A DNA stretch of 64,000 nt from positions 1-64,000 of the IMG/VR virus record IMGVR_UViG_3300044591_002232. One strand, written 5' to 3'. This document shows, one piece after another, positions 1-64,000 of the stretch. Below the pieces are notes generated by a model that was not told the origin of the DNA, ran no database searches, and saw only the letters and a list, made by a program, of their open reading frames with translations. The translations under genes were made by a program, and so were the position numbers. Numbering within the stretch: position 1 is the first letter of the stretch; each line of letters starts with the position of its first letter.

Positions 1-2
1 AG

Positions 3-733
3 GGCAATTTAGGTATCCAAGGAACAATAGGTCCACAGGGTATCCAAGGTATTCAAGGAATTCAGGGCAATTTAGGTATCCAAGGAACAATAGGTCCACA
101 GGGTATCCAAGGTATTCAAGGAATTCAAGGAATTCAGGGAATTCAAGGAATTCAGGGCAATTTAGGTATCCAAGGTATTCAGGGTACTCAGGGTATTCAA
201 GGTATATCTGGTATTGTTGGTTCTATTGGCCCACAGGGTATCCAAGGTATCCAAGGTATTCAGGGTACTCAGGGTATTCAAGGTATATCTGGTATTGTTG
301 GTTCTATTGGCCCACAAGGTATCCAAGGTATCCAAGGTATTCAGGGTACTCAGGGTGTTCAAGGTATATCTGGTATTGTTGGTTCTATTGGCCCACAGGG
401 TATCCAAGGTATTCAGGGTACTCAGGGTATTCAAGGTATATCTGGTATTGTTGGTTCTATTGGCCCACAGGGTATCCAAGGTATTCAAGGTATTCAAGGT
501 ACTCAGGGTGTTCAAGGTATATCTGGTATTGTTGGTTCTATTGGCCCACAGGGTATCCAAGGTATTCAGGGTATTCAAGGTACTCAGGGTGTTCAAGGTA
601 TATCTGGTATTGTTGGTTCTATTGGCCCACAGGGTATCCAAGGTATTCAGGGTACTCAGGGTATTCAAGGTATATCTGGTATTGTTGGTTCTATTGGCCC
701 ACAGGGTATCCAAGGTATTCAGGGTATTCAAGG
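3..733 (+). repeat. Tandem collagen-coding repeat (9-nt subunits in 54-63 nt higher-order units)
   Basis: Recurrent caaggtatatctggtattgttggttctattggcccacagggtatc blocks with a variable number of GIQ/GTQ triplets between them. Confidence 0.95.
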
Positions 734-1328
734 AGCGTCTGCTTTTTCAAATGCGACCGTAAATAATTTAAATGTCACGGGTATTTCTACATTAGGAATA
801 GTCAGAATATCTTCAGGAGTTGTAACTGCCACTTCTGGTATTGTAACTTATTATGGAGATGGTTCAAATTTAACTGGAATTACTGATGGTAATGTGGGTC
901 TCGGCACCACTGGCACACCGCAGTTTGCAGGGTTGGGTCTGGGCACGGCTGCCGTAGCCGGGTGGGAGCTGACGGTAGGGGGTGCCACCTGCCAGGTGCG
1001 GAATACGGTAACGGCGGTGAGCAATGTTTACTCGTTGGATGTGCAGGCTGCCAACGAGTTTGTTACTGCTGCAGCGATTGCAGAGGCAACTACGATTAAC
1101 CTGTCTAATCTGACTACAATCCCGAGCGGGTATTTATGGCGCGGGGTGCTGAGTTTTCAGTATACATCCGGCACGATTTCATGGTTTACGGGAAATAGTG
1201 GTTACACGGTGAAATGGGACGGAGGTAGCGCAATGACACCAACAGAAAATGAAATAGAGACCGTGGTGATTACAGTCGTTGGTGGTCAGACCACAATTGA
1301 AATTGCACCACTTAAGGGGAGGGTCTGA
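3..1328 (+). CDS. Collagen-like tail fibre protein, 5'-partial (ORF begins before the window)
   Basis: The frame starting at base 3 reads GNLGIQGTIGPQGIQG... with about 80 Gly-X-Y triplets to ~733, then NVTGISTLG...TYYGDGSNLTGI (cyanophage tail-fibre motif). It runs in frame into track ORF 894..1328. Confidence 0.85.
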   Translation, partial: GNLGIQGTIGPQGIQGIQGIQGNLGIQGTIGPQGIQGIQGIQGIQGIQGIQGNLGIQGIQGTQGIQGISGIVGSIGPQGIQGIQGIQGTQGIQGISGIVGSIGPQGIQGIQGIQGTQGVQGISGIVGSIGPQGIQGIQGTQGIQGISGIVGSIGPQGIQGIQGIQGTQGVQGISGIVGSIGPQGIQGIQGIQGTQGVQGISGIVGSIGPQGIQGIQGTQGIQGISGIVGSIGPQGIQGIQGIQGASAFSNATVNNLNVTGISTLGIVRISSGVVTATSGIVTYYGDGSNLTGITDGNVGLGTTGTPQFAGLGLGTAAVAGWELTVGGATCQVRNTVTAVSNVYSLDVQAANEFVTAAAIAEATTINLSNLTTIPSGYLWRGVLSFQYTSGTISWFTGNSGYTVKWDGGSAMTPTENEIETVVITVVGGQTTIEIAPLKGRV

Positions 1329-1330
1329 TC

Positions 1331-2371
1331 ATGCTGAGACGTAGTGCGTTGCTGGCAGCAACGAATAGTGGTGGGCCGCCGGGGTTTGGGGTCAAGTACA
1401 CGAATCCTGCAACTCTGCCTACGGGCACCGGCTTCGGTGTTGCATTTTCCCCTGCTGGTGATGCTATTGCAGTGGCTCATTTCATCTCCCTATTTATCAC
1501 CGCCTATCCCTGGTCAGCATCTGGCTTCGGCACGAAGTACACCAATCCCGCGACGCTGCCTACGGGCACTGGCTGGGACGTTGCATTTTCTCCGGCTGGT
1601 GATGCTATTGCAGTGGCGCATAACAGCTCTCCATTTATCACCGCCTATCCCTGGTCAGCATCTGGCTTCGGCACAAAGTACACCAATCCCGCGACGCTGC
1701 CTACGAGCACTGGCTGGGACGTTGCATTTTCCCCTGCTGGTGATGCTATTGCAGTGGCGCATAACGGCTCTCCATTTATCACCGCCTATCCCTGGTCAGC
1801 ATCTGGCTTCGGCACAAAGTACACCAATCCCGCGACGCTACCTACAGGCGACAGCTTCGGCGGCGTTGCATTTTCTCCGGCTGGTGATGCTATTGCAGTG
1901 GCTCATGGCAGCTCCCCATTTATTACCGTCTATCCCTGGTCAGCATCTGGCTTCGGCACAAAGTACACCAATCCCGCGACGCTGCCTACAGGCGACAGCT
2001 GGGGCGTTGTATTTTCCCCTGCTGGTGATGCTATTGCAGTGGCTCATGACAGCTCCCCATTTATTACCGTCTATCCCTGGTCAGCATCTGGCTTCGGCAC
2101 GAAGTACACGAATCCTGCAACTCTGCCTACGGGCACCGGCTTCGGTGTTGCATTTTCCCCTGCTGGTGATGCTATTGCAGTGGCTCATGGCAGCTCTCCA
2201 TTTATCACCGCCTATCCCTGGTCAGCATCTGGCTTCGGCACAAAGTACACCAATCCCGCGACGCTGCCTACAGGCGACGGCCTCGGCGTTGCATTTTCTC
2301 CGGCTGGTGATGCTATTGCAGTGGCTCATGGCAGCTCCCCATTTATTACCGCCTATCCCTGGAACTCCTAA
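1331..2371 (+). CDS. 7-bladed beta-propeller (WD40-like) protein, probable receptor-binding or tail-tip protein
   Basis: Seven near-identical 47-48 aa repeats GFGTKYTNPATLPT..VAFSPAGDAIAVAH..SPFITAYPW; follows the tail-fibre gene. Confidence 0.85.
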   Translation: MLRRSALLAATNSGGPPGFGVKYTNPATLPTGTGFGVAFSPAGDAIAVAHFISLFITAYPWSASGFGTKYTNPATLPTGTGWDVAFSPAGDAIAVAHNSSPFITAYPWSASGFGTKYTNPATLPTSTGWDVAFSPAGDAIAVAHNGSPFITAYPWSASGFGTKYTNPATLPTGDSFGGVAFSPAGDAIAVAHGSSPFITVYPWSASGFGTKYTNPATLPTGDSWGVVFSPAGDAIAVAHDSSPFITVYPWSASGFGTKYTNPATLPTGTGFGVAFSPAGDAIAVAHGSSPFITAYPWSASGFGTKYTNPATLPTGDGLGVAFSPAGDAIAVAHGSSPFITAYPWNS

Positions 2372-2637
2372 TGAACAAGCTCTCCATTCTAACCACCGCC
2401 CTTGAAGGCCGCGATCACGAACTGCTCTCCTATCAAATCAACATCGACAACTACCGCCTGGCCATCGCCAAAATCAACGCCGACCACGCCGATAACGATG
2501 ATTTGCTTTCATTCCGTGATGATCTGCAGGCTCGCCTTGACGAAGAACTCCACCAGCATCTTCGCGCTCGCATCATCCGCGATGTGATCGCGGAGCAAGT
2601 TGCCGAGCTGTCCACCCAGGAGGAACTAATCTCATGA
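2371..2637 (+). CDS. Hypothetical helical protein of the tail cassette
   Basis: 88-aa ORF translationally coupled (TAATG, ATGA overlaps) to both neighbours. Confidence 0.75.
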   Translation: MNKLSILTTALEGRDHELLSYQINIDNYRLAIAKINADHADNDDLLSFRDDLQARLDEELHQHLRARIIRDVIAEQVAELSTQEELIS

Positions 2638-3203
2638 ACTACGTCCACATCGCTGCAGACGGTCAGCCCGAGTACCCTTACAACCTCTGGCAGCTCCGCA
2701 AAGCACACCCCAACATCTCATTCCCCGCTGAACCCACCCCGGAAGACCTGGCGCCCTTCCACGTCTTTCCGGTCACCATCAACCCTCAGCCCGATGGTTA
2801 CGACCACCGCCTGCAGATCGTTGAGCAGATCCCGCCAACCATCACCGCTGATGGCTGGGTGATCAATTGGGCACTGCGCGACACCACCCCAGAGGAACAG
2901 GCCAGCTACGACGCTGCCCACACTCCCGAACCTCAGTGGATGGGTTTCGGTATCGAGCTGGCGGTTAACCCCGCCATCACCGAACTGTACGACAGCATCC
3001 CCACCGCACTGGCCAATGGCCTGAGCATCGGCCTGTCTGAAGCCAGCAAGGGCGACACCCGCTTATTCATCGGTTTGTGGCAGCGAGTTTTAGCCACTGG
3101 TGGGGTTTCTCCCGAGCTACTGGGAGAAATCGGCGCTCTGGCCCATCAGTTCAACCTGCCGACCAGTTTCGTTGCTCAGATGATGCCACCGAACAATGAA
3201 TAA
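2634..3203 (+). CDS. Probable tail-fibre assembly/chaperone-like protein
   Basis: YPYNLWQLRKAHPNISFP...W N-terminus resembles phage tail-associated proteins; last gene of the GC-rich cassette. Confidence 0.55.
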   Translation: MNYVHIAADGQPEYPYNLWQLRKAHPNISFPAEPTPEDLAPFHVFPVTINPQPDGYDHRLQIVEQIPPTITADGWVINWALRDTTPEEQASYDAAHTPEPQWMGFGIELAVNPAITELYDSIPTALANGLSIGLSEASKGDTRLFIGLWQRVLATGGVSPELLGEIGALAHQFNLPTSFVAQMMPPNNE

Positions 3204-3241
3204 CCGCAGTGATCCGAAAAAATCTATCGGTTTACTAAACT

Positions 3242-3249
3242 TATAAATA
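3242..3249 (+). promoter_or_regulatory. T4-type late promoter TATAAATA
   Basis: Exact T4 late consensus 22 nt before the ATG at 3271. Confidence 0.7.
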
Positions 3250-3270
3250 AACAAAACTTATAATGTCCTC

Positions 3271-4251
3271 ATGAATTTCGTTAAATATGCATTGGAGAAT
3301 GGTGGAACAATTAAACCTCTACTTATAAACCCAGAAGACCTTTCGGGACCATCAATCACAAATCCTTCTGTCTTCATTTATCAGAACAGAATATTAGTCA
3401 ATCTTCGTAATGTAAATTATACATTATATCACGCAGAACTCAATCGGTTTGAGCATATGTGGGGTCCATTATCCTACATTCATCCAGAAAATGATATGCA
3501 CCTGAGAACCACAAATTACATTGCAGAACTAGATGACAATCTAGATACGGTTCACTATTCAAAAATAGATACTTCAGACTTTGATACCTATCAACCACAG
3601 TGGGATTTCGTGGGCCTTGAAGATGTTCGGTTAGTAGAATGGAATGATAAACTCTATGGTATTGGTGTTCGCAGAGACTTAGACGACAAAGGAACCGGAA
3701 GAATGGAAATTAGTGAATTTCAGATTTCTGATTATTCGGTCAAAGAAGTTTTTCGTTATCGTATTCCTGGACCCCCCCCAGATAAAGAATACTGTATGAA
3801 AAACTGTACTCCAATTCTAGATAAACCTTTTCATTTATTAAAGTGGTCTAATCCCACTGCACTAATGAAATTTGATATTACTGGAAAGGAAACAGAAGTC
3901 TTTCAAACTGACCCAAATCCTACTCTACAAACTGACCTAAGAGGTGGTTCTCAGGTAATTCCTTATAAAAACGGATACTTATCACTTCTTCACGAGACAC
4001 ATCTTTATAATTCAGAACAAGGAAGAAAAAACGCGACTTATCGCCATCGGTTTGTAATTTGGGATAAGGAATTTAAACTTCAAAAAGTATCAAAATTATT
4101 TTCGTTTATGAATATAAAAATTGAGTTTTGTTGTGGTCTTGTAGAATATAAAAATGATTACTTGATTACTTTTGGTGCTCAAGATAATGCTGCTTATATT
4201 TTAAAAGTTTCTAAATCATTTGTGGAGGATTTTATTCATGAACAAACTTGA
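3271..4251 (+). CDS. Beta-propeller glycoside hydrolase/phosphorylase-like protein (GH130/GH43-like clan)
   Basis: Motifs NPSV, GLEDVRL, KNCTP, LRGGSQ, IEFCCG and FGAQD are characteristic of this 5-blade family. Confidence 0.65.
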   Translation: MNFVKYALENGGTIKPLLINPEDLSGPSITNPSVFIYQNRILVNLRNVNYTLYHAELNRFEHMWGPLSYIHPENDMHLRTTNYIAELDDNLDTVHYSKIDTSDFDTYQPQWDFVGLEDVRLVEWNDKLYGIGVRRDLDDKGTGRMEISEFQISDYSVKEVFRYRIPGPPPDKEYCMKNCTPILDKPFHLLKWSNPTALMKFDITGKETEVFQTDPNPTLQTDLRGGSQVIPYKNGYLSLLHETHLYNSEQGRKNATYRHRFVIWDKEFKLQKVSKLFSFMNIKIEFCCGLVEYKNDYLITFGAQDNAAYILKVSKSFVEDFIHEQT

Positions 4252-6130
4252 AGGACTTCCAACTATTCATTACATTAGTTTAGAAGAAAGCCTAGACAGA
4301 AGAACTAATTTAGAAAATTGGTTTCAAAAATATAATATAACAAACTATGTTCCTCATTTATTCAAAAGATTTGAAAATTATAATCATAATTTAATCGGAA
4401 CAAATGTGCATCTTTTGGCGGAACATTCAAAAGGTCCGATTACTTCTCATTTATGTTTACTCAGGGAATTATACGAGACTTATGATGATGAATATTTTTT
4501 GATTGTTGAAGACGATTTGTCTTTAGAAACTGTTGAACACTGGAACTTTACCTGGAAGCAATTCTATCAAAATCTTCCTAAAGATTGGAATGGTATTCAA
4601 TTAACTATTGTAAGAGAATATAATGTTAAAGCGTATTCTTTTGAAGAAAGAAGAGATAAAGACTGGTGTGTTGCTGGGTATTTAATAAAAAGAAACTATG
4701 CAAAATATCTCTTAGACTTATATTATTTTGATACTGATTTTAATCTAAACACTAGTTTTATTCCCGTAGTTGAGGACGTATTATTTTTTCATACTAATCC
4801 AAACATATATTGTTTTCCTTTATTTGTTGAGGATTTTTATAATGCAAAATCAACTTACAGAAATCCAGAACTGGTAGATGATTGTCATCATAAATCTTAT
4901 CGTAATGTTTTAAATTGGTGGGAAAATAAAGGTAAAAATTTAACTATTAATCAAATAATGAATACACAACTTAATCACATTTATCAAGAACCTCAATTTG
5001 GTGAAAATTGGTTTTCATATCCAAATCTGTATAGGAAAATGATTGAAAAATTCCCATCAGGTTCCAAGTTTGTTGAAATTGGTTCTTGGAAAGGAAAATC
5101 TTCCGCATTTATGGCAGTTGAAATTGCAAATTCCAATAAAAACATTGAGTTCTATTGTGTAGATACTTGGGAAGGAAGTGTAGAGCATCAAGATATAGAC
5201 GATTTAAAATCTTTATATGACACATTTAACCAAAATATGATGCCTTTAAAAGGCTATCATATTCCTTTAAGAATGACTTCACTTGAAGCGGTAAAAACTT
5301 TTGAAGATAAGTCTTTAGATTTTGTTTTTATTGATGCTTCTCACGAATATGAAGACGTGAAAAAAGATATTATTTCTTGGTTACCTAAGGTAAAACCAGG
5401 TGGAATTATTGCCGGACACGATTACTATCTTAATGGGACTGACTTTTTCCCTGGAGTAAAGCAAGCGGTTAATGAGACACTAAAAATTGATGAATTAGAA
5501 TTTTCTGAAGATTGTTGGATGTATAAAGTAAAATCTATATCTAATGAATTAATAGAATATTCATTAGATACTGAAAATGCGGAAAAAAATTATAATCTCG
5601 CAAAGTGGTATGAAAGTCAGGGTCATACTGCACCAGCACATATCTATTACTTGAGAGCAGCAGAAAGAAGTGAAGATAATCTTTTGGCATACTCCGCATT
5701 AATTCGTGGGTCATTCTGCTATGGGGCACAAAAATCAAGAGATTCTAGTGAAAAAGTATTACTAGAAAATGCTCTTGTGTTGCTACCCAAAAGACCCGAA
5801 GCATATTATTTTCTTTCGTTGATATATGAAAGAAAACAAGAATGGCAACATTCTTACATTTATGCAACACTAGGTCTAAATTGCTATGAAAATAACGATG
5901 AATGCATAAACATTAATATTCCAGAATATTCCGGGAAACATTTGCTTATTTTTCAAAAGGCAATTTCTTCTTGGTGGTGGGGAAAAGGAGATGAAAGTAG
6001 AGGACTTTTAGAATTATTATGCGATAATTATTGGAATGTTTTAGATGTGACACATAAATCTTTAGTCGAAGAAAACGCAAAAAAAGTTGGAGCAAAATTT
6101 GAAAAAAGACTACATTTCAACTTTCAGTAA
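4238..6130 (+). CDS. Fusion: GT25-like glycosyltransferase + class I SAM methyltransferase + TPR
   Basis: ATG 4238 follows a GGAGG RBS. GT25-like motifs YISLEESLDRR and LIVEDD; MTase motifs VEIGSWKGKSS, FVFIDASHEY and AGHDY; C-terminal TPR-like helices (PKRPEAYYFLS). Confidence 0.8.
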   Translation: MNKLEGLPTIHYISLEESLDRRTNLENWFQKYNITNYVPHLFKRFENYNHNLIGTNVHLLAEHSKGPITSHLCLLRELYETYDDEYFLIVEDDLSLETVEHWNFTWKQFYQNLPKDWNGIQLTIVREYNVKAYSFEERRDKDWCVAGYLIKRNYAKYLLDLYYFDTDFNLNTSFIPVVEDVLFFHTNPNIYCFPLFVEDFYNAKSTYRNPELVDDCHHKSYRNVLNWWENKGKNLTINQIMNTQLNHIYQEPQFGENWFSYPNLYRKMIEKFPSGSKFVEIGSWKGKSSAFMAVEIANSNKNIEFYCVDTWEGSVEHQDIDDLKSLYDTFNQNMMPLKGYHIPLRMTSLEAVKTFEDKSLDFVFIDASHEYEDVKKDIISWLPKVKPGGIIAGHDYYLNGTDFFPGVKQAVNETLKIDELEFSEDCWMYKVKSISNELIEYSLDTENAEKNYNLAKWYESQGHTAPAHIYYLRAAERSEDNLLAYSALIRGSFCYGAQKSRDSSEKVLLENALVLLPKRPEAYYFLSLIYERKQEWQHSYIYATLGLNCYENNDECININIPEYSGKHLLIFQKAISSWWWGKGDESRGLLELLCDNYWNVLDVTHKSLVEENAKKVGAKFEKRLHFNFQ

Positions 6131-6279
6131 ATCAAAATAATTCGTATTATGCAAATTCTACTTCTTTAAATTTTGTTCCAAGGGTGGACGGAGGCCCAAT
6201 TAAACAAAATTGGTTAAGAAGAATTATATACTGGCCTAAACGTTTACCAAATGAACAACTCCAGGCATTAACCAGGTAG
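6103..6279 (+). pseudogene. Relic C-terminus of a LamG/ConA-like tail protein
   Basis: Start-less open frame ending ...WLRRIIYWPKRLPNEQLQALTR*, a C-terminal motif I recall from cyanophage tail proteins. Confidence 0.45.
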
Positions 6280-6356
6280 ACACTTTATAAATCGTCCACT
6301 AACTTAACATAAAGTCCAATAATCGTCTATTATTCTGCTATTCACCAAATTTTGTA

Positions 6357-7589
6357 ATGACCTCCATTATTCTTCGTCCTCATCAGGCGACGGCTCTTTC
6401 TTCTATGGGAGAAAACGATCTTGGTAAAATTATTCTTCCGACTGGTGCAGGTAAAAGTATTGTTTTTATCAAAAACACCATAGAGCAATTTAAATCTGAT
6501 ATTCCCCAGACTGTTTGCGTTGTTGCCCCAAGGATTCTCCTCGCGGTTCAACTTTCTGCTGATTACGAAAAGCACGTTAATAATGCGAAATATATGCATG
6601 TGCATTCTGGTAGTCGGCTAAGAAACTACCGCACTACCAATATAAAAGATATTCAAGAGTGGCATAATATCCATAAAGATGATCATAAACTTATTTTTAC
6701 TTCTTATAATTCCCTGAAGAAAATCACCGAGTCAAATATTAAGGTGAACACCTACAATTTTGATGAATGTCACAATTCTACTAAGAAGTCCTTCTTTCCA
6801 CACATTGAAGATGCAGTAAGGGAAGCAGACAAGAAGTACTTTTTTACTGCCACTCCTAAGAACTCTGCAATTCCAACAAAAAAACCCGGAATGAATATTG
6901 CCGAGGTTTATGGTCATGATATTTGTAAGATTCCTATGACCGAGATGGTATATGGTGGTTATGTTTTGCCTCCATTGGTGGTTAAGAAGGAAGTGAATAT
7001 TGAAGAAAGTATGGATGAAATGAATAATAATCTGATTCTAAAAACCTTGGACGAGGATACTCCCAAGAAGGTTCTTATTTCTGCGAAATCAACAAAATCA
7101 ATTATTTCTCTTCTTACTGAGACCGATTTTGTCTCTCAGATGAAGGACAGAGATTATAGTATTATGCATATAACTGCGGCTCACGGGGCATATATTGATG
7201 GTAAAGAGGTAAAGCGAGATGTGTTTTTTAGAACTTTGGATGAGTGGGGAAATGACGATTCTAAGAAGTTTGTTCTTCTTAACTACTCGATTCTTTCTGA
7301 AGGGATCAATGTCAATTCGTTGGATGCCGTGATCTTTATGAGAAATATGGATGCAATTGCCATGTTGCAAACCATTGGACGTGTGATCCGTCTTCATAAA
7401 GAAGATGCAGATCACATTGCTTCTGGTGAATTGCGGGTCGGGGATTATAAAAATTACAAGAAGCCTTATGGTATGGTAGTACTTCCTCACGGTGATTCCA
7501 AATCGAAATCAATTGCTTCCGATATTGAAAATTTAATTTATCGGTCATTTGTTGCAGGCGAAGTAGTTTCTCAGGAAATTGTAAAGTAG
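6357..7589 (+). CDS. Superfamily 2 (DEAD/DEAH-like, ResIII-type) helicase
   Basis: Q-motif LRPHQ, Walker A PTGAGKS, Walker B FDECH, motif III TAT, motif VI QTIGRVIR. Confidence 0.9.
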   Translation: MTSIILRPHQATALSSMGENDLGKIILPTGAGKSIVFIKNTIEQFKSDIPQTVCVVAPRILLAVQLSADYEKHVNNAKYMHVHSGSRLRNYRTTNIKDIQEWHNIHKDDHKLIFTSYNSLKKITESNIKVNTYNFDECHNSTKKSFFPHIEDAVREADKKYFFTATPKNSAIPTKKPGMNIAEVYGHDICKIPMTEMVYGGYVLPPLVVKKEVNIEESMDEMNNNLILKTLDEDTPKKVLISAKSTKSIISLLTETDFVSQMKDRDYSIMHITAAHGAYIDGKEVKRDVFFRTLDEWGNDDSKKFVLLNYSILSEGINVNSLDAVIFMRNMDAIAMLQTIGRVIRLHKEDADHIASGELRVGDYKNYKKPYGMVVLPHGDSKSKSIASDIENLIYRSFVAGEVVSQEIVK

Positions 7590-7684
7590 ACACTTTTTAA
7601 ACTGTCTACTTGTTAGATCAATTTCCTTCTTTATGGGGTATTCTTGGTTTGTCCTGTAAATGTTCACTACCGTAAATTCCAATT

Positions 7685-9010
7685 ATGTTCAAAATTTCTG
7701 AAAAAGCCAACCCTAATTATCTTGCGGAGATCGTTGTATTAAATAATCTGCGACCACACCCAAACGCAGATAGATTGCAAATCGCCACAATTCAAGGAAA
7801 TAGTGTGATTGTTTCTCTTGATGCCAAAGAAGGGGATGTTTATGTTTATTTCCCATTAGAGTGCGCCATAAATAAAGAATTTCTTTCTTGGAGTAATTCG
7901 TTTTCCGATAAGACACTTAATAACGACAAAGAAGTGGCTGGATTCTTTAATACGAAAGGTCGTGTGAGGGCAGTTAAACTCCGTGGAATCCCATCACAAG
8001 GTTATGCTCTTCCGGCCCAAAAATTTCTTGATTGGCTAGAAGAAAAGACTGGAAAATCCATTTCTCTTAAAGAAGAATGGATCGGAAAGGAGTTTGATTC
8101 ATATGATGATATTCTGATCTGTGAGAAATATGTAAGTCCTCTAGTCCTTAAAAATCAGAATAAAGAGAAAAAGAATCAAAAGAAAGTTGTTCGTGAGCCA
8201 AAAGTGGTGGACGGACAATTCCGCTTCCATCCTGATACTCTTCAACTGAAGAAATCTATTCATAATATCTCTCCAAATGATTATATTTCTATTACACGAA
8301 AACTTCATGGAACTTCCTGGGTGGCAAGTCGCCTTCTTTGTAATAAAAAACTGACTCGATTTGAAAAAATCCTGAAGCGTTTTGGTATCAAAATTCAAGA
8401 TACTCATTACGATCTTCTTTGGGCCTCTCGTAGAGTTCTAAAGAACGGTTTTCTAGAAATCGGGAATAAAGATCATTTCTATTCTTATGATCTCTGGGAA
8501 GAAATCGCCAAATCAGTCGAATATGCCATTCAAGATTCCATTACTCTTTATGGTGAAGCAGTGGGGTACACGAAAACCGGGGCGTACATTCAAACCGGAT
8601 ATGATTATGGCTGCCCCGCCGGGCAGTTTGCAACTTATGTCTACCGAATTACAACAACCAATCATTCTGGGCAGGTTTATGAATTTTCTCATAGGCAAGT
8701 CAAGGACTATTGCGAAAAATATGGTCTGAATATGGTTCCAGAGATTTATTATGGAAAAGCAAAGGACTTATATCCCGAACTTTCCGTGAATGATCATTGG
8801 CATCAAAACTTCCTTGATCGTCTTATTGGAGATTATCTTGAAAAAGACTGTGAACTGTGCAAATCTAAGAAAGTACCAGATGAAGGTGTCTGTCTAAGAA
8901 AGGATATTTTTGATTCTGAAATTTATAAACTAAAATCCTTCAAATTCCTAGAATGGGAAACTAAGGAATTGGACAACGAAAACTTTGTAGATTTGGAGTC
9001 AGAAAATTGA
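7685..9010 (+). CDS. ATP-dependent RNA ligase with N-terminal OB-fold (Rnl2/DRB0094-like)
   Basis: N-terminal PHPNADRL; nucleotidyltransferase motifs KLHGTS, LYGEAVG, EGVCLR and KLKS. Confidence 0.85.
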   Translation: MFKISEKANPNYLAEIVVLNNLRPHPNADRLQIATIQGNSVIVSLDAKEGDVYVYFPLECAINKEFLSWSNSFSDKTLNNDKEVAGFFNTKGRVRAVKLRGIPSQGYALPAQKFLDWLEEKTGKSISLKEEWIGKEFDSYDDILICEKYVSPLVLKNQNKEKKNQKKVVREPKVVDGQFRFHPDTLQLKKSIHNISPNDYISITRKLHGTSWVASRLLCNKKLTRFEKILKRFGIKIQDTHYDLLWASRRVLKNGFLEIGNKDHFYSYDLWEEIAKSVEYAIQDSITLYGEAVGYTKTGAYIQTGYDYGCPAGQFATYVYRITTTNHSGQVYEFSHRQVKDYCEKYGLNMVPEIYYGKAKDLYPELSVNDHWHQNFLDRLIGDYLEKDCELCKSKKVPDEGVCLRKDIFDSEIYKLKSFKFLEWETKELDNENFVDLESEN

Positions 9011-9531
9011 AAATCCGAAACCGGGCTATTCTTCTCTGTGGAGTGCCGACCTCAGGCAAATCTTCCTGGGTGGCACAAAACAGTGACGGTTATATGGTCA
9101 TTTCATCGGACAATATCATCGAAAATTATGCCAAAAATGTTGGCTCTACATATAATGATGTATTCGATGATTATATCGAAACTGCAATTGAATTGATGCT
9201 AGGTCAATTGCGGCATTTTGTTCACCAAGGACAAAATATTATTGTTGATCAGACGCATCTGACTCCAAAGGTACGAAAGCGGAAACTCAAAATGATTCCG
9301 GATCATTATGAGAAGATTGCTGTTTATTTTGAAATTTCTAAAGAAGAAATGTTCCAAAGAAATCATAATAAAGATCGAACCAAGACTATTCCAGATTTTG
9401 TTTTAGAATCTATGCATGGTTCTTATGTTCGGCCCACTATTGATGAGGGATTCTTGACCGTCTATAGCGGCGAAGAATTTTCTCTTGTGCCAGCCGAAAA
9501 ATTGTCACAACCGCAGGCCATTTCTGTTTAA
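9007..9531 (+). CDS. P-loop polynucleotide kinase-like protein (AAA_33)
   Basis: GVPTSGKS, ISSDNI, IIVDQTHL, R-lid; overlaps the ligase stop (TTGA). Confidence 0.8.
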   Translation: MKIRNRAILLCGVPTSGKSSWVAQNSDGYMVISSDNIIENYAKNVGSTYNDVFDDYIETAIELMLGQLRHFVHQGQNIIVDQTHLTPKVRKRKLKMIPDHYEKIAVYFEISKEEMFQRNHNKDRTKTIPDFVLESMHGSYVRPTIDEGFLTVYSGEEFSLVPAEKLSQPQAISV

Positions 9532-9578
9532 GGCGTGCTATTATTAACCTGTCCAACAAACAAAGAGGATTTTAAAAA

Positions 9579-9923
9579 ATGCAACAAACTTATGATCGGT
9601 CTTACAATTTTGATTCTAAGGACCCAAATGTGACCGTGATGGCCCGTGATTCTAGTGGTCGATGGTCACAAACCACTCTTGGCGATGTCCGAGTTTTTTC
9701 GGGATTCACTCATTTTTATTTTGTTGATGAAGTGGATGAAGACGAAGAAATGAAAGAACCTTCTTCTGTTGAACTTGCACGCCAGGGGGTCAATCGAATG
9801 ATCGATTGGATTTCACAGTGGTCAGTCCGAGCGCCTGCAGTTGATGCTAAACTCAACGAATTCCGTACAGAGATTTTTGTTGCGCTTGATGATGTAGAGG
9901 CCGAACTAGACGATACTTGGTGA
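9579..9923 (+). CDS. Hypothetical protein
   Basis: GAGG RBS; follows an operator/promoter. Confidence 0.7.
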   Translation: MQQTYDRSYNFDSKDPNVTVMARDSSGRWSQTTLGDVRVFSGFTHFYFVDEVDEDEEMKEPSSVELARQGVNRMIDWISQWSVRAPAVDAKLNEFRTEIFVALDDVEAELDDTW

Positions 9924-10004
9924 CACTTTTTTAACTGTCACACTAAAAATCAAAACACCTTAAACTCCTGATATACTATTAATAGTTATCAGGAGTTTTT
10001 TCTT

Positions 10005-10676
10005 TTGAATTTTTGTTTAATTGGAGATGTGCATTCGCAATTCACCCGCCTCCATAAAGCAGTGGATTTTGCGCTTTCTAAAAATTTGCAGATTGTCCTT
10101 TTGGGTGATATTTTTGATAGTAAAATTGAATATTCTGATAGTACAGGTGTACTAAATCTTGTTGATAAACTTGTTAATTCTGGGCATATTTGCCTTAATT
10201 CCAATCATCAAGATAAACTAATTCGGCACCTAAAAGGTAATAATGTGTGTCTGAATAATGGCCTAGATCGGACTATTGCTGATTTTGAACGAGATAGTGT
10301 GGATACCAAAAAGGTATTTGATCTATTGACTTCTTTCCCCTACGGTGTCATTCTTAAAAATTCGCATGGCCAAGAGTTTCGGGCTGCTCATGCATATTTT
10401 CCCAATTCTGTGGATGGAAAAAGTGCCATTTATCGATCCGATCTAAATCGAAAATTCAGGGATGTTTTTATTTATGGAAAAGTTGACCGAGACCAAAATC
10501 GGCTAAAATGGTGGGAGACTATCGATCCTGAGCAAAAATTTGTGCGGGTCGCAGGACATTATCATGTCGTCACTGAAACCGAAACTTCACTAGTTTTGGA
10601 TAGTGAATGTGGATCTACAGTGGATGCCCCTCTTTCGCTTTACATTGCGGATTCTGGAGTCATTAAGGAGTTTTGA
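10005..10676 (+). CDS. Calcineurin-like metallophosphoesterase (PrpE/ApaH-like)
   Basis: IGDVH, LGDIFD, NSNH, AAH and AGHYH metal-binding motifs. Confidence 0.85.
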   Translation: MNFCLIGDVHSQFTRLHKAVDFALSKNLQIVLLGDIFDSKIEYSDSTGVLNLVDKLVNSGHICLNSNHQDKLIRHLKGNNVCLNNGLDRTIADFERDSVDTKKVFDLLTSFPYGVILKNSHGQEFRAAHAYFPNSVDGKSAIYRSDLNRKFRDVFIYGKVDRDQNRLKWWETIDPEQKFVRVAGHYHVVTETETSLVLDSECGSTVDAPLSLYIADSGVIKEF

Positions 10677-11152
10677 TGGATTATAAAGATCTTATTCCAC
10701 ATAAAGATGTGCTTCTTCTTAATTCTGACTACAACGCAATTTCCATCATAAAATGGAAAAGAGCTGTTGTTCTTCTAATTAAGAACAAAGTGAAGATGAT
10801 TTCCAAAAGAGTAATCTGCCTTTTAAATTATGTAAAAATTCCGTATCAAAAATTACTGAGCGTCAAGCCAACTAAGAATCTAGTTAAAAAACTAGGCAAT
10901 TATACTTGCGCTTACTGCGGATCTTATAAAGATCTTACAATCGATCATGTGATTCCATTATCTAGGGGAGGTAAACACTTATTTTCTAATCTTGCTTGTG
11001 CATGTAGAAATTGTAATGAAGAAAAGGGAAATATGACGCCAGAAGAATGGGGAAAATTGCCTTACATTCCTCATTATAAACCATCTTCTAAACTAGAAAT
11101 AATTGTGAAAAAATCGAATGTTGAAGAATGGCAACAGTACATTTACACCTAA
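10673..11152 (+). CDS. HNH endonuclease
   Basis: CAYCG, TIDHVIPLSRGG, NLACACRNCNEEKG. Confidence 0.9.
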   Translation: MMDYKDLIPHKDVLLLNSDYNAISIIKWKRAVVLLIKNKVKMISKRVICLLNYVKIPYQKLLSVKPTKNLVKKLGNYTCAYCGSYKDLTIDHVIPLSRGGKHLFSNLACACRNCNEEKGNMTPEEWGKLPYIPHYKPSSKLEIIVKKSNVEEWQQYIYT

Positions 11153-11694
11153 GACACTTGCCAAACTGGCACAAGATCCATAAGATCCCCTAATCACATC
11201 CTATATAATACAAAAGCCCAATTGGAGGACACTTGAACCAGCAGCAAAAATTTATTTATGAGACCATCGCACAAATTGAAGACATTCTTTATGATGCGGA
11301 ATACGATCTCGGATCTGATTCAGTCATCTATAAAAAAACCAAAGATCTTCTTTCTTTCGTAGAAAATTATCAAGAAGAAAACGAATGAGATTCACAGTTG
11401 TTTACAAAATTCCAAAACATAAAAAAGAACAGAAAGCCACCTTTCTGAATATTGAAGATTCCTTCAAATGGGAAAATCATGTAAAAGAAACCCTTAAAGC
11501 CTACGATCTAAAAATTATTCCATCTTAGGAGAATTTGTTTATGCTACCCACTTTTGTAGAGTCCAAAATTCGCATTGTTGATGTTGACATTATTCTTGAA
11601 GAAGACGGGTACTATTCTGTAGTCACCTATTCTGATGGGAAATTTGATGAGTTTGGCCCTTATGATTCTTATCAAGAGGCCGAATCGGCTGTTT

Positions 11695-11702
11695 ACTAAA
11701 TA
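11695..11702 (+). promoter_or_regulatory. Late-promoter-like ACTAAATA before a 40-aa acidic ORF (METQVIEKK..., ~11732-11854)
   Basis: Box followed by an AGGAGG RBS and ATG. Confidence 0.5.
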
Positions 11703-12275
11703 CAACTAACCCACAAAAAGGAGGGAACACCATGGAAACTCAGGTCATTGAGAAAAAGCAAGATTGGGAAATTCTTGAGTACCTTAATAGGGACGTAGAG
11801 GAAGAAGAAAATGAAGAGCCTTGCTATCCAGAATTTGATGACTGGGCAAGGTGACAATTGAAGAACTGTCCACTAATGGATAAAAAAGCAAAAATGCCTG
11901 TTAGGATCAAGAGGTCTAGAGAGAAGCTATCATCTTCTCTGATTGACGAACTTCTAGAGACTGATATTTTTCAGTCATCTGTCAAGGAAGAATTATCTTT
12001 AGAAGTAAAACAACTTCTAAAGGACTTTTAATTTATTATATTTGGAGTTATTTTTATGAACGAACAAGAAGCAATGGCGATTATTCGCTCTGGCAAAAAC
12101 GGCAGTCAAATTCTAGATCTTCTAGATAAGATTGTTTCTCTTTCCGATGTTGAAGAAACATCGTCAGAGGTTTCTGAAGAGATTGTGTTTGCCGACTGAC
12201 ACTTTTTAAACTGTCCACCGTATGCCCATTCTATTCGTAGGATGGGCTATTATTTTGGAAGTTCACTAAAGACTT

Positions 12276-12746
12276 ATGACTTCTAAATCTCAACTGCAAA
12301 CCAAAATTCAAGAACTGGAATCCGAGCTTCAAGAGTTCAAACAACAACTGAATAACTACAAAGAGACACCAACCATCGAAACCGCCAAAGTTGGTGATGT
12401 TCTAGAAGACGGTTGTATTGTACTCAAAAAAGAAAATGGTCTCGCTCTTTTGGTGGCCCCAAAATCAACCGAGGTTTATGATACTTGGAGTAAAGAGTTT
12501 TCAACAGTATTCAAGAAACTAGAAAAACAAGGATTTAATCCTTCTCAGTTCTTTATTCCAACCATGGATCAACTTAATCTTGCCTATAAGACCATTCCTC
12601 AACACTTCGCCAGCAACATCTATTGGTCTTCTACAGAGTTTAATGCTACGGGTGCTTACTATCAGGGCTTTAGCGGTGGTAGCATCTTCAGCTTCCGTAA
12701 GACGGCCGCGTGCAGTGTGCGTGCCTTCCGGTGTGTTACTTATTGA
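12276..12746 (+). CDS. DGR-target-like protein: coiled coil + C-type-lectin-fold (DUF1566-like) variable domain, copy 1
   Basis: C-terminus YWSSTE..A....F..G......K.....VRAFR is typical of DGR CLec targets; paralogue at 50780-51250. Confidence 0.8.
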   Translation: MTSKSQLQTKIQELESELQEFKQQLNNYKETPTIETAKVGDVLEDGCIVLKKENGLALLVAPKSTEVYDTWSKEFSTVFKKLEKQGFNPSQFFIPTMDQLNLAYKTIPQHFASNIYWSSTEFNATGAYYQGFSGGSIFSFRKTAACSVRAFRCVTY

Positions 12747-12935
12747 ACCTTGAATTTTGATACTTGATACTTAAGCAAAGTTATGAAATCATATTCAGCC
12801 CACTCGGACACCGAATTCTACGAGACAGACAATTTAAAAGAGGTAATTGAAGTTGCCCAGTCCATGGCCGAACATTTCGGCTCATCATACGTCATAAACA
12901 ACCAAACTAACGAAATTATTGAGAGGTTTTAAAAA

Positions 12936-14486
12936 GTGATTCTGAATTTTACTGTTCCTGAAAATCTTTACGGTAAGATCGAGGCCTACGATACCGTAAA
13001 ACCCAAAACACAGAAGACTAGCAATAAAGGTCCTGTTTTCCCTCGGGCAGGTATTCCAGAGAATCTGGTTCCCGAAAATATTCTTCCAAAACAGCAACTT
13101 CTCAATATTATTCAAACCCTGAATCGATCAAATGATCCACATTATAGGTTTGTGGTCCAACAACACCACATTGATGATCAGAAAAAAATTCTGATCTGCA
13201 AACTTTCCAGTAAGTATTGGTTTGCCATTTGGTTTGACATGAATGATTCTGAGACAGTCTTTCATTATTCTCTTTGTCTGAGGAATCTCTCTTCTTATAA
13301 AACCTATAGGGATAATAACTTCTTTAGGGACCATAAAGTTAGTGAAGAGGACTTCACTTCCCAGAAACACAATAAAAAAGAATATCTTTATTTGTTCCGG
13401 TCTGTGACCCCAGAAGATCTTAAAAATAGGAAATATGAACTGTTTCCCAACTTTCCGTATTACAATGTGCATGGTGATTTTCTTCTCCCCTTTAAGACAA
13501 AACTAGCCAAATACATCAGGGTTTGGAATAATGAGCAAGATCCCTTTCGGGCCTACAATACCTCACTGGCAACTATTATGGGGTATTATGATTCATCGCT
13601 CAGTTCAACTGATCTGTTCAACTGGATTCCGGACACTTCACACTTTATTATAATCACTTATTCTATTAAAGAAATTATTTCTATTCTAGAAACTCCTTTC
13701 TTTAAAAAAGCAATTCAGACTTATATTCAGTCTTTCATTGATGAATATAATTCAATGGAGCGGTATCGGGCTATTAATTCTGGCCCGTTGTTGGCGAAGA
13801 TTAGGGCAATTAATCTTGCTTATTCTCTTTATGGCGAAGAACTTTCTCTGGATCTTTATCAACAGATTTGGAATGCCGAGATGTCAAATACTTCCTATGC
13901 CTTTAATGCTTCCAATAGTCATGAATTTGTTTCTTCTTGGATGCGAAACAATGTCCCGGCCAAGTCTTTTGTGAATATGTTTGTTCGGTCTTCTGGTGAA
14001 ATTTCAGATGCAATCTCCATGCTTTCTGATATTTTGCGAAGGAATGGAGAGATTACTTATGAGGGAAGGTGGAGGCCCAGGGAATTTCATGATCATATTA
14101 TGAGCGAACAATGGAAGCTCCGCAATAAAAATGAAAAACTGAATCAGGATCTTTTCCCACAACCTCTTAAAGTTGAGAATATGACCTACATTCAGCCGTT
14201 TGACGTCCACCAATTGTCGAAGTGGGGTCGAGAAGTTAGAAATTGTGTCGGTAATTCTACCTATATAAACGGCATCAAAAACAAGACGCACTTTATTATT
14301 CTTGGTCTAAAGAATAATGAACCCTATCTGACGGTGCAGGCGAGACTTGAGAACCAGAATTTTAAGGTGGTTCAAATTGTAAAAGTTTGTAATGCTAGTT
14401 TGAATACTCAAGAAACCCAGGAATTCAATAAAACCTTCTCAAAGGCCCTGGAAATTCGCACAAAAGAAATCGCAAAACAAGCATGA
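12936..14486 (+). CDS. PcfJ-like domain protein
   Basis: C-terminal FHDHI...QLSKWGREVRNCVG...LTVQ resembles the PcfJ domain. Confidence 0.65.
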   Translation: MILNFTVPENLYGKIEAYDTVKPKTQKTSNKGPVFPRAGIPENLVPENILPKQQLLNIIQTLNRSNDPHYRFVVQQHHIDDQKKILICKLSSKYWFAIWFDMNDSETVFHYSLCLRNLSSYKTYRDNNFFRDHKVSEEDFTSQKHNKKEYLYLFRSVTPEDLKNRKYELFPNFPYYNVHGDFLLPFKTKLAKYIRVWNNEQDPFRAYNTSLATIMGYYDSSLSSTDLFNWIPDTSHFIIITYSIKEIISILETPFFKKAIQTYIQSFIDEYNSMERYRAINSGPLLAKIRAINLAYSLYGEELSLDLYQQIWNAEMSNTSYAFNASNSHEFVSSWMRNNVPAKSFVNMFVRSSGEISDAISMLSDILRRNGEITYEGRWRPREFHDHIMSEQWKLRNKNEKLNQDLFPQPLKVENMTYIQPFDVHQLSKWGREVRNCVGNSTYINGIKNKTHFIILGLKNNEPYLTVQARLENQNFKVVQIVKVCNASLNTQETQEFNKTFSKALEIRTKEIAKQA

Positions 14487-14710
14487 AAAAACTGAAAGTT
14501 AAGGCTCCTTATAATCACCACATGGAGTATCGTCATGATATTCAGAGAATTGTAGAAATCTTTGCCAAACGGGGTTATGAGATTTCTGAATCTGATGCTG
14601 TGATTACCTGGGAACAATTTTCTGATAGTATGTGCGCAGGGTGGATGATTTTAGGAACCGATGATGAAGTGTTTGAGGGCGCTTTTTATTACTTCGAGGC
14701 AGCCGAATGA
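14483..14710 (+). CDS. Hypothetical protein
   Basis: Coupled ATGA overlaps on both sides. Confidence 0.7.
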   Translation: MKKLKVKAPYNHHMEYRHDIQRIVEIFAKRGYEISESDAVITWEQFSDSMCAGWMILGTDDEVFEGAFYYFEAAE

Positions 14711-15504
14711 GAGTGCGCGTAGTTTCAGATATTCACTTAGAATTTTGCCAAGACGGACATGGAATTCCTGATCTTGGATCCGGAGAAGTTTTGATTTTAG
14801 GTGGTGACATTTTATGTGCAAGACATCTTGTCAAGGATGGGCCACTAAAACGGATTTATTCCGATTTTCTTAATAAATGCATACAAAATTTTGAGGACGT
14901 AATTTACCTAAATGGAAACCATGAGCACTATTCTCTAAACTACAACAAAACATTTGAGATTCTTAAAGAACACCTTCCAAAAGAAATCCATTATCTAGAA
15001 AACGATTATGTAAAAATCAAAGATGTTATTTTCCTCGGTTGCACTCTATGGACCGACTTCTTTAATGAAGATCCAATTGAAATGTTGGATGCTTCTAGAT
15101 TTATGTCTGATTATAATGTAATCAGAATCGATTCTACTTATAGAAAACTAAGGCCAGAAGATACTCTTTATTTTCATAAAAAGTCAAGAAAATTTCTTGA
15201 AGAAAAGGTAGAAGAGTTTAAAGATTATAAGATCTGGATTTGCACTCATCATACCCCCTCTTATCAGTCGATTCATGAGAAGTACAAAAATCAGGCTCTT
15301 AATGGCGCCTTTGCTAGTAATTTAGATGACTTTATTTTGAATCATCCACAGATTAAGTATTTTAGTCATGGACATACTCATGAAAGTTTTGATTATAAAA
15401 TTGGTGAGTGTCGAGTGATATGTAATCCGCGTGGGTATTACAATGGCTATAATAGTTCCGGACTAAATCCTAATTTTGATCCAGATTTAGAAATAGTAGT
15501 GTGA
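14707..15504 (+). CDS. Metallophosphoesterase
   Basis: SDIHLE, GGDI, GNHE, THH and HGHTH motifs. Confidence 0.9.
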   Translation: MRVRVVSDIHLEFCQDGHGIPDLGSGEVLILGGDILCARHLVKDGPLKRIYSDFLNKCIQNFEDVIYLNGNHEHYSLNYNKTFEILKEHLPKEIHYLENDYVKIKDVIFLGCTLWTDFFNEDPIEMLDASRFMSDYNVIRIDSTYRKLRPEDTLYFHKKSRKFLEEKVEEFKDYKIWICTHHTPSYQSIHEKYKNQALNGAFASNLDDFILNHPQIKYFSHGHTHESFDYKIGECRVICNPRGYYNGYNSSGLNPNFDPDLEIVV

Positions 15505-15755
15505 CAATTTTCAAACTGGCACACGATTTATCTGATACCCCAAAAAACTCCTACAATAATCCCAGTTAGCAAAAAACTCATGCCGCCACATCTAACCCTC
15601 CAAACATCATCAGCATTTGAACGAATCTATGATGCTATTATGGGGAAAACATCCGATGACCTTTCGGCAATCAATCTTCATTTGCGTGAACTTCTGCGCA
15701 AAGCAAATGAAGTAGAAGAAATTCGCGCAGAACTTAACAATTGATGTAAAAAATT

Positions 15756-16166
15756 ATGAAAAATCAAAATGGCTTTATTGATCCTGTTGTCGGGACTGTT
15801 ATTGCTGGGGTAGTCTTGATAGGTGCCCTGGCCTTTGGTCTTCCACAATATAATGTATGGCAACAGTCTCTTTCTGGTAAGGCAGAGCTACAAAAAGCCG
15901 AATATACACGACAGGTGGCTGTTCTAGAAGCCCAGGCCAAAAAAGACTCCGCATCGCAACTCGCTGAAGCCGAGATCATTAGGGCCGAAGGCGTTGCCAA
16001 GGCGAATGCCATTATTGGAGAATCCCTGAAAGGAAATCCTGCCTATCTTCAATATCTTTGGATTACTCAAGGTGAGGAAAACACCCAACGAACTGTTTAT
16101 ATGGTTCCGAGCAATGGTGGCGCACCTGTTCCAACTTTTGATATTCAGGTTCCTGCGCAAAAATGA
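15756..16166 (+). CDS. Membrane-anchored protein with SPFH/band-7-like C-terminal helix
   Basis: N-terminal TM segment, then AEAEIIRAEGVAKAN...YLQYLW. Confidence 0.65.
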   Translation: MKNQNGFIDPVVGTVIAGVVLIGALAFGLPQYNVWQQSLSGKAELQKAEYTRQVAVLEAQAKKDSASQLAEAEIIRAEGVAKANAIIGESLKGNPAYLQYLWITQGEENTQRTVYMVPSNGGAPVPTFDIQVPAQK

Positions 16167-16606
16167 ATGAAATCATCTTTTCGGCACACTCTCCTGCTGT
16201 TCTATGTGCCAACTATCCCGAATATAAAGTGGAATTTAAGATTGAAAACGGAGATGTAAATGTCCGAGAATATCTTACAGTTTTTAATAACTTCCTAAAG
16301 GCTCTTGGGTTCTCAGATTATACAATTCTAAAAGGGGAACTACAAGCCGCAACCGATAAGAATTGCAATGATTCAAAAATGGTAGATGAAATTCTAGAAA
16401 TGGAAGGTCTTATGGATTCTTTTGATCACACCCAGGAAATTCTAGATCTTGAACAAAACCATAAAGAAGAACTAGATCGTTATGAGGCCGAAATTATCAA
16501 ACTAAAGGCCGAGCTGTCTAGACTCAAGGATCCCGACAATCCCCAGTACACTGATGAAGAACTAGTTGCCATGCACACAAAAAGCCCAGACAAGCTATGG
16601 GACTAA
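16163..16606 (+). CDS. Hypothetical protein
   Basis: Coupled ORF with C-terminal coiled coil. Confidence 0.7.
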   Translation: MNEIIFSAHSPAVLCANYPEYKVEFKIENGDVNVREYLTVFNNFLKALGFSDYTILKGELQAATDKNCNDSKMVDEILEMEGLMDSFDHTQEILDLEQNHKEELDRYEAEIIKLKAELSRLKDPDNPQYTDEELVAMHTKSPDKLWD

Positions 16607-17318
16607 TTCGACTTTTTGATTGGTATAAAGGATGGGATTACGGTTGGGATGTTTATCTAATTTTAGGCCAATTTAAAAAATTCAATCTATTTGAGGCCAC
16701 GTTTTCTCAGTCTATGTGTATGGACTGGGAACCCAATGTTTCTTTGAGAGTTTCTCTTTTTTCTGGATCGGTCTTCTCTTTTAGAATCGAGATTTATTCT
16801 TTGGTTTTTTATTGTGATTTTATTACTTATCGTTGTCCAATGGATCTTTTGCACACAAGAGAATGAACTTTATTTTAAATCTCTGGTATAAATTCCAGAT
16901 GTGGAGATGGAAACGTAAATGCATCAAATATTTTAGTTGTAAATCGGAAACGATTTATGTTTCTCAACAAGATTATGATGCATTGGTCAGGAGAATCAAT
17001 GAGCCACCAGATCCAGAAACAGTTGAGAAATTGAAGAAATTTATGAATAGAAAATCACCCTGGGAGTCTTTAAATGACAGAAAAGGAAGTTCAGAAAATG
17101 ATTGATGAGGCCATTAAATCCCACGAAATCCGGGTTGGCTGGATTAGTGGGATTATTGGCGCTCTGTTTACTTTTGGGATCATTCACTCTATTTGGCTAA
17201 TTAAACTCAATGTCAACTACTGAATTTTTAGAATTTGTAGATTTTTTCTCAAGAGAACTTTACCTGTTCATTGCTTTTTTATGTGGTCTAATTCTGGGTT
17301 ATATTATAGGTTTTAGAG

Positions 17319-17549
17319 ATGGCCAATAACAGACTGATTCTTCTTCGATATTTGGGTAGTATTCTTGTACTAATCGGATATTTTTTTCTTTTAAATGTTG
17401 ATATTTTAACCGGGGTTTCTCTGCGAATTGTTGCAAACTGTCTCTCTCTTCCTTGGGCAATAAAATATAAAATTTGGGATTTTGTGATTCTTCTTGTATT
17501 CTTTTTGGTTTTAGAGATTGCAAAATTTATCGAGTTGACCACTTCTTGA
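17319..17549 (+). CDS. Small membrane protein
   Basis: Two to three hydrophobic segments; GAG RBS. Confidence 0.65.
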   Translation: MANNRLILLRYLGSILVLIGYFFLLNVDILTGVSLRIVANCLSLPWAIKYKIWDFVILLVFFLVLEIAKFIELTTS

Positions 17550-17592
17550 ACTGGCACACTACTATTGCTGAGTGGTGTGCTTTACCTTATGA

Positions 17593-17841
17593 TTGTCTGG
17601 TAAACAAAGGAGGTTCATCATGATGACAGAAAAAGAATTAAACCATGTAATTGATATGTCAGATTTCTGGGAAACTCACGACAAGAAAAGTCAGTCTTAT
17701 CTTGGAAAAATTCCTTCTAAAGATTTCTGGGATGAGGCGTATCAACTTTTTCTTGATTATGCAACACCAGAAGAACTGGAAACAGACACACTAAAACGAG
17801 AAACACTACAAAAAATTTCTACTGCATTGGGATTTGAATGA
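17593..17841 (+). CDS. Hypothetical protein, paralogue of 19202..19414
   Basis: YATPEELETDTLKRETL vs CATAEELEKDIIKKETL. Likely start at the ATG after GGAGG (~17619). Confidence 0.65.
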   Translation: MSGKQRRFIMMTEKELNHVIDMSDFWETHDKKSQSYLGKIPSKDFWDEAYQLFLDYATPEELETDTLKRETLQKISTALGFE

Positions 17842-18287
17842 TGACTAAAACCTTTACGCTAACACTCAGCGAAAAACAGGCCCAGACAATCTCAACTGCC
17901 TGTGAACTTCTGTCTCGCATTCAAAGTGGGCAGATTCTAGAGGCATTTGGGCACCTCCCACTTAAAAAAGACATTGATTGGGGAGTTTATCACGAAATTC
18001 GAGATGACCTGACCAAAAGGATGCCCGAAATTTTTATGGACGGGATTGATGGTTATGGCTCTTTTTTGGGGGTTAGAAATACCAAACTTCCAGAATCCCG
18101 CGACATTGCCTGGGACCTGTATCAGGTCATTCGCCACCACCTTTCTTGGCAGAAAGCCGTAGAAGATGGTATTGTCGAGAGTATGGATTCCCCAAGGGTG
18201 TTTCTTAAGATGATGGGAGTGAATTATGATACTCCAATGAAATTTGGCTGTGAATCACTTGCAAAAATGGAGATGATTGATGACTGA
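17838..18287 (+). CDS. Hypothetical protein
   Basis: 149-aa coupled ORF. Confidence 0.7.
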   Translation: MMTKTFTLTLSEKQAQTISTACELLSRIQSGQILEAFGHLPLKKDIDWGVYHEIRDDLTKRMPEIFMDGIDGYGSFLGVRNTKLPESRDIAWDLYQVIRHHLSWQKAVEDGIVESMDSPRVFLKMMGVNYDTPMKFGCESLAKMEMIDD

Positions 18288-19201
18288 CCTAGAAACTATG
18301 TTCACTAAATGTCGAAGTTCAGTTTGACAAAAATGGAATTCCTACTTTTGAGATTGAAAAATGACTGATGATCAAATCGTTAAAATTGTTATGAAATATT
18401 TTCTTCCTTATAGTGATGGTGAGGAGGGGGATTTACAATGGTGGGGTAAACATCAAGATATATTAGATTTCGCCCAGGCAATGTATAAGCAAGGTTATCA
18501 CCAAGGAACTTTTGATGAAAGTGCTCGTTACATTGGGGAAGATTATTGATGACTGAAACACCTAAAATAGACAAATTCATTGACGAAATATTCTTCTTAA
18601 AATCATCACACAAACTCTTAGAAAACCTTTTTGATGAAATTGGTCCATATAAGCATGGTGAAATTTCTTCTGAATTGTGGTACAAAGTTTGCAACCACTT
18701 TAATTTTGATGATAGTGAATAAATTCCAATTGTAAAATGGGGAAGATTAACTGAAAAATGATTGACCAAATGCAAAAAGAATTTGACGAATGGTTCTATG
18801 GCTTCTATGGTCGATTCTCATTCAGAATAGAGTATTTTTATGAGGACTGTGGAGTAGAGGATGTAGAAACTCGCAGAAAATTACTTCTTAGATAGATTAA
18901 GTCCGCTTTTGAAGTTGGTTATGAGAGTGGTTATAACCAAGGACGTGATGTTATGATGTAACTGGAGAGCAATGATGACTAGAAACCCCATCGCAATTTC
19001 TGATAATTTCGTTCTTTGTGAAGATGGAACGATTTGGAGGTGGAACAAAAGAAGTTCTGCTTTTTACTACGCTCTTGAACATTGGGAAAAGATGATACCT
19101 ATTCCAGATGATGAAGAATATCAAAAACAATGTGATTTCCACAAAGAACTTTATACTGATTATTGTGAAAAACTTCAAAGAGGGAAATTAGGTGGTAAAA
19201 C

Positions 19202-19414
19202 ATGGACCCATTAGAAGAAAAAAGAATGTATTCTTATTTTGGTCGAATCCCATCTATTGACTTGTCTGATTATGAGTACCATATTTTTCTTACTTGTGCA
19301 ACTGCAGAAGAACTAGAGAAAGATATTATTAAAAAAGAAACATTGGTGACAATTGCTAAAATGTTGGGGAAAGATTTGACCAAGTGGGGATGGGATCGAC
19401 TGGACACTCAATAA
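19202..19414 (+). CDS. Hypothetical protein, paralogue of 17593..17841
   Basis: Shared ATxEELExDxxKxETL motif. Confidence 0.65.
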   Translation: MDPLEEKRMYSYFGRIPSIDLSDYEYHIFLTCATAEELEKDIIKKETLVTIAKMLGKDLTKWGWDRLDTQ

Positions 19415-20023
19415 TCTGGCACACTACTCTTGCTGAGTGGCGTGCTTTTGGTTTATAATACTAAAGTAAATCCTGGAGCAACAACATGACTGACGAACAA
19501 CTAATTGAAAAAGTGGCCGAAATTCTCTTTAAAGAAGAAGAACTTGATTGCCTTTACATTTATGACAATCTTGAGGTTCTTTTTATCGATGAAAGGCCCG
19601 AACTTCGTAAAAAGTATATAGAATGGCAAAAGCATGAAGAACTTCGGGCAAAGGAGCAAGAAGTAATGGAATTAGGATTTCGACTAGCAAAAGCACAAAG
19701 AGAACTTGAGGAGATTAAGGGACAGTGAACAATCCTAAACTATCTGCATTGGACCTTTCCGTAATTCTTGATACACTCACTAGAACTCTATCAATTGCGG
19801 GGTTTGAACAGGCTCTGGGTGGTTATACTAAAGATGCCAGAGAAGCCGTTCTTGAAAAAGTTTATGCAATTATGGACAATATGGAAATGGAAAATTTATA
19901 ATTATGATTTTTATAGTAATTATTTTACTGTTGATATTGGCGGGATACCGCATTGAAATAAAATTTGGAGACCTTGATGACTAAAGCTGAAATTTCAAAC
20001 CTAATTACACCAGAATTTCCACC

Positions 20024-20230
20024 ATGCAGAATAATTTAAAAACACTTGACGAACATAATAAGATTGTTGAAGAATTAAGAAAAATTCAACCGACCGGCCA
20101 TACTGGAATCGCCTGTCCGAATTGTGGGAATGAACTTTTTGATATTTCCCCTGGACTTGTTCTACTATCTAATCCACCACAATATAGAGTTTTTTGTAGA
20201 GTATGCAATTGGATGGGGTGTAGGTACTAA
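20024..20230 (+). CDS. Zinc-ribbon protein
   Basis: CPNCG...CRVC. Confidence 0.65.
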   Translation: MQNNLKTLDEHNKIVEELRKIQPTGHTGIACPNCGNELFDISPGLVLLSNPPQYRVFCRVCNWMGCRY

Positions 20231-20511
20231 TGAAATTATCTAATTACAGGATTAAAAAAGTCACAAAACCTAATGGTAAAGTTTGGTATTTTCCACAGAG
20301 AAAGATTCTGGGATTTTTGTGGCGTAATATAAGCAGCGGATATTCAGATTTTCATTGGGCAAATGACAAAATTATAGAGGATTATGAATCTTATTTGGGG
20401 GATTTAGTTTAATAGAATTTGCCCGAGAAATGTATAAAAGAGGGCAACAAGAACTTAACCAAATCAAATAATTTCTAGTATCATTAAAACACAACTAATT
20501 GGAGTAATTTT

Positions 20512-20700
20512 ATGAGCATTTCGACTAATGGTCAACTTTGCTATGGGTGTCTTTTTGAAGAAGACTATGAATTTCCATGGAGTAATGATGAGTTTGAATA
20601 TGATATTGAGTTATGGTGGAGACATATTAAGGGGTTTGTAAATCCCATAGAAACTCCTTATGATGGAAAGGATCATAAACAGTTAATCATTCGCTACTAA
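20512..20700 (+). pseudogene. Gene interrupted by IS607
   Basis: Removing 20672-22430 rejoins ...TPYDGK to DHGIDVINVKDIKKIIEELENE* in frame. Confidence 0.6.
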
Positions 20701-20736
20701 ATAGTAACGTTAAACAACAAACTTTACTAAATAAAT

Positions 20737-21330
20737 ATGTATGTAACTTTAAGGGAGGCAAGAAAACAACTAGGACTTCATCCAAATACCCTTAGAAAGT
20801 ATGCCGATGAGGGGATTATTGAAACAATAAAAACTCCATCTGGACAACGAAGATTCAATGTTGAATCTTTTATAAAACAAAAACAAAATAGTTTACAAAC
20901 AATTCTTTACTGCAGAGTTTCAAGTGCTAGACAAAAAGACGACCTCCAAAATCAAAAAAATTATCTCATCTCAAAGTACCCAGGAGCAGAGGTTATTATT
21001 GATGTCGGCTCTGGACTCAATTTTAAACGAAGAGGTTTGCGTTCCATTTTGGAACGATTATTGCAGGGAGATTCAATCCAACTTGTGGTTGCCCAGCGTG
21101 ACCGACTTTGCAGATTCGGATTTGACCTCATTGAATATCTCGTCGTTAAAAACGGTGGAGAAATCGTGGTTCTCGATCAAATCGAGCACAGTCCAGAAGG
21201 AGAACTTGTATCCGACATCCTTTCTATCATCCATGTTTTCTCTTGTAGAATACATGGGATGCGAAAGTATAAAAATCAAATCAAAGAAGATAAGGATTTA
21301 CCCAAACCAAACTCAAAGACAAATCCTTAG
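20737..21330 (+). CDS. tnpA: IS607 transposase (MerR-like HTH + serine recombinase)
   Basis: YVTLREARKQLGLHPNTLRKY HTH; YCRVSS catalytic Ser; DVGSGLNFKR. Confidence 0.95.
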   Translation: MYVTLREARKQLGLHPNTLRKYADEGIIETIKTPSGQRRFNVESFIKQKQNSLQTILYCRVSSARQKDDLQNQKNYLISKYPGAEVIIDVGSGLNFKRRGLRSILERLLQGDSIQLVVAQRDRLCRFGFDLIEYLVVKNGGEIVVLDQIEHSPEGELVSDILSIIHVFSCRIHGMRKYKNQIKEDKDLPKPNSKTNP

Positions 21331-22411
21331 ACAATGGTTTGGTGCATCAAGATACACTTATAATGAAACCGTTAAGTTTTTAAAAGAACCAGATACTAAG
21401 GCATCTTGGAAATCAATAAAAACTGGTTTGATTCATTCTTTACCCGATTGGGCGGAAGAAATTCCTTATCAAATTAAATCTGTTGCCGTAAGAGATTGCT
21501 GTAAGGCAGTTTCTATGTGTAAACGAAAAAATAGAGGAATTCCACCAGAAGATTGGCATGAAGTTAAATTTAGAAGCAGACGTGAACCAAAACAAACAAT
21601 TTACGTTCCTAAGACTTCTATATCTAAAAATGGTGTTTATCACACTATTTTAGGGAAATTAAAAATGAGTGAAATGCTTCCCGACAACATTATGGATTCA
21701 AGATTAACATTAGATAATGGTAGATACTTTTTAATAATTCCTTACGAAGAAAAAACAATTCCATGTGAGAACCAAGCAAGAGTTGTTTCTTTAGATCCAG
21801 GAGTTAGAATATTCCAGACATTTTATAACCCAGAATTTTCCGGGGCTATTGGTGATGGCGACATTGGTAGAATAACCAGATTATGTTATCATCTTGATTC
21901 TCTAATCTCAAAACGAGATAAGTCTAAGTCTAGAAAAAAATATAGACTCAATAAGGCTATCAAACGAATGAGAAATAAAATCAAAGATTTGGTCGATGAA
22001 ATTCATCATAAGACTGCAAGGTTTTTGGTTGATAATTTTGATATTATTCTTCTTCCTTCATTTGATGTAAGTCAAATGGTTAAAAAGGGTAAGAGAAAAA
22101 TCAACTCTAAAACGACCAGATCTATGTTGACATGGGCTCATTATAGATTTAAGTGTTTTCTTAAAGACAAATGTGAAGAATTTAATAAGGTTCTTCTTAT
22201 TGTTAATGAGGCCTATACATCAAAAACAGTGTCTTGGAATGGAAAAATTAATTACTCTTTAGGTGGATCTAAAGTTGTTAAAGACAAAAACCATTGTGTC
22301 CCTAGAGATATTAATGGAGCCCGAAATATTTGGGTAAAAAGCGTCTCAAGAATTCTTGAGGCTTTGGGAGATAGCCCCTCAAGTAGCAATACTTGTGCAT
22401 TGTTAACGTAA
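21002..22411 (+). CDS. tnpB: IS607 TnpB with Fanzor-like rearranged RuvC (start uncertain: GTG 20924 or ATG 21002)
   Basis: SLDPG (RuvC-I), ILLP in place of the canonical Glu, NEAYTSKT (relocated Glu), RDINGARNI (RuvC-III); Zn-finger cysteines absent. Confidence 0.85.
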   Translation: MSALDSILNEEVCVPFWNDYCREIQSNLWLPSVTDFADSDLTSLNISSLKTVEKSWFSIKSSTVQKENLYPTSFLSSMFSLVEYMGCESIKIKSKKIRIYPNQTQRQILRQWFGASRYTYNETVKFLKEPDTKASWKSIKTGLIHSLPDWAEEIPYQIKSVAVRDCCKAVSMCKRKNRGIPPEDWHEVKFRSRREPKQTIYVPKTSISKNGVYHTILGKLKMSEMLPDNIMDSRLTLDNGRYFLIIPYEEKTIPCENQARVVSLDPGVRIFQTFYNPEFSGAIGDGDIGRITRLCYHLDSLISKRDKSKSRKKYRLNKAIKRMRNKIKDLVDEIHHKTARFLVDNFDIILLPSFDVSQMVKKGKRKINSKTTRSMLTWAHYRFKCFLKDKCEEFNKVLLIVNEAYTSKTVSWNGKINYSLGGSKVVKDKNHCVPRDINGARNIWVKSVSRILEALGDSPSSSNTCALLT

Positions 22412-22490
22412 GTTAGCAAAAATCTATCGGATCACGGAATTGATGTTATTAATGTAAAGGATATTAAGAAGATTATTGAGGAACTTGAAA

Positions 22491-22730
22491 ATGAGTAAGG
22501 CCCAAAAAATCTGGGAGGCATTTAAGGGAGAACTCACCCAGCCCGCAACTGATGATATGAGAGAAGCCTTGGCAACCGCATTTCGTGAATTAAATACTTT
22601 GTGTTCAGAATCACTATCACCAAACCAGGATATGGATGAGTTTTATGCTAGGCTCTATGGTAGTAGCGATTATGTCGTTTATTCTGACGAAATTGACAAA
22701 GTAGTAAATGAACTAGAAGAACTAGAATGA
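22491..22730 (+). CDS. Hypothetical protein (MSKAQKIWEAF...)
   Basis: ATG overlaps the reconstructed upstream stop. Confidence 0.65.
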   Translation: MSKAQKIWEAFKGELTQPATDDMREALATAFRELNTLCSESLSPNQDMDEFYARLYGSSDYVVYSDEIDKVVNELEELE

Positions 22731-23385
22731 ATTCAAAGAGAAAGATAAAACGAAGACTATCCTATGAGGTCTCTTTTTGGTATAATGGAAATAGAGAAAC
22801 AAAATATTTTCATTCGGCCAAGAAAATGAGGACCTATGTTAATGGTATTCACGAAATTACTGAAGTTGATTTCCCAACTGTGATCATTGAAAAAACTTGG
22901 TGTTATCGAAACCACCACCCAAAACATAAATGGTGGTACGAATCCACTGAACCTAATCAATTCATTTGTTATGAGAAATATTAGGACACCTGACCAACCG
23001 TCCACTCTGCCTTGTGGTGGAGTGGACTTTGACTTACAATAACGAAGTAAACCACCGAACTCCTTATGAATAGTTTGAACTATTATCTTTACAGATTGAG
23101 ATTGACTATTGATGGGTGGAAGTATTGGATGACCACTCCTTATGAAGATTTGCAAAAAATTACGAGTCCATATAATCCAGATGAACTATACTGGAGTGTC
23201 CGTAAAAGTGGACATACAATTGCCGCAAACTTTTGGTATATGGTAAATGATGGTTATTATGATATGATTGATGAATGGGAGGATTTATGAGTTGTATAAA
23301 GCAGGACACTTGACCAACCGTCCACTCTGTCTTGTGGTGGGGTGGACTTTGCCTTATAATGCCCTTGTAACCCACCGAATTCCTT

Positions 23386-23760
23386 ATGAACGAACAACTA
23401 CAGGCTCAAATTACGCAAATTCTCTCTCAGATTATGGTATCAGTCGGAGAAGTCAAGGATTTTTCTGTTGCCCAACTACCTGACATTGCCCAGCAGTATA
23501 TCACTTATGGCCTATGGGCAAATGCTTTTTATGCTGTATTTTCTGGTATGGTTGTTATTGTATGTGTAGGTCTAGGTTGGGGCATTATTAAATATGCTAA
23601 CGATGAAGAAGATGGAGATGTTTTTGTGGGGTTTCCTATCCTCTTTGCTATGGGATTTGTTAGTTTTTTTATTCTTCTTGACAAAATCCATAACCTCATT
23701 ATGGTACTGACCGCACCCAAAGTGTGGTTCCTGCTTGAACTTAAAAACCTTCTTTCTTGA
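23386..23760 (+). CDS. Membrane protein
   Basis: Two TM segments; follows an operator cassette. Confidence 0.7.
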   Translation: MNEQLQAQITQILSQIMVSVGEVKDFSVAQLPDIAQQYITYGLWANAFYAVFSGMVVIVCVGLGWGIIKYANDEEDGDVFVGFPILFAMGFVSFFILLDKIHNLIMVLTAPKVWFLLELKNLLS

Positions 23761-23958
23761 TATTATGGGATTTTTTCTGCTTTTTCTCTATCTTCTAGCT
23801 CTATTTCTTGGTTTTGTTTTTGTTGCCGGAGATTCTAATTCTAGACCAATAAAAAGAGAATCCACTGTAAAATTCTGCATCGAGAAACCTGTAGAATGTA
23901 AAAAAGAGTTTGATTTTTATCAAATGCGCGAAGAATTCAATTCATCCAAGGAGAACAA

Positions 23959-24684
23959 ATGACCTACATTATCAAACACGACTTTAATCAAAATGTTCCT
24001 TACTATGTAAGGCTAGTTGACGACAAGACTTTTGATGAGATTTACGACCCAACTTTTGCTACTCAATTCAATACCAAAAACGAGGCCCAAAAGTGGATTG
24101 ACACTTACTCATCAATGGCCGAACACTCACAGGTTGTTGAAACTGCTGATGCGATTCAAGAGTATGAGAAATGGGTTAAGTCTGGTTCAATTAGGAGAAC
24201 TCTGGCCTGTGTTAATACTTCAATGTCTAGGCCCTACAATGATGAACCTCTTGATGAGGTAATTGATTGGTGGATTTATGCAAAAGAGAATGATAGAGAG
24301 ATCAAATTTAAGCATTATAAAACTTGGCCACAACTTTATAGTATTTCCAAACATCTTTGGGATGTAAATCGATATTCTAATCGTAATTATACAAATTATT
24401 ATATTTCTTTTGAAATTTTCACCCGGAGAGATGGCAAGTTTGAAGATTTTGAATCAGAATTAAATAAGGTCATTGACAAAGTTACCTATAAAGATGATGA
24501 AGGTTATTTAATCTTCTCAATTTTTGACCATTATCTTTCTGAGCACGGTAATAGTGTTTCTTTGCTTATTCATCCAGAATCTAAACACGTAAAGATTAGT
24601 GGACGATACTCTTATGATAACAATGAGTTTTCTTCCCTTGAAGATGCATTTAATTATATGAAAAAGGAGCGTTATTATGAGTGA
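23959..24684 (+). CDS. Hypothetical protein
   Basis: 241-aa ORF with GGAG RBS. Confidence 0.75.
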   Translation: MTYIIKHDFNQNVPYYVRLVDDKTFDEIYDPTFATQFNTKNEAQKWIDTYSSMAEHSQVVETADAIQEYEKWVKSGSIRRTLACVNTSMSRPYNDEPLDEVIDWWIYAKENDREIKFKHYKTWPQLYSISKHLWDVNRYSNRNYTNYYISFEIFTRRDGKFEDFESELNKVIDKVTYKDDEGYLIFSIFDHYLSEHGNSVSLLIHPESKHVKISGRYSYDNNEFSSLEDAFNYMKKERYYE

Positions 24685-24913
24685 ACAAGACGCAAACTTT
24701 TGTCCTAAATGTGGAGGAAATTGCTATAGAGATTCTGTAGACATTGGGGTTGGTGTTATTCACGGCCCATACGGATGCATTAATTGCGGGTGGTCTGAAG
24801 ATTCTTATTATGACTCTAGTGATGGGACTTGCCAAGCAGAATTAGAAAATCCAGAGTACCGTTATGATTCTCGTGGTGGTGCTATTTTGAAAACTCCTTA
24901 TTCTTATGACTAA
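24677..24913 (+). CDS. Zinc-finger protein
   Basis: CPKCG...VDIGVG...GPYGCINCGWSE. Confidence 0.7.
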   Translation: MSEQDANFCPKCGGNCYRDSVDIGVGVIHGPYGCINCGWSEDSYYDSSDGTCQAELENPEYRYDSRGGAILKTPYSYD

Positions 24914-25090
24914 CACTAAAACTCTAATCCAACGCATCGCAACGGCAATCTCAACTGCCCCGCAAGGGGAAACCTATGAGGACTGCCGAAATAATGAGGC
25001 AAAGGCAGTTCTTGACGAGATTGCCGATTGGATTGAAGACCTACAAGTGCTTTGGATTACTCCATCTAGACTTCGTGAAGAGAAAAATAA

Positions 25091-25438
25091 ATGACCAATC
25101 CTGATAACCCAAAAGTCATAAAATCTAAAAACCAAAATTATTCCCAAAGTATTCAAGAATGGGTTGAGATGGGGCAAGTTTGGAAAGAACATCTTGAAGA
25201 ACTTGAAAAAGACAATAAAAACCTAAAGTTTTCTAGGGACTTTTATAAATCAAGGTGCGAACTTCTAGAAAAAGTCCAAAAGTATATGAGAGACCCAGAA
25301 CGAACAATTGTTTGTGACATTCTTGCGAACAATGCCTTACTCCCAGACCCAAAAGGAGAACGATATGGGCAAGACCTTTTGCCTCTTGTAAAAACTAGCT
25401 TCTTTCCAAAAGACCTTGAGGATTTATTTAAAAAATGA
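25091..25438 (+). CDS. Hypothetical coiled-coil protein
   Basis: MRDPERTIVCDILAN motif; coupled ORF. Confidence 0.7.
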   Translation: MTNPDNPKVIKSKNQNYSQSIQEWVEMGQVWKEHLEELEKDNKNLKFSRDFYKSRCELLEKVQKYMRDPERTIVCDILANNALLPDPKGERYGQDLLPLVKTSFFPKDLEDLFKK

Positions 25439-25540
25439 CCAAACAACAAGAAAACTAAACCCATCCACAATCTCCTTATGAACCAAGACTTCCGGTTCTA
25501 TCAAAACCTATAAATACTCGTTCAGAAAACTCTTCACCTT

Positions 25541-25753
25541 ATGGCTCATCCGGGAGACCTAAAAGTGACTGAACCAAGATTTTCAATCCACAGAGACAAA
25601 CACAAAATACAAGAACTCAAAAAAATGTCTAACAATCAGTTTCCTATGATGCACTGTGCAAAGGCGTTATATTCAACAGATGGAGACCTGGATAAGGCGC
25701 TTATTTGGGTGCAACAAAATCCCGTAGATGGTCTAGTAGATTACAAATTATGA
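25541..25753 (+). CDS. EF-Ts N-terminal (UBA-like) domain miniprotein
   Basis: KIQELKKM..PMMHCAKALYSTDGDLDKALIWV resembles EF-Ts VKELRxxTGAGMMDCKKALxExxGDxEKAxEWL. TATAAATA lies at 25509-25516. Confidence 0.6.
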   Translation: MAHPGDLKVTEPRFSIHRDKHKIQELKKMSNNQFPMMHCAKALYSTDGDLDKALIWVQQNPVDGLVDYKL

Positions 25754-26112
25754 ACCTAACACAATTCTTTGATGCCTCAATCAAACTTCAGAATTATGGA
25801 TGTTACATTTATTCTATCAGGGAAGACGAATATAAAAATTACTTTGTAACATTTGCTTATGCTGATGTCTGCTCTGGTCTTGCCTTTGGTGGAATTAAAT
25901 ATACAATTGATTTTTGCCCAACACCAAAATATGTTTATAAAAACGAGCCTAGGGCGGATGTAAATATTAATCAAAAGGTCTCCACTATTGATGAGGCAGT
26001 TGATTTTATTATTGCTGATATTCAAAAACTTGAAGAAGAAGCAAAAGAAGGAGAACGACAAAAAGTTCTTTCTAAACTTACTCAAAGAGAACGAGAACTA
26101 CTGGGAGTTTGA
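25750..26112 (+). CDS. Hypothetical protein
   Basis: ATGA overlap; C-terminal LSKLTQRERELLG motif is shared with 60608..60901. Confidence 0.7.
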   Translation: MNLTQFFDASIKLQNYGCYIYSIREDEYKNYFVTFAYADVCSGLAFGGIKYTIDFCPTPKYVYKNEPRADVNINQKVSTIDEAVDFIIADIQKLEEEAKEGERQKVLSKLTQRERELLGV

Positions 26113-26384
26113 TTATGAAAGTAAAAGCCTTGATTGAAGAACTCCAAGAGTATCCAGCGGATATGGAAGTTCTTATTGATTATGGGTCTCAAATTTATGA
26201 TGGAGAAATCATAGTAAAAGGAAAAGATTTATACCATTGTAATTGTACTTCAAAATTGCAGAGTAATTTTGATTTTTACTCTGAATATGATGAACCTTGT
26301 GTTTATAAGGATGAGGTTGATGGTAAAATAGTAGTGATGAAAGTTCCAACCGAAAAGAAAAAGTTTATTGTTTTAGATTGTTGA
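26109..26384 (+). CDS. Hypothetical protein
   Basis: MKVKALIEELQEYPADMEV small-phage-protein start. Confidence 0.7.
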   Translation: MIMKVKALIEELQEYPADMEVLIDYGSQIYDGEIIVKGKDLYHCNCTSKLQSNFDFYSEYDEPCVYKDEVDGKIVVMKVPTEKKKFIVLDC

Positions 26385-26386
26385 TT

Positions 26387-26500
26387 TTGATTTAAAAACT
26401 CCAAAGGAGTTCTCTTAACCTCACGGTTAAAAATTCCTGCTTCAACGCTTACGCCTTCAGCAAATTCGCTTCGGGTCTTATCTCTGCTCCACAGGCAAAC
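26387..26500 (-). ncRNA. Probable TnpB omegaRNA scaffold / element right end
   Basis: Minus strand reads TTGAAGCAGGAA...CCGTGAGG...AACTCCTTTGGAGTT hairpin, then TCAA, as in IS605 right ends. Confidence 0.55.
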
Positions 26501-27582
26501 CCTGCCAATCCGACAGTTAAAATATTTTTTGCCGCATTAATGTCTCTATCGTGAACTGCTCCACAATCATGACAAGTCCATTCACGGACACTTAACGGCA
26601 TAGAAGATTGAATAGAACCACAAGAACTACAAGTTTTACTTGAAGGGAAAAATCTATCAACTTTCAATAGAGTTCTCCCATACCAGTCGCACTTATATTT
26701 TAATAAAAAAATAAATTGCGACCAAGAAACTTCAGCAATTGCTCTTGCTAATTTGTGGTTTTTCAACATACCAGACACATTTAAGTCCTCAACCACTATC
26801 GTTTGATTCTCACGAACAAGTTGAGTGCTTATTTTGTGATGATAATCTAATCTTGTATCTACAATCTTTTGATGTAGTTTAGCAACTTTAACTCTTGCTT
26901 TCTCACGATTTTTAGAACCTTTCTGCTTTTTATATAATCTTTGATTGAGGATTTTTAATCTTTTTTGGACTTTTCTTAACCACTTTGGATTGGTAATTTT
27001 ATCACCGTTAGAAGTAGCAAAGAAACAATCAATACCTAAATCAAGACCTATCACTTTATCTGTTGGTTCAAGTTGTTTGATTTCTTCTTGACACAACATA
27101 CTAATCATCCATCTTCCGCTTGGTTCAAGTGTGATGGTTATAGTAGAAGGATAAGAAGGGATTTGACGAGACCAACGAATATTCAAGGGTTCTTTTGATT
27201 TTGCTATATAAATCTTACCTTCTTTATACTTAAAGGCAGATTTAGTTAATTCACAAGAGTTTCTGTTTTTTCTCTTCTTAAATCTTGGATATTTACTTTT
27301 CTTTTGGAAAAAGTTTTTAAATCCAGTTTGTAGATGTTGAAGAGATTGTTGTAGAGGAACACAAGAAACTTCATTTAACCATTCATACTCTTCTTTTTTC
27401 TTGAGTTCCGTCAAAAGAGCACTTGTTTGATTGTATCCTACAGAGTTTTTATTTTGATGCCATTCTTTGGTTCTATAATCAAGAAAATGATTATAGACCA
27501 CACGGCAACAACCAAGAGTTTTTCTTAAAAGAACCTCTTGACTTTCTGTAGGATAAAATCTAAACTTGTATGCTCTATACAT
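26449..27582 (-). CDS. tnpB: IS200/IS605-type TnpB RNA-guided nuclease, no adjacent tnpA
   Basis: RAYKFRFYP, GLDLG, VVEDL, CSSCG/CHDCG, DRDINAAKNI; all three RuvC acidic residues present. Confidence 0.95.
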   Translation of the reverse strand: MYRAYKFRFYPTESQEVLLRKTLGCCRVVYNHFLDYRTKEWHQNKNSVGYNQTSALLTELKKKEEYEWLNEVSCVPLQQSLQHLQTGFKNFFQKKSKYPRFKKRKNRNSCELTKSAFKYKEGKIYIAKSKEPLNIRWSRQIPSYPSTITITLEPSGRWMISMLCQEEIKQLEPTDKVIGLDLGIDCFFATSNGDKITNPKWLRKVQKRLKILNQRLYKKQKGSKNREKARVKVAKLHQKIVDTRLDYHHKISTQLVRENQTIVVEDLNVSGMLKNHKLARAIAEVSWSQFIFLLKYKCDWYGRTLLKVDRFFPSSKTCSSCGSIQSSMPLSVREWTCHDCGAVHDRDINAAKNILTVGLAGFACGAEIRPEANLLKA

Positions 27583-27609
27583 TTATGAGTTGTATGTTTA
27601 ACTCATAAG

Positions 27610-27617
27610 TATTTATA
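27610..27617 (-). promoter_or_regulatory. Late promoter TATAAATA for tnpB (26449..27582), followed by a hairpin abutting the ATG
   Basis: Minus strand: TATAAATA-c-TTATGAGTT-aaacatac-AACTCATAA-ATG. Confidence 0.7.
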
Positions 27618-27727
27618 AAAGTTTAACCTTTTCTTAACCTAATTTAGGACACTTTACGAACTGGAACAGGAGCACTTGAAATCCGGTGCCTTTTGTAGTA
27701 TAATGACCTTACAAACAAAGAACCAAA

Positions 27728-28111
27728 ATGACTAACCAAGCAAATTGTAATCATCGCACACCACCAAAACATCACGTTGATTATTTGGATGAAAGAATGG
27801 TAATTGTGAATGGAGTATCTTATACCAAAAAAGAACCAACCCCAATAGTTATTCAAAAAGACGAAAACACCATTGTTGTTGGTGGGGTGGAGTATCAAAA
27901 GGTGCAGCAGGCCCTCACAATCTATGAATTTCTTATTCAATGTGAATATGGAGAACTAAATCCCCCTTATATTGATAAAAAAATTGAAATTGAAACTAAT
28001 GCAGAAAACTTCTTAAATTATCTTTATGAATATTGTGATGTAATTGAAGAAGATGATGATAAACTTGTTGTGAGTATTTCTAAACAACAAATGGTGATGC
28101 CCAATGACTAA
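27728..28111 (+). CDS. Hypothetical protein
   Basis: Follows an operator cassette; shares a VGGVEY/IGGVKY motif with 28104..28364. Confidence 0.7.
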   Translation: MTNQANCNHRTPPKHHVDYLDERMVIVNGVSYTKKEPTPIVIQKDENTIVVGGVEYQKVQQALTIYEFLIQCEYGELNPPYIDKKIEIETNAENFLNYLYEYCDVIEEDDDKLVVSISKQQMVMPND

Positions 28112-28364
28112 TCAACAACATCCTGATATTATTGAAATCGGTGGTGTAAAATACAAACGAATTGTAGAAAACCCAAAACCAGAGACACTTTTTGATATTA
28201 TTTACGAATGGAAGTATAATACCTGTGACCCAACCTGCGAAAAACTTGTAGATATGATTGAAAGTGAATGGTTGCCTCTTGAAGGTTCCCACGACGGAAA
28301 AAGTTATATTTATAGTGCTGGTTGGAATGATTGTATCAAATATCTAAAGAAGAACCTCAAATGA
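28104..28364 (+). CDS. Hypothetical protein, paralogous in part to 37315..37551
   Basis: Shared WLP....GWNxCI motif. Confidence 0.65.
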   Translation: MTNQQHPDIIEIGGVKYKRIVENPKPETLFDIIYEWKYNTCDPTCEKLVDMIESEWLPLEGSHDGKSYIYSAGWNDCIKYLKKNLK

Positions 28365-29676
28365 CTAAAATACTCAAATACATAAAATCCAGAAAAACAA
28401 TCTACGTTCCTTCACTTTGGCTCGGTATTTTGTTAGTTGCTTTTTTCTTTCCACAGTATGGTTTGTGGTTTATGTTTGGAACTGCTTGGGGAGTATTGTG
28501 GATGGTCGCGTACAATTGGTATCACGACAAATGATTGATTATGCTTTGATTGAGTACGAACTCATCTTGGAAGAAGTCGCAAAACTTCCAAGAGCAAGCG
28601 CCACAGACACTTGCGGAACCATCCCTAGTGTGCTAGACTTGCTGTACCAACGACTTTTGGATTATGACTGTTGAAGAATTGATTGAAAAACTAAAAGAGT
28701 TTCCTCTTGACTCAAAAGTGAAGGTTTATGATGATTATTGGGGAGAACGTATAGACCCTCTTATTGATATGTGGGAAAAAGAAGTTGTTTTTTATTCTGA
28801 CCGACGATGACTAATATAATTATTCCTAAAATAGCATACCTTCCTCTTGAATTTACACTTCCTGTGGATGAGTTCTTGAAAATGTGGGACGAAACCTTAG
28901 GAGAACCTACACAAAAAGATTATGATAATTATTGTCGTTCTTGTGCCGTAGAAGTTTTTTACGGTACTTTGAGTGAAGATATTGAAGAAAGTATTCGTTT
29001 ACGACAGGACAATTGAGATGAACTTCAGTGATTTACCCGACAACTCTTGGGAAAAAGTAATGTATAAGGTTGTAGAGTTTATTGGTGGGGATGCCCCATA
29101 CTTATGTAATTGGAGTGATGAAATTCCAACACCGCAAAAAGTAGCAGAAGAGATTGTTTCTATGGTAGCATATCTTGATGATACCGACCCAGATAAGTTT
29201 ATTGAATCCTTTAGAAAGTTTTGTAAAAAATGACTGAACAAAATAGAATCTATTTTTCATACCGAGATGTAAACAGAGAACTACAACACGCATCTATAAC
29301 TCATGAGGATGCTGGTCCATTACTTGGAGATATGATGACGCAATTGTATGAATATATTGCCTGGATAAAAAATTCACCTGGAGGTAAAAATGACTGAACG
29401 CTCAAAATATTATCCAGTTTCTATTGAGAAACTACAAAAGGCAAGCATAGCAGATTTGGCATATCTCATTGCGCCCATGAATATTGGCATAGATTATGAG
29501 TATTTTAAACAAATCAAACATGTTCTTGATATACCAAAACCCTCAAAATCTTTAGAAGAATTCAAACAAGAACTAGATAGTAAATTTGTTGACTTTTTGG
29601 TAAAAACCAAGAGGAAATTTGCTGTATCTAAAGAGAGTGCCGAATAGTAATAAAAACCAATAAAAATCTAAAAACT

Positions 29677-30876
29677 CTATTGATTTTCTAGACGCTTCAA
29701 CGCAGACGCTAAATGATGTTGGACACCATTTAGACTTACTTCCGCTCCACGTCCGTAATCGACATACTCTGCCGATGTTAATTCTTGACCCGAAAGGTCT
29801 AACCACCCTTTTTTAAGGATGTTGATAGAGGCATTTAAGTCTCTATCGCGATGAGAGCCACAAGAAGGACAAGTCCATTCACGAACACTTAAAGGCATCT
29901 TGTCTTCTTTATGTCCACAGTTAGAACAGGTCTTGGAACTAGGGTAAAACCTATCTATTTTGGTCAAAGTTTTTCCGTACCAGTTACACTTGTACTCCAA
30001 CATAGAAACAAAAGTAGACCAAGAGGCATCACTAATGGATTTTGCAAGTTTGTGGTTCTTTAACATTCCAGAAACATTTAAGTCTTCAACAACAATCAAA
30101 TCAAATGTCTTAACAAGTTCTGTTGAAATATTATGCAAGAAATAATTTCTTGAGTTAGTAATGTTTTCGTGTACTTTAGCAACTTTAATACGTTGTCTAT
30201 TGTAACGATTACTACCTTTCTTTTTACGACTTAAATGTTTCTGTGCTTTTTTAAGTTTAGATTGGTTCTTTCTAAACCATCTTGGGTTATTGATGACTTG
30301 ACCATTTGATAAAGTCATTAGTTCTTTTAAACCCAAATCAATACCTACTACTTTACCAGTAGAGGGTATTGGATTGAGTTCTTGTTGGACTAAAATTGAA
30401 ACAAAATACTTTCCGGTTGGAGTTTTAGAAACAGTAATGCTTCTAAAATCGGCTTCTTCAGGGATATTTCGGTCCAGAACAATTTTGACCCAACCAATTT
30501 TTTCGATCCTTATTGAACATTTTTCTTGATCAAGTTTAAATCTAGTTTTTTCTGGAAGCCTAAATGATTGTCTATTGGTCTTTTTCTTGAATTTCGGCTT
30601 TCCAAGTTTAACCTTCCTTTTTTTGTTAAAGTATTGTTTCTTAAACTCAACAAAATCCATTCTTTTTTGTTGAAGTGTTGATGCCGATACTTCTTTAAGG
30701 AACTCAAACTCCTCTTGGTCTTTTAGTGTTTTTTCATTTACTATGGTACCATCATTATTGTTAAAATTTTCAACTAACTTATTCCAAACAAAACGAACAC
30801 AACCAAAAGTTTTAGCAAATAAAACCTCTTGTTCTTTTGTAGGATAAATCCTATATTTGTATGCTTTTAAATGCAT
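29677..30876 (-). CDS. tnpB: IS200/IS605-type TnpB, no adjacent tnpA
   Basis: KAYKYRIYP, GIDLG, VVEDL, CSNCG/CPSCG, DRDLNASINI; RuvC triad intact. Confidence 0.95.
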   Translation of the reverse strand: MHLKAYKYRIYPTKEQEVLFAKTFGCVRFVWNKLVENFNNNDGTIVNEKTLKDQEEFEFLKEVSASTLQQKRMDFVEFKKQYFNKKRKVKLGKPKFKKKTNRQSFRLPEKTRFKLDQEKCSIRIEKIGWVKIVLDRNIPEEADFRSITVSKTPTGKYFVSILVQQELNPIPSTGKVVGIDLGLKELMTLSNGQVINNPRWFRKNQSKLKKAQKHLSRKKKGSNRYNRQRIKVAKVHENITNSRNYFLHNISTELVKTFDLIVVEDLNVSGMLKNHKLAKSISDASWSTFVSMLEYKCNWYGKTLTKIDRFYPSSKTCSNCGHKEDKMPLSVREWTCPSCGSHRDRDLNASINILKKGWLDLSGQELTSAEYVDYGRGAEVSLNGVQHHLASALKRLENQ

Positions 30877-30882
30877 GTCACT

Positions 30883-30983
30883 TTAATTGGGTCGTTATAT
30901 CTATTTAGTAAATTTTATTTTTAGGGAGAGATTTATTCTCTCCCGCTTGAAAAGAACGACCCAATCAAGCACTTTTATTTAGT
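30883..30983 (-). promoter_or_regulatory. Twin late-promoter boxes and nested hairpins upstream of tnpB
   Basis: ACTAAATA at 30976-30983 and 30902-30909; 14-nt inverted repeat 30883-30896/30955-30968 enclosing a GGGAGAGA/TCTCTCCC hairpin. Confidence 0.7.
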
Positions 30984-31174
30984 AAAGTTTTTATTGGAAA
31001 TTTATTGATTTTATGCATTTTTGTATTTATACCCATATTTTTCTCAAGATGTAAAAAAATTGCCCAGGCATCCGGGGTTTTAGAGACCCTCAAGGACACC
31101 TGATCAACTGGCACAATTACCCATAAACACCCCCACTAATCCCCTAAACTACAATTGCCTTAAACAAAACACCC

Positions 31175-31732
31175 ATGAAAACTTTTGACACCTTTGAGAA
31201 ACTAGATGGAATGCTTCTTTGTAAGAAGAAGCCTATTATTGTCCATTGTATTCAGATTAATGAGCCATTTCGAGTAAATAGCCTGGAAGGCGATTATAAG
31301 CAGGGAAAAGTCGGTGATTATCTAATGCGCGGAATTGACGGTGAACTGTATATTTGCGACAAGGATATTTTTGAGCGGTCTTATGACATTATCGAGGAAG
31401 AACGCTCCCAAGAAGGACTAACTCTTGGTGAACTCATTGATACTTTGAGGTCAATGCCACCAGATACAAAAGTTTCCAATCTTACTTACCCTCACTCTTA
31501 TAGGGGTTATTATACAGACTTGGCCTTTGAAAAAAAGTCTGGTACTCGTCTGGCTTGTGAACTCCTTTTTGAATGTGAATCTGCACTAGAAAGTACATTT
31601 TACGGTTATAGAGGGGGAGAGTATGGAATGAATATGGAAACATCTGTCTGGATTGCAGATTATGGTTCCACCGGGGAAAGGCTTATTGGGCTAGGACCCG
31701 ATGGAACAATTGAAACCAAGTTTCTAAACTAA
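31175..31732 (+). CDS. Two-domain hypothetical protein (N-terminal GDYLxRG phage domain)
   Basis: SLEG...GDYLMRGIDGELYICDKDIFE; paralogue of 54660..54932. Confidence 0.7.
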   Translation: MKTFDTFEKLDGMLLCKKKPIIVHCIQINEPFRVNSLEGDYKQGKVGDYLMRGIDGELYICDKDIFERSYDIIEEERSQEGLTLGELIDTLRSMPPDTKVSNLTYPHSYRGYYTDLAFEKKSGTRLACELLFECESALESTFYGYRGGEYGMNMETSVWIADYGSTGERLIGLGPDGTIETKFLN

Positions 31733-32231
31733 AAACACTACATTAACAAAGGAGATTTTTTTATGTATCAAATCGTTATCGCAACTCCTCTGGGAGAACT
31801 TGGAACCAAACCCTTCTCTGAGGAAGAAAAGTCTAAGGTTGAAACTGAAATTCTTGAAAATCTTTCAATTCTAACTTATGTAAGTTTTGTACTTGAAGAC
31901 GGCCAAGACCTCTATATGACAAAGGATATGATTGGTCGGAGTGTCTTTTTCCTCAAAAAATTGTCGTGATTTTTGAATACTCAAATTCTTGGAATTCTCC
32001 GAGATTTTGGCTTTCACCAAATATTGGAGATGTTGTTGGGCAATTGTCTCTTTCTCATGGACTTGCCCTTGTAGAATATTCTCAAGAACTTTCTTGGACT
32101 CGTTCTATTGGTTCTTTTCTTGTCAGCGGAGACTTTAATGATGTTAGAGTCTTTGGGGAACGACTTGAAAAAGACTATTCAAAGTATTTAACTCTTACTC
32201 ACACTGACTGGATTTATTACCAAAACCTATT

Positions 32232-32966
32232 ATGATTATCGAAACTCTTCTTTCTCTGGCAATTTCTCACGCTGTTCCCCAACTTCCATCTCCTGTAATT
32301 TTTCAGGCCCTGACTCCTCCTGCTTATGCAAAGAGTTTTGGTGCGAGTAGTTCATCTTCTTTCCGTTCATCTTCTTCTTTTAGTTCTGGCTCGTCTTTTC
32401 GGTCTACTTCTTCTTTCCGGCCCAGTTCTAGTCCGTCATTTAGTTCCCCTAGGATTTCTACACCGGCTCCTGCGCCTAGGATTTCATCACCAGCACCCGT
32501 GAGGATTTCTACACCACCTCCTGCACCCAAGATTTCCGCTCCTCCTAAAGTATCTTCTTCGGCTCCTGCGAATAATATTGTTCGTATCAATAAGCAAACG
32601 ACTTCTGCACCAAAGACAGTCTCTGCACCTCCAGTAAAGAACACTATTTCTGCACCAAAAACTACTCCTACTTCCCCGGCTCCTGTGGTGACGCGAGAGA
32701 CTTATGTGGAGCGTTATAATGATTCTGGAATTATGGGGAATCCTTGGTTCTGGATGTACATGTTTGATAACAACCGACAATCTGCCCCTGTCCAACAACA
32801 GGTTCCGACTCAGGTGATTGTTAAAGATTCCGAAGGAGAATCTGTAAAAATTCCTGAAAATCAGATGATTGTTCGTAAATATAGTCACAATCCTCTCCGA
32901 GAGTTTGCAGTATTCTCTCTTGGTGGTGGACTTGGTGTTCTTCTTGGTCGTCGTCTTAGTCTTTGA
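32232..32966 (+). CDS. Secreted or membrane Ser/Pro-rich low-complexity protein
   Basis: Hydrophobic N-terminus ending AYA, SSF/PAP-rich linker, C-terminal TM segment. Confidence 0.7.
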   Translation: MIIETLLSLAISHAVPQLPSPVIFQALTPPAYAKSFGASSSSSFRSSSSFSSGSSFRSTSSFRPSSSPSFSSPRISTPAPAPRISSPAPVRISTPPPAPKISAPPKVSSSAPANNIVRINKQTTSAPKTVSAPPVKNTISAPKTTPTSPAPVVTRETYVERYNDSGIMGNPWFWMYMFDNNRQSAPVQQQVPTQVIVKDSEGESVKIPENQMIVRKYSHNPLREFAVFSLGGGLGVLLGRRLSL

Positions 32967-32976
32967 GGATTGAAAA

Positions 32977-33234
32977 ATGAACAACGATGATTCTTTTACA
33001 GGCGGCGTGCTTCTTATTGTATTTTTGGGGCTTGTTTTTGGATTGGGGTTTGGTTTGGGGGGTGTCGTTGGTGAATATGTTGGTCAAAAAGAAACCGCAA
33101 TACTCACCGTAAACGGACTCAACCGAATTAAAGAACAATTGCCGACCGGAACCAAAATCACCAATCCATTTGGAGACGAAGACCTGAAAAGTCTTAGTTA
33201 TGATGCTCAAAAAATCTTGAGGCTTTTTAACTGA
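32977..33234 (+). CDS. Small membrane protein
   Basis: Gly-rich TM segment. Confidence 0.65.
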   Translation: MNNDDSFTGGVLLIVFLGLVFGLGFGLGGVVGEYVGQKETAILTVNGLNRIKEQLPTGTKITNPFGDEDLKSLSYDAQKILRLFN

Positions 33235-34037
33235 GACACCTAATCAACTGTCCACTCTGCCTTGTGGTGGAGTGGATTTTGCCTTATGATACACTCATAA
33301 ACACAGGAGACCTTATGGAAACACTTTGGGACACAATACATAGAGACCTTACGAGAATGGGGGCTCTCTCTGAATATAAAGTTGATAGTATAGAACTTGC
33401 AAACCATTTAGAACAACTTTATGATAATATTGAAGAACTTAAAATTCAAATTTCTCAACTAAAAGAAGAACTTAAAAGTGAAATCCGTCAATTGAAAGAT
33501 GAATGAAATGAAAATGCTTAAAGAAGCACAAGCAGTTGCAGATGCTATTGAAGAAGTGAGATTTGACTGGGGTAATATGGAACAATCTCATCCTCACATT
33601 ATTGCCGTTGCTGCTCTTCGTAAAGTTGTAGAAGAACTCAAGTATATTGGTATTACTGAAAAGAACATTCTTGAAATTGCGAATACACTGGAGGAGTTGA
33701 AATGATTGACGTTTCACAGCTGACTGAAGAGCAACTTAACGAACTTGAACTTCAAATTCAAAAACATAAAGAACAGCAAAAAATAAATAATGCTTTAGAA
33801 AATTTAAAAGGTTATAAAGTAACTTTTTATGTGAGGTTTGACCCTGAAAAGCATAAGAATGATATGCTTACGAGTGATGGAGAACTTGATACGGGATTTT
33901 TTACTGATTACCTGTGTGATAATGTCGTTACAGACCTGATTGAAGATTTTCAATTGTATGATTACGAGGACGTCAGTTATCCTAATGTGGAGATGGCAAC
34001 AAAACAAGAAATTGAAGAGAAATTTTGAGGAACTGAA

Positions 34038-34379
34038 GTGACCTACATTATCTTAAGAGACACTCTTGGTGCGGGATTAACTACCTTTGAGTCCACAAAA
34101 TTAGAAGTTTTTAGCGAACAAAGCCTTCCAGAAGCGGTTGTAGCAGCTGGCCAAGAACTTATGGACAACGCCGGAATTGATACTGTTAACGAATACGAAG
34201 AAGAACTAGGTAGACATCTTGCGATTTCTGATGAGATTGTTATTTGCGAAATCATCGATGAGGTTGATAAAATGTCCGCCGATGTTTATATCAGGCATCA
34301 CATTGTAGAGGCCAAAATTAAACAGTCTACTGATGAGTATGGACTTTACCTAAAACTTAAAAAGAAATTTGAAAAATGA
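34038..34379 (+). CDS. Hypothetical protein
   Basis: GAGG RBS, GTG start. Confidence 0.65.
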   Translation: MTYIILRDTLGAGLTTFESTKLEVFSEQSLPEAVVAAGQELMDNAGIDTVNEYEEELGRHLAISDEIVICEIIDEVDKMSADVYIRHHIVEAKIKQSTDEYGLYLKLKKKFEK

Positions 34380-34935
34380 AACTCTACCGATACAAGAAAG
34401 ATGGACATCTTTACAAACTTTATGAACAAAAGATTCCCTATTATAGTCTTATAGCAGTTCCTTATTTTCCAAATCAAGGAATTCTTGCTAAAAGTAAAAG
34501 ATCTATTGTTATAAACGATTTTGAGGTGGTTGCTGAACGATGACTAAACTAACCTATGAAGAATGGAGTAAAGAAAATCCTATTGATTGGGAAAAAATTT
34601 ATGAGACTGGAAATGAAGACTCTCTAATCAGCAAAGACTTTGTAGAAATGGCACATCATTGGGAATATAAAAATTATTGTAAGGAAAATGACTAAATTCA
34701 TTATTGACGTTTCCCTTGACGGATATGACACCGAAGAAGAAATGCTTGAACATTGTGATGAATCTGCAGTAGAAGAAGCATTGAGCGATTATGGGTTTAT
34801 GGTCAATTATGTGAGGTGGACCGAAGAATGAAACTGTTTGAAAGTCATTGGAGGACACTTGACTAACTGACACAAGGGCGCTTCACTGGTGCCCTTTTTG
34901 GCCTATAATACTCTCATACACACAGGAGACTTTTT

Positions 34936-35319
34936 ATGAAACCCTTTGATTATTACTCTAGGCCCCAAACTCTTTATCCCAATAAAAAGGATTACATCAC
35001 AGTTTATGTGTATGATAAAGGTCTTTGTGTTCACGAAGGCGATTATTACACAAAGAGTATTCTAAAAGAAAAATACCCTAACGCGGTCATTCAGGAAGTT
35101 CTTAATGTAGATGGGTATAATGCACATTTAAAGCAATATGGCGAAGAAACTCATAAACTTCATGATGAGTTTATCAACGACCTCTTTGAGAATTTCAATG
35201 TGACTGATAATCCCAAAAGACACAAGGTATTTGAACTTGCCTGGGAACAGGGTCACGCTTATGGTTTTGAAGAGGTTTATAATAAATTTTATGACCTAGT
35301 GGACCTTATTAAGGATTGA
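34936..35319 (+). CDS. Hypothetical protein, paralogue of 44134..44526
   Basis: MKPFDYY...YNAHLKQY...AWE shared with MKPLAYY...YNAHLKHY...AWE. Confidence 0.75.
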   Translation: MKPFDYYSRPQTLYPNKKDYITVYVYDKGLCVHEGDYYTKSILKEKYPNAVIQEVLNVDGYNAHLKQYGEETHKLHDEFINDLFENFNVTDNPKRHKVFELAWEQGHAYGFEEVYNKFYDLVDLIKD

Positions 35320-35739
35320 GGAGACTTTTTATGAAAACCACAATCACTAAAGAACAACTTGAACGACTTTGGACTGCAATCGAATACACACGAGGAACGA
35401 TTGGTCCTGGATGTGTCCTTGAAAGCACAGAGAAACCTGAATGGGGAATTGTACTTCATACAGCACGGGCACATTCTTCTAGGAGGTTTCTAGACCAAGC
35501 AATTGAACTTGTAAATCAACTGAAAAAGGAGTGCAAATGAAAATTGTAATTAACTATCACCCACAACTAGATGAGTATCATTCAAAAATTTGGGATGGGC
35601 CTGATGGAATTTATGAAGAAAGTTTTGTTTGTCGTTCTCTTGGAGAACTATTTGAACAAATTATAATGTGGAGAACACTTATTGGACAACAATACAAATA
35701 ACTAATCTTAAACATTAAAAACCAACACACTTAATTATC

Positions 35740-36276
35740 ATGGGCTGTTTTTCTGCTTCTTGTTGCATCACTCGTACTGAAATCAGTGCTGGCGAACCAG
35801 TTTTCGTTGCTTTCGTAAAACCAACATATAGATCTGGAGGTATCAAAAAATTTACTACAAGTTCTATTCTAAGTCTGTCTCACTTTAATGAACTCCAATG
35901 GACTGCCAATCAATCTTGCGGAGAATTTGTTTATATCTCCGTCGAGGATTATGATGATTATGGATGTGTTAATTCTCATGTAGAAGAACAGATTGACCCT
36001 TATGGAATTTGGTGGGATTTCCAATTCATTGCTCATAAGTCTGTTTGTGAGACTCTTTTGGGTAGAGAGCTAGGTGAGGGGATTCAACTTGAGAAAGATT
36101 TTTTTGAGCTGCTTCATATGTGCCATATGGCAAGAATTGAGGTTTATCACGATTTACTCGGACCCCAACATTTGATGACACGCGAATTAGAACTTCAGGA
36201 ACTTGTTCATAAAGAAACCGGAAGAATTTTAGAGATTAAGAAACAACAATTAGAGGAATTTGAAAATGACTTTTGA
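35740..36276 (+). CDS. Hypothetical protein (MGCF.. family, related N-terminus to 58257..59150)
   Basis: MGCFSASCCIT vs MGCWNKTCGVS starts. Confidence 0.7.
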   Translation: MGCFSASCCITRTEISAGEPVFVAFVKPTYRSGGIKKFTTSSILSLSHFNELQWTANQSCGEFVYISVEDYDDYGCVNSHVEEQIDPYGIWWDFQFIAHKSVCETLLGRELGEGIQLEKDFFELLHMCHMARIEVYHDLLGPQHLMTRELELQELVHKETGRILEIKKQQLEEFENDF

Positions 36277-36949
36277 TAACGAAATTGAAAAAACAGAAGG
36301 AGAAATCAAAGTTCTTCAAGCAAAACTAGAACTTCTCAAAGAAATGGAGAATCACAAATCACCAGTAGAAGAGGCATATAAAAATGCTTATGGTAATTAC
36401 CCTATGGGCGAACCTTTTTGGGTTGTTTTTAAAAAGGGCTATGAGGCCCATCAATCATTGCCAGAAAGTAATGATTGGAAAACAGTAGCACTCAATTTTG
36501 GAGAATTACTTTCTAGTGTCGGACCTAACGGGTATTATAATATGACGGCTGACCAGTGGTTAGAATGGGCCAAAAATACATATACTTCTAATGAAGTAGG
36601 AGAATATGAACTAAAAGAAGAATCCCCTCCACCAGAATCAACTCCAAATAAGTACTTCCAACGGATACTTAATGCACCTATTGATGAAAGAGGTTATATA
36701 GATTTGAGAGGACCTACAAGTGAGTTTCGTCAAAAACTCTTTGAAGGAATTAAATCAGTCTTTTATAACCCAGAGTACGAGAGAACCCATTGGAGTGTAA
36801 AAGTCAATATGGCAGTTGATGAGGTTTTTACTCATTTTCAGGATGTTATTCCAGCATCACAAGACCCGATTTATGATGCTTTTGACAAGGGATGGAACTG
36901 TTGTTTATCGAGTATTAAAATCTGTATGGAGAAGGAGAAATTAGAGTAG
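36260..36949 (+). CDS. Hypothetical mosaic protein
   Basis: 229-aa ORF with an N-terminal coiled coil. Confidence 0.7.
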   Translation: MKMTFDNEIEKTEGEIKVLQAKLELLKEMENHKSPVEEAYKNAYGNYPMGEPFWVVFKKGYEAHQSLPESNDWKTVALNFGELLSSVGPNGYYNMTADQWLEWAKNTYTSNEVGEYELKEESPPPESTPNKYFQRILNAPIDERGYIDLRGPTSEFRQKLFEGIKSVFYNPEYERTHWSVKVNMAVDEVFTHFQDVIPASQDPIYDAFDKGWNCCLSSIKICMEKEKLE

Positions 36950-37813
36950 ACACTTTGTTAAGTGTCATAATGCACACAACGCCTTGTGATTTAACGCCCT
37001 ATACTCAATAAGTATCAACGCAAAATTACTCATGAGCATGAACCTCGCCTTGACCGACAAAGATAGTGGTCTTGATATTGACCTTTGGCAAACGCCAACT
37101 TTTATCACTTGGATGTGTCTGTCCTATAATCCCGAAACAAAACACCCAGACGGGGGACATGATGGAGTTCGTCGTAGGTATGTGGAATGGGTGAAATCTC
37201 ATACAAATGGTAAATGGGATTCTCCAGAAGATTTAGAATATATGACAGAAAGAATCAATGAACATTTGTCTACACTTCAAAAAGTAAAAAATCCTGAATT
37301 CTCCTTTATTTAAAATGACCGAACAAGAACAAGACGAGCGATTTAAAGAATGCCTAAGTATCATTGACCAATGGGCCGAGAGAAATAAACCACCGACACT
37401 CTGGGAGATTATACGAAATGATTTGGGTTATAGTATTGACCTAACAGACGAAATTATAGATGCCGTGGAGAGGTGGCTACCAAAAGAACACGATACGAAC
37501 GGTTATGGTTGGAATAGTTGTATTAAAATGTTGAGGAACAAATTACAATGACACAAATTCCAAGCGACTTCCACACATATTCTCCCAAACAAAGAGAACA
37601 ATTTTGGCTTAAATCTTACGAAGAACAACAAAAAATAATCAACGATTCATATATTTCAATGATTGTTGATGAGGCCGGAAACCTGGATAAGTACAAAATT
37701 ATTGAGGTTATCCTAGACCTACAAGACAAAATAGAAGATTTAGAAAACACTTGCCAACGAACTGATTCGTACTATGATTAATCTAAATAGTCAGAACTCC
37801 TGCTTTAGGAATT

Positions 37814-38716
37814 ATGGCTATCACCATAAAAGGTAAAAATTTCTACAAAGACGGAAAGAAAATTCGCCTTGCTGGTAATCATACCTGGAACACTGTTCAG
37901 ACAATTGGTGGTGAAAAAATAGGAATTGATAAGATAACCGGGAACTTCACAAGACTCTGGACAGTAGAAACAAAAGGAGCAAACTTTTCTCAATCACAAT
38001 GGGGTAGTAATACTCCCGGTATTGTAAGAATCAAAAACGGTCCCTGGAAGAAAGACGGTTCTCTAAACAAGAATTTTTATAAAAATCTAGAAGATGCCGT
38101 AAAAAGAGCCGAAAAAAGAGACATTGTAACCGGAGTCGTTCTTTTTGAAGGTTCTATTCCTGATATTTTTCCCCTAGCCTGGGAGAATCATCCATTCAAT
38201 GGTCTAGGACCAAAGGCACACGAACTTGTTCATACAAAGGGTCCTTGGAATAAGTTTCAAAGAGCCCACGTTAAGACAGTCGTAGAAATACTAGAACCTT
38301 ATGATAATGTAATTTATGAGGTTGGTAATGAGTTAATGTCCAACTCAACTGGTTGGTTTCAAAAGCAGGTTGTAAAATGGATTAACAAGTGGACGAATAA
38401 ACCAGTTGGCGTTTCTTATGCTCGGGGGATTAGAGCATCTAGTGGTAGAGATGAATCAGTATGGATGAAAAATACAGGAGCAGATTGGTTTGGTCCGACT
38501 TTTACTGCCCTAAGTAAAGGACAATTCTCTAAGAGTAATAAGCCAATTATATTTGATACGGACCACTCTTGGCCTCTTCGGTCTAATGTTTCTGGTCTGC
38601 AGAGCGCCTGGAGCCGAGGGTACAACCTCTTGCTAATGGACGGGTTTAATGGTACAATGTTGAGGAATCAGCAGAGCCTCGTTCCTGATAGGAATTTTAT
38701 AAACAATATTGTGTGA
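37814..38716 (+). CDS. Glycoside-hydrolase-like TIM-barrel protein (clan GH-A-like)
   Basis: VIYEVGNE acid/base-type motif, IIFDTDH; TCTAAATA late-like box at 37782-37789. Confidence 0.6.
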   Translation: MAITIKGKNFYKDGKKIRLAGNHTWNTVQTIGGEKIGIDKITGNFTRLWTVETKGANFSQSQWGSNTPGIVRIKNGPWKKDGSLNKNFYKNLEDAVKRAEKRDIVTGVVLFEGSIPDIFPLAWENHPFNGLGPKAHELVHTKGPWNKFQRAHVKTVVEILEPYDNVIYEVGNELMSNSTGWFQKQVVKWINKWTNKPVGVSYARGIRASSGRDESVWMKNTGADWFGPTFTALSKGQFSKSNKPIIFDTDHSWPLRSNVSGLQSAWSRGYNLLLMDGFNGTMLRNQQSLVPDRNFINNIV

Positions 38717-38818
38717 TGTATTTTCTTTATCCGATTTTTCTTTTTTGGATTTGCCTTGAATTAGTCCAAATTTCTTGGCTATTGTTTTTTCTTATGCTGC
38801 CTTTTATTGTAAGTATTC

Positions 38819-39592
38819 TTGACCACATTCAACCCTTTTGATATGATTAACTTATTAAACAAAATTCTTCATTTTTCAGAATCAATTAAATGTTCTAATG
38901 ACCCAATTTATTTTATTAACAATTATGTGAAATTTTCTTCGCTTAAAGAAGATAATGCGCCTTTTCTTCTTTATCCCGCCCAAGAAGAAATTGTCAAAAA
39001 AATTCATAAAAACAAATACAATCTTATAAAGGCCCCAAGACAATTTGGCAAATCATCGGTTCCATTATTCTATCTTTTACATCAGGCAATTTTTAAATCT
39101 AATTGCAATATTGTGATTAGTAGTTTTAGTTATCAAAATTCAAAATATTTACTTGAACGATTCTATAATACATATGAACAGTTACCCGATTGGATTAAAC
39201 CCGGAATAGTAAAAAGAACCTCAATGTGGATAATACTTAAAAATAATTCTAGGGTAAAAATAGTAACAAATATTTCTGCCCCTGAAACTTGGGAGAATTG
39301 GGAATACACTCACGCATTCTTAGATGAGTTTGCTTTTATGGAATATTATACTTCTGAGAATTTATTGGGCTCTTTCTTTCATCGTAATAGCTCTCCTAAA
39401 ATAATCATCGCAAGTACCAAAAAAGAAGGTAGTTATTTTAATGAGCTGGTTGAATATGCAAAGGATGGTATAAACAAATATTCATTATCAGAATATGATT
39501 GGAGAAATATTCCTAGGCTAGATATTAATTGGAAGGAAGAAGTGATTAAAAACATTGGTGAAGATGCCTTTAAACGTGAATACGAATTATGA
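38819..39592 (+). CDS. T4 gp17-like terminase large-subunit ATPase domain only (no nuclease)
   Basis: DPIYFINNYVK, PRQFGKS Walker A, FLDEFAF Walker B, ASTK, ends FKREYE. Possible start at ATG 38843. Confidence 0.8.
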   Translation: MTTFNPFDMINLLNKILHFSESIKCSNDPIYFINNYVKFSSLKEDNAPFLLYPAQEEIVKKIHKNKYNLIKAPRQFGKSSVPLFYLLHQAIFKSNCNIVISSFSYQNSKYLLERFYNTYEQLPDWIKPGIVKRTSMWIILKNNSRVKIVTNISAPETWENWEYTHAFLDEFAFMEYYTSENLLGSFFHRNSSPKIIIASTKKEGSYFNELVEYAKDGINKYSLSEYDWRNIPRLDINWKEEVIKNIGEDAFKREYEL

Positions 39593-39978
39593 TTAACTTT
39601 TTTAAATCTTTATGGGAAGATTTCATTATCTCCCGCTACGTCTCTGTTGGACTTCAATGGGGTGATGCAGAATCTTATTCGTTTATGGGTGAATGTGTTG
39701 GATACAACTCTCTTTGTAAGTCCCTAGAAAGACTAGAAACTCAATACGCAAAATTGGGCTATAAGGTAGTTGACCGAGAAACGTGGGTTCTTGCTGGTGG
39801 TTATGGCGAAGAATATGAATCAAAACTTAGAATTAAAGTCTACAAACCAAAAATAGTCATAAGAGATTCTGGTGCATCCGAATGGGTAAACAGTGCCGAA
39901 TATTTCTTAAGTGAAGAGGGCCAAGAGTTTTTAAAGAAAAGTAGTGAATTTGCCAAACGTTACATTGAGAAAAAATGA
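39589..39978 (+). CDS. Hypothetical protein
   Basis: ATGA-coupled ORF. Confidence 0.7.
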   Translation: MINFFKSLWEDFIISRYVSVGLQWGDAESYSFMGECVGYNSLCKSLERLETQYAKLGYKVVDRETWVLAGGYGEEYESKLRIKVYKPKIVIRDSGASEWVNSAEYFLSEEGQEFLKKSSEFAKRYIEKK

Positions 39979-40433
39979 CTGAATATTCCTGGTTAGAACC
40001 AATTCAAAGAGAAACCGAACGGATTAAAGAAGAAACCGAACGCATTAAAAAAGAGACCGAACGCCTTAGAGAGGAAAATAAAAAATTGTCTAAAATAAAT
40101 GTCAAAGAACAATTTGGACATATTCCAGATGGATTTTTTCTTGGTGAAGAATCTCAAAAAAACTACTACAACTATCGTATAATTGATTACACAGCGTCTG
40201 GCGAAGGGCGGACTATTTTTCTACAAATCTATCGCAATGATTCAAACGATTATTATGAAAAACGATGGCGACAATTTGTTGGTCAAGAATTCTATCTACC
40301 AGGAACCGAAGAACTTTCTGAAAGAGAGTTCCTGGACAAATATTCTAGATTTCTACCAAATGTCGTTGCCCATAAACTCCGAGATAGAAGTCTGACTATC
40401 TGGGAAACACAAGTACACTTTAACTACGGATAA
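39975..40433 (+). CDS. Hypothetical protein with heptad ETER repeats
   Basis: ETERIKE-ETERIKK-ETERLRE. Confidence 0.7.
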   Translation: MTEYSWLEPIQRETERIKEETERIKKETERLREENKKLSKINVKEQFGHIPDGFFLGEESQKNYYNYRIIDYTASGEGRTIFLQIYRNDSNDYYEKRWRQFVGQEFYLPGTEELSEREFLDKYSRFLPNVVAHKLRDRSLTIWETQVHFNYG

Positions 40434-40725
40434 TTATGGAACTCTTAGAAAAATTTAATGATTATTGCAATTTAGAATTTGCCTCTATGCCACATGGAAT
40501 GCCTGTTTCTTGTGAACACTTACAGTCAATTGTAATAAGAGGTGCGATTCAGGCATTTAATCAAAGGGAGGGGGTTAGAAAATCTATCGCTCCTTATGAA
40601 TTAGAAGAACTCGCAGACCTGATTGAACAGCAGGGTAACAGGACGGTTCAGGAAGTGTCCGAGGCTCATCGTCAGGCGGGTCTAGATGCCTTATAATACA
40701 TTTGTCAACAACGGAGTTTTAATCA

Positions 40726-40929
40726 ATGTCTAACAATTCTTCTTCATCTTCTAGCGGAATCGGATTTCCTGGTCTTTTGACTGTCTTGTTTATTGGTCTT
40801 AAACTGACTGGGTATATTAATTGGCCCTGGATTTGGGTGCTTTCACCGATTTGGATTAGTGTCAGTATCGTGGTTGCAATCATTTTGATCCTTGCACTTA
40901 TTGCACTTATTGCGGAGATGAACAAGTGA
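40726..40929 (+). CDS. Small phage membrane protein
   Basis: GIGFPGLLTVLFIGLKLTGYINWPWIWVLSPIW. Confidence 0.75.
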   Translation: MSNNSSSSSSGIGFPGLLTVLFIGLKLTGYINWPWIWVLSPIWISVSIVVAIILILALIALIAEMNK

Positions 40930-41137
40930 ATCTCATTCCACATTACCAAGGAACTTTTGAGGCATTCCGACACGAAGACAAACAATATGGGCGCCTTGAG
41001 TATCTCTCTGGTGCTTATGTTTGGTTCTCATTTGATTTCTTCACTGAAAGTTATCAAAGTTTTGAAAATGAACTAAACCATAACCGAGAATTGGTTAAAG
41101 AACTAGAAAATTCTTACAAACAACTTAAAAATTCATA

Positions 41138-41740
41138 ATGAGGGATACCAACTATTTTTCATTGGATTTGGAGTTGAACAATAAAAATGATGGAACTACT
41201 CCACGAATTATTCAGGTTGGCATTGCCTGGGGGAGTCCAATAAGACCCGAGGAAATCAAGACACACTCTTGGTATCTTGACCCTGAAGAAAATATTACAC
41301 CATTTATCACCGAACTCACAGGAATTACCGACGAAATTATCAAAGAAAAAGCAGTTCCTCACGATAAACTTGCCGAAGAATTCGGAATGCTTATATCTCG
41401 GGAGAAGTGTTTTGTCAACCCTGTAGTTTGGGGAGGTGGTGGAGAAGGAAATGATGCAACCGAACTCAAGGATGAATTCAGAGAAAGAGGAATTGTCTTC
41501 CCATACTTCGGTCGCAGAGTAATAGATGTAAAAACTCTATACGTCTTCAATCAAATGGTTCGTGGCAAAACTCCTTCTGGTGGTCTAAGAAAATCAATGA
41601 TTTCTTATGGCCTTAAATTTCAGGGAACTCCTCATAACGCTTCCAATGATGCACTCAACACTCTTCGGTTCTTCTTCTATTTTTTAGAACGTCAGAAAAT
41701 GTTTGAAGATTACAAAGAGTTGATGGGCGGTCTTAAGTAG
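41138..41740 (+). CDS. DEDDh 3'-5' exonuclease (DnaQ-like)
   Basis: SLDLE, LTGIT, IDVKTL, HNASND. Confidence 0.9.
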   Translation: MRDTNYFSLDLELNNKNDGTTPRIIQVGIAWGSPIRPEEIKTHSWYLDPEENITPFITELTGITDEIIKEKAVPHDKLAEEFGMLISREKCFVNPVVWGGGGEGNDATELKDEFRERGIVFPYFGRRVIDVKTLYVFNQMVRGKTPSGGLRKSMISYGLKFQGTPHNASNDALNTLRFFFYFLERQKMFEDYKELMGGLK

Positions 41741-43460
41741 GACACTCGACGAACTGGAACATATGCACTTTACGGGGGTCATTTTTGGCCTATAATAATC
41801 TTGTACCTCACAAAAATCTAATGTCAACTAAGCACTACCTTTTGATTGCTGGAGACGAATATTATCCTTCTGACTGTACCGGTGATTGGATTGAATGCTA
41901 CGAAACCAAAGAGGAAGCAATAGAAAAATGGGATGAAATATCAAATAGGTATGATTGGTATGAAATTGTTGATTTGAGGGACTGGATGAACCGATGACTA
42001 AAGACGAAATCCCCTTTATTATAGGTCTTTTTGTTGCTTTATTTTTGTCTCTTTCATTATGGCTCCATCTGATTTTTATTGTTCCAATTGGAAGAGAAAA
42101 TGACTGACAACGAAAGACTTAAATCTTCGGACTTGTTTGACTTTGATAACTGGACCTATAATATTCTTAGGGAAGATGTTAAAAACAACTTCTTTCAAGA
42201 GATATTCACATTTAAAAAGTATAGGACCAGATATTGGATAGCCGCAGTTAGAAAGGGTCCTTATGTGAAAAAGAGAGATATGAAGATTCTTTGCTATGGA
42301 ATTTATGTCCCCGGACAGTTTTGTTTTAATTCTCCAAATTGGATTTCATCGGGATATTATAAAATAAAATACTGGAACAACTCGCAAGAACCCATGGATA
42401 TTATTAGACACCTGAGAGCCAAACTAGATGTTGAGGCTCTTCCGGAAAATCTAGTCTTTTCATCTGATGATATTTAAAATGACCACCGAAAAAGAAATTC
42501 TACAACAAGCCGCCGATAAGGCCTCGGAAATTCTACAAATTCCGAACAGATACATTGATACAGTGAAGTTTCTTCAACTTTACTCACTTCTTCATGTTGT
42601 CGTTGGCGGCGATGGAGAAAATATGAGGTGGTTCCTCATGACCCATAACAAACATTTAGGGTTCTGTCCTGCCGCAAAGCTGACCGAAGAATATTATCTT
42701 GATAAAATTATTGCTTACTTGGAAACTTATGTAGACCCATGAACACAAAACAACAAAATAAAAAACTACAGAAAATGCTCCAAGACCTAAAGGACACTTT
42801 TTAAACTGGCACACTGGAGATAAAATCTGGTGTGTTTTTGGGTTATTATAATTAAGTACACAAAAAGAACTTCCACGACACCCTGTATTTCTTGGATTTG
42901 GGGATCCCGATGACTTATGATTGAAGACCTAATTGAAAATCCATCCGAAGAGAATAGGCAAAAATATCTAGATTTTGTGAATCAAAAAGAATATGATCTG
43001 ATTGTCGAGGCCCACGAGTTTCCACCAAAATCCCAGGAGTTTTTCGATAAAAAAAGCGAGGCCTTTGCTTTTAGGAGGGAATCTGCTAAGATTCTCCTGA
43101 ACCGATGGGTCGCCAAATACGGAACAGCTGAAAATTGTCCGGTTTCTTATGCAGACACCCTAAATGTACCGTTTCAACAAATTAAACCACCAAAGGAGAA
43201 TAATTAATGGATTATGATAAAGTATGGGAATCCATGAATTCCTTAGAAGGAACCATCTGTAATGCTTGTAGTGTTCGTGAGGTCATTGAGACTGCTATTA
43301 CTGCACTTGAAGAGCGAGATTATAAGAAGGCCGAAGCCCTGATGAATGCTTCTTATCAGTTTCTACAATATTTTATTGATGATTTTGATACGCATTTTAG
43401 AGTTGCCTGGGATGAAACCGTTGGTAAGTGTAAAAAAGAAGATCCTTCTCTATCTAAATT

Positions 43461-43868
43461 ATGAAAGAAATTCTCAAAAAAGTTAATTATTTCTTCCTGA
43501 CTCTTATCAGGAACGAGCCGACTTCCCCGGCCCTGTCTAAAATTATCAATCAGTATCTAGATGACCCGGATACGACTATTGTAATCCATGACGAATACTC
43601 ATGCACTCTTCAACACCCAACCTTTAAAATATTGCCCTTATGGATTAATAATTACCCTTATTGTTATGGGTTTCTTTATCCGGCTAATTTTAAATGCACT
43701 CTAGCCGATTTAAAAAATTATGAGGAACTCAAAAAGATTTTTGGTCGAAAACTTCCTGATCGAAAGACCGTCTGTCGTCTGCACGAGGCCGTAGAAAATA
43801 AAAAGAAAGAATTGGGATACTATCCCGATTCAGTAGAAAAACGAGCCAGGGAAATTCTCAATGTTTAA
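43461..43868 (+). CDS. Hypothetical protein
   Basis: LWINNYPYCYG motif; coupled ORF. Confidence 0.7.
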   Translation: MKEILKKVNYFFLTLIRNEPTSPALSKIINQYLDDPDTTIVIHDEYSCTLQHPTFKILPLWINNYPYCYGFLYPANFKCTLADLKNYEELKKIFGRKLPDRKTVCRLHEAVENKKKELGYYPDSVEKRAREILNV

Positions 43869-44133
43869 TTTATTTCTTCTAACACTTCTCACTTGTAATC
43901 AGGTTTTCGAGCTTTATAAAAGATTGATAACCAATCCTAGTCTCACTGAGACTCAAAAAAAGGAAATTATAGTAGAAATTCAGAAAGTAGTCAAATCGTG
44001 TCCTGTGATTATTAAAAACAAATAATCTGCACGACATACGCATCACATACGCATCATCCCTTTAAATCCCAGCCATTTGCCCTATAATAGTCACAGGACA
44101 GTCAAAGTCCAGTTGACCCTTGCTAAAGACATC

Positions 44134-44526
44134 ATGAAACCACTTGCTTATTATCAAACAACATCGGTATCAATTGCCAAAAAGGACGACTATACGACCA
44201 TTTATTACTATCGCAAAGGGGTAATGGTAGGGATAAAAAGGCAATTTGATGATGATTTCAAACCACCAAAGAACTGTGTAGAAGAAAAGGTTCTTGATGA
44301 AGTATCATATAATGCCCACCTAAAGCATTATTATGAAGAACAAGATAGACTGAAAAATGAATTCCAAACCGACCTGATTGCAGAATACAATATGGTCAAT
44401 CACCCAAAGGCAAACAGGATTTTTGATAAGGCCTGGGAACTGGGGAAAGGAAATCCTGAAGAAGTCGAATATTATTTCCAGGATCTAGTAGAACTTTTTA
44501 ACGAAAATATTTCTTACAAAAACTAA
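44134..44526 (+). CDS. Hypothetical protein, paralogue of 34936..35319
   Basis: ATG 44134 (MKPLAYY) aligns with the paralogue start. Confidence 0.7.
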   Translation: MKPLAYYQTTSVSIAKKDDYTTIYYYRKGVMVGIKRQFDDDFKPPKNCVEEKVLDEVSYNAHLKHYYEEQDRLKNEFQTDLIAEYNMVNHPKANRIFDKAWELGKGNPEEVEYYFQDLVELFNENISYKN

Positions 44527-44829
44527 ATCATGTCACTCACTATAGAAGAGATCCAAAACCAAATTAACACTCTTCAGCAAACCTTAGATCAGCTAAAAAA
44601 TCCAAAACTAGAAATTTCTAGGCACTTTACGGGTCAGTATTTTGCTCCTTATAAAGGAGTTTTTTACCGAAGAATGGAATCCGAGGGTGTTGCGATTTGG
44701 GAAACTTTTCTGGAGCCATCAGAAAGATGGGTTGCGGTCACCGCTAAAGAACTTAAAGAACTAGAAAACATTTTTCAGTCTGATTGCATTACAAAAGAAA
44801 AAGGCGATGATTAAACACCGCCTGGTAAA

Positions 44830-45078
44830 TTATGTGGCTGAGACCAATGATCCATCTTCTTCGGGTGGTTCATTGGTTTTTTCTGTTTCTGGACTTCTCA
44901 ACTGATAAATGGTCGCGTCCTGAGTAACATTCGTCATATCACCAAAATTGATCATGTTTTGATCGATATTGGCAATTTGGCTGTCAATCACATTATAAGG
45001 ATAATATCTCCTGTAATAATATGGATCAATATTATAATAACGCCTATAATAAGGATAAGGCCTAAATCGATAATGCAT
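44830..45078 (-). CDS. Tyr/Arg-rich small protein with a Q/N-rich C-terminal motif
   Basis: AGGAG RBS; YYRRYY repeats, then SQIANIDQNMINFGDMTNVTQ. Confidence 0.75.
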   Translation of the reverse strand: MHYRFRPYPYYRRYYNIDPYYYRRYYPYNVIDSQIANIDQNMINFGDMTNVTQDATIYQLRSPETEKTNEPPEEDGSLVSAT

Positions 45079-45090
45079 TTTTAAGTCTCC

Positions 45091-45219
45091 TTAATAATAG
45101 GGGTAGTAGGAATAATAAGGATACCATCTATTGTAATAGGGATAGCACCTATTCCAATAATAGTCGTCATAACAATATCTCCGCCTGTGGTACGGATAGT
45201 ATGGGTAGGGGTAGTACAT
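45091..45219 (-). CDS. 42-aa tyrosine-rich peptide (20 Tyr)
   Basis: AGGAGA RBS, ATG at 45219: MYYPYPYYPYHRRRYCYDDYYWNRCYPYYNRWYPYYSYYPYY. Confidence 0.7.
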   Translation of the reverse strand: MYYPYPYYPYHRRRYCYDDYYWNRCYPYYNRWYPYYSYYPYY

Positions 45220-45964
45220 TGAGTTCTCCTGCTTGGGATGGGATATCAAATGTCCAAATGTCGTATGCCTCTTTTTCAATATAATCAAAAGGAATCCAAC
45301 AATAGCCGTTGTCTCCCCAATCAGACCCAAAACTATTCTTTGCCAAAAATAGTCTCTTATTTAAATCATAACCAACCATACACATAGCATGGCCTCCAAG
45401 ATTTCTTTCCTTTCTAGAAGGAAAAGTAACAGTAGAAATACGCTCATTTAGATCCATAAAACTTTCATAAATGGTCATTCCAAATACAACTGGTTTGTTG
45501 TTGTTTATCACCTGGGCAATATAATAGGTGCTTATAAGTTTTTGGTAATTAAGAATTTTTCTTTTTATACCGTCCTCATATGCCTCTTCACTTGGTTTTA
45601 TGTTGAATTTGTCTATATCATAAGGCCATAATTTTTCACAACACACTCCATATTTGGATAATGATTTCATGCCATCCCTAAGAAACATTCCCTCGTCTTC
45701 TTCGATTATTCCGTGCTCAAGGCGTGTATTATAATAAACAAATAATCTACTTAGATGAGTAAACTGTTCAGGATAATTTCGATTAACGCAAAGTTCATAG
45801 GCATTTGTTATTGCATTGGCGGCGCAACTACCTAAATCGTCTTGCGATTCGACAATTGTATCCCATTCACGGAGATCTACGGATTCCCGCAAGATCTCTG
45901 TGCTATCGTTTCGGTAAATAAAGTCTCTAGTGTCAATTTGAGATGGTTTAATATTAAATTTCAT
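45167..45964 (-). CDS. Papain-like cysteine protease (C1A)
   Basis: Oxyanion Gln and catalytic Cys in QDDLGSC, His in GGHAM, Asn in KNSFGSDWGDNGY; LSRLFVYY; no signal peptide. Confidence 0.92.
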   Translation of the reverse strand: MKFNIKPSQIDTRDFIYRNDSTEILRESVDLREWDTIVESQDDLGSCAANAITNAYELCVNRNYPEQFTHLSRLFVYYNTRLEHGIIEEDEGMFLRDGMKSLSKYGVCCEKLWPYDIDKFNIKPSEEAYEDGIKRKILNYQKLISTYYIAQVINNNKPVVFGMTIYESFMDLNERISTVTFPSRKERNLGGHAMCMVGYDLNKRLFLAKNSFGSDWGDNGYCWIPFDYIEKEAYDIWTFDIPSQAGELNVLPLPILSVPQAEILL

Positions 45965-45973
45965 GGTTCTAGG

Positions 45974-46507
45974 TTAAATAATGTGCCAATCGCCGCCACG
46001 ACAAATTATGTTGATTGAATCATAAGGTACTTCAATAATGTACTCATCATCACCGTCAATTAATGAGCCATCCAAAGTCGTAATGGTGACTTTACGATTT
46101 CCGAGTGGTGGACCCATTTCTGCCTTTACGATGATCTCATAACAGTCGATGCAGTTTTCAGGTAGTGTAATAGTAACAGGTTCGTTGCTGTTGACACCGA
46201 TATAGTAATCATCGCAAGTAGCATCATAATCATCTGAAACCAGGATGCTTTTGCATTTACAGGTACACACTCCTGGCTCCCCTGGGGGTCCTGGGGGTCC
46301 TGGGGGTCCTGGGGGTCCTTCATTGCAGTGGTTGATAGTGTCCCTATCATCAATTTTGATGATAGTTTTATCGCCACGATCATTCAACATCGATGTTATT
46401 TCAGATCGAGTTGAATTAATGGCACCCTCTAGGGCTGGGTCATTATTTCTTTGATATTGGGCCAAAAGATTATAAAGATCAATGAGTTTTCTTTCTGCTG
46501 AGTCCAT
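45974..46507 (-). CDS. Short-collagen (GPP)4, Cys-rich protein with a fibre-head-like C-terminal domain
   Basis: GPPGPPGPPGPPGEPG-VCTCKC, then DYYIGVNS..VTITLP..IIVK..IDG..PY.S. Confidence 0.8.
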   Translation of the reverse strand: MDSAERKLIDLYNLLAQYQRNNDPALEGAINSTRSEITSMLNDRGDKTIIKIDDRDTINHCNEGPPGPPGPPGPPGEPGVCTCKCKSILVSDDYDATCDDYYIGVNSNEPVTITLPENCIDCYEIIVKAEMGPPLGNRKVTITTLDGSLIDGDDEYIIEVPYDSINIICRGGDWHII

Positions 46508-46523
46508 AGTTATTCTCCTTTTT

Positions 46524-46547
46524 AAAAAAGGGGGAGTTACCTCCCCC
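46524..46547 (-). terminator. Intrinsic terminator inside the minus-strand operon
   Basis: Minus strand GGGGGAG-GTAA-CTCCCCC followed by a U-run, between the first and second genes. Confidence 0.75.
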
Positions 46548-46566
46548 AGATAACTACTGAATTAAA

Positions 46567-47361
46567 TCAGCGTACAGCGTTGCTGGTTGAGGACTGACCA
46601 ACACCGGCCATGGTTCCGAAGTTAACCATACCTTGACGGGTCTCAGCAATTTGGCTGTTTAGGGCATTTAGCTGAGAGTTAACCTGGGAAGACAGGGCTG
46701 CAAATTGCGTATTGACGAGACCATCTCTGGCACCCCAATAGTCGTGGCGGCAATGTTGGAGATCAGTGTTGCGCTCAATAAGAAGACGATTGAGTTCATC
46801 ATTCTTGAGAGAATTGATGAGGTCACGGGTCTTCTCGTTTTCATAACCGACCTGCTTGCTAAGTTCAAACTTGCTCTCGGCAATTTCCTTGCTGAGTTGA
46901 GATTGACCTAGGGCAACAGCGGCGGCAACTTTAGCGGACTCAAGAGCAGTAGCAGTGGCCCCCCTTTCAGCAGTGAGAAGAATCTCGGTGCTGAGTTTTT
47001 GGGAGGCCATGTCTGTAGTTGCTTTTAGAGCCGCAACATCACGGGAAGTATCAAAATCTCTTGCTTGGCCAGCAAGATAGAAATCAGTGGCTCTTTGCTG
47101 AATCTTATCAGCGGCCTCATCGACTTTAACCTGAGTATGATAACCAGTGGTTAAAATATCACGGTTGGTTGATTCAGCGTGATCGGCAATTGCATACTTG
47201 ATTTCGCCTTGACCGACTGCATTAGCATAACGGTTATCGGCTGAGCGAGTAGCAACATCATAACGAATCTCGCCGCGCTCTACAGAACCTTCTCTACGAA
47301 TGTCTGAGTGCTGACCGGCAAGAATAGACCAGGGATCCGGTGCATAAACTGTGTCTGGCAT
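46567..47361 (-). CDS. 264-aa hendecad/coiled-coil protein with a Q/N-rich C-terminal motif
   Basis: AGGAG RBS before ATG 47361 (MPDTVY); 11-residue periodicity GEIRYDVATRS/ADNRYANAVGQ/GEIKYAIADHA. Confidence 0.85.
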   Translation of the reverse strand: MPDTVYAPDPWSILAGQHSDIRREGSVERGEIRYDVATRSADNRYANAVGQGEIKYAIADHAESTNRDILTTGYHTQVKVDEAADKIQQRATDFYLAGQARDFDTSRDVAALKATTDMASQKLSTEILLTAERGATATALESAKVAAAVALGQSQLSKEIAESKFELSKQVGYENEKTRDLINSLKNDELNRLLIERNTDLQHCRHDYWGARDGLVNTQFAALSSQVNSQLNALNSQIAETRQGMVNFGTMAGVGQSSTSNAVR

Positions 47362-47599
47362 TTGTTTTTCTCCTAAGGAAAAGAAAGGGTGGTTTGTTGG
47401 TAACACAATCTAATTCCTTCCTGACATAATGTCAGACGAGTCGGTTCTACAGGCGGCTGCAAATGAGTCGTCTGAGATTATTTCTCTTAGAATTGGATTA
47501 TGTTACCCAATTAGAGGAGAAGCATTAATGAAAGAGCCATTTCTGGAATCTTTTAGTAATACATCTTATTCTCTAAAGAGGAGAATTTCGTCTCCTGTT

Positions 47600-47863
47600 T
47601 TATTTAGTAAATTCGGAACGCCATTTTAAAAACCCGGCAATTGTATTTGGGTATTTTGGTTTTGCCCGACCTCTTGGTTTCTTTTGGGTTTTTATAAAAC
47701 ACTCATAATCAGACCAATTAAATGTTGGAATGGATCGATCTTGCTCAAGGCTTACCCAAAAGGTGGATTCATTTTTTAAGTGATCTTTCCACAAGGTAAA
47801 GGTGGCAAAAATTAATAACCAACCGAGTTTTATGTTTGAACAGAATTTTTTAATAGAAATCAT
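47600..47863 (-). CDS. Hypothetical basic protein
   Basis: 87-aa ORF with a basic C-terminus. Confidence 0.5.
   Translation of the reverse strand: MISIKKFCSNIKLGWLLIFATFTLWKDHLKNESTFWVSLEQDRSIPTFNWSDYECFIKTQKKPRGRAKPKYPNTIAGFLKWRSEFTK
47601..47608 (-). promoter_or_regulatory. Late-promoter-like ACTAAATA heading the minus-strand operon
   Basis: Same box as the other late-like sites, ~240 nt upstream of ATG 47361. Confidence 0.55.
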
Positions 47864-47906
47864 ATGCTCTTTTAATGAACTTAATATTATATATGGGGTT
47901 TAGGGC

Positions 47907-47935
47907 TTGACAAATTGGTGGATCCGTGCTAGTGT
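47907..47935 (+). promoter_or_regulatory. Canonical sigma70-type promoter
   Basis: TTGACA-17 nt-TAGTGT with an upstream TG; drives the gene at 47958. Confidence 0.7.
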
Positions 47936-47957
47936 GGAGCACCAGACCAGATGGAGC

Positions 47958-48155
47958 ATGACTGATTTAATTACTTTTACACAAACATCAGACGAGCCAT
48001 ATTTACGGCACGATTACAAAATCCACTTCATAAATAAGAAGACCAGAACATTTAACAATTACCAGGACGTACTTCAGACTTGGTTTCAGACACCAAGTGA
48101 ACTTTTAGATTATGTCGAGATTTTAGACTACCGAGAAAAAGCGAAGGGGTTTTAA
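47958..48155 (+). CDS. Hypothetical protein (MTDLITFTQTS..)
   Basis: GGAG RBS; YxRHxYK motif. Confidence 0.7.
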   Translation: MTDLITFTQTSDEPYLRHDYKIHFINKKTRTFNNYQDVLQTWFQTPSELLDYVEILDYREKAKGF

Positions 48156-48205
48156 AATGCAAATTAACTGGTTTAACGTATTGATAGATCTTTATATTAT
48201 CTGGT

Positions 48206-48622
48206 ATGGATTTAATTACGGAAAAAATAAAGATGATAAGTAAACCAATTTTAGGAACAGAAAATAAAACAAAAATGTCGTGGGCCGAGTATATTTTTAC
48301 TCACGTTCTTCCTACCTGGGTTCAGGTTTTTAGAATGAACTTTAGAATCTGGTCTGACCTAATGACAGATAATTTAGATAATTATGCTCTTCTAAAAAAT
48401 GATGATCCACTAGAAGAATGTTTGGGTTGGTTTTGGTCTAGTCTCGGTGAAGATGAGGTTTATCCAAAAGAGTTTCTAGAACATCTACTTCAGATGGTTG
48501 ATGATATTGACACTGGTAAGGTAAAGACTTATACATTAGAAGAATGTAGGGAAGACCTAAAACTTTTAGGAGTGGACGATTCTGAAAGTGACCACTTAGG
48601 CTCCAAATCTGGTTTAAATTGA
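48206..48622 (+). CDS. Hypothetical protein
   Basis: 138-aa ORF. Confidence 0.65.
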   Translation: MDLITEKIKMISKPILGTENKTKMSWAEYIFTHVLPTWVQVFRMNFRIWSDLMTDNLDNYALLKNDDPLEECLGWFWSSLGEDEVYPKEFLEHLLQMVDDIDTGKVKTYTLEECREDLKLLGVDDSESDHLGSKSGLN

Positions 48623-48655
48623 GTTAAACTGTGAAAGTTCAAAGGAAAATTATTA

Positions 48656-48940
48656 ATGACTGACCCTATCCACATTGCACTAGACCGACTACATGACTAT
48701 GCAGTTGGCCATCCTAATCATGACACTGATGAGATAGTGGAAGCCGCCATCGCCGCCATCGCCGCCGAACGGGAAGCATGTGCGCGGATTTGTGATAAGC
48801 AATACGAAAGGGCACGAACCAGCACAGGTGCAGCACGAGCCGATGCCTGCGCCACGGCTATTCGCGCCCGCACCGCCCTGACAAAAGAACAATTTACCGC
48901 TTCTAGTCAGTTTATCGAAAAAGATGATGACCAAATTTAG
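48656..48940 (+). CDS. Chimeric hypothetical protein spanning the AT-to-GC junction
   Basis: AT-rich N-terminus, then GC-rich AIAAIAAEREACARIC. Confidence 0.6.
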   Translation: MTDPIHIALDRLHDYAVGHPNHDTDEIVEAAIAAIAAEREACARICDKQYERARTSTGAARADACATAIRARTALTKEQFTASSQFIEKDDDQI

Positions 48941-49448
48941 ACAGCTGCCTGGCCAAGATGTCTTAAGGGAGCTTTTCCGCTACAGCGACTCCGATGGCGC
49001 ATTGTTCTGGAAGTATCGCCATAACAGTCAAATCGATCTGAGCAAACCCGCTGGCTGGCTGCAGCAAAATGGCTATCACGGGATTGCTGTGAACGGAGTC
49101 AAGTACAAGAGACATCGTATCATCTGGTGTTTCTTTAATCGTGATCCCAGGGAAATGGAAGTGGATCATATTAACGGAATCAGGAATGATGATAGGATCG
49201 AGAATCTGAGATTGGCTACCCGAACTCAGAATCAATACAACCGTCCCGTCCTTTCTACCAATAAGTGCGGACTAAAAGGTGTTTCACCTCACCATAACAA
49301 GTGGCGTGCGCAAATTCAAGATAGCAATGGACGGAATAAGTTTTTAGGTACTTTTGCTACACCAGAAGACGCTGCAGCAGCCTACGCAAAGGCTGCTCTT
49401 GAGCTTCAGGGTCAGTTTGTCCACCAATCCCTTACCACTCATGTCTAG
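48924..49448 (+). CDS. HNH endonuclease with C-terminal AP2 domain (homing-endonuclease type)
   Basis: HRIIW, EVDHINGIRNDDRIENLRLAT, GVS..KWRAQI..FLGTF.TPEDAAAAY. Confidence 0.9.
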   Translation: MMTKFRQLPGQDVLRELFRYSDSDGALFWKYRHNSQIDLSKPAGWLQQNGYHGIAVNGVKYKRHRIIWCFFNRDPREMEVDHINGIRNDDRIENLRLATRTQNQYNRPVLSTNKCGLKGVSPHHNKWRAQIQDSNGRNKFLGTFATPEDAAAAYAKAALELQGQFVHQSLTTHV

Positions 49449-50124
49449 TCATCAGTTGCCCAGCAAAAATAACCACCCATCCCGCCCGGACCTGTCCAAA
49501 ATGACAAGCAATCTTTTATCGGATGGTGGCTACGAAGCCAGCTCAATGTGGACTGGCCATGGAACACGGCAGGTGGCCCAGCACGAGCCTGAGGTGGCGG
49601 GGCCAGTCACAGATGGCCGTCCCATGAACCAGTCTTACTGGTTGGCATTACTCAACCACGATGCCTATGCAGCATCATTCCAATCAGTGGGCCAGTACCG
49701 ATCAGCATTGATCGAACGTGCGTCATCACCACGGGCCCAGCCCGAGCGAGAGGGACCGACAGATGAAGAGTGGGAAGACCTAAAGGAGCGCCTGTGGGAT
49801 CAGTACCAAACCGTTGGTTATCAAGGCGAGCGCTTTATGTACGACGCCGATTTCTACACGGCGCTTGATGTTGCCCGCCAAGAGATCACCCGCCACGCCC
49901 GCCCCACCATCGAGCCGGTGCCCGTGGCTGAGCGGCTGCCGGGACCGGAGGATTGTGATGCCAAAGGAAGATGCTGGGTCGGATGCCCTGAATTCAGCGA
50001 CGACGGCGATTACGGACCGACCACGTTTAACCCATCTTGGGAGCTGGCACCTTTCGCCCAAGGGGACACCCACTGGCGCCCCCACAACGCCCTGCCGGTG
50101 CCCGGTGCGGAGGTGCAATCGTGA
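49441..50124 (+). CDS. GC-rich hypothetical protein with a DUF551-like C-terminus
   Basis: EPVPVAERLPGPEDCD..GRCW...THWRPH. Start at ATG 49441 or 49501 is uncertain. Confidence 0.65.
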   Translation: MSSHQLPSKNNHPSRPDLSKMTSNLLSDGGYEASSMWTGHGTRQVAQHEPEVAGPVTDGRPMNQSYWLALLNHDAYAASFQSVGQYRSALIERASSPRAQPEREGPTDEEWEDLKERLWDQYQTVGYQGERFMYDADFYTALDVARQEITRHARPTIEPVPVAERLPGPEDCDAKGRCWVGCPEFSDDGDYGPTTFNPSWELAPFAQGDTHWRPHNALPVPGAEVQS

Positions 50125-50779
50125 AGGTCGAAGACTTCAGAGCCAGCATCATCGCCGCAGCCGCTCTCCTTCCACCTGAGCCCCGAGGCCCAAAATCAGG
50201 CACGACCTGCCTCTATCGCGGTGGCGAGGTTCTGTGGTGGGCCGAGCCTGATCCATGGTCCCCCATTCTGTCGGTGCCCGGTGCCTGAGGGGGAGGTAAT
50301 GGCACGACCTTAGCCGAGAATGACACTTTAAGAACTGTCCACTTCTGACAAAATTCTAGAAATCCCTAGATACAATAAGATCAAATCAATTCAGGTTTCC
50401 AATGTCCCGCACCCATCGCCAAACTTCTTACAATAAATGTGCTCTTAGGAGCCCCAAAACCCTGAACGAAAAACGTCAAATTGATTCTTTTCTCACCGAT
50501 GATGAAACTGTGGAGTTTCAGATTTCTGGTATGAATAGGATCAAAAATCGCCGGTCCATTCCCACACATCACGACGACATTGTTTGTTCTTCTTATTATG
50601 AGACTGATTATGACCACCACTGAAAAAACTGCGTATTCTAAGTCTATGTTAGCAGATGCCGAAGATTTTCTCTGGAAAAACTTTGGTATCTCTGTAGGAA
50701 CCCCCGATTATGAATGGCCTCAAGATCAAATCATCTCAGAGGCTGTAAAACGCGGCTGGAAATTTAGTTTTTATTGATT

Positions 50780-51250
50780 ATGACAACCAAAACACAACTT
50801 CAAACCAAAATTCAAGAACTAGAAGAAGAACTTTCTTCTTTTAAACAACAATTGAATAACTATAAAAACCATCCAACTATTCAAGAGGCATCTGTAGGTG
50901 ACGTTCTTGAGGATGGCTGTATCGTCCTTAAAAAAGAAAATGGTGTCGCTCTTTTGGTGGCCCCAAAATCAACCGATGTTTATGCTACTTGGAGTAAAGA
51001 ATTCCCTAAATTCTTCAAGAAACTAGAAGAACAAGGATTTAATCCTTCTCAGTTCTTTATTCCAACCATGGATCAACTTAATCTTGCCTATAAGACCATT
51101 CCTCAACACTTCACCAGGACCATCTATTGGTCTTCTACAGAGTTTAATGCTACGGGTGCTTACTGTCAGGGCTTTAGCGGTGGTAGCATCTTCAGCTTCA
51201 GTAAGACGATCAAGAACAGCGTGCGTGCCTTCCGGTGTGTTACTTATTGA
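50780..51250 (+). CDS. DGR-target-like CLec/DUF1566-like protein, copy 2
   Basis: Paralogue of 12276..12746; YWSSTE...VRAFRCVTY. Confidence 0.8.
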   Translation: MTTKTQLQTKIQELEEELSSFKQQLNNYKNHPTIQEASVGDVLEDGCIVLKKENGVALLVAPKSTDVYATWSKEFPKFFKKLEEQGFNPSQFFIPTMDQLNLAYKTIPQHFTRTIYWSSTEFNATGAYCQGFSGGSIFSFSKTIKNSVRAFRCVTY

Positions 51251-51512
51251 ACCTTGACACTTGAGGAACTGTCCATACTTCTGCCCGCACCACAAATGCG
51301 GGCTTTATAATATTCACAGTTAATCCAAATTCAATGGACACCTTCGGATTTTATGATGCATCAAATTGGCCCCAAGATCCTAAACAAAACTCGGCTTGGA
51401 ATGCCTATGCAAGGTCCACCACTCGGCGGTATCTTTCACCCGGAATCGCCCCTGAATGTTTTGTTGTAAGGCATCGTGGCTATAAGGGATACTACGTTTT
51501 TGGTAAATAAAC

Positions 51513-51836
51513 ATGGCAATTTGGGAAGCTAAAATTATTGCGGTTCAAAACGGACCCTTTATTAATGTGCGAGTAAATGCAAGTTCTGCAAACACCGCAA
51601 AAGCAACAATTAATGCGATTTATAATAATCCCCCAATGATTACTAACCTTAGATGTGTTAGTAGTATGGATAGTGGTGGTAATTACACATCTTCCTCGGA
51701 TCCAGATGATATGACTATCAAGTACTGGATTTTAGGAATTGGTACTGTTTTATATTTTGCCGTGACTTATTGGTATATCGCCATTCCTTTGGGGATTTTG
51801 GCATTTATTTTGTGGCTTAAATGGAACAGTTTGTAA
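51513..51836 (+). CDS. Membrane-anchored hypothetical protein
   Basis: C-terminal hydrophobic segment. Confidence 0.7.
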   Translation: MAIWEAKIIAVQNGPFINVRVNASSANTAKATINAIYNNPPMITNLRCVSSMDSGGNYTSSSDPDDMTIKYWILGIGTVLYFAVTYWYIAIPLGILAFILWLKWNSL

Positions 51837-52404
51837 ATTTTGATTGCGTCTTTTTGGGTCAATTCCAAAACTGTCACAACCCTGTCAGCAAATGGCAACC
51901 ATGTGCCCTAAGATACAGAGCAATCGAAAAAAGCCAATGATTTCTTATTTCTCCCAAATTCTCGCCAATGATCTCACTGTTGATGATATTGAGAATCTTT
52001 CACTAGAAGATACTTATAAGGTTCTAGACGAACTACAATCTTATAAGGAAGTTTATTTCGCAAAATGGCGTAAGGTCCCAAAAGCCGAGATTGATTCAGA
52101 AAAGAGTGTTGAAATTCTTGAGGACATGAAGGCCTACAATACTCTTTTTATTGTCGCAAAGCGTCGGGCTCATTATCTCAATCATGCAAAGGTGAAGCAA
52201 CTGACAACTGCTGTTATTGTATGGAAAAAGCGTGCCTTTAAACTTGGTAAGGACCTCGGTTTTTCTAATGACCAGGTGAAGGAGATTATGGTTTACTGAA
52301 CTTAATTAAATAAGCCGTAACAGATCCAACAAGAAGAACACAAAAACCAGTAAGAATTTCTTGGGTCATTGTTTTTCCATAAATACTTATTATTTATTGA
52401 TATC

Positions 52405-52650
52405 ATGCAAGACCTAATCGCCCAAGAAATTCTTAAAATTCTCATGGAATCGGGTATCTTTAGAGAAGAAAGTACTGCTCTAGAAGTTTTGGAATCTGCC
52501 CCTAAATCCTGGATTGCTGAACTAGAAGAATCAGCTAGTTTTGTGGCCATTTCTTCACTGCAAGAGAGCCTAGAAGAGGCCGTTGCGAATAAAGATTTTG
52601 AGTCGGCAAAGAACATTAAAGAAAAAATTGCACAACTGAGCCAATCTTAA
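52405..52650 (+). CDS. UVR (UvrB/C-type coiled-coil) domain protein
   Basis: LEEAVANKDFESAKNIKEKI; CATAAATA late-like box at 52378-52385. Confidence 0.6.
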   Translation: MQDLIAQEILKILMESGIFREESTALEVLESAPKSWIAELEESASFVAISSLQESLEEAVANKDFESAKNIKEKIAQLSQS

Positions 52651-53081
52651 AAGTGTCCACTTTTTAAAAAGTCTGGGCACTTTTTGGTTATTATTGTTTT
52701 GTATCTGTGAAAGATGCTGATGATCTTCATAAAACCGCTGATAAACTTAGGGAATCTGTCGATAAACTTGTAAACAAGAAAAATGGTAAAAACCGAAAAA
52801 GAACTTAGAGAATTAATTAAAAAGAGCACGGAATTAATTAAAAAACAAAATGAAAGACTGGAACAACTAATTCAAACCCTTAAAAAGACCAATTCACAAA
52901 CTGGCACACGACCACCAGATTCTCCCTGATCGGGTGCTATTCTTTAAAGGTGTTAAGGGCTCTCGCTCAATTTTGGGATTCCGTCTCACTTAACACAAAT
53001 CGAAAAGGAATTTGTGCAGGCTTCTTTTCTTCTATTTAATCCGTTACAATGGGCCTGAGTTGAAGCAGGCTTGTTTTTCTT

Positions 53082-53160
53082 ACTCCACTGGCGAAACGGT
53101 AAACGCGGCAGACTCAAAATCTGCTTCTTCGGATTCCCAGTTCAAATCTGGGGTGGAGTA
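53082..53160 (+). tRNA. trnL: tRNA-Leu (anticodon CAA)
   Basis: Acceptor ACTCCAC/GTGGAGT, D-stem GCG/CGC, anticodon arm GCAGA-CTCAAAA-TCTGC, TC-TTCG-GA variable arm, T-arm CCCAG-TTCAAAT-CTGGG; CCA not encoded. Confidence 0.92.
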
Positions 53161-53794
53161 CTAACCTACTATTCTTTATTATGAACACTTTACATCAAGA
53201 CATTGAAAAAATTACTAATATGAGTTGCGGCGATGTAATTGATATTAATATGTCTGAAGAATCTGGTGGAGAAGTTCATCGTCATAATGATGGCTTGGTT
53301 CTTTATGAAATCCCATTATATGGTGGTGAAGGTAATTTAGTCGCAACATACCAGTTTAATAAAGAAGGTATTGAAGAATTAGTTACAACAGTCCATTCTT
53401 GGACATAGTAAGTATTTTTTACCATGAACACCACAGAAACCATTAATCTTCTCACAAAAAGAATCAAAAATCTTAAAGAAGAACTAGACCAAAATCCACA
53501 ATATAAACAAAACATTGTGGATTCTATTCTAGACGACATTTCTTATTATCAAAACCAACTGAATTCTTTACGAGACCAATGACTGAAGAAAATTTCTATC
53601 TTTTGTGGGAAAGATTCGCTCTTTCTGAAATTACAAAAAGTATTCCTGATAATGTAGAAGAATTTTGTAAACAGAATGAAATTACTGTTGATTATTTTAT
53701 AGAGGAGTGGTTGTGACGATTTGAAAGGTGCCCACCTCTTAAGGCCCAGCCGCAATCCATCCACTAAAATTACCAAGCATTTCACAAGAAACTT

Positions 53795-54364
53795 ATGAGC
53801 ATCCATCTTGACAAATACCTCAATCAAGAGGTCCAAATAGAACTCCGAAACGGAGAGGGATATATTGGCGTAGTTGAAGAATGTCTAGATTCACGTTTTA
53901 GCTTCAGATTTAAAATAGGAAATAACCCAAATTATTATAATACACTAGGATATTATAGTAACTCTTGCGTGGCAGAACCCCACGACATCGTATCAATCAA
54001 ACCATTCACAAAAACCATGAAATTCACCGGACTTGCCCAAAAACATCCACACATTGACCTCAATAAGTTTATTGGAAAGACTATTCTTATTCGGCTGAAT
54101 AAAGAATACTCGGGCCTTTCAACCCAATATATTGGAAAAATTTCTGGTGATTTAAACATCGGTGGGTTTCAGTTTACAAATTCAGGAAAGCGTTCTCATT
54201 GCCCAACTACTCAATGGATTACAGAAATCTATGAAGAAGGAGCCTTCCACATTGAAACCAAAGAAATTCCTGATGTAGACCCCGAAGTAGAAAAGGCCAA
54301 AGAAGCCGTAAAAAATCTGTCTGAGGAACAAATTGCTCAACTTCTTCATTCTCTTAAAAAATGA
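53795..54364 (+). CDS. Tandem-domain protein (Sm/SH3-like pattern), paralogue of 61309..61836
   Basis: Two L.K(Y/F)(L/I).....I.L.N.....G units; shared C-terminal SEEQIA.LL.SLK. Confidence 0.7.
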   Translation: MSIHLDKYLNQEVQIELRNGEGYIGVVEECLDSRFSFRFKIGNNPNYYNTLGYYSNSCVAEPHDIVSIKPFTKTMKFTGLAQKHPHIDLNKFIGKTILIRLNKEYSGLSTQYIGKISGDLNIGGFQFTNSGKRSHCPTTQWITEIYEEGAFHIETKEIPDVDPEVEKAKEAVKNLSEEQIAQLLHSLKK

Positions 54365-54561
54365 ACTGGCTTCCAATTGAAACTGCACCAAAAGACCGCA
54401 AAATGTTTGCTGTCATTGCCAAGGATGTTGTAGTAACTCCAAATGGAGTTCCTTATACAACTGACCCATATTATGTTTGGATGGAAAGTGAGGACGCATT
54501 TGCTAGATGGCCACACCCATTTCCACCAACCCATTGGCATCCTATGCCCAATTTTTCTTAA
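54361..54561 (+). CDS. DUF551-like small protein
   Basis: WLPIETAPKD...PTHWHPMP. Confidence 0.7.
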   Translation: MNWLPIETAPKDRKMFAVIAKDVVVTPNGVPYTTDPYYVWMESEDAFARWPHPFPPTHWHPMPNFS

Positions 54562-54659
54562 TTATGAAACCACTTTTTAAACCGTCCACTGCACCACCAC
54601 AAGCCGCCCATTTCACTCTATACTAAAAAAGTCCACTTAATTCATCAAACAAACAAAAA

Positions 54660-54932
54660 ATGGCATTTTACAATAAAAAACCAGTCACTATTGAGGCTCG
54701 TCAATTTGACGGAACACTTGAATGCACCCAGGCTCTTTATGAGTGGGTGGAAAGCTGCAATCCTGGAAAGCTCCGATACCTTCAAAATCCAGACGGAACT
54801 TGCCTGATGTATATCACTACTCTTGAGGGTCCACACAGTAGCACTATTGGGGACTTTCTTATCCGAGGAGTAAAGAACGAATTTTACTTCTGCAAGCCAG
54901 ATATTTTTGAAATGACTTACGACCCCGCCTGA
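54660..54932 (+). CDS. Phage protein of the GDFLIRG family
   Basis: KKPVTIEARQF...TLEG...GDFLIRGVKNEFYFCKPDIFEMTY. Confidence 0.8.
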   Translation: MAFYNKKPVTIEARQFDGTLECTQALYEWVESCNPGKLRYLQNPDGTCLMYITTLEGPHSSTIGDFLIRGVKNEFYFCKPDIFEMTYDPA

Positions 54933-54934
54933 TT

Positions 54935-55171
54935 ATGGAAATCACTTATCGCGGAATCCCCAAGAAAGAACGCATCTGGCGTGGTCGATGTATGGAATGT
55001 GGCTCTACTGCCACTGCAAGGCAATCAGAACTGACTCACATTTCAACAGATCAACTAGAGGGGGAATTTTCATGGATGACGTGTCCTGTTTGCAATGCCG
55101 GATCTGATTCCGATGGTCACGGGGGAATGCTTTTTTATCCACGAACTGAAGTCAATTGGAGTCGAGATTGA
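54935..55171 (+). CDS. Zinc-ribbon protein
   Basis: CMECG...CPVC. Confidence 0.65.
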   Translation: MEITYRGIPKKERIWRGRCMECGSTATARQSELTHISTDQLEGEFSWMTCPVCNAGSDSDGHGGMLFYPRTEVNWSRD

Positions 55172-55539
55172 AAAGGATGGGCAGTTAACCTACTGTCCAC
55201 CACACCACCATAAGTCACCCATTTCAATGTACAACATCAACCCCAACCAACGCTACATTGTATATGCTCAGCGAGCAATTATCTATTTTATTCTTGCTCT
55301 TATTCTAAACAGCCTTGCAATCTACCCATTTCTTTTGGGAGCTTGTATCGGCTGGGCTTTTTGCAATACTGTTCTTTCTATTATCACTCTAATTCAAGAC
55401 TAATGTTTACTTTTGGATTGGTCAAAAAATTACCTTTATTCCCTTGTGACACTTCAAGAACCTGCACAGCCTCCTTTGTAAAACTGCACATTTAGACGTA
55501 TGATGACTGCTCCACCCAAACCCAATACAAAAACTAATA

Positions 55540-55839
55540 ATGTACTTCTCAGAATACGGCGTTTCTCTTGAGGCGGGAGAACTTCGGGACATTCTCACGG
55601 GCAAGACAGGATTTCGTAGGTGCCCTGATTGTGAAGGTCACGGAGAGAGTTGGATACTTCATTATGTTGATGTTAATGACCCTGACCAAAATAATGAACA
55701 ATACAAAATTGTAAGTGCTCAATTTGCTGCCGATTTTGATGAGGATAATATCCATTCAGAATACTCTTGGGCAGAGTGTGATTTGGAGGATTGTGAAACT
55801 TGTTATAGTGTCGGGTATATCCCTATTGAAGGTTATTGA
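55540..55839 (+). CDS. DnaJ-type zinc-finger-like protein
   Basis: CPDCEGHG...CETCYSVG. Confidence 0.6.
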   Translation: MYFSEYGVSLEAGELRDILTGKTGFRRCPDCEGHGESWILHYVDVNDPDQNNEQYKIVSAQFAADFDEDNIHSEYSWAECDLEDCETCYSVGYIPIEGY

Positions 55840-57618
55840 GGTTGACACTTTATAAACTGGCACAATGACCCTACCCCCAGGGTCCTTTTCTTTTAAAATT
55901 ATCCCATAATCAAACAGCAATCCACCATGAAATTTGAGCATCATTCTTCAACTAGCAATGTGGTTCGTTTGTTCATGGAGAATGACGAAATGCATGATTT
56001 TCGTAATGACATGTTTGAGGCGGTGTGCAATAGCCAAGAACCGGCTCCTGTTCTTTATGATTTTATCACTGATAATTGGATTGTTGGAAAATCTTTTGAG
56101 ATGTGTAGTTGTTCTGTCAAGTATCTGGTGGAACTCGTGAGTTACTTGGAGACTAACCAAAAATGGGATAGTTATATGTCACCAACAACCAAAGTTCTTA
56201 TTGAATTTACCAAACATGCTCAAAGGCGCATTGCCAATATTAAATTTTTTGAAGAAGTAATGGAGACGATTTAAATATTATGGACCCTAACAGAAACAAA
56301 CTAGAAACAATTCTTAAACTCCCCACTCATCGTCTCTTGGGGGTTTATCGTAAAGAAAGAGAGTATTTACACGTTTATGCAGCGGACTGGGTATGGTATT
56401 GTGATTGTTCTTCTTGTGTTGAATGGAGAGAAAATAGAAAAAAAATTAATCAAAAACTTTCTGTAATAAAAGAAGAACTTGACAAACGAGAACACTTATC
56501 AAAATGAAAATTAAAGAATTAGAAGAACTCATAAAGTCCGGTAAATTTTTTGATGCAAACAGCATAGTCCCATCAAAAGACCTTGATTCTTATGATTACA
56601 ACTTATTTCTCAAATTTGCTAGTCAAAAAGAACTAGAAGATGATTCTTTCACCACAGAAACATTCAAGAAAATTGAGGAGTACAAAATTCAAGGACTTAC
56701 TCCGACTGTTAGTTTTGTAGACGAAATTTGAATTATTATTATGAACGACCTAATTGAAGCACTCCAAATCTTTTCCAAATATGGAAATTTTGAACCCCCA
56801 TTGTTCCATTGTGAAAACAATTCTTTGACTGTTAATCCTGCAATTTCACCTTTTTATGTATCCTCTGAGGATAAGAAGAGGTTGGAAGAATTGGGATTCT
56901 TTGTTAGTACTGATTATGGATACGATATCTTTAAATCTCATCGTTTCATCGTTTCGTGATCTGTTGATTATTATGAAAACACTTTTAAATATTGGCGAAT
57001 GTATAATTTTAAGTATTGTACTTTCCATACCAACATTTTTGGCTGTTTATCTTGTATCTAAAATTCCAAAGATGCCAAAAGAACCACCACAAAAGTTTGA
57101 AGTAGTTGACACGTACAAGGGTTGCGTGGTGGTTCGCTATACTCCGGTGAATTCGGCTCATTATCACTACTTTTTGGATTGCACCAGAGACACCTAACCA
57201 ACTGGCACAAGGACCCGACCAGACCAGCCAATTCTCTTTTATACTGTCTCCAGTTCAATCAACTGATTATGCCATTACTTATTTCTAAATTTAATAATTC
57301 AAAAGGCGATTTGTCGATTAAACTAGGTCAATTTATCCCAGATGAGGAACTAAATGAATTTATGTCACCTAGAACTAATACGGTGGTTTATGCGTCTTAT
57401 CAAGAGTTGACTGTGTGTTGCGATATTCTAGGGAGACGGAACCCATCTGGAATTACTCATGGATTTTTTGGAGATAATGCAAAGGAAATTGTAGGAAATT
57501 GGAATTCTTATCAAAAAGAAGTAAATGGGGTGACACCTGATTAACTGACACAAGGACCCTACCGCCTCCCACCAACATCCATTACAATACACTCAGTTCA
57601 ACCAACTCATTTCAAATT

Positions 57619-58170
57619 ATGTTGACTCCAATTGATTTCAAAAACAACTATTTTGCCCTGCTTGCCGAATCTCAACGAATTACTGGTGTAAGGCCAGCTA
57701 GTTTTATGTTTTGGCGGAATGATTCTATTTTCAATAGTGGAAGTTCCATCACGACCGAGCAATGGAGTAATCTTGTAAAGGTTGCCTCTATTATTAAATC
57801 AAATCAAAATCGATTTTATATGGGGGCCATCCACAAAAAAACTAGTTGCGGGACTGCTCACTGTATCTCCGGATATGCACACGCCCTCTATATGAATGAT
57901 ATTGATTATTATGATAATAAATCCTCCAATATTCTAGAAATTTCTACGAATATGCTTTCCCATTATGCCAAGCCATTTTTCTGGATTATGCATTCTAACC
58001 TTAACGCAAACAGGGAGGCTCATAAAGGACTTCCAGAACAACTAGTTATGAAGTGGTTCATTGACCCAATTCTTGAGGAGGCCCGCAAAGAATCTCACGA
58101 TTTGTCTGGTGAAATTACTCAGTTTGTTCAAAAGTCTCAACAAGAACAAATGGCTACTTGTGATGTATAA
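57619..58170 (+). CDS. Hypothetical protein
   Basis: SCGTAHCISGYAH motif; follows an operator. Confidence 0.75.
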   Translation: MLTPIDFKNNYFALLAESQRITGVRPASFMFWRNDSIFNSGSSITTEQWSNLVKVASIIKSNQNRFYMGAIHKKTSCGTAHCISGYAHALYMNDIDYYDNKSSNILEISTNMLSHYAKPFFWIMHSNLNANREAHKGLPEQLVMKWFIDPILEEARKESHDLSGEITQFVQKSQQEQMATCDV

Positions 58171-58256
58171 GTAGCCACCTTTTTAACTGTCACAAGGGCT
58201 CCTCACCGGGAGTCCTTTTTGCTTTATAATACCAAAACAACTGTGAGGAAACTTTA

Positions 58257-59150
58257 ATGGGCTGCTGGAACAAAACTTGCGGGGTTTCTAACCTGCATAT
58301 TCATGCAGGAGACCCTGTTTATGTTTTTATTCTACAACAAAATACTGTAAGGTCTAATCATTGTTATTCTAATCATTTTTATACCCCAGTGATGGTCCCT
58401 TTTCAAAGTCATTATGATTATTATGGTCGTGGAAAGAATAATAGCGGTATTGGGTTAGAGGTAATTATTAAAAACCTAAAAGAAAAACTGATTGAGAAAG
58501 AAATTGGCGAAAATCAATATCACGATATTGCAGTGAAACGAGAAAGATTTGATGTACATATGCTTTTTGAGTCTATGCAAAAAGGTCGGCTTGAGATTCA
58601 GAATCCTTATGCCAGATACTCTGGAAATCCAGAAAATATTTCTGTTGATTTTGTGATGATGCGAAAGGATGTGGTAGATAAACTCATTGGAGAATATGAT
58701 ATTGAGGAGTATAGTAATGGTGGGTACATATATTACAAATTTTCTACTGTTTTAGATGGTGTGGATGAACTTATTCAGGCTATTCAAGATAAAGTTAATA
58801 AACCATATTTCTTTAGTGCTATTAAATTATCTACCAATGATAAGATCAATCACTGGGTTAGTTTTTGGACTGGATTTGAATTTAGTAGTTTTATCAATCC
58901 TCTTACTGAACTTACATCCCTAGTAAAACAAAAACGCATCGAAGATGCCAAGCAATTTGCCATAGATGCTTTGAAGGGTGCATTTATGACCAAGTTTATG
59001 GAAATGACTCGTCGTAGTTGGATTCCTCAGTGCGGCGAAGGGAGCCAGAATATAGAACTTGCTGGTCATAAAATACTTGCTAAGACTATTCTTGAAATTG
59101 CAGAAAAAGAAGAAAGGGAAATTGAACAAGAGGATTACGATGACACCTGA
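58257..59150 (+). CDS. Hypothetical protein
   Basis: 297-aa ORF directly after an operator/promoter cassette. Confidence 0.8.
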   Translation: MGCWNKTCGVSNLHIHAGDPVYVFILQQNTVRSNHCYSNHFYTPVMVPFQSHYDYYGRGKNNSGIGLEVIIKNLKEKLIEKEIGENQYHDIAVKRERFDVHMLFESMQKGRLEIQNPYARYSGNPENISVDFVMMRKDVVDKLIGEYDIEEYSNGGYIYYKFSTVLDGVDELIQAIQDKVNKPYFFSAIKLSTNDKINHWVSFWTGFEFSSFINPLTELTSLVKQKRIEDAKQFAIDALKGAFMTKFMEMTRRSWIPQCGEGSQNIELAGHKILAKTILEIAEKEEREIEQEDYDDT

Positions 59151-59753
59151 GTAACTGCCACAAGGACCCTATCACCGGGTCCTTTTTCTCTATAATAATC
59201 GAGTAACCTACTAACAACTAAAATGGCACTATCAGTATCCCAACAAATTGCATCCATTGAAAATCAATTGGCCAAATTGAAGGACCAAATTGAAGAACAA
59301 GAAAATTCCCAAAAAAAGGTTTTCTATCACATTTAAATATAACACTACGAAAGAATTCTGGGGTGATGTGGAACCGACTGAAGGACTTATTCATAGTATC
59401 CTCCAGTCTAAATTAGAAAAAATTAGTGAAGCTATGACACTTTACTGGGGATTAGAATTGGTTGAGGTTTTTGAGATTTAGACAAATGAAAATCGAACTA
59501 AAGTACATTATTTCTATCATTTTCTGCATATTATTTCTTACGTCCTGTGGGGATTATGACTTTATTTTAGAAAACCAATGTAAACTAACAGGAAAACATG
59601 AAGTAAGGACAGTAGATACTTCTTATATGATTTATGTGGGCGATGTCCCTATTTGGTTTCCAGATAGTTCAGAAGTGACCTATTATGAATATTCCTGTGT
59701 CAATGATAATGTATTCTGGTCTAGAGAACAAGTAATAGCCAAACCTACTGAAA

Positions 59754-60041
59754 ATGATTAGCATAATGGACGAAAGTAAAGCCAGAATCTTAATAAGGAA
59801 ACAAACCGAACTTCTTAAAGAAGAAACCGAACTTCTTAAGAAACAAAATGAAAGACTAGAACAAATGATTACAAAAGTTAAATGTGAAACCTGCGATGGG
59901 ACCGGACTTGTAAAAGTTCTTATTAATCCAGATGGTTATTACGTTTATGCTGATGAACCGATTATAGAAACTTTAGGATGTCAGAATTGTGGAGGAAGTG
60001 GTTATGAACATAAAGACCCACCTGAAACACCGGCATCTTGA
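59754..60041 (+). CDS. Coiled coil + DnaJ-type zinc finger protein
   Basis: CETCDGTG...CQNCGGSG. Confidence 0.65.
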   Translation: MISIMDESKARILIRKQTELLKEETELLKKQNERLEQMITKVKCETCDGTGLVKVLINPDGYYVYADEPIIETLGCQNCGGSGYEHKDPPETPAS

Positions 60042-60540
60042 CCTAGAACTTCACAGGCCAATTCTTGATGAAGAATTAAACATCGCCACTTTTGTTCTCT
60101 ATAATCTCTCTGGTCAACTGGTGGGTTATCAACAATACAACCCTCTAGGCGACAAGAAGATTTTCAATTCCAAACTTGAGGGGAAATACTACACATACCG
60201 GAACAAAAACCAACCAACCATCGCAATCTGGGGAGTAGAGAGTTATTATGTTTCTGATGGTCCTATCTTCCTCACCGAAGGAATCTTTGATGCTTGTCGG
60301 ATGACTGAACTAGGCCAATCAGGATTTGCGACTCTTGCAAATAATCCACCAAAAGATTATAAAAATTGGCTAGAAATGTTACATCGCCCGGTCATTGTTG
60401 TTTGTGATAATGATGATGCTGGAAGAAAATTAGCCAAGTTTGGTGATTATGTTGAGGTAGTGCCTGATGGTAAGGACCTTGGAGAAGCACCGGATGATTA
60501 TGTTCAGTTTCTTGTAAATAACTATTGTGCCGGTTTTTGA
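60004..60540 (+). CDS. Small Toprim-domain (primase-like) protein
   Basis: LTEGIFDA, VCDNDDAG, KDLGE. Confidence 0.8.
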   Translation: MNIKTHLKHRHLDLELHRPILDEELNIATFVLYNLSGQLVGYQQYNPLGDKKIFNSKLEGKYYTYRNKNQPTIAIWGVESYYVSDGPIFLTEGIFDACRMTELGQSGFATLANNPPKDYKNWLEMLHRPVIVVCDNDDAGRKLAKFGDYVEVVPDGKDLGEAPDDYVQFLVNNYCAGF

Positions 60541-60607
60541 ACTGTCTACATCGGTCTCCATTTGCGTCCAATATCCCGTATAATACACTCAGTTCACCAA
60601 CAAAAAC

Positions 60608-60901
60608 ATGATTATTTGGCAAACCTATCGAAATGCTGATATGATAGAGGGCCGGGGACCAAGCATTCCTGACCTTGCCTTTCTTCATAGGCAACATGCG
60701 GCCAATTATATTGATGCTCAAGATGGTGTCATGGGTCGTAGGGTAAAATGGTCTAAAGATACTTTTGGAGATTGGTACATGAAAAGAGTCGAAGTGCTTG
60801 AGTATGATTATATGGAAAGTGAGCAACGAAAAGAGGAACTCAAAGAACAAGCACTTAACAAACTCTCCCAAGAAGAAAAAGAAATTCTTGGTCTTATTTG
60901 A
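60608..60901 (+). CDS. Hypothetical protein
   Basis: NADMIEGRGP motif; C-terminal ALNKLSQEEKEILG. Confidence 0.7.
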   Translation: MIIWQTYRNADMIEGRGPSIPDLAFLHRQHAANYIDAQDGVMGRRVKWSKDTFGDWYMKRVEVLEYDYMESEQRKEELKEQALNKLSQEEKEILGLI

Positions 60902-60923
60902 CAAATTCACAACATAACCTACC

Positions 60924-61304
60924 ATGAGCATCTCCATCGAAGTTTCCGACAACAAGTACCAAATGATTCTTAGTGGCATTGAGTCCCTTCAGACAAGGTA
61001 TTTTAATTCTGGCAATAAAACTATGGCTGACCGAGCTTCCGACCTCTATTCAGAACTGCGTAAGCATCAAAAAGTAGAAAAAGCCAAAAACACACAACTA
61101 CTTGTCGTTGATGTCCAGAACCCTGGCTCTACGTCTTATCATAATGCCAATACGATTGGTAGTTTCCTTCTTGGTCGGAAGATTTCTGACTATCTACTGT
61201 TTATCGTTGGTGATAACAACAAAACACGACAGATTTTTATCACAAGTTCCGAATGTTTCGAGATTCAATCTCAAGTCCTAGACCAAATTTACACCTTCAA
61301 CTAA
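60924..61304 (+). CDS. Hypothetical protein with an LLVVD-family C-terminal domain
   Basis: LLVVDVQNP...GRKISDY is similar to 63209..63415. Confidence 0.7.
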   Translation: MSISIEVSDNKYQMILSGIESLQTRYFNSGNKTMADRASDLYSELRKHQKVEKAKNTQLLVVDVQNPGSTSYHNANTIGSFLLGRKISDYLLFIVGDNNKTRQIFITSSECFEIQSQVLDQIYTFN

Positions 61305-61308
61305 TCTT

Positions 61309-61836
61309 ATGGTTATCGATCTTTTACAGCACGTTGGCGAAACTATCACCGTTCAACTTGGTGATGATAGTTTCTTAACTGGACAAGTTTCCACAAGTGA
61401 AGCTCCTGAATTTCCATATGTAATTTGTGGTTACTGGTTTCAAAGGTATGGGACCGGAGTTAGTCGAGCAAATATTGTTCGGATTCTTTCATCAGAAAAA
61501 ACCTTCAACGGAATAGCCCAAAAAGCGCCCAACATCAATTTGGATGATTTTGTGGGCCAGAAGGTTTATGTAAAACTAGCCAGAGGTACTGAACATATCA
61601 CAAACGTCAGTCCTATTTACAATTTGTCCGAGATTGGACGATATGGAAAGAACGGAACATCCGCATCCGGTAATGAAAATTGGGATATTGTAGAAATCTA
61701 CGGCCAGGATGCCTATGAAATTAACACAAAATCTACCTTTGATAATCCCAATGACTATCAAATCGAGCAGGCCAAACAATTGCTCAATCAAATGAGCGAA
61801 GAACAAATCGCCAAACTTCTGAAATCGCTTAAATGA
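61309..61836 (+). CDS. Tandem-domain protein, paralogue of 53795..54364
   Basis: GIAQKAPNINLDDFVG vs GLAQKHPHIDLNKFIG. Confidence 0.7.
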   Translation: MVIDLLQHVGETITVQLGDDSFLTGQVSTSEAPEFPYVICGYWFQRYGTGVSRANIVRILSSEKTFNGIAQKAPNINLDDFVGQKVYVKLARGTEHITNVSPIYNLSEIGRYGKNGTSASGNENWDIVEIYGQDAYEINTKSTFDNPNDYQIEQAKQLLNQMSEEQIAKLLKSLK

Positions 61837-62080
61837 ATAATCAAATTGATCCCACTTCTGGTCTTGCAATTAATTGCCGCAATTGCATTCATTGTAGCAT
61901 AAGTTGCAATGGTGCGTATTTTGATAAATGTTTGAAGGCTGGTGGGTCTTATTGTGATCAAATACACAAATATTCGGTAATTTATCGAAATATTTGTGTG
62001 AACTACAGTTCATGGACCCCAAGAAAAAAGACTATTATGGAACTACTTGGAGACAAGATTCGTAAACTTCTTTCTTGAAC

Positions 62081-62431
62081 ATGAAACTCCTCGCAATCGG
62101 GCTCAACAAACAACCAGAATACAGCGAGGCTTATGAGGTCGGAGAATGGATGGAAGGTAAAAAATTGGCCGACTATTCTCTATTTGCATACAGCGAACGG
62201 GCCGGAATTATCCAACAAATAAACACCGACCCAAGAACACCGAAAGATTATAAAAATTGGCTCAAAATGCTAATCAGACCAATTATAGTAATTTGTGATA
62301 ATGACGTTGCCGGGGAACAATTAGCCGAATTCGGTGATTATGTAGAGGTCATTCCTGAAGGTAAAGATCTGGGGGAATCTTCTGATGATTATGTTCAGTT
62401 TCTTGTAAATAACTATTGTGCCGATTTTTGA
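62081..62431 (+). CDS. Chimera: LLVVD-family N-terminus fused to a duplicated Toprim C-terminus
   Basis: PKDYKNWL...CDND.AG...FGDYVEV.P.GKDLGE..DDYVQFLVNNYCA.F matches 60004..60540. Confidence 0.7.
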   Translation: MKLLAIGLNKQPEYSEAYEVGEWMEGKKLADYSLFAYSERAGIIQQINTDPRTPKDYKNWLKMLIRPIIVICDNDVAGEQLAEFGDYVEVIPEGKDLGESSDDYVQFLVNNYCADF

Positions 62432-63208
62432 ACTGACCACTCAGGCCGCCCTCGGGTGGCCTTTATGGCCTATACTACTTTCAGTTCAACCACAATTATG
62501 ACTCTCACCGGATTTGAATACGCTAGTTTGGTGTTCTTTATTTTTCTGGCTCAAGCAAATAAGAACACTCCATCTATTCCAATTATTACTTTTATGTTTG
62601 GCGGTTTGACTTTGTTTTTTATGATTGTTGGTAAGTAATTTATGATTACAAGAATTTTTTCTGTTGGACTAGGAATTTTTCTAATTATCCTAATCCTATT
62701 TTTCAGGGGACTGCCAGTTTTAGTTCTTCTAAAAATGTTTCCCCTGATTGCCCTATTTCTTCTCGCAATTGCTTTTATAATTGCGGGAATTGCCTCAGAT
62801 TCAAATTAATTTGTCCTTTACTCTCTTAAAAATTACTATGGAACCAACCGTTACAATCACAAAAAAAGAATATGAAAGCCTGCTTGAAGACTCTAAAATT
62901 CTCCAAGCACTTTATGCTGGAGGAGTAGATAATTGGGAGTGGTATGGCGAATCCCTGGCATCCCTTGAAGATTCCTGATTTTATTTTTTAACTATCCTTT
63001 ACTCTTTTTTAAAACGTTATGTCTACTGGTAAAATTGTTATTGGCGCCGTTGGTGTTCTTGGTGTTCTTCTAATCAATGGGGCGCCTATTCTCTCACTCT
63101 CTGACAAGGATTTTGTCACTACAAAGTGACCAATTCTCAAACTGACCACTCAGGCCGCCCTCGGGTGGCCTTTTTGTTTATAATGACTAAGTACATCTAA
63201 ACAATCCC

Positions 63209-63415
63209 ATGAAACTTCTTGTTGTTGATCTCAAAAATCCACAGAACTCAGAATACATGAACATACACAATTTTGAATCTTGGATGTCAGGAAAGGCTCT
63301 GAAAGACTACATGTTTGCGAAAGTAAGTGAAACCGGATATTCTCAACTGATTATATTGGATACATACACCCCAACACCATTGAAGCACCAGATTCTTAAC
63401 CAATTGCTTTTCTGA
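63209..63415 (+). CDS. Hypothetical protein (LLVVD family)
   Basis: Follows an operator cassette. Confidence 0.7.
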   Translation: MKLLVVDLKNPQNSEYMNIHNFESWMSGKALKDYMFAKVSETGYSQLIILDTYTPTPLKHQILNQLLF

Positions 63416-63419
63416 AACA

Positions 63420-63971
63420 ATGCCAAAAAAGAAATCTCCTAAAATTCAAATAGTTAAGGAACTTTCTTTTGATGATGTGATTCAGTCCGAAAAGATTTAT
63501 TCTTCTAGATTTTTTGGAACAGCCAAAAGAATTAAACTTCTTAAAAAACTTGGACATACTTGCGTTTCATGTGGACGATCTGCGTCCAGGCTACAAAAGT
63601 GTAAGGATTTAAAAGATAACAATAGAATTTTCTGGCGCATTCTCTCTGAAGATGATATGGAGATCACTATTGATCATATTAAACCCAAATCATTAGGTGG
63701 TAAGGACACATTGGAAAACTATCAGACAATGTGTTTAGAGTGTAATGTTAACAAAGGAAACACTCTTGGCCTAGTTCGTTTTACTGATTATAAAGGAAAT
63801 ATCTCTGGAAAAGAACTTTGGTTAAAGTGTAAAAAGTGGATATATAAGGGCATTATTGACCGAATTGATGTCAATCCTTATACGGGAAATCCTGAAATTT
63901 TTATCATCAGTGAACGTGGTTCATGCTACAAAATAAACAACAATGCCTTTATCAATCTTAAAAATGACTGA
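63420..63971 (+). CDS. HNH endonuclease
   Basis: CVSCG, TIDHIKPKSLGG, NYQTMCLECNVNKG. Confidence 0.88.
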   Translation: MPKKKSPKIQIVKELSFDDVIQSEKIYSSRFFGTAKRIKLLKKLGHTCVSCGRSASRLQKCKDLKDNNRIFWRILSEDDMEITIDHIKPKSLGGKDTLENYQTMCLECNVNKGNTLGLVRFTDYKGNISGKELWLKCKKWIYKGIIDRIDVNPYTGNPEIFIISERGSCYKINNNAFINLKND

Positions 63972-64000
63972 ATTTAACCACTATTTAAGGGATGTAGTAA

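What the first reader, a model, noticed from the sequence alone, without database searches (positions are those of the whole stretch)
44896..46668. Two proteins of the operon share a hidden 33-aa Q/N-rich motif (possible co-polymerisation or amyloid-like signal)
Seen: the C-terminus of the 264-aa protein, NALNSQIAETRQGMVNFGTMAGVGQSSTSNAVR (46570-46668), aligns without gaps to residues 29-61 of the 82-aa protein, NVIDSQIANIDQNMINFGDMTNVTQDATIYQLR (44896-44994), with 15/33 identities (SQIA, Q.M.NFG.M..V.Q..T....R). The proteins are otherwise unrelated. The pattern resembles strand-turn-strand with Q/N ladders. Established: curli CsgA/CsgB and HET-s or RHIM-type pairs use shared short motifs for templated co-assembly. 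Inference: a major subunit plus a nucleator or minor subunit that displays a Tyr/Arg-rich domain.
Basis: partly seen in the sequence, partly recalled or inferred. Interest (0 to 1): 0.8.

Follow-up and report, generated by a model that had tools for sequence, protein, structure and literature searches.

The report
Shared anchor motif in phage fibre cassette
Two otherwise unrelated proteins of an uncultured lake jumbo phage share a real, deeply conserved 33-residue motif that most likely fastens them to a common partner in a fibre-building gene cassette, and nothing tested supports an amyloid.

Summary
The last 33 residues of the 264-aa protein A align without gaps to residues 29-61 of the 82-aa protein B (15/33 identical). 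Profiles built from each family alone find the other as the only hit in the window.

The motif is conserved in both families across about 100 viral contigs. In 1.84 billion proteins it occurs in only two architectures. One is a long helical protein with the motif at its extreme C-terminus. The other is a small protein with a 38%-tyrosine N-terminus followed by the motif.

Both genes belong to a syntenic cassette of uncultured T4-like freshwater jumbo phages. Its order is (LuxR-type regulator) – A – conserved terminator hairpin – collagen-like fibre protein – (second fibre protein) – papain-like protease – Tyr-rich peptides. A is predicted to be one roughly 240-residue helix carrying variable 11-residue repeats. 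B is predicted to be disordered.

My best reading is a shared docking or co-assembly module of a virion fibre system, with A abundant and B minor. The amyloid/curli/HET-s reading is not supported, but it is not excluded. Both families and the cassette appear undescribed.

The parts
47886..47913 (-). Sigma-70-like promoter match (TTGTCA-16-TATAAT) upstream of the small upstream gene
   Evidence: 11 of 12 consensus positions. This is a consensus match only and does not show function.
47600..47863 (-). UP87, an 87-aa protein with one hydrophobic N-terminal segment, followed by a hairpin. It lies upstream of A in the close clade only.
   Evidence: It is conserved at 47-52% identity upstream of A in close relatives. 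In 16 distant loci a LuxR/GerE-HTH regulator gene occupies this position instead.
46567..47361 (-). Gene A, 264 aa. It is a long all-helical protein with N-terminal 11-residue repeats (D-I-R-R-E-x-A-x-G-x-G) and an almost invariant C-terminal tail.
   Evidence: RBS AGGAG before the ATG. The family has 972 members. AlphaFold2 predicts one helix over residues 10-251, with pLDDT above 90 for residues 60-190. Family lengths differ by multiples of 11 in 65 of 120 members. No Pfam, PHROG or PDB match.
46570..46668 (-). Motif copy in A (residues 232-264, the protein's C-terminus)
   Evidence: ETRQGMVNFGTM is the most conserved 12-residue window of the family, with mean column identity 0.95 across members only 31-90% identical overall.
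46530..46547 (-). Terminator-like hairpin GGGGGAG-GTAA-CTCCCCC plus a T-run, between A and the collagen-like gene
   Evidence: A GC-rich stem plus T-run sits at the same place in all 26 distinct loci folded, although the stem sequences differ.
45974..46507 (-). COL, 177 aa. It has an N-terminal helix, a (GPP)n collagen-like stretch and a C-terminal beta domain.
   Evidence: Pfam Collagen is weak. The ESM Atlas groups it with phage collagen-like fibre proteins, and the structural neighbours of its nearest Atlas cluster include T4 gp9/gp10-type domains. The C-domain profile hits PDB 9f4a 'Long tail fiber proximal subunit' (E 8.6e-5) and 'Baseplate wedge tail fiber connector' (E 0.0047). It lies directly after A in nearly all loci.
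45167..45964 (-). PEP, a 265-aa papain-family (C1) cysteine peptidase with Q41, C47, H192 and N210 in place
   Evidence: Pfam PF00112, E 4e-14. Catalytic motifs located. Present in most loci.
45091..45219 (-). Y2, a 42-aa peptide that is about 50% tyrosine and carries no motif. It has its own AGGAG ribosome-binding site and overlaps the last 17 codons of PEP.
   Evidence: Y2-like ORFs are present in the relatives.
44830..45078 (-). Gene B, 82 aa. It has a Tyr/Arg/Pro-rich N-terminus (residues 1-28), the motif (29-61) and a Pro/Glu-rich tail (62-82).
   Evidence: The family has 146 hits, plus 86 representative clusters. Across the family the N-terminus is 38% Y, 14.5% R and 12% P. AlphaFold2 gives no confident structure, mean pLDDT 54.
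44896..44994 (-). Motif copy in B (residues 29-61)
44802..44823 (-). Terminator-like hairpin plus T-run that ends the operon

Best explanation
The motif (S-Q-x5-Q-x3-N-x-G-x-M-x2-V-x-Q-x-S-x3-[NQ]-[VL]-R) is a homologous terminal module shared by two protein families of a fibre-building cassette in uncultured T4-like freshwater jumbo phages. I propose that it is a docking or co-assembly element.

Its first half continues the long helix of protein A. Its second half is a short extended tail that normally ends in a free C-terminus. With this module the abundant helical rod protein A and the scarce, disordered, tyrosine/arginine-rich peptide B attach either to the same conserved partner or to each other. 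A has a variable N-terminal end built of 11-residue repeats. In both proteins the variable, functional part lies on the N-terminal side of the anchor.

The best candidate partner is the collagen-like fibre protein encoded directly after A. Its C-terminal domain is of the type T4 uses to connect long tail fibres to the baseplate.

Shown here: homology and deep conservation of the motif, the restriction to two architectures, the synteny, the helical prediction for A, the fibre-type domain in COL, and the conserved hairpin after A.

Inferred: physical contact, the identity of the partner, location on the virion, and stoichiometry.
For: - The motif is homologous and conserved in both families.
- In 1.84 billion representative proteins, 160 hits fall into only two architectures: long proteins with the motif at the extreme C-terminus, and small Tyr-rich proteins.
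- The A tail is almost invariant (0.95 mean column identity) while the rest of A drops to 31-40% identity and its N-terminal repeat number varies. This is the pattern expected of an attachment end opposite a variable end.
- A is predicted as one helix over residues 10-251, running into the motif.
- The cassette A-COL(-COL2)-PEP-Tyr-rich peptides is syntenic in about 50 distinct viral contigs.
- Searching from COL instead, 43 of 49 loci have an A-type motif protein immediately upstream. The exceptions are truncated contigs, apparently degraded loci (L101/L102) or a divergent A.
- COL and COL2 share a domain related to the T4-type long-tail-fibre proximal subunit and the baseplate tail-fibre connector.
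- The most conserved window of COL, K-[AS]-E-M-G-P-P-L-G-N-R-K at 0.96, matches the invariance of the A tail.
- A hairpin plus T-run directly after A is conserved in position in 26 of 26 loci, which fits A being made in excess over COL, PEP and B.
- Some B proteins end exactly at the motif's last residue, as A always does.
- Within a genome the A and B motifs are slightly more alike than across genomes: 12.5 versus 11.5 identities, with 0 of 10,000 permutations reaching the observed value. In L058 both copies carry the same two-residue insertion.
Against: - No contact between A, B or COL was shown, because multimer modelling was not available.
- AlphaFold2 confidence within the motif is low: pLDDT 74 falling to 41 in A, and about 60 in B.
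- Hydrophobic periodicity in A does not exceed that of shuffled sequences, so a classical coiled coil is not demonstrated.
- The insertion covariation is not general. In L059 and L060, A has the insertion and B does not.
- The permutation test ignores the relatedness of the genomes.
- Eleven loci of the first (A-based) scan and further loci of the COL-based scan have A and Tyr-rich peptides but no motif-bearing B, so B's motif is dispensable in some lineages.
- In 16 distant loci the cassette has its own LuxR-type regulator, and in the window it sits among replication genes. This is unusual for core virion genes.
- No cultured phage carries the cassette, so no virion proteomics exists.
Confidence: 0.45

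Rival explanations
1. Amyloid-like templating. The motif folds as a strand-turn-strand cross-beta unit, and A and B co-polymerise or seed each other, as in curli CsgA/CsgB or in the HET-s, RHIM and bacterial BASS motif pairs.
For: - One short motif is shared by two otherwise unrelated proteins encoded in the same operon, which is the genomic signature used to discover amyloid signalling motifs (paper 10.1101/2020.01.06.895854, read).
- The second half of the motif has an i/i+2 conservation pattern (N16, G18, M20, V23, Q25, S27) with an N-x-G turn.
- The motif is 21-27% Q+N.
- B is predicted disordered on its own, so it could fold on a template.
Against: - AlphaFold2 puts motif residues 1-20 of A into the helix.
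- There is one motif copy per protein, not tandem repeats.
- No NLR (NACHT or NB-ARC), Bell or HeLo domains and no curli export genes lie in or near the cassette.
- In A the motif is attached to a roughly 240-residue helix, not to a globular effector.
- The context is a phage fibre cassette.
- The S...Q...N...Q spacing differs from the curli repeat (from my own knowledge of the curli consensus).
Confidence: 0.12
2. Recognition or processing signal. The motif is what an enzyme or an assembly machine recognises. The most obvious candidate is the cassette's papain-like protease, which would trim B's Pro/Glu-rich tail after the conserved [VL]-R and leave the same C-terminus as A. Alternatively it is a targeting peptide that loads both proteins into or onto the capsid, like the T4 capsid-targeting sequence or encapsulin cargo peptides.
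For: - An apparently active C1 peptidase, with Q41, C47, H192 and N210, is part of the cassette in most loci.
- The motif ends in [LVI]-R in 73 of 203 B proteins and in nearly all A proteins. A hydrophobic P2 with Arg at P1 suits papain-type enzymes (that preference is from my own knowledge).
- B tails after this point vary in length and composition. Ten B proteins end within one residue of it.
- A always ends there.
Against: - 38 of 203 B proteins have S-M and others have I-G or V-G at the putative site.
- Several loci with both motif proteins show no peptidase within 6 kb (L031, L045, L046, L053).
- A 33-residue, nearly invariant stretch is far longer than a protease site needs.
- No capsid or scaffold genes are adjacent.
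Confidence: 0.2
3. Independent oligomerisation cap. The motif is a self-association unit, analogous in role to the foldon of T4 fibritin, that sets the oligomeric state of each protein separately. A and B would never touch.
For: - The motif sits at the end of a long helical rod in A.
- It is strongly conserved at the polar positions Q12, N16 and Q25, which could be buried register-setting residues.
- The two-residue insertion is not consistently shared between the A and B of one genome.
Against: - It is not similar in sequence to the fibritin foldon, and no Pfam or PDB hit was found.
- B is tiny, and apart from the motif it is low-complexity, so a dedicated oligomerisation domain would make up most of its ordered part.
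- The tight co-occurrence of A and B in one cassette argues for a functional link.
Confidence: 0.15

Closest known systems
Conserved anchor modules shared by different phage fibre and tailspike proteins (T4 gp34-gp9 attachment; branched tailspike systems)
   Same: Unrelated functional parts carry one conserved terminal module that fixes them to a common platform. The cassette's COL and COL2 proteins carry a domain related to the T4-type long-tail-fibre proximal subunit and the baseplate tail-fibre connector.
   Different: In the known systems the anchor is usually an N-terminal folded domain. Here it is a 33-residue C-terminal or internal peptide with no detectable relative in Pfam, PHROGs or the PDB. 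One of its carriers is a 38%-tyrosine disordered peptide.
T4 fibritin (wac), a long coiled coil with a C-terminal foldon
   Same: A long helical rod ends in a short conserved C-terminal unit, in a T4-like phage.
   Different: There is no sequence similarity. Oligomeric state was not tested. The hydrophobic repeat is not significant. Fibritin has no second small protein sharing its foldon.
Amyloid signalling motif pairs (HET-s/NWD2, RHIM, bacterial BASS with Bell and NLR proteins)
   Same: A short motif of about 20-30 residues is shared by two adjacent, co-directional genes whose products are otherwise unrelated (for the defining pattern).
   Different: No NLR and no Bell or HeLo domain is present. 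In A the motif lies at the C-terminus of a helical rod, and in B it is internal. The carrier is a virus, not a cellular immune locus. Predicted structure is partly helical.
Curli CsgA/CsgB
   Same: A major and a minor protein share a Ser/Gln/Asn-containing motif and are encoded together.
   Different: The motif is a single copy instead of five tandem repeats. No csgEFG-like genes lie in the neighbourhood examined, and by eye the proteins show no obvious signal peptide. The spacing of conserved residues differs.
Terminal targeting peptides (encapsulin cargo-loading peptides, T4 capsid-targeting sequence)
   Same: A short conserved terminal peptide is shared by unrelated proteins of one operon and directs them to one assembly.
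   Different: Those peptides are about 10-15 residues long and pair with a shell or scaffold gene. Here the motif is 33 residues and the neighbours are fibre-type genes.
Bacillus spore-coat and exosporium components (Tyr-rich CotT, collagen-like BclA, GerE regulator, YabG protease)
   Same: The cast is similar: small tyrosine-rich proteins, a collagen-like fibre, a cysteine protease, and in distant loci a GerE/LuxR-type regulator.
   Different: This is a resemblance of composition only. The Atlas score is 0.58, below the level of a lead. No homology was shown. The A family was not found in a two-pattern scan of 185,579 bacterial and archaeal species genomes.

Membership tests
Amyloid signalling motif pair (HET-s/RHIM/BASS type) | Same short motif in two adjacent, co-directional genes | tested here: met
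   A and B lie in one minus-strand operon about 1.5 kb apart.
Amyloid signalling motif pair (HET-s/RHIM/BASS type) | One partner is an NLR-type receptor (NACHT or NB-ARC plus repeats) with the motif at its N-terminus | tested here: not met
   A, B and the neighbouring genes have no such Pfam domain. In A the motif is C-terminal.
Amyloid signalling motif pair (HET-s/RHIM/BASS type) | The other partner is a membrane-targeting effector (Bell, HeLo or similar) with the motif at its C-terminus | tested here: not met
   A is a helical rod of about 240 residues. B is a Tyr-rich peptide.
Amyloid signalling motif pair (HET-s/RHIM/BASS type) | The motif forms a cross-beta fold and templates its partner | not testable with these tools
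   Only monomer AlphaFold2 was available. It gives helix plus disorder in A and no structure in B.
Curli (CsgA/CsgB) | Tandem imperfect repeats of the Ser/Gln/Asn motif | tested here: not met
   There is one motif stretch per protein, with only three proteins showing a second, weak stretch.
Curli (CsgA/CsgB) | Dedicated export genes (csgE/F/G) and secretion signals | tested here: not met
   No such genes were found in the cassette in the window or in about 50 related loci.
T4 fibritin-type whisker | Long helical coiled-coil rod | tested here: inconclusive
   A single long helix is predicted, but no significant 3.5 or 3.67 hydrophobic periodicity was found. Oligomer state was not tested.
T4 fibritin-type whisker | C-terminal foldon homologous to fibritin's | tested here: not met
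   No Pfam or PDB match for A or for the motif profile.
Phage fibre network with gp34/gp9-type attachment domains | Presence of the gp34 N-terminal / gp9-type beta domain | tested here: met
   The COL/COL2 C-domain profile against the PDB gives 9f4a long tail fiber proximal subunit at E 8.6e-5 (best single stretch i-E 0.27) and baseplate tail fiber connector at E 0.0047. The structural neighbours of COL's nearest Atlas cluster include T4_gp9_10_N and Gp10_C families.
Phage fibre network with gp34/gp9-type attachment domains | The proteins are parts of the virion | not testable with these tools
   No cultured phage carries the cassette.
Papain-family (C1) peptidase (gene PEP) | Gln/Cys/His/Asn catalytic set in the C1 fold | tested here: met
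   PF00112 at E 4e-14. Q41, C47, H192 and N210 sit in the expected motifs.

The most novel reading that the evidence does not exclude
The motif is a templating or interlocking unit through which a phage builds a composite external material. In this picture rods of A are capped or bridged by peptides that are nearly 40% tyrosine and are then cross-linked or processed, with the help of the papain-like protease. The result would be a coat-like or adhesive fibre layer on a virion, or in the infected cell, switched on by its own LuxR-type regulator. That would be a new kind of viral extracellular matrix or adhesion system, possibly using amyloid-like or dityrosine chemistry.
Probability: 0.12. Interest if true: 0.85.

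Novelty: new variant of a known kind. Interest (0 to 1): 0.58.

Why it matters
The cassette is common in lake metagenomes. Family A alone has 972 clusters, found on contigs of 160-400 kb, yet none of its three signature families (A, B and Y2) has any annotation, solved structure or cultured representative.

It pairs a long helical rod of adjustable length with some of the most tyrosine-rich natural peptides on record, through one invariant 33-residue module. If that module is a portable docking peptide, it explains how these phages mount different functional parts on one platform, and it could be reused as an assembly tag. If it is an amyloid-like or cross-linking unit, this would be the first such system in a virion.

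Either way the finding gives a precise and cheap set of binding and assembly experiments for a widespread block of viral dark matter.

Tried and rejected
- Annotation searches. Pfam, PHROGs, PDB sequence searches and the ESM Atlas gave nothing for A, B or the motif.
- Cultured phages. DNA and tblastn searches of 50,697 phage records gave no match for the operon or for A. COL gave one weak hit, in Salicola phage SCTP-2.
- Peptidase relatives. Relatives of PEP occur in Burkholderia phage FLC9 and in a 595-kb uncultured phage. Their neighbourhoods hold no motif, collagen or Tyr-rich ORFs, so they are not the same cassette.
- Bacterial and archaeal genomes. A scan of 185,579 species genomes found no A relative. 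A scan with the B alignment could not be run because it has no stretch conserved enough.
- T4 late promoter. TATAAATA is not enriched in the window and is absent near the operon.
- Hydrophobic periodicity of A did not exceed that of shuffled sequences, so I do not call it a proven coiled coil.
- Indel covariation between the A and B motifs is seen in L058 but contradicted by L059 and L060, so it cannot serve as proof of direct contact.
- No strict numerical relation holds between motif-bearing genes and COL-domain genes per locus.
- Metatranscriptomes. Four freshwater RNA runs hold contigs about 85% like gene A, and fewer like COL. The runs were chosen by gene A and could contain DNA, so this is only weak evidence of transcription.
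- A fold search with the A model was not run, because a single helix gives meaningless matches.
Full report
**Observation**

BLASTP of the whole proteins finds only this segment, at E 1e-7.

Homologues make the case much stronger. Family A has 972 members and family B 146 in the 5.8-billion-protein collection. Many sit on the same contigs. The motif is kept in both families.

- A profile built from A homologues alone finds B as the only significant hit among 1410 six-frame ORFs of the window (E 3e-6). The B-only profile finds A (E 1.5e-7).
- Profile-profile comparison aligns exactly the 33 columns (probability 95.8%, E 7e-9).
- Invariant positions are Q12, N16, G18 and Q25. S5 and M20 are nearly invariant.
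- DNA identity over the motif is only 56/99, so this is old homology and not a recent copy.

**Where the motif occurs**

A 33-column motif profile was searched against 1.84 billion representative proteins. It gave 160 hits at E ≤ 0.001, and these fall into just two architectures.

- Proteins of about 180-450 aa carry the motif at the extreme C-terminus.
- Proteins of about 45-130 aa carry it after a tyrosine-rich N-terminus.

Over 203 B-type proteins the N-terminal part is 38% Tyr, 14.5% Arg and 12% Pro. The part after the motif is Pro/Glu-rich and variable in length. Ten of these proteins end within one residue of the motif's last position, as A always does.

No PDB chain, Pfam family or PHROG matches the motif, A or B.

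**Genomic setting**

The window is part of a 249,820-bp IMG/VR contig from lake water. It encodes a terminase, primase, helicase, RNA ligase, HNH endonucleases and IS200/IS605-type transposases. Its terminase is 38% identical to gp17 of T4-like cyanophages. It is therefore an uncultured T4-like jumbo phage.

A and B belong to a minus-strand operon, in this order:

1. a small membrane protein
2. A
3. a terminator-like hairpin
4. a collagen-like protein (COL)
5. a papain-family peptidase with its catalytic residues intact (PEP)
6. a 42-aa peptide that is half tyrosine (Y2)
7. B
8. a terminator

This cassette is syntenic in about 50 distinct viral contigs, down to 31% identity in A. It often includes a second fibre protein, COL2, that shares COL's C-terminal domain.

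Starting the search from COL instead gives the same picture. Of 49 loci, 43 have an A-type motif protein immediately upstream. The exceptions are truncated contigs, apparently degraded loci (L101/L102) or a divergent A.

In 16 distant loci the gene directly upstream of A encodes a LuxR/GerE-type HTH regulator.

A was not found in 185,579 bacterial and archaeal species genomes, nor in 50,697 cultured-phage records.

**What the parts look like**

- **A.** AlphaFold2 with a 39-sequence alignment models A as one helix from residue 10 to 251, with pLDDT above 90 for residues 60-190. The helix runs into the first 20 motif residues, and the last 13 are disordered. The N-terminal third consists of 11-residue repeats (D-I-R-R-E-x-A-x-G-x-G). 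Their copy number varies, so family lengths step by 11: 65 of 120 lengths are congruent to 264 mod 11. The C-terminal tail is the most conserved part, at 0.95 mean column identity.
- **B.** No confident structure is predicted.
- **COL.** It groups with phage collagen-like fibre proteins. The domain it shares with COL2 matches the PDB chains 'Long tail fiber proximal subunit' (E 8.6e-5) and 'Baseplate wedge tail fiber connector' (E 0.0047) of entry 9f4a. In T4 nomenclature these are gp34 and gp9 (my own knowledge). The most conserved window of COL is a K-A-E-M-G-P-P-L-G-N-R-K loop, at 0.96.
- **Hairpin after A.** A GC-rich hairpin with a T-run lies directly after A in all 26 distinct loci folded, although the stems differ in sequence. 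This is the classic arrangement for making the first gene's product in excess.

**Interpretation**

The pattern has four elements:

- an almost invariant terminal peptide on a protein whose other end is variable;
- the same peptide on a small protein that otherwise consists of a low-complexity 'payload';
- both encoded in one cassette with fibre-type attachment domains;
- a conserved attenuator after the first gene.

This fits a shared docking or co-assembly module best. A would be the abundant rod. B would be a minor component that brings a Tyr/Arg-rich segment to the same site. COL is the most likely partner.

Two observations hint at concerted evolution of the two copies. Within a genome the A and B motifs are slightly more alike than across genomes (12.5 versus 11.5 identities; 0 of 10,000 permutations reached this). 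In one genome both copies carry the same two-residue insertion. Both hints are weak. The genomes are related to one another, and two other genomes have the insertion in A only. I give this reading 0.45.

**Rivals**

- **Amyloid-like co-polymerisation.** The genomic signature resembles that of amyloid signalling motif pairs, and the second half of the motif has a strand-like conservation pattern. Against it, the defining partners are absent, the motif is single-copy, the first half is predicted helical and the context is a fibre cassette. I give it 0.12.
- **Processing or targeting signal.** The cassette has its own protease, the motif ends in [VL]-R, B's tails are variable, and some B proteins end exactly there. 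Against it, many B proteins have other residues at that point and some loci lack the protease nearby. I give it 0.2.
- **Foldon-like self-oligomerisation cap without A-B contact.** This remains possible. I give it 0.15.

**Novelty and limits**

The principle of one anchor carried by several different payloads is known in phage fibres, in encapsulins and in amyloid signalling. This motif, both carrier families, the extreme tyrosine content of B and Y2, and the cassette as a whole appear undescribed.

Nothing here shows that the proteins are in the virion, that they touch, or what the tyrosine-rich segments do. Multimer modelling and simple binding, ThT and cleavage assays would decide between the readings.

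Noticed in passing
window 46530-46547 (-) and the equivalent place in L003-L053: A GC-rich hairpin followed by a T-run sits directly after gene A in all 26 distinct loci folded. The stems have different sequences, so position and shape are conserved rather than sequence. It is probably an attenuator or an mRNA-stabilising 3' end.
   Followed up: partly
L035-L047, L050, L051, L053 (about 100-700 nt upstream of A, e.g. L040:4686-5360): In the distant clade a gene for a LuxR/GerE-type HTH regulator lies immediately upstream of A, co-directional with it (PF00196, E 1e-15 to 1e-19). Its N-terminal domain of about 160 aa is not recognised. The window's clade has the 87-aa membrane protein there instead.
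   Followed up: partly
window 45091-45219 (-): Y2 is a 42-aa ORF that is about 50% tyrosine. It has its own AGGAG ribosome-binding site and overlaps the last 17 codons of the peptidase gene in another frame. Tyr/Trp/Asp-rich small ORFs without the motif also occur in loci that lack a motif-bearing B (L035, L039, L042, L048).
   Followed up: partly
B-family proteins (e.g. P0124, P0178, L010:9019-9279): 61 of 203 B-type proteins carry a conserved cysteine motif, G-[IV]-C-T, in the Pro/Glu-rich tail after the shared motif. The window's B lacks it.
   Followed up: no
L109:4064-4735: This divergent A-type protein sits upstream of a COL gene. It has lost the canonical motif and ends in a poly-Q run followed by ...WGQLYNIR. 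It keeps only the terminal [N]-I-R that some B proteins also end with.
   Followed up: no
window 20924-22411 (+), 26449-27582 (-), 29677-30876 (-): Three IS200/IS605 TnpB-type transposase ORFs lie within 10 kb (phrog_506, E down to 1e-139).
   Followed up: no
window 38819-39592 (+): Only the C-terminal nuclease half of a T4-type large terminase is encoded in this ORF (matches gp17 of S-PM2 at 38%). The gene may be split, possibly by an inserted element.
   Followed up: no
window 1-4000 and 46000-52000: GC content rises to 0.49 in the first 4 kb and to 0.43-0.47 around 46-52 kb, against about 0.36 elsewhere. The second patch includes an Ala-rich ORF (48656-48940) with overlapping ORFs on both strands, and an HNH endonuclease gene (48924-49448).
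   Followed up: no
window 53082-53161 (+): A single tRNA-Leu(CAA) gene.
   Followed up: no
window 46691-47567 (metatranscriptome contigs): Four freshwater metatranscriptome runs hold contigs about 85% identical to gene A (word depth 10-45), and fewer or shallower pieces of COL. Relatives of A therefore seem to be transcribed in lakes. The runs were selected by gene A, and DNA carry-over cannot be excluded.
   Followed up: partly

Follow-up and report, generated by a model that had tools for sequence, protein, structure and literature searches.

Proteins of the DUF1566/Lcl_C fold class make up DGR target category 'd' (CLec2), which is exemplified by LdtA of Legionella, and roughly half of its members are short and consist of a single domain (Wu et al. 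2018, PMC5758913). In the same survey, remote DGR targets were expected not to occur in phages (PMC5758913). Here, we describe a gene of this class, in the following named copy 2, that resides in a virus genome from lake-water metagenomes. The analyzed window comprises the first 64 kb (64,000 nucleotides) of a 249,820-bp virus record (IMGVR_UViG_3300044591_002232), and it also contains a close paralogue, copy 1. A sequence-only reading had viewed the two copies as DGR targets that are diversified and at the same time kept alike by one template. The view of copy 2 as a DGR-type target with an adenine-mutagenesis signature stood up to the analysis, but the presence of a template in the genome and the proposed cause of the identity did not. 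The cassette is absent from this genome, and we consider it likely that copy 2 is an orphaned DGR target and that the identity of copies 1 and 2 goes back to gene conversion or duplication.

Copy 2 and its paralogues

The copy 2 ORF is located on the plus strand (50780-51250, with the stop codon at 51248-51250) and its translation yields a protein of 156 aa, which is composed of an N-terminal helix followed by a C-type-lectin-like domain of the Lcl_C/DUF1566 type. The AlphaFold (AF2) model, for which 123 family sequences served as input, has a pLDDT of 93 and consists of a long helix, assigned with DSSP to codons 4-28 (50789-50863, plus strand), and a compact alpha/beta domain. The helix, as modeled, may have a coiled-coil or oligomerization role, and weak coiled-coil-type Pfam matches were obtained for it as well. 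With Pfam family Lcl_C (PF07603, formerly DUF1566), the proteins of the copy family scored 16.9-20.2 bits (E 0.008 for copy 2) and matched with residues 106-152 only, such that the gathering threshold of 34.9 bits was not reached by the copies; a precomputed PF07603 match is present for one family member (P0113). The Lcl_C fold of copy 2 is nevertheless supported, because the best match of the model in the PDB, as identified with Foldseek, was the C-terminal domain of Legionella Lcl (8q4e, E 4e-6, TM 0.71 by target). The next matches were C-type lectin-like proteins. The variable region (VR) comprises codons 112-147 of 156 (51113-51220, plus strand) and lies at the C-terminal end of this C-type-lectin-type fold, according to the model and the Foldseek matches. 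The copy 2 protein would be a small ligand-binding module, with the last approximately 36 codons forming its binding surface.

Alignment of copy 2 to the template repeats (TRs) of the related phages L146, L159, and L156, which are described below, revealed a TR-homologous stretch on the plus strand from 51113 to 51235 (codons 112-152), which ends with ...TTCCGG; the limits of this homology at the 5' and 3' ends are those measured for TR and VR in L146. The VR is followed by an invariant 3' element (51221-51257, plus strand), which consists of the GC-rich VR end, an IMH-like VR-specific tail, and 7 nt past the stop codon. Its sequence is the same in all of copies 1-3 and nearly so in the true DGR targets of the relatives. 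In the VRs that adjoin bAvd-TR-RT, the tail is identical in L146 and L159/160 and nearly identical in L137, while the TR copies of the relatives depart from the VR copies directly after TTCCGG. Judged from these alignments, the 3' element of the copies is a putative conserved recognition element that matches that of the cassette-adjoining targets.

Copy 1 (12276-12746, plus strand) also encodes 156 aa and has its VR at 12609-12716. A genome-wide search for further paralogues uncovered a third full copy outside of the window (copy 3, genome positions 68141-68611) and a distant fourth Lcl_C protein of 218 aa, also outside of the window (133516-134172, Pfam E 5e-5). The fourth protein has a VR-like C-terminus, which ends with ...NVRAFRRIAL, and it may belong to the targets of a different, older DGR lineage.

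The protein family and the cassettes of related phages

A word search retrieved 739 relatives of copy 2, nearly all of which have a length of about 156 aa (155-159) and are unannotated. In an alignment of 118 members the scaffold is nearly invariant, whereas the entropy exceeds 3 bits at residues 115, 126, 129, 131, 133, 136, 138, 140, 144, and 146 and amounts to 2.5 bits at residue 134. The hypervariable columns contain residues of the NNC/NNT type (N, S, T, I, Y, F, C, H, R, L, D, A, G, and V), and Asn is the commonest residue at several of them. In these columns of the 118 proteins, K, E, Q, and M are absent, and W occurs once (residue 136). Columns of the ACN type (e.g. 114, 143, and 145) vary mainly among T, A, S, and P, and columns of the ATY type (122 and 137) mainly among I, V, F, and L, which are the residue sets expected when the single A of ACN or ATY is altered.

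A pattern search led to a complete DGR in the 37.8-kb phage L137, with two tandem 156-aa targets, Avd, TR, and an RT of 343 aa. A third target is located elsewhere on this contig, and the 3' ends of the VRs are almost identical to those of the copies described here. Relatives of the L137 RT are encoded on L146 (a 247-kb contig), L149 (a 170-kb contig), and several contigs of 20-36 kb (L155-160). L146 and L149 show synteny with this genome and a DNA identity of about 70%, and L156, L159, and L160 share shorter homologous segments with 70-75% identity. The usual order in the relatives is fibre genes, target(s), bAvd, TR, RT, a 2OG oxygenase, and modification enzymes, e.g. sulfotransferases or carbamoyltransferases; some contigs carry another target past the modification enzymes. 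With these results, about 740 'hypothetical' 156-aa proteins of lake-water jumbo phages can be assigned to the DGR variable proteins, and the cassette of the family is located beside the tail-fibre genes in relatives.

TRs were found in L137, L146, and L155-160. Type A is present in L146, L159, and L160, type B in L155-158, and the latter matches the scaffold of copy 3. The TRs of L159 and L160 encode exactly the template that had been predicted from the protein family, with Asn at every hypervariable column; the TR of L146 is of type A except for Thr at 139 and 141 and Pro at 150. The VRs of the relatives differ from their own TRs by 13-22 adenine-site mismatches and 0-1 others. For L155-L158 (JGI sample 3300075147, positions 8289-9335), an identical RT is present on twelve contigs of one sample, and the VRs of the two tandem targets differ among the four contigs read, one of which has a frameshifted target (141 aa). 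Judged from the assembled contigs, DGR activity in a relative seems to be directly visible here within one sample.

The adenine signature of the copies

For the 118 family members, 86.8% of the non-template residues can be reached from the L146 TR by adenine-only changes, and the same test yielded 13%, 3.5%, and 2.1% when only C, G, or T, respectively, was allowed to change. The closest real template found for the copies is the type-A TR of L159. Compared with the type-A TR, copy 1 is changed at 21 of 39 adenine sites versus 9 of 84 others (p 6e-7), and copy 2 at 17 of 39 adenine sites versus 12 of 84 others (p 1e-3). Copy 2 had been thought to be closer to an A-rich template than copy 1, which is true to a modest extent, as it has kept 22 of the 39 adenines of the L159 template versus 18 in copy 1; copy 3 also keeps 22. 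At codons 144-146, where this difference had been noticed, copy 2 indeed reads ATC AAG AAC (51209-51217) and copy 1 GCC GCG TGC (12705-12713). Copies 1-3 have 9-14 non-adenine mismatches to the TRs of the relatives, which do not include their cognate TR, whereas the true targets of the relatives have 0-1. The non-adenine differences of copies 1 and 2 from the type-A TR are largely shared, synonymous, and of a lineage type. The cognate template of the copies would be a TR that is related to, but other than, those found in the relatives.

The variability might, in principle, have arisen without any retroelement, by ordinary mutation under strong diversifying selection combined with shuffling between paralogues. 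Many paralogues with clear recombination mosaics exist, as shown below, and the genome lacks a cassette, all of which would fit. However, the spectrum is adenine-specific when real TRs are used as a reference, the NNC codon logic extends across 118 proteins, and homologous targets adjoin bAvd-TR-RT with zero non-adenine mismatches. We give this explanation scarcely any credence.

Absence of a DGR cassette from the genome

All parts of a cassette were searched for in the complete record of 249,820 bp. Pfam family PF00078 (RVT_1) had no match at E<=10, the L137 RT protein had no match in the genome with either of two programs, and a scan for YxDD motifs gave no hit within an RT-like context. Neither PF22296 (bAvd) nor the L137 Avd protein, the latter again used with two programs, had a match in the genome. 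For the TR, a genome search and blastn (word size 7) with all three VRs returned nothing besides the three coding copies and 12-15-nt matches attributable to chance. As positive controls, the RT of L146 matched PF00078 with E 9e-18 and its Avd matched bAvd with E 2e-17.

The place of the cassette in the relatives, as determined from synteny with L146, L149, and L159, corresponds to the interval between the fibre genes and a helicase gene (800-7600, plus strand). In the relatives this interval contains target, bAvd, TR, and RT; here, it contains ORFs of 346, 88, 189, 326, and 636 aa and no DGR part. Pfam matches in the interval were limited to a methyltransferase domain, accompanied by a weak GT25-like match, and a GH130-like match below threshold. 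Three other contigs with 99% identity share this DGR-less arrangement. A point against the designation as orphaned is that the DGR-bearing jumbo-phage relatives have no more than 70-75% DNA identity with this genome.

The 346-aa ORF (1331-2371), which sits where the relatives have fibre-distal genes and the DGR cassette, holds seven tandem units of 141-144 nt (1294-2442, 64-89% alike). Both the start (1-1328) and the end (249520-249820) of the record fall into a tandem repeat of the collagen-like Gly-X-Y kind (mostly G-I-Q), which belongs to a fibre gene. The 'direct terminal repeat' of the record is a 127-nt exact overlap with a 63-nt period within this collagen-like repeat, so that the repeat number and the circular closure are uncertain. 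That the 'terminal repeat' hides a cassette was rejected, as the expected interval is interior and is identical in three other contigs.

A cognate TR, i.e. one with zero non-adenine mismatches to copies 1-3, was not found in the viral, metagenome, and species-genome collections. A first TR-like pattern (N-Q-N-F-N-N-G-N codons) matched more than 120 viral contigs, which turned out to carry generic DUF1566-class TRs of approximately 40-kb phages, so that this pattern lacks specificity for the family. Of the narrower patterns, some had no match, and others led to L137, to L154, an unrelated metagenome DGR, and to L161, an unrelated TR of a gut bacterial MAG, none of which provides the cognate template. 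The L137 TR was rejected as the donor of copy 3 because of 14 non-adenine mismatches between the two sequences.

Origin of the identity between copies 1 and 2

In agreement with the sequence-only reading, the N-termini of the two copies have diverged, while the middle and the VR scaffold are near-identical: 54 of 234 nt differ in codons 1-78, many of them synonymously, versus 1 of 99 nt in codons 79-111. The N-terminal differences comprise 41 of 141 nt in codons 1-47 and 13 of 93 nt in codons 48-78. In the VR (codons 112-147), 12 of 108 nt differ, and 11 of these 12 changed bases fall in codons with a differing amino acid; in codons 148-157 all 30 nt are the same, and the identity extends 7 nt past the stop codon. 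The concentration of differences in the VR is not due to chance, as 12 of 108 VR nucleotides differ compared with 1 of the 129 adjoining nucleotides (codons 79-111 and 148-157). Seven of the 12 VR differences are at adenine positions of the relatives' TRs, and three more have an A in one copy; with five of 12 at positions that are non-A in these TRs, the pairwise enrichment is borderline (p 0.05).

The near-identical tract (51014-51257 in copy 2 and 12510-12753 in copy 1, both on the plus strand) begins about 100 nt upstream of the TR homology. Furthermore, most hypervariable codons carry the same mutated residue in both copies (G126, G131, S133, G134, S136, F138, and F140). The sameness of the copies is thus best explained by DNA copying between paralogues, because the identity starts at about codon 79 while the TR homology covers only codons 112-152, and because independent retrohoming would have randomized the mutated residues that are shared. 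Copy 3 resembles copy 1 in its N-terminal two-thirds (17 of 333 nt differ) and has a different VR (38 of 108), which characterizes the copy family as a recombination mosaic. Based on these comparisons, the near-identical tract of copies 1 and 2 most probably arose by gene conversion or duplication.

The sequence-only reading had instead assumed that an active DGR in this genome homogenizes copies 1 and 2 by repeated retrohoming from one template while varying their tips. The identical scaffold, and copy differences that are confined to the VR and mostly involve adenines, are what such a system would produce. Against it, neither RT nor Avd nor TR was found in 249,820 bp by Pfam, with the RT and Avd proteins of a relative, by motif, or by sensitive blastn, the identity reaches about 100 nt upstream of the TR homology, and non-template residues are common to both copies at most hypervariable codons. 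An in-genome DGR is thus very improbable, and the observation that would overturn it, a gene-conversion or duplication tract in a genome without a template, is what was found.

Turnover of the variable regions

Contigs that are near-identical to this genome (247-250 of 250 nt in the flanks) differ from it by 16-20 nt in the VR-containing 250-nt window at the copy-2 locus and by 38 nt in that at the copy-1 locus. One contig of about 99% identity carries the other scaffold type at the orthologous locus, and one genome with a divergent orthologous VR shares the DGR-less interval. As the VRs at corresponding loci are different between genomes with about 99% identity, VR turnover continued recently, while the rest of the genome barely changed. 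Three routes could account for it: the cassette may have been lost recently, homing may proceed in trans upon co-infection, or the phage may have recombined with relatives that bear a DGR. In all four lake runs, the assembled contigs break up over 50915-51250, which could be caused by the paralogue repeats alone, and two lake-run variants (51120 C>A and 51165 G>A) correspond to copy-1 states and could be explained by paralogue cross-mapping; in these assembled contigs, paralogues and alleles are not separable.

One of these routes is that the orphan targets are still rewritten in trans, with a co-infecting related phage or the host supplying Avd, RT, and TR-RNA, and the 3' element allowing the cDNA to home. 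An Avd-TR-RT unit is able to work in trans from a plasmid in the Bordetella system (PMC5758913). The 3' element is conserved to the base compared with true targets in phages of only about 70% identity, the VRs at orthologous loci differ between genomes of about 99% identity that have the DGR-less interval in common, and the VR scaffolds of types A and B match the two TR types of the relatives. On the other hand, the cognate TR is absent from the collections searched, recombination with DGR-bearing relatives or recent cassette loss would result in the same pattern, and the lake-run contigs, which do not part paralogues from alleles, show no in-sample hypervariation. Continued action in trans is therefore rather unlikely. 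If it occurred, it would be the reason why a jumbo phage that lacks a reverse transcriptase retains three intact targets. Hypermutation would then amount to a public good at the population level, individual genomes could do without the cassette, and the base-for-base conserved 3' element would be a shared address.

The promoter cassette downstream of copy 2

The 3' sequence shared with copy 1 runs through the stop codon to 51257 (...AACCTTGA), and the motif GACACTTGAGGAACTGTCCA follows at 51256-51275, overlapping its last bases. This arrangement, described before as a target welded to an operator, is real but ordinary: the 'operator' (51256-51275, plus strand) is the upstream element of the promoter cassette of the next gene, which sits beside a short intergenic space. 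Genome-wide, GACACYT-N4-AACTG occurs at 27 sites on the plus strand and 4 on the minus strand, compared with 0 in shuffled sequences. With the exception of one site at 235817, the plus-strand sites lie between 7.5 and 81 kb (26 of 27; 7589-59142 in the window and further to genome position 80717), examples being 12198, 50322, 51256, and 55844. About 20 of the 27 have a -10-like (TATAAT-like) box 49-52 nt downstream of the motif start, an ATG follows the motif by 78-83 nt in 16 of 27, and a GC-rich hairpin with a T-rich tail is often present between the motif and the -10-like box. The motif is partly palindromic (GACA-N10-TGTC). From its composition and spacing, we regard the repeat unit as a promoter cassette, and the motif may be a binding site for a phage regulator or the hallmark of a promoter class that is specific to the phage and serves the block of small plus-strand genes.

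Copies 1 and 3 have their own cassette about 80 nt upstream of the ATG (12198 and 68060), whereas copy 2 belongs, as third gene, to a small operon that begins downstream of the cassette at 50322. A small ORF downstream of copy 2 (51334-51510, plus strand) is served by the cassette at 51256, with a motif-to-ATG distance of 78 nt. A scan for terminator-like sequences detected a GC-rich hairpin (51283-51303) with a T-rich tail running into TATAAT (51306-51311), and this segment (51283-51311, plus strand) probably represents both the terminator of the copy-2 operon and the -10 box of the next gene.

In copies 1 and 3 and in the true targets of the relatives, the conserved 3' flank continues ...AACCTTGAATTTTGA..., whereas the promoter element takes the place of this flank after AACCTTGA in copy 2 and in the orthologues of copy 2. 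As VR differences persist among these orthologues, the shortened 3' flank has not stopped VR change, whichever route it took.

The region 46000-50300 of the window, directly before the copy-2 operon, has a G+C content of 43-47% versus about 36%, and each of the four lake runs has an accumulation of additional short contigs of other origin at 49885-49936; this region may be a conserved or mobile segment. Elsewhere in the window, a gene segment is present in two diverged copies (26534-26800 and 29831-30097) at a distance of about 3.3 kb, and positions 29645-30994 match an IS605 OrfB/Cas12f-like TnpB gene of L149 (14516-15712) at 75%, from which it follows that the window carries transposon genes of the TnpB type.

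Discussion

The analyses above show the target identity and fold of copy 2, the adenine signature, the cassettes of the relatives, the lack of a cassette in this genome, and the mosaic structure of the copies. The following order of events, and the route by which the VRs continued to change, we infer from the comparisons. In the clade of this phage, the cassette is located beside the tail-fibre genes and comprises an adjacent target, bAvd, TR, and a 343-aa RT. The AAC/AAT-rich TR would be copied by an adenine-error-prone reverse transcriptase, and the cDNA would be pasted into every gene that ends with a matching GC-rich, IMH-like 3' element, even tens of kb away. The present genome has kept three targets with intact 3' elements, with other genes in the place of the cassette. 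Gene conversion or duplication between paralogues would then have made copies 1 and 2 alike from codon 79 to 7 nt beyond the stop codon. Thereafter, the VRs would have been altered further by mutagenic homing or by the import of already mutated alleles, because the 12 later differences are found only in the VR and mostly at template-adenine positions.

If this is correct, DGR targets can survive the loss of their mutator or exist separately from it, and surveys that start from the RT miss orphan targets. The locus also offers a testable system for two questions, i.e. whether phage-borne DGRs act across co-infecting genomes, and how much 3' sequence a target needs, given that copy 2 has 7 nt past the stop codon before the promoter element.

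Like the DUF1566/Lcl_C class of targets, copy 2 has its VR at the extreme C-terminus of a short, mostly one-domain C-type-lectin-like protein, and it shares the scaffold YWSSTE...NA...N.NF.NG...K...VR..R, in which template AAC/AAT codons are diversified. In contrast to this class, it has an N-terminal coiled-coil-type helix and no lipoprotein signal, and it resides in a 250-kb phage among small early-type genes, with no cognate cassette in the genome. The cassettes of the relatives resemble the DGR of Bordetella phage BPP-1 (Mtd, Avd, TR, and Brt) in the order target, Avd, TR, and RT beside the tail-fibre genes; the mechanism proposed for them is likewise the same, with adenine-specific mutagenesis, a GC-rich VR end, and a VR-specific tail unlike the TR copy. 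Unlike BPP-1, the relatives carry more than one target, in part at a distance of tens of kb from the RT, and these targets belong to the Lcl_C class and not to Mtd, while RT, Avd, and TR are absent from the present genome. Scattered targets with the same 3' element and one cassette are also known from Treponema denticola and other remote DGR targets (PMC5758913). In contrast to those systems, the targets of the phage clade lie 12-68 kb from the place of the cassette, a distance that the large genome allows, and the present member keeps the targets only. In summary, copy 2 is a DGR target of the DUF1566 class, and its orphaning in a large phage genome is an uncommon feature.
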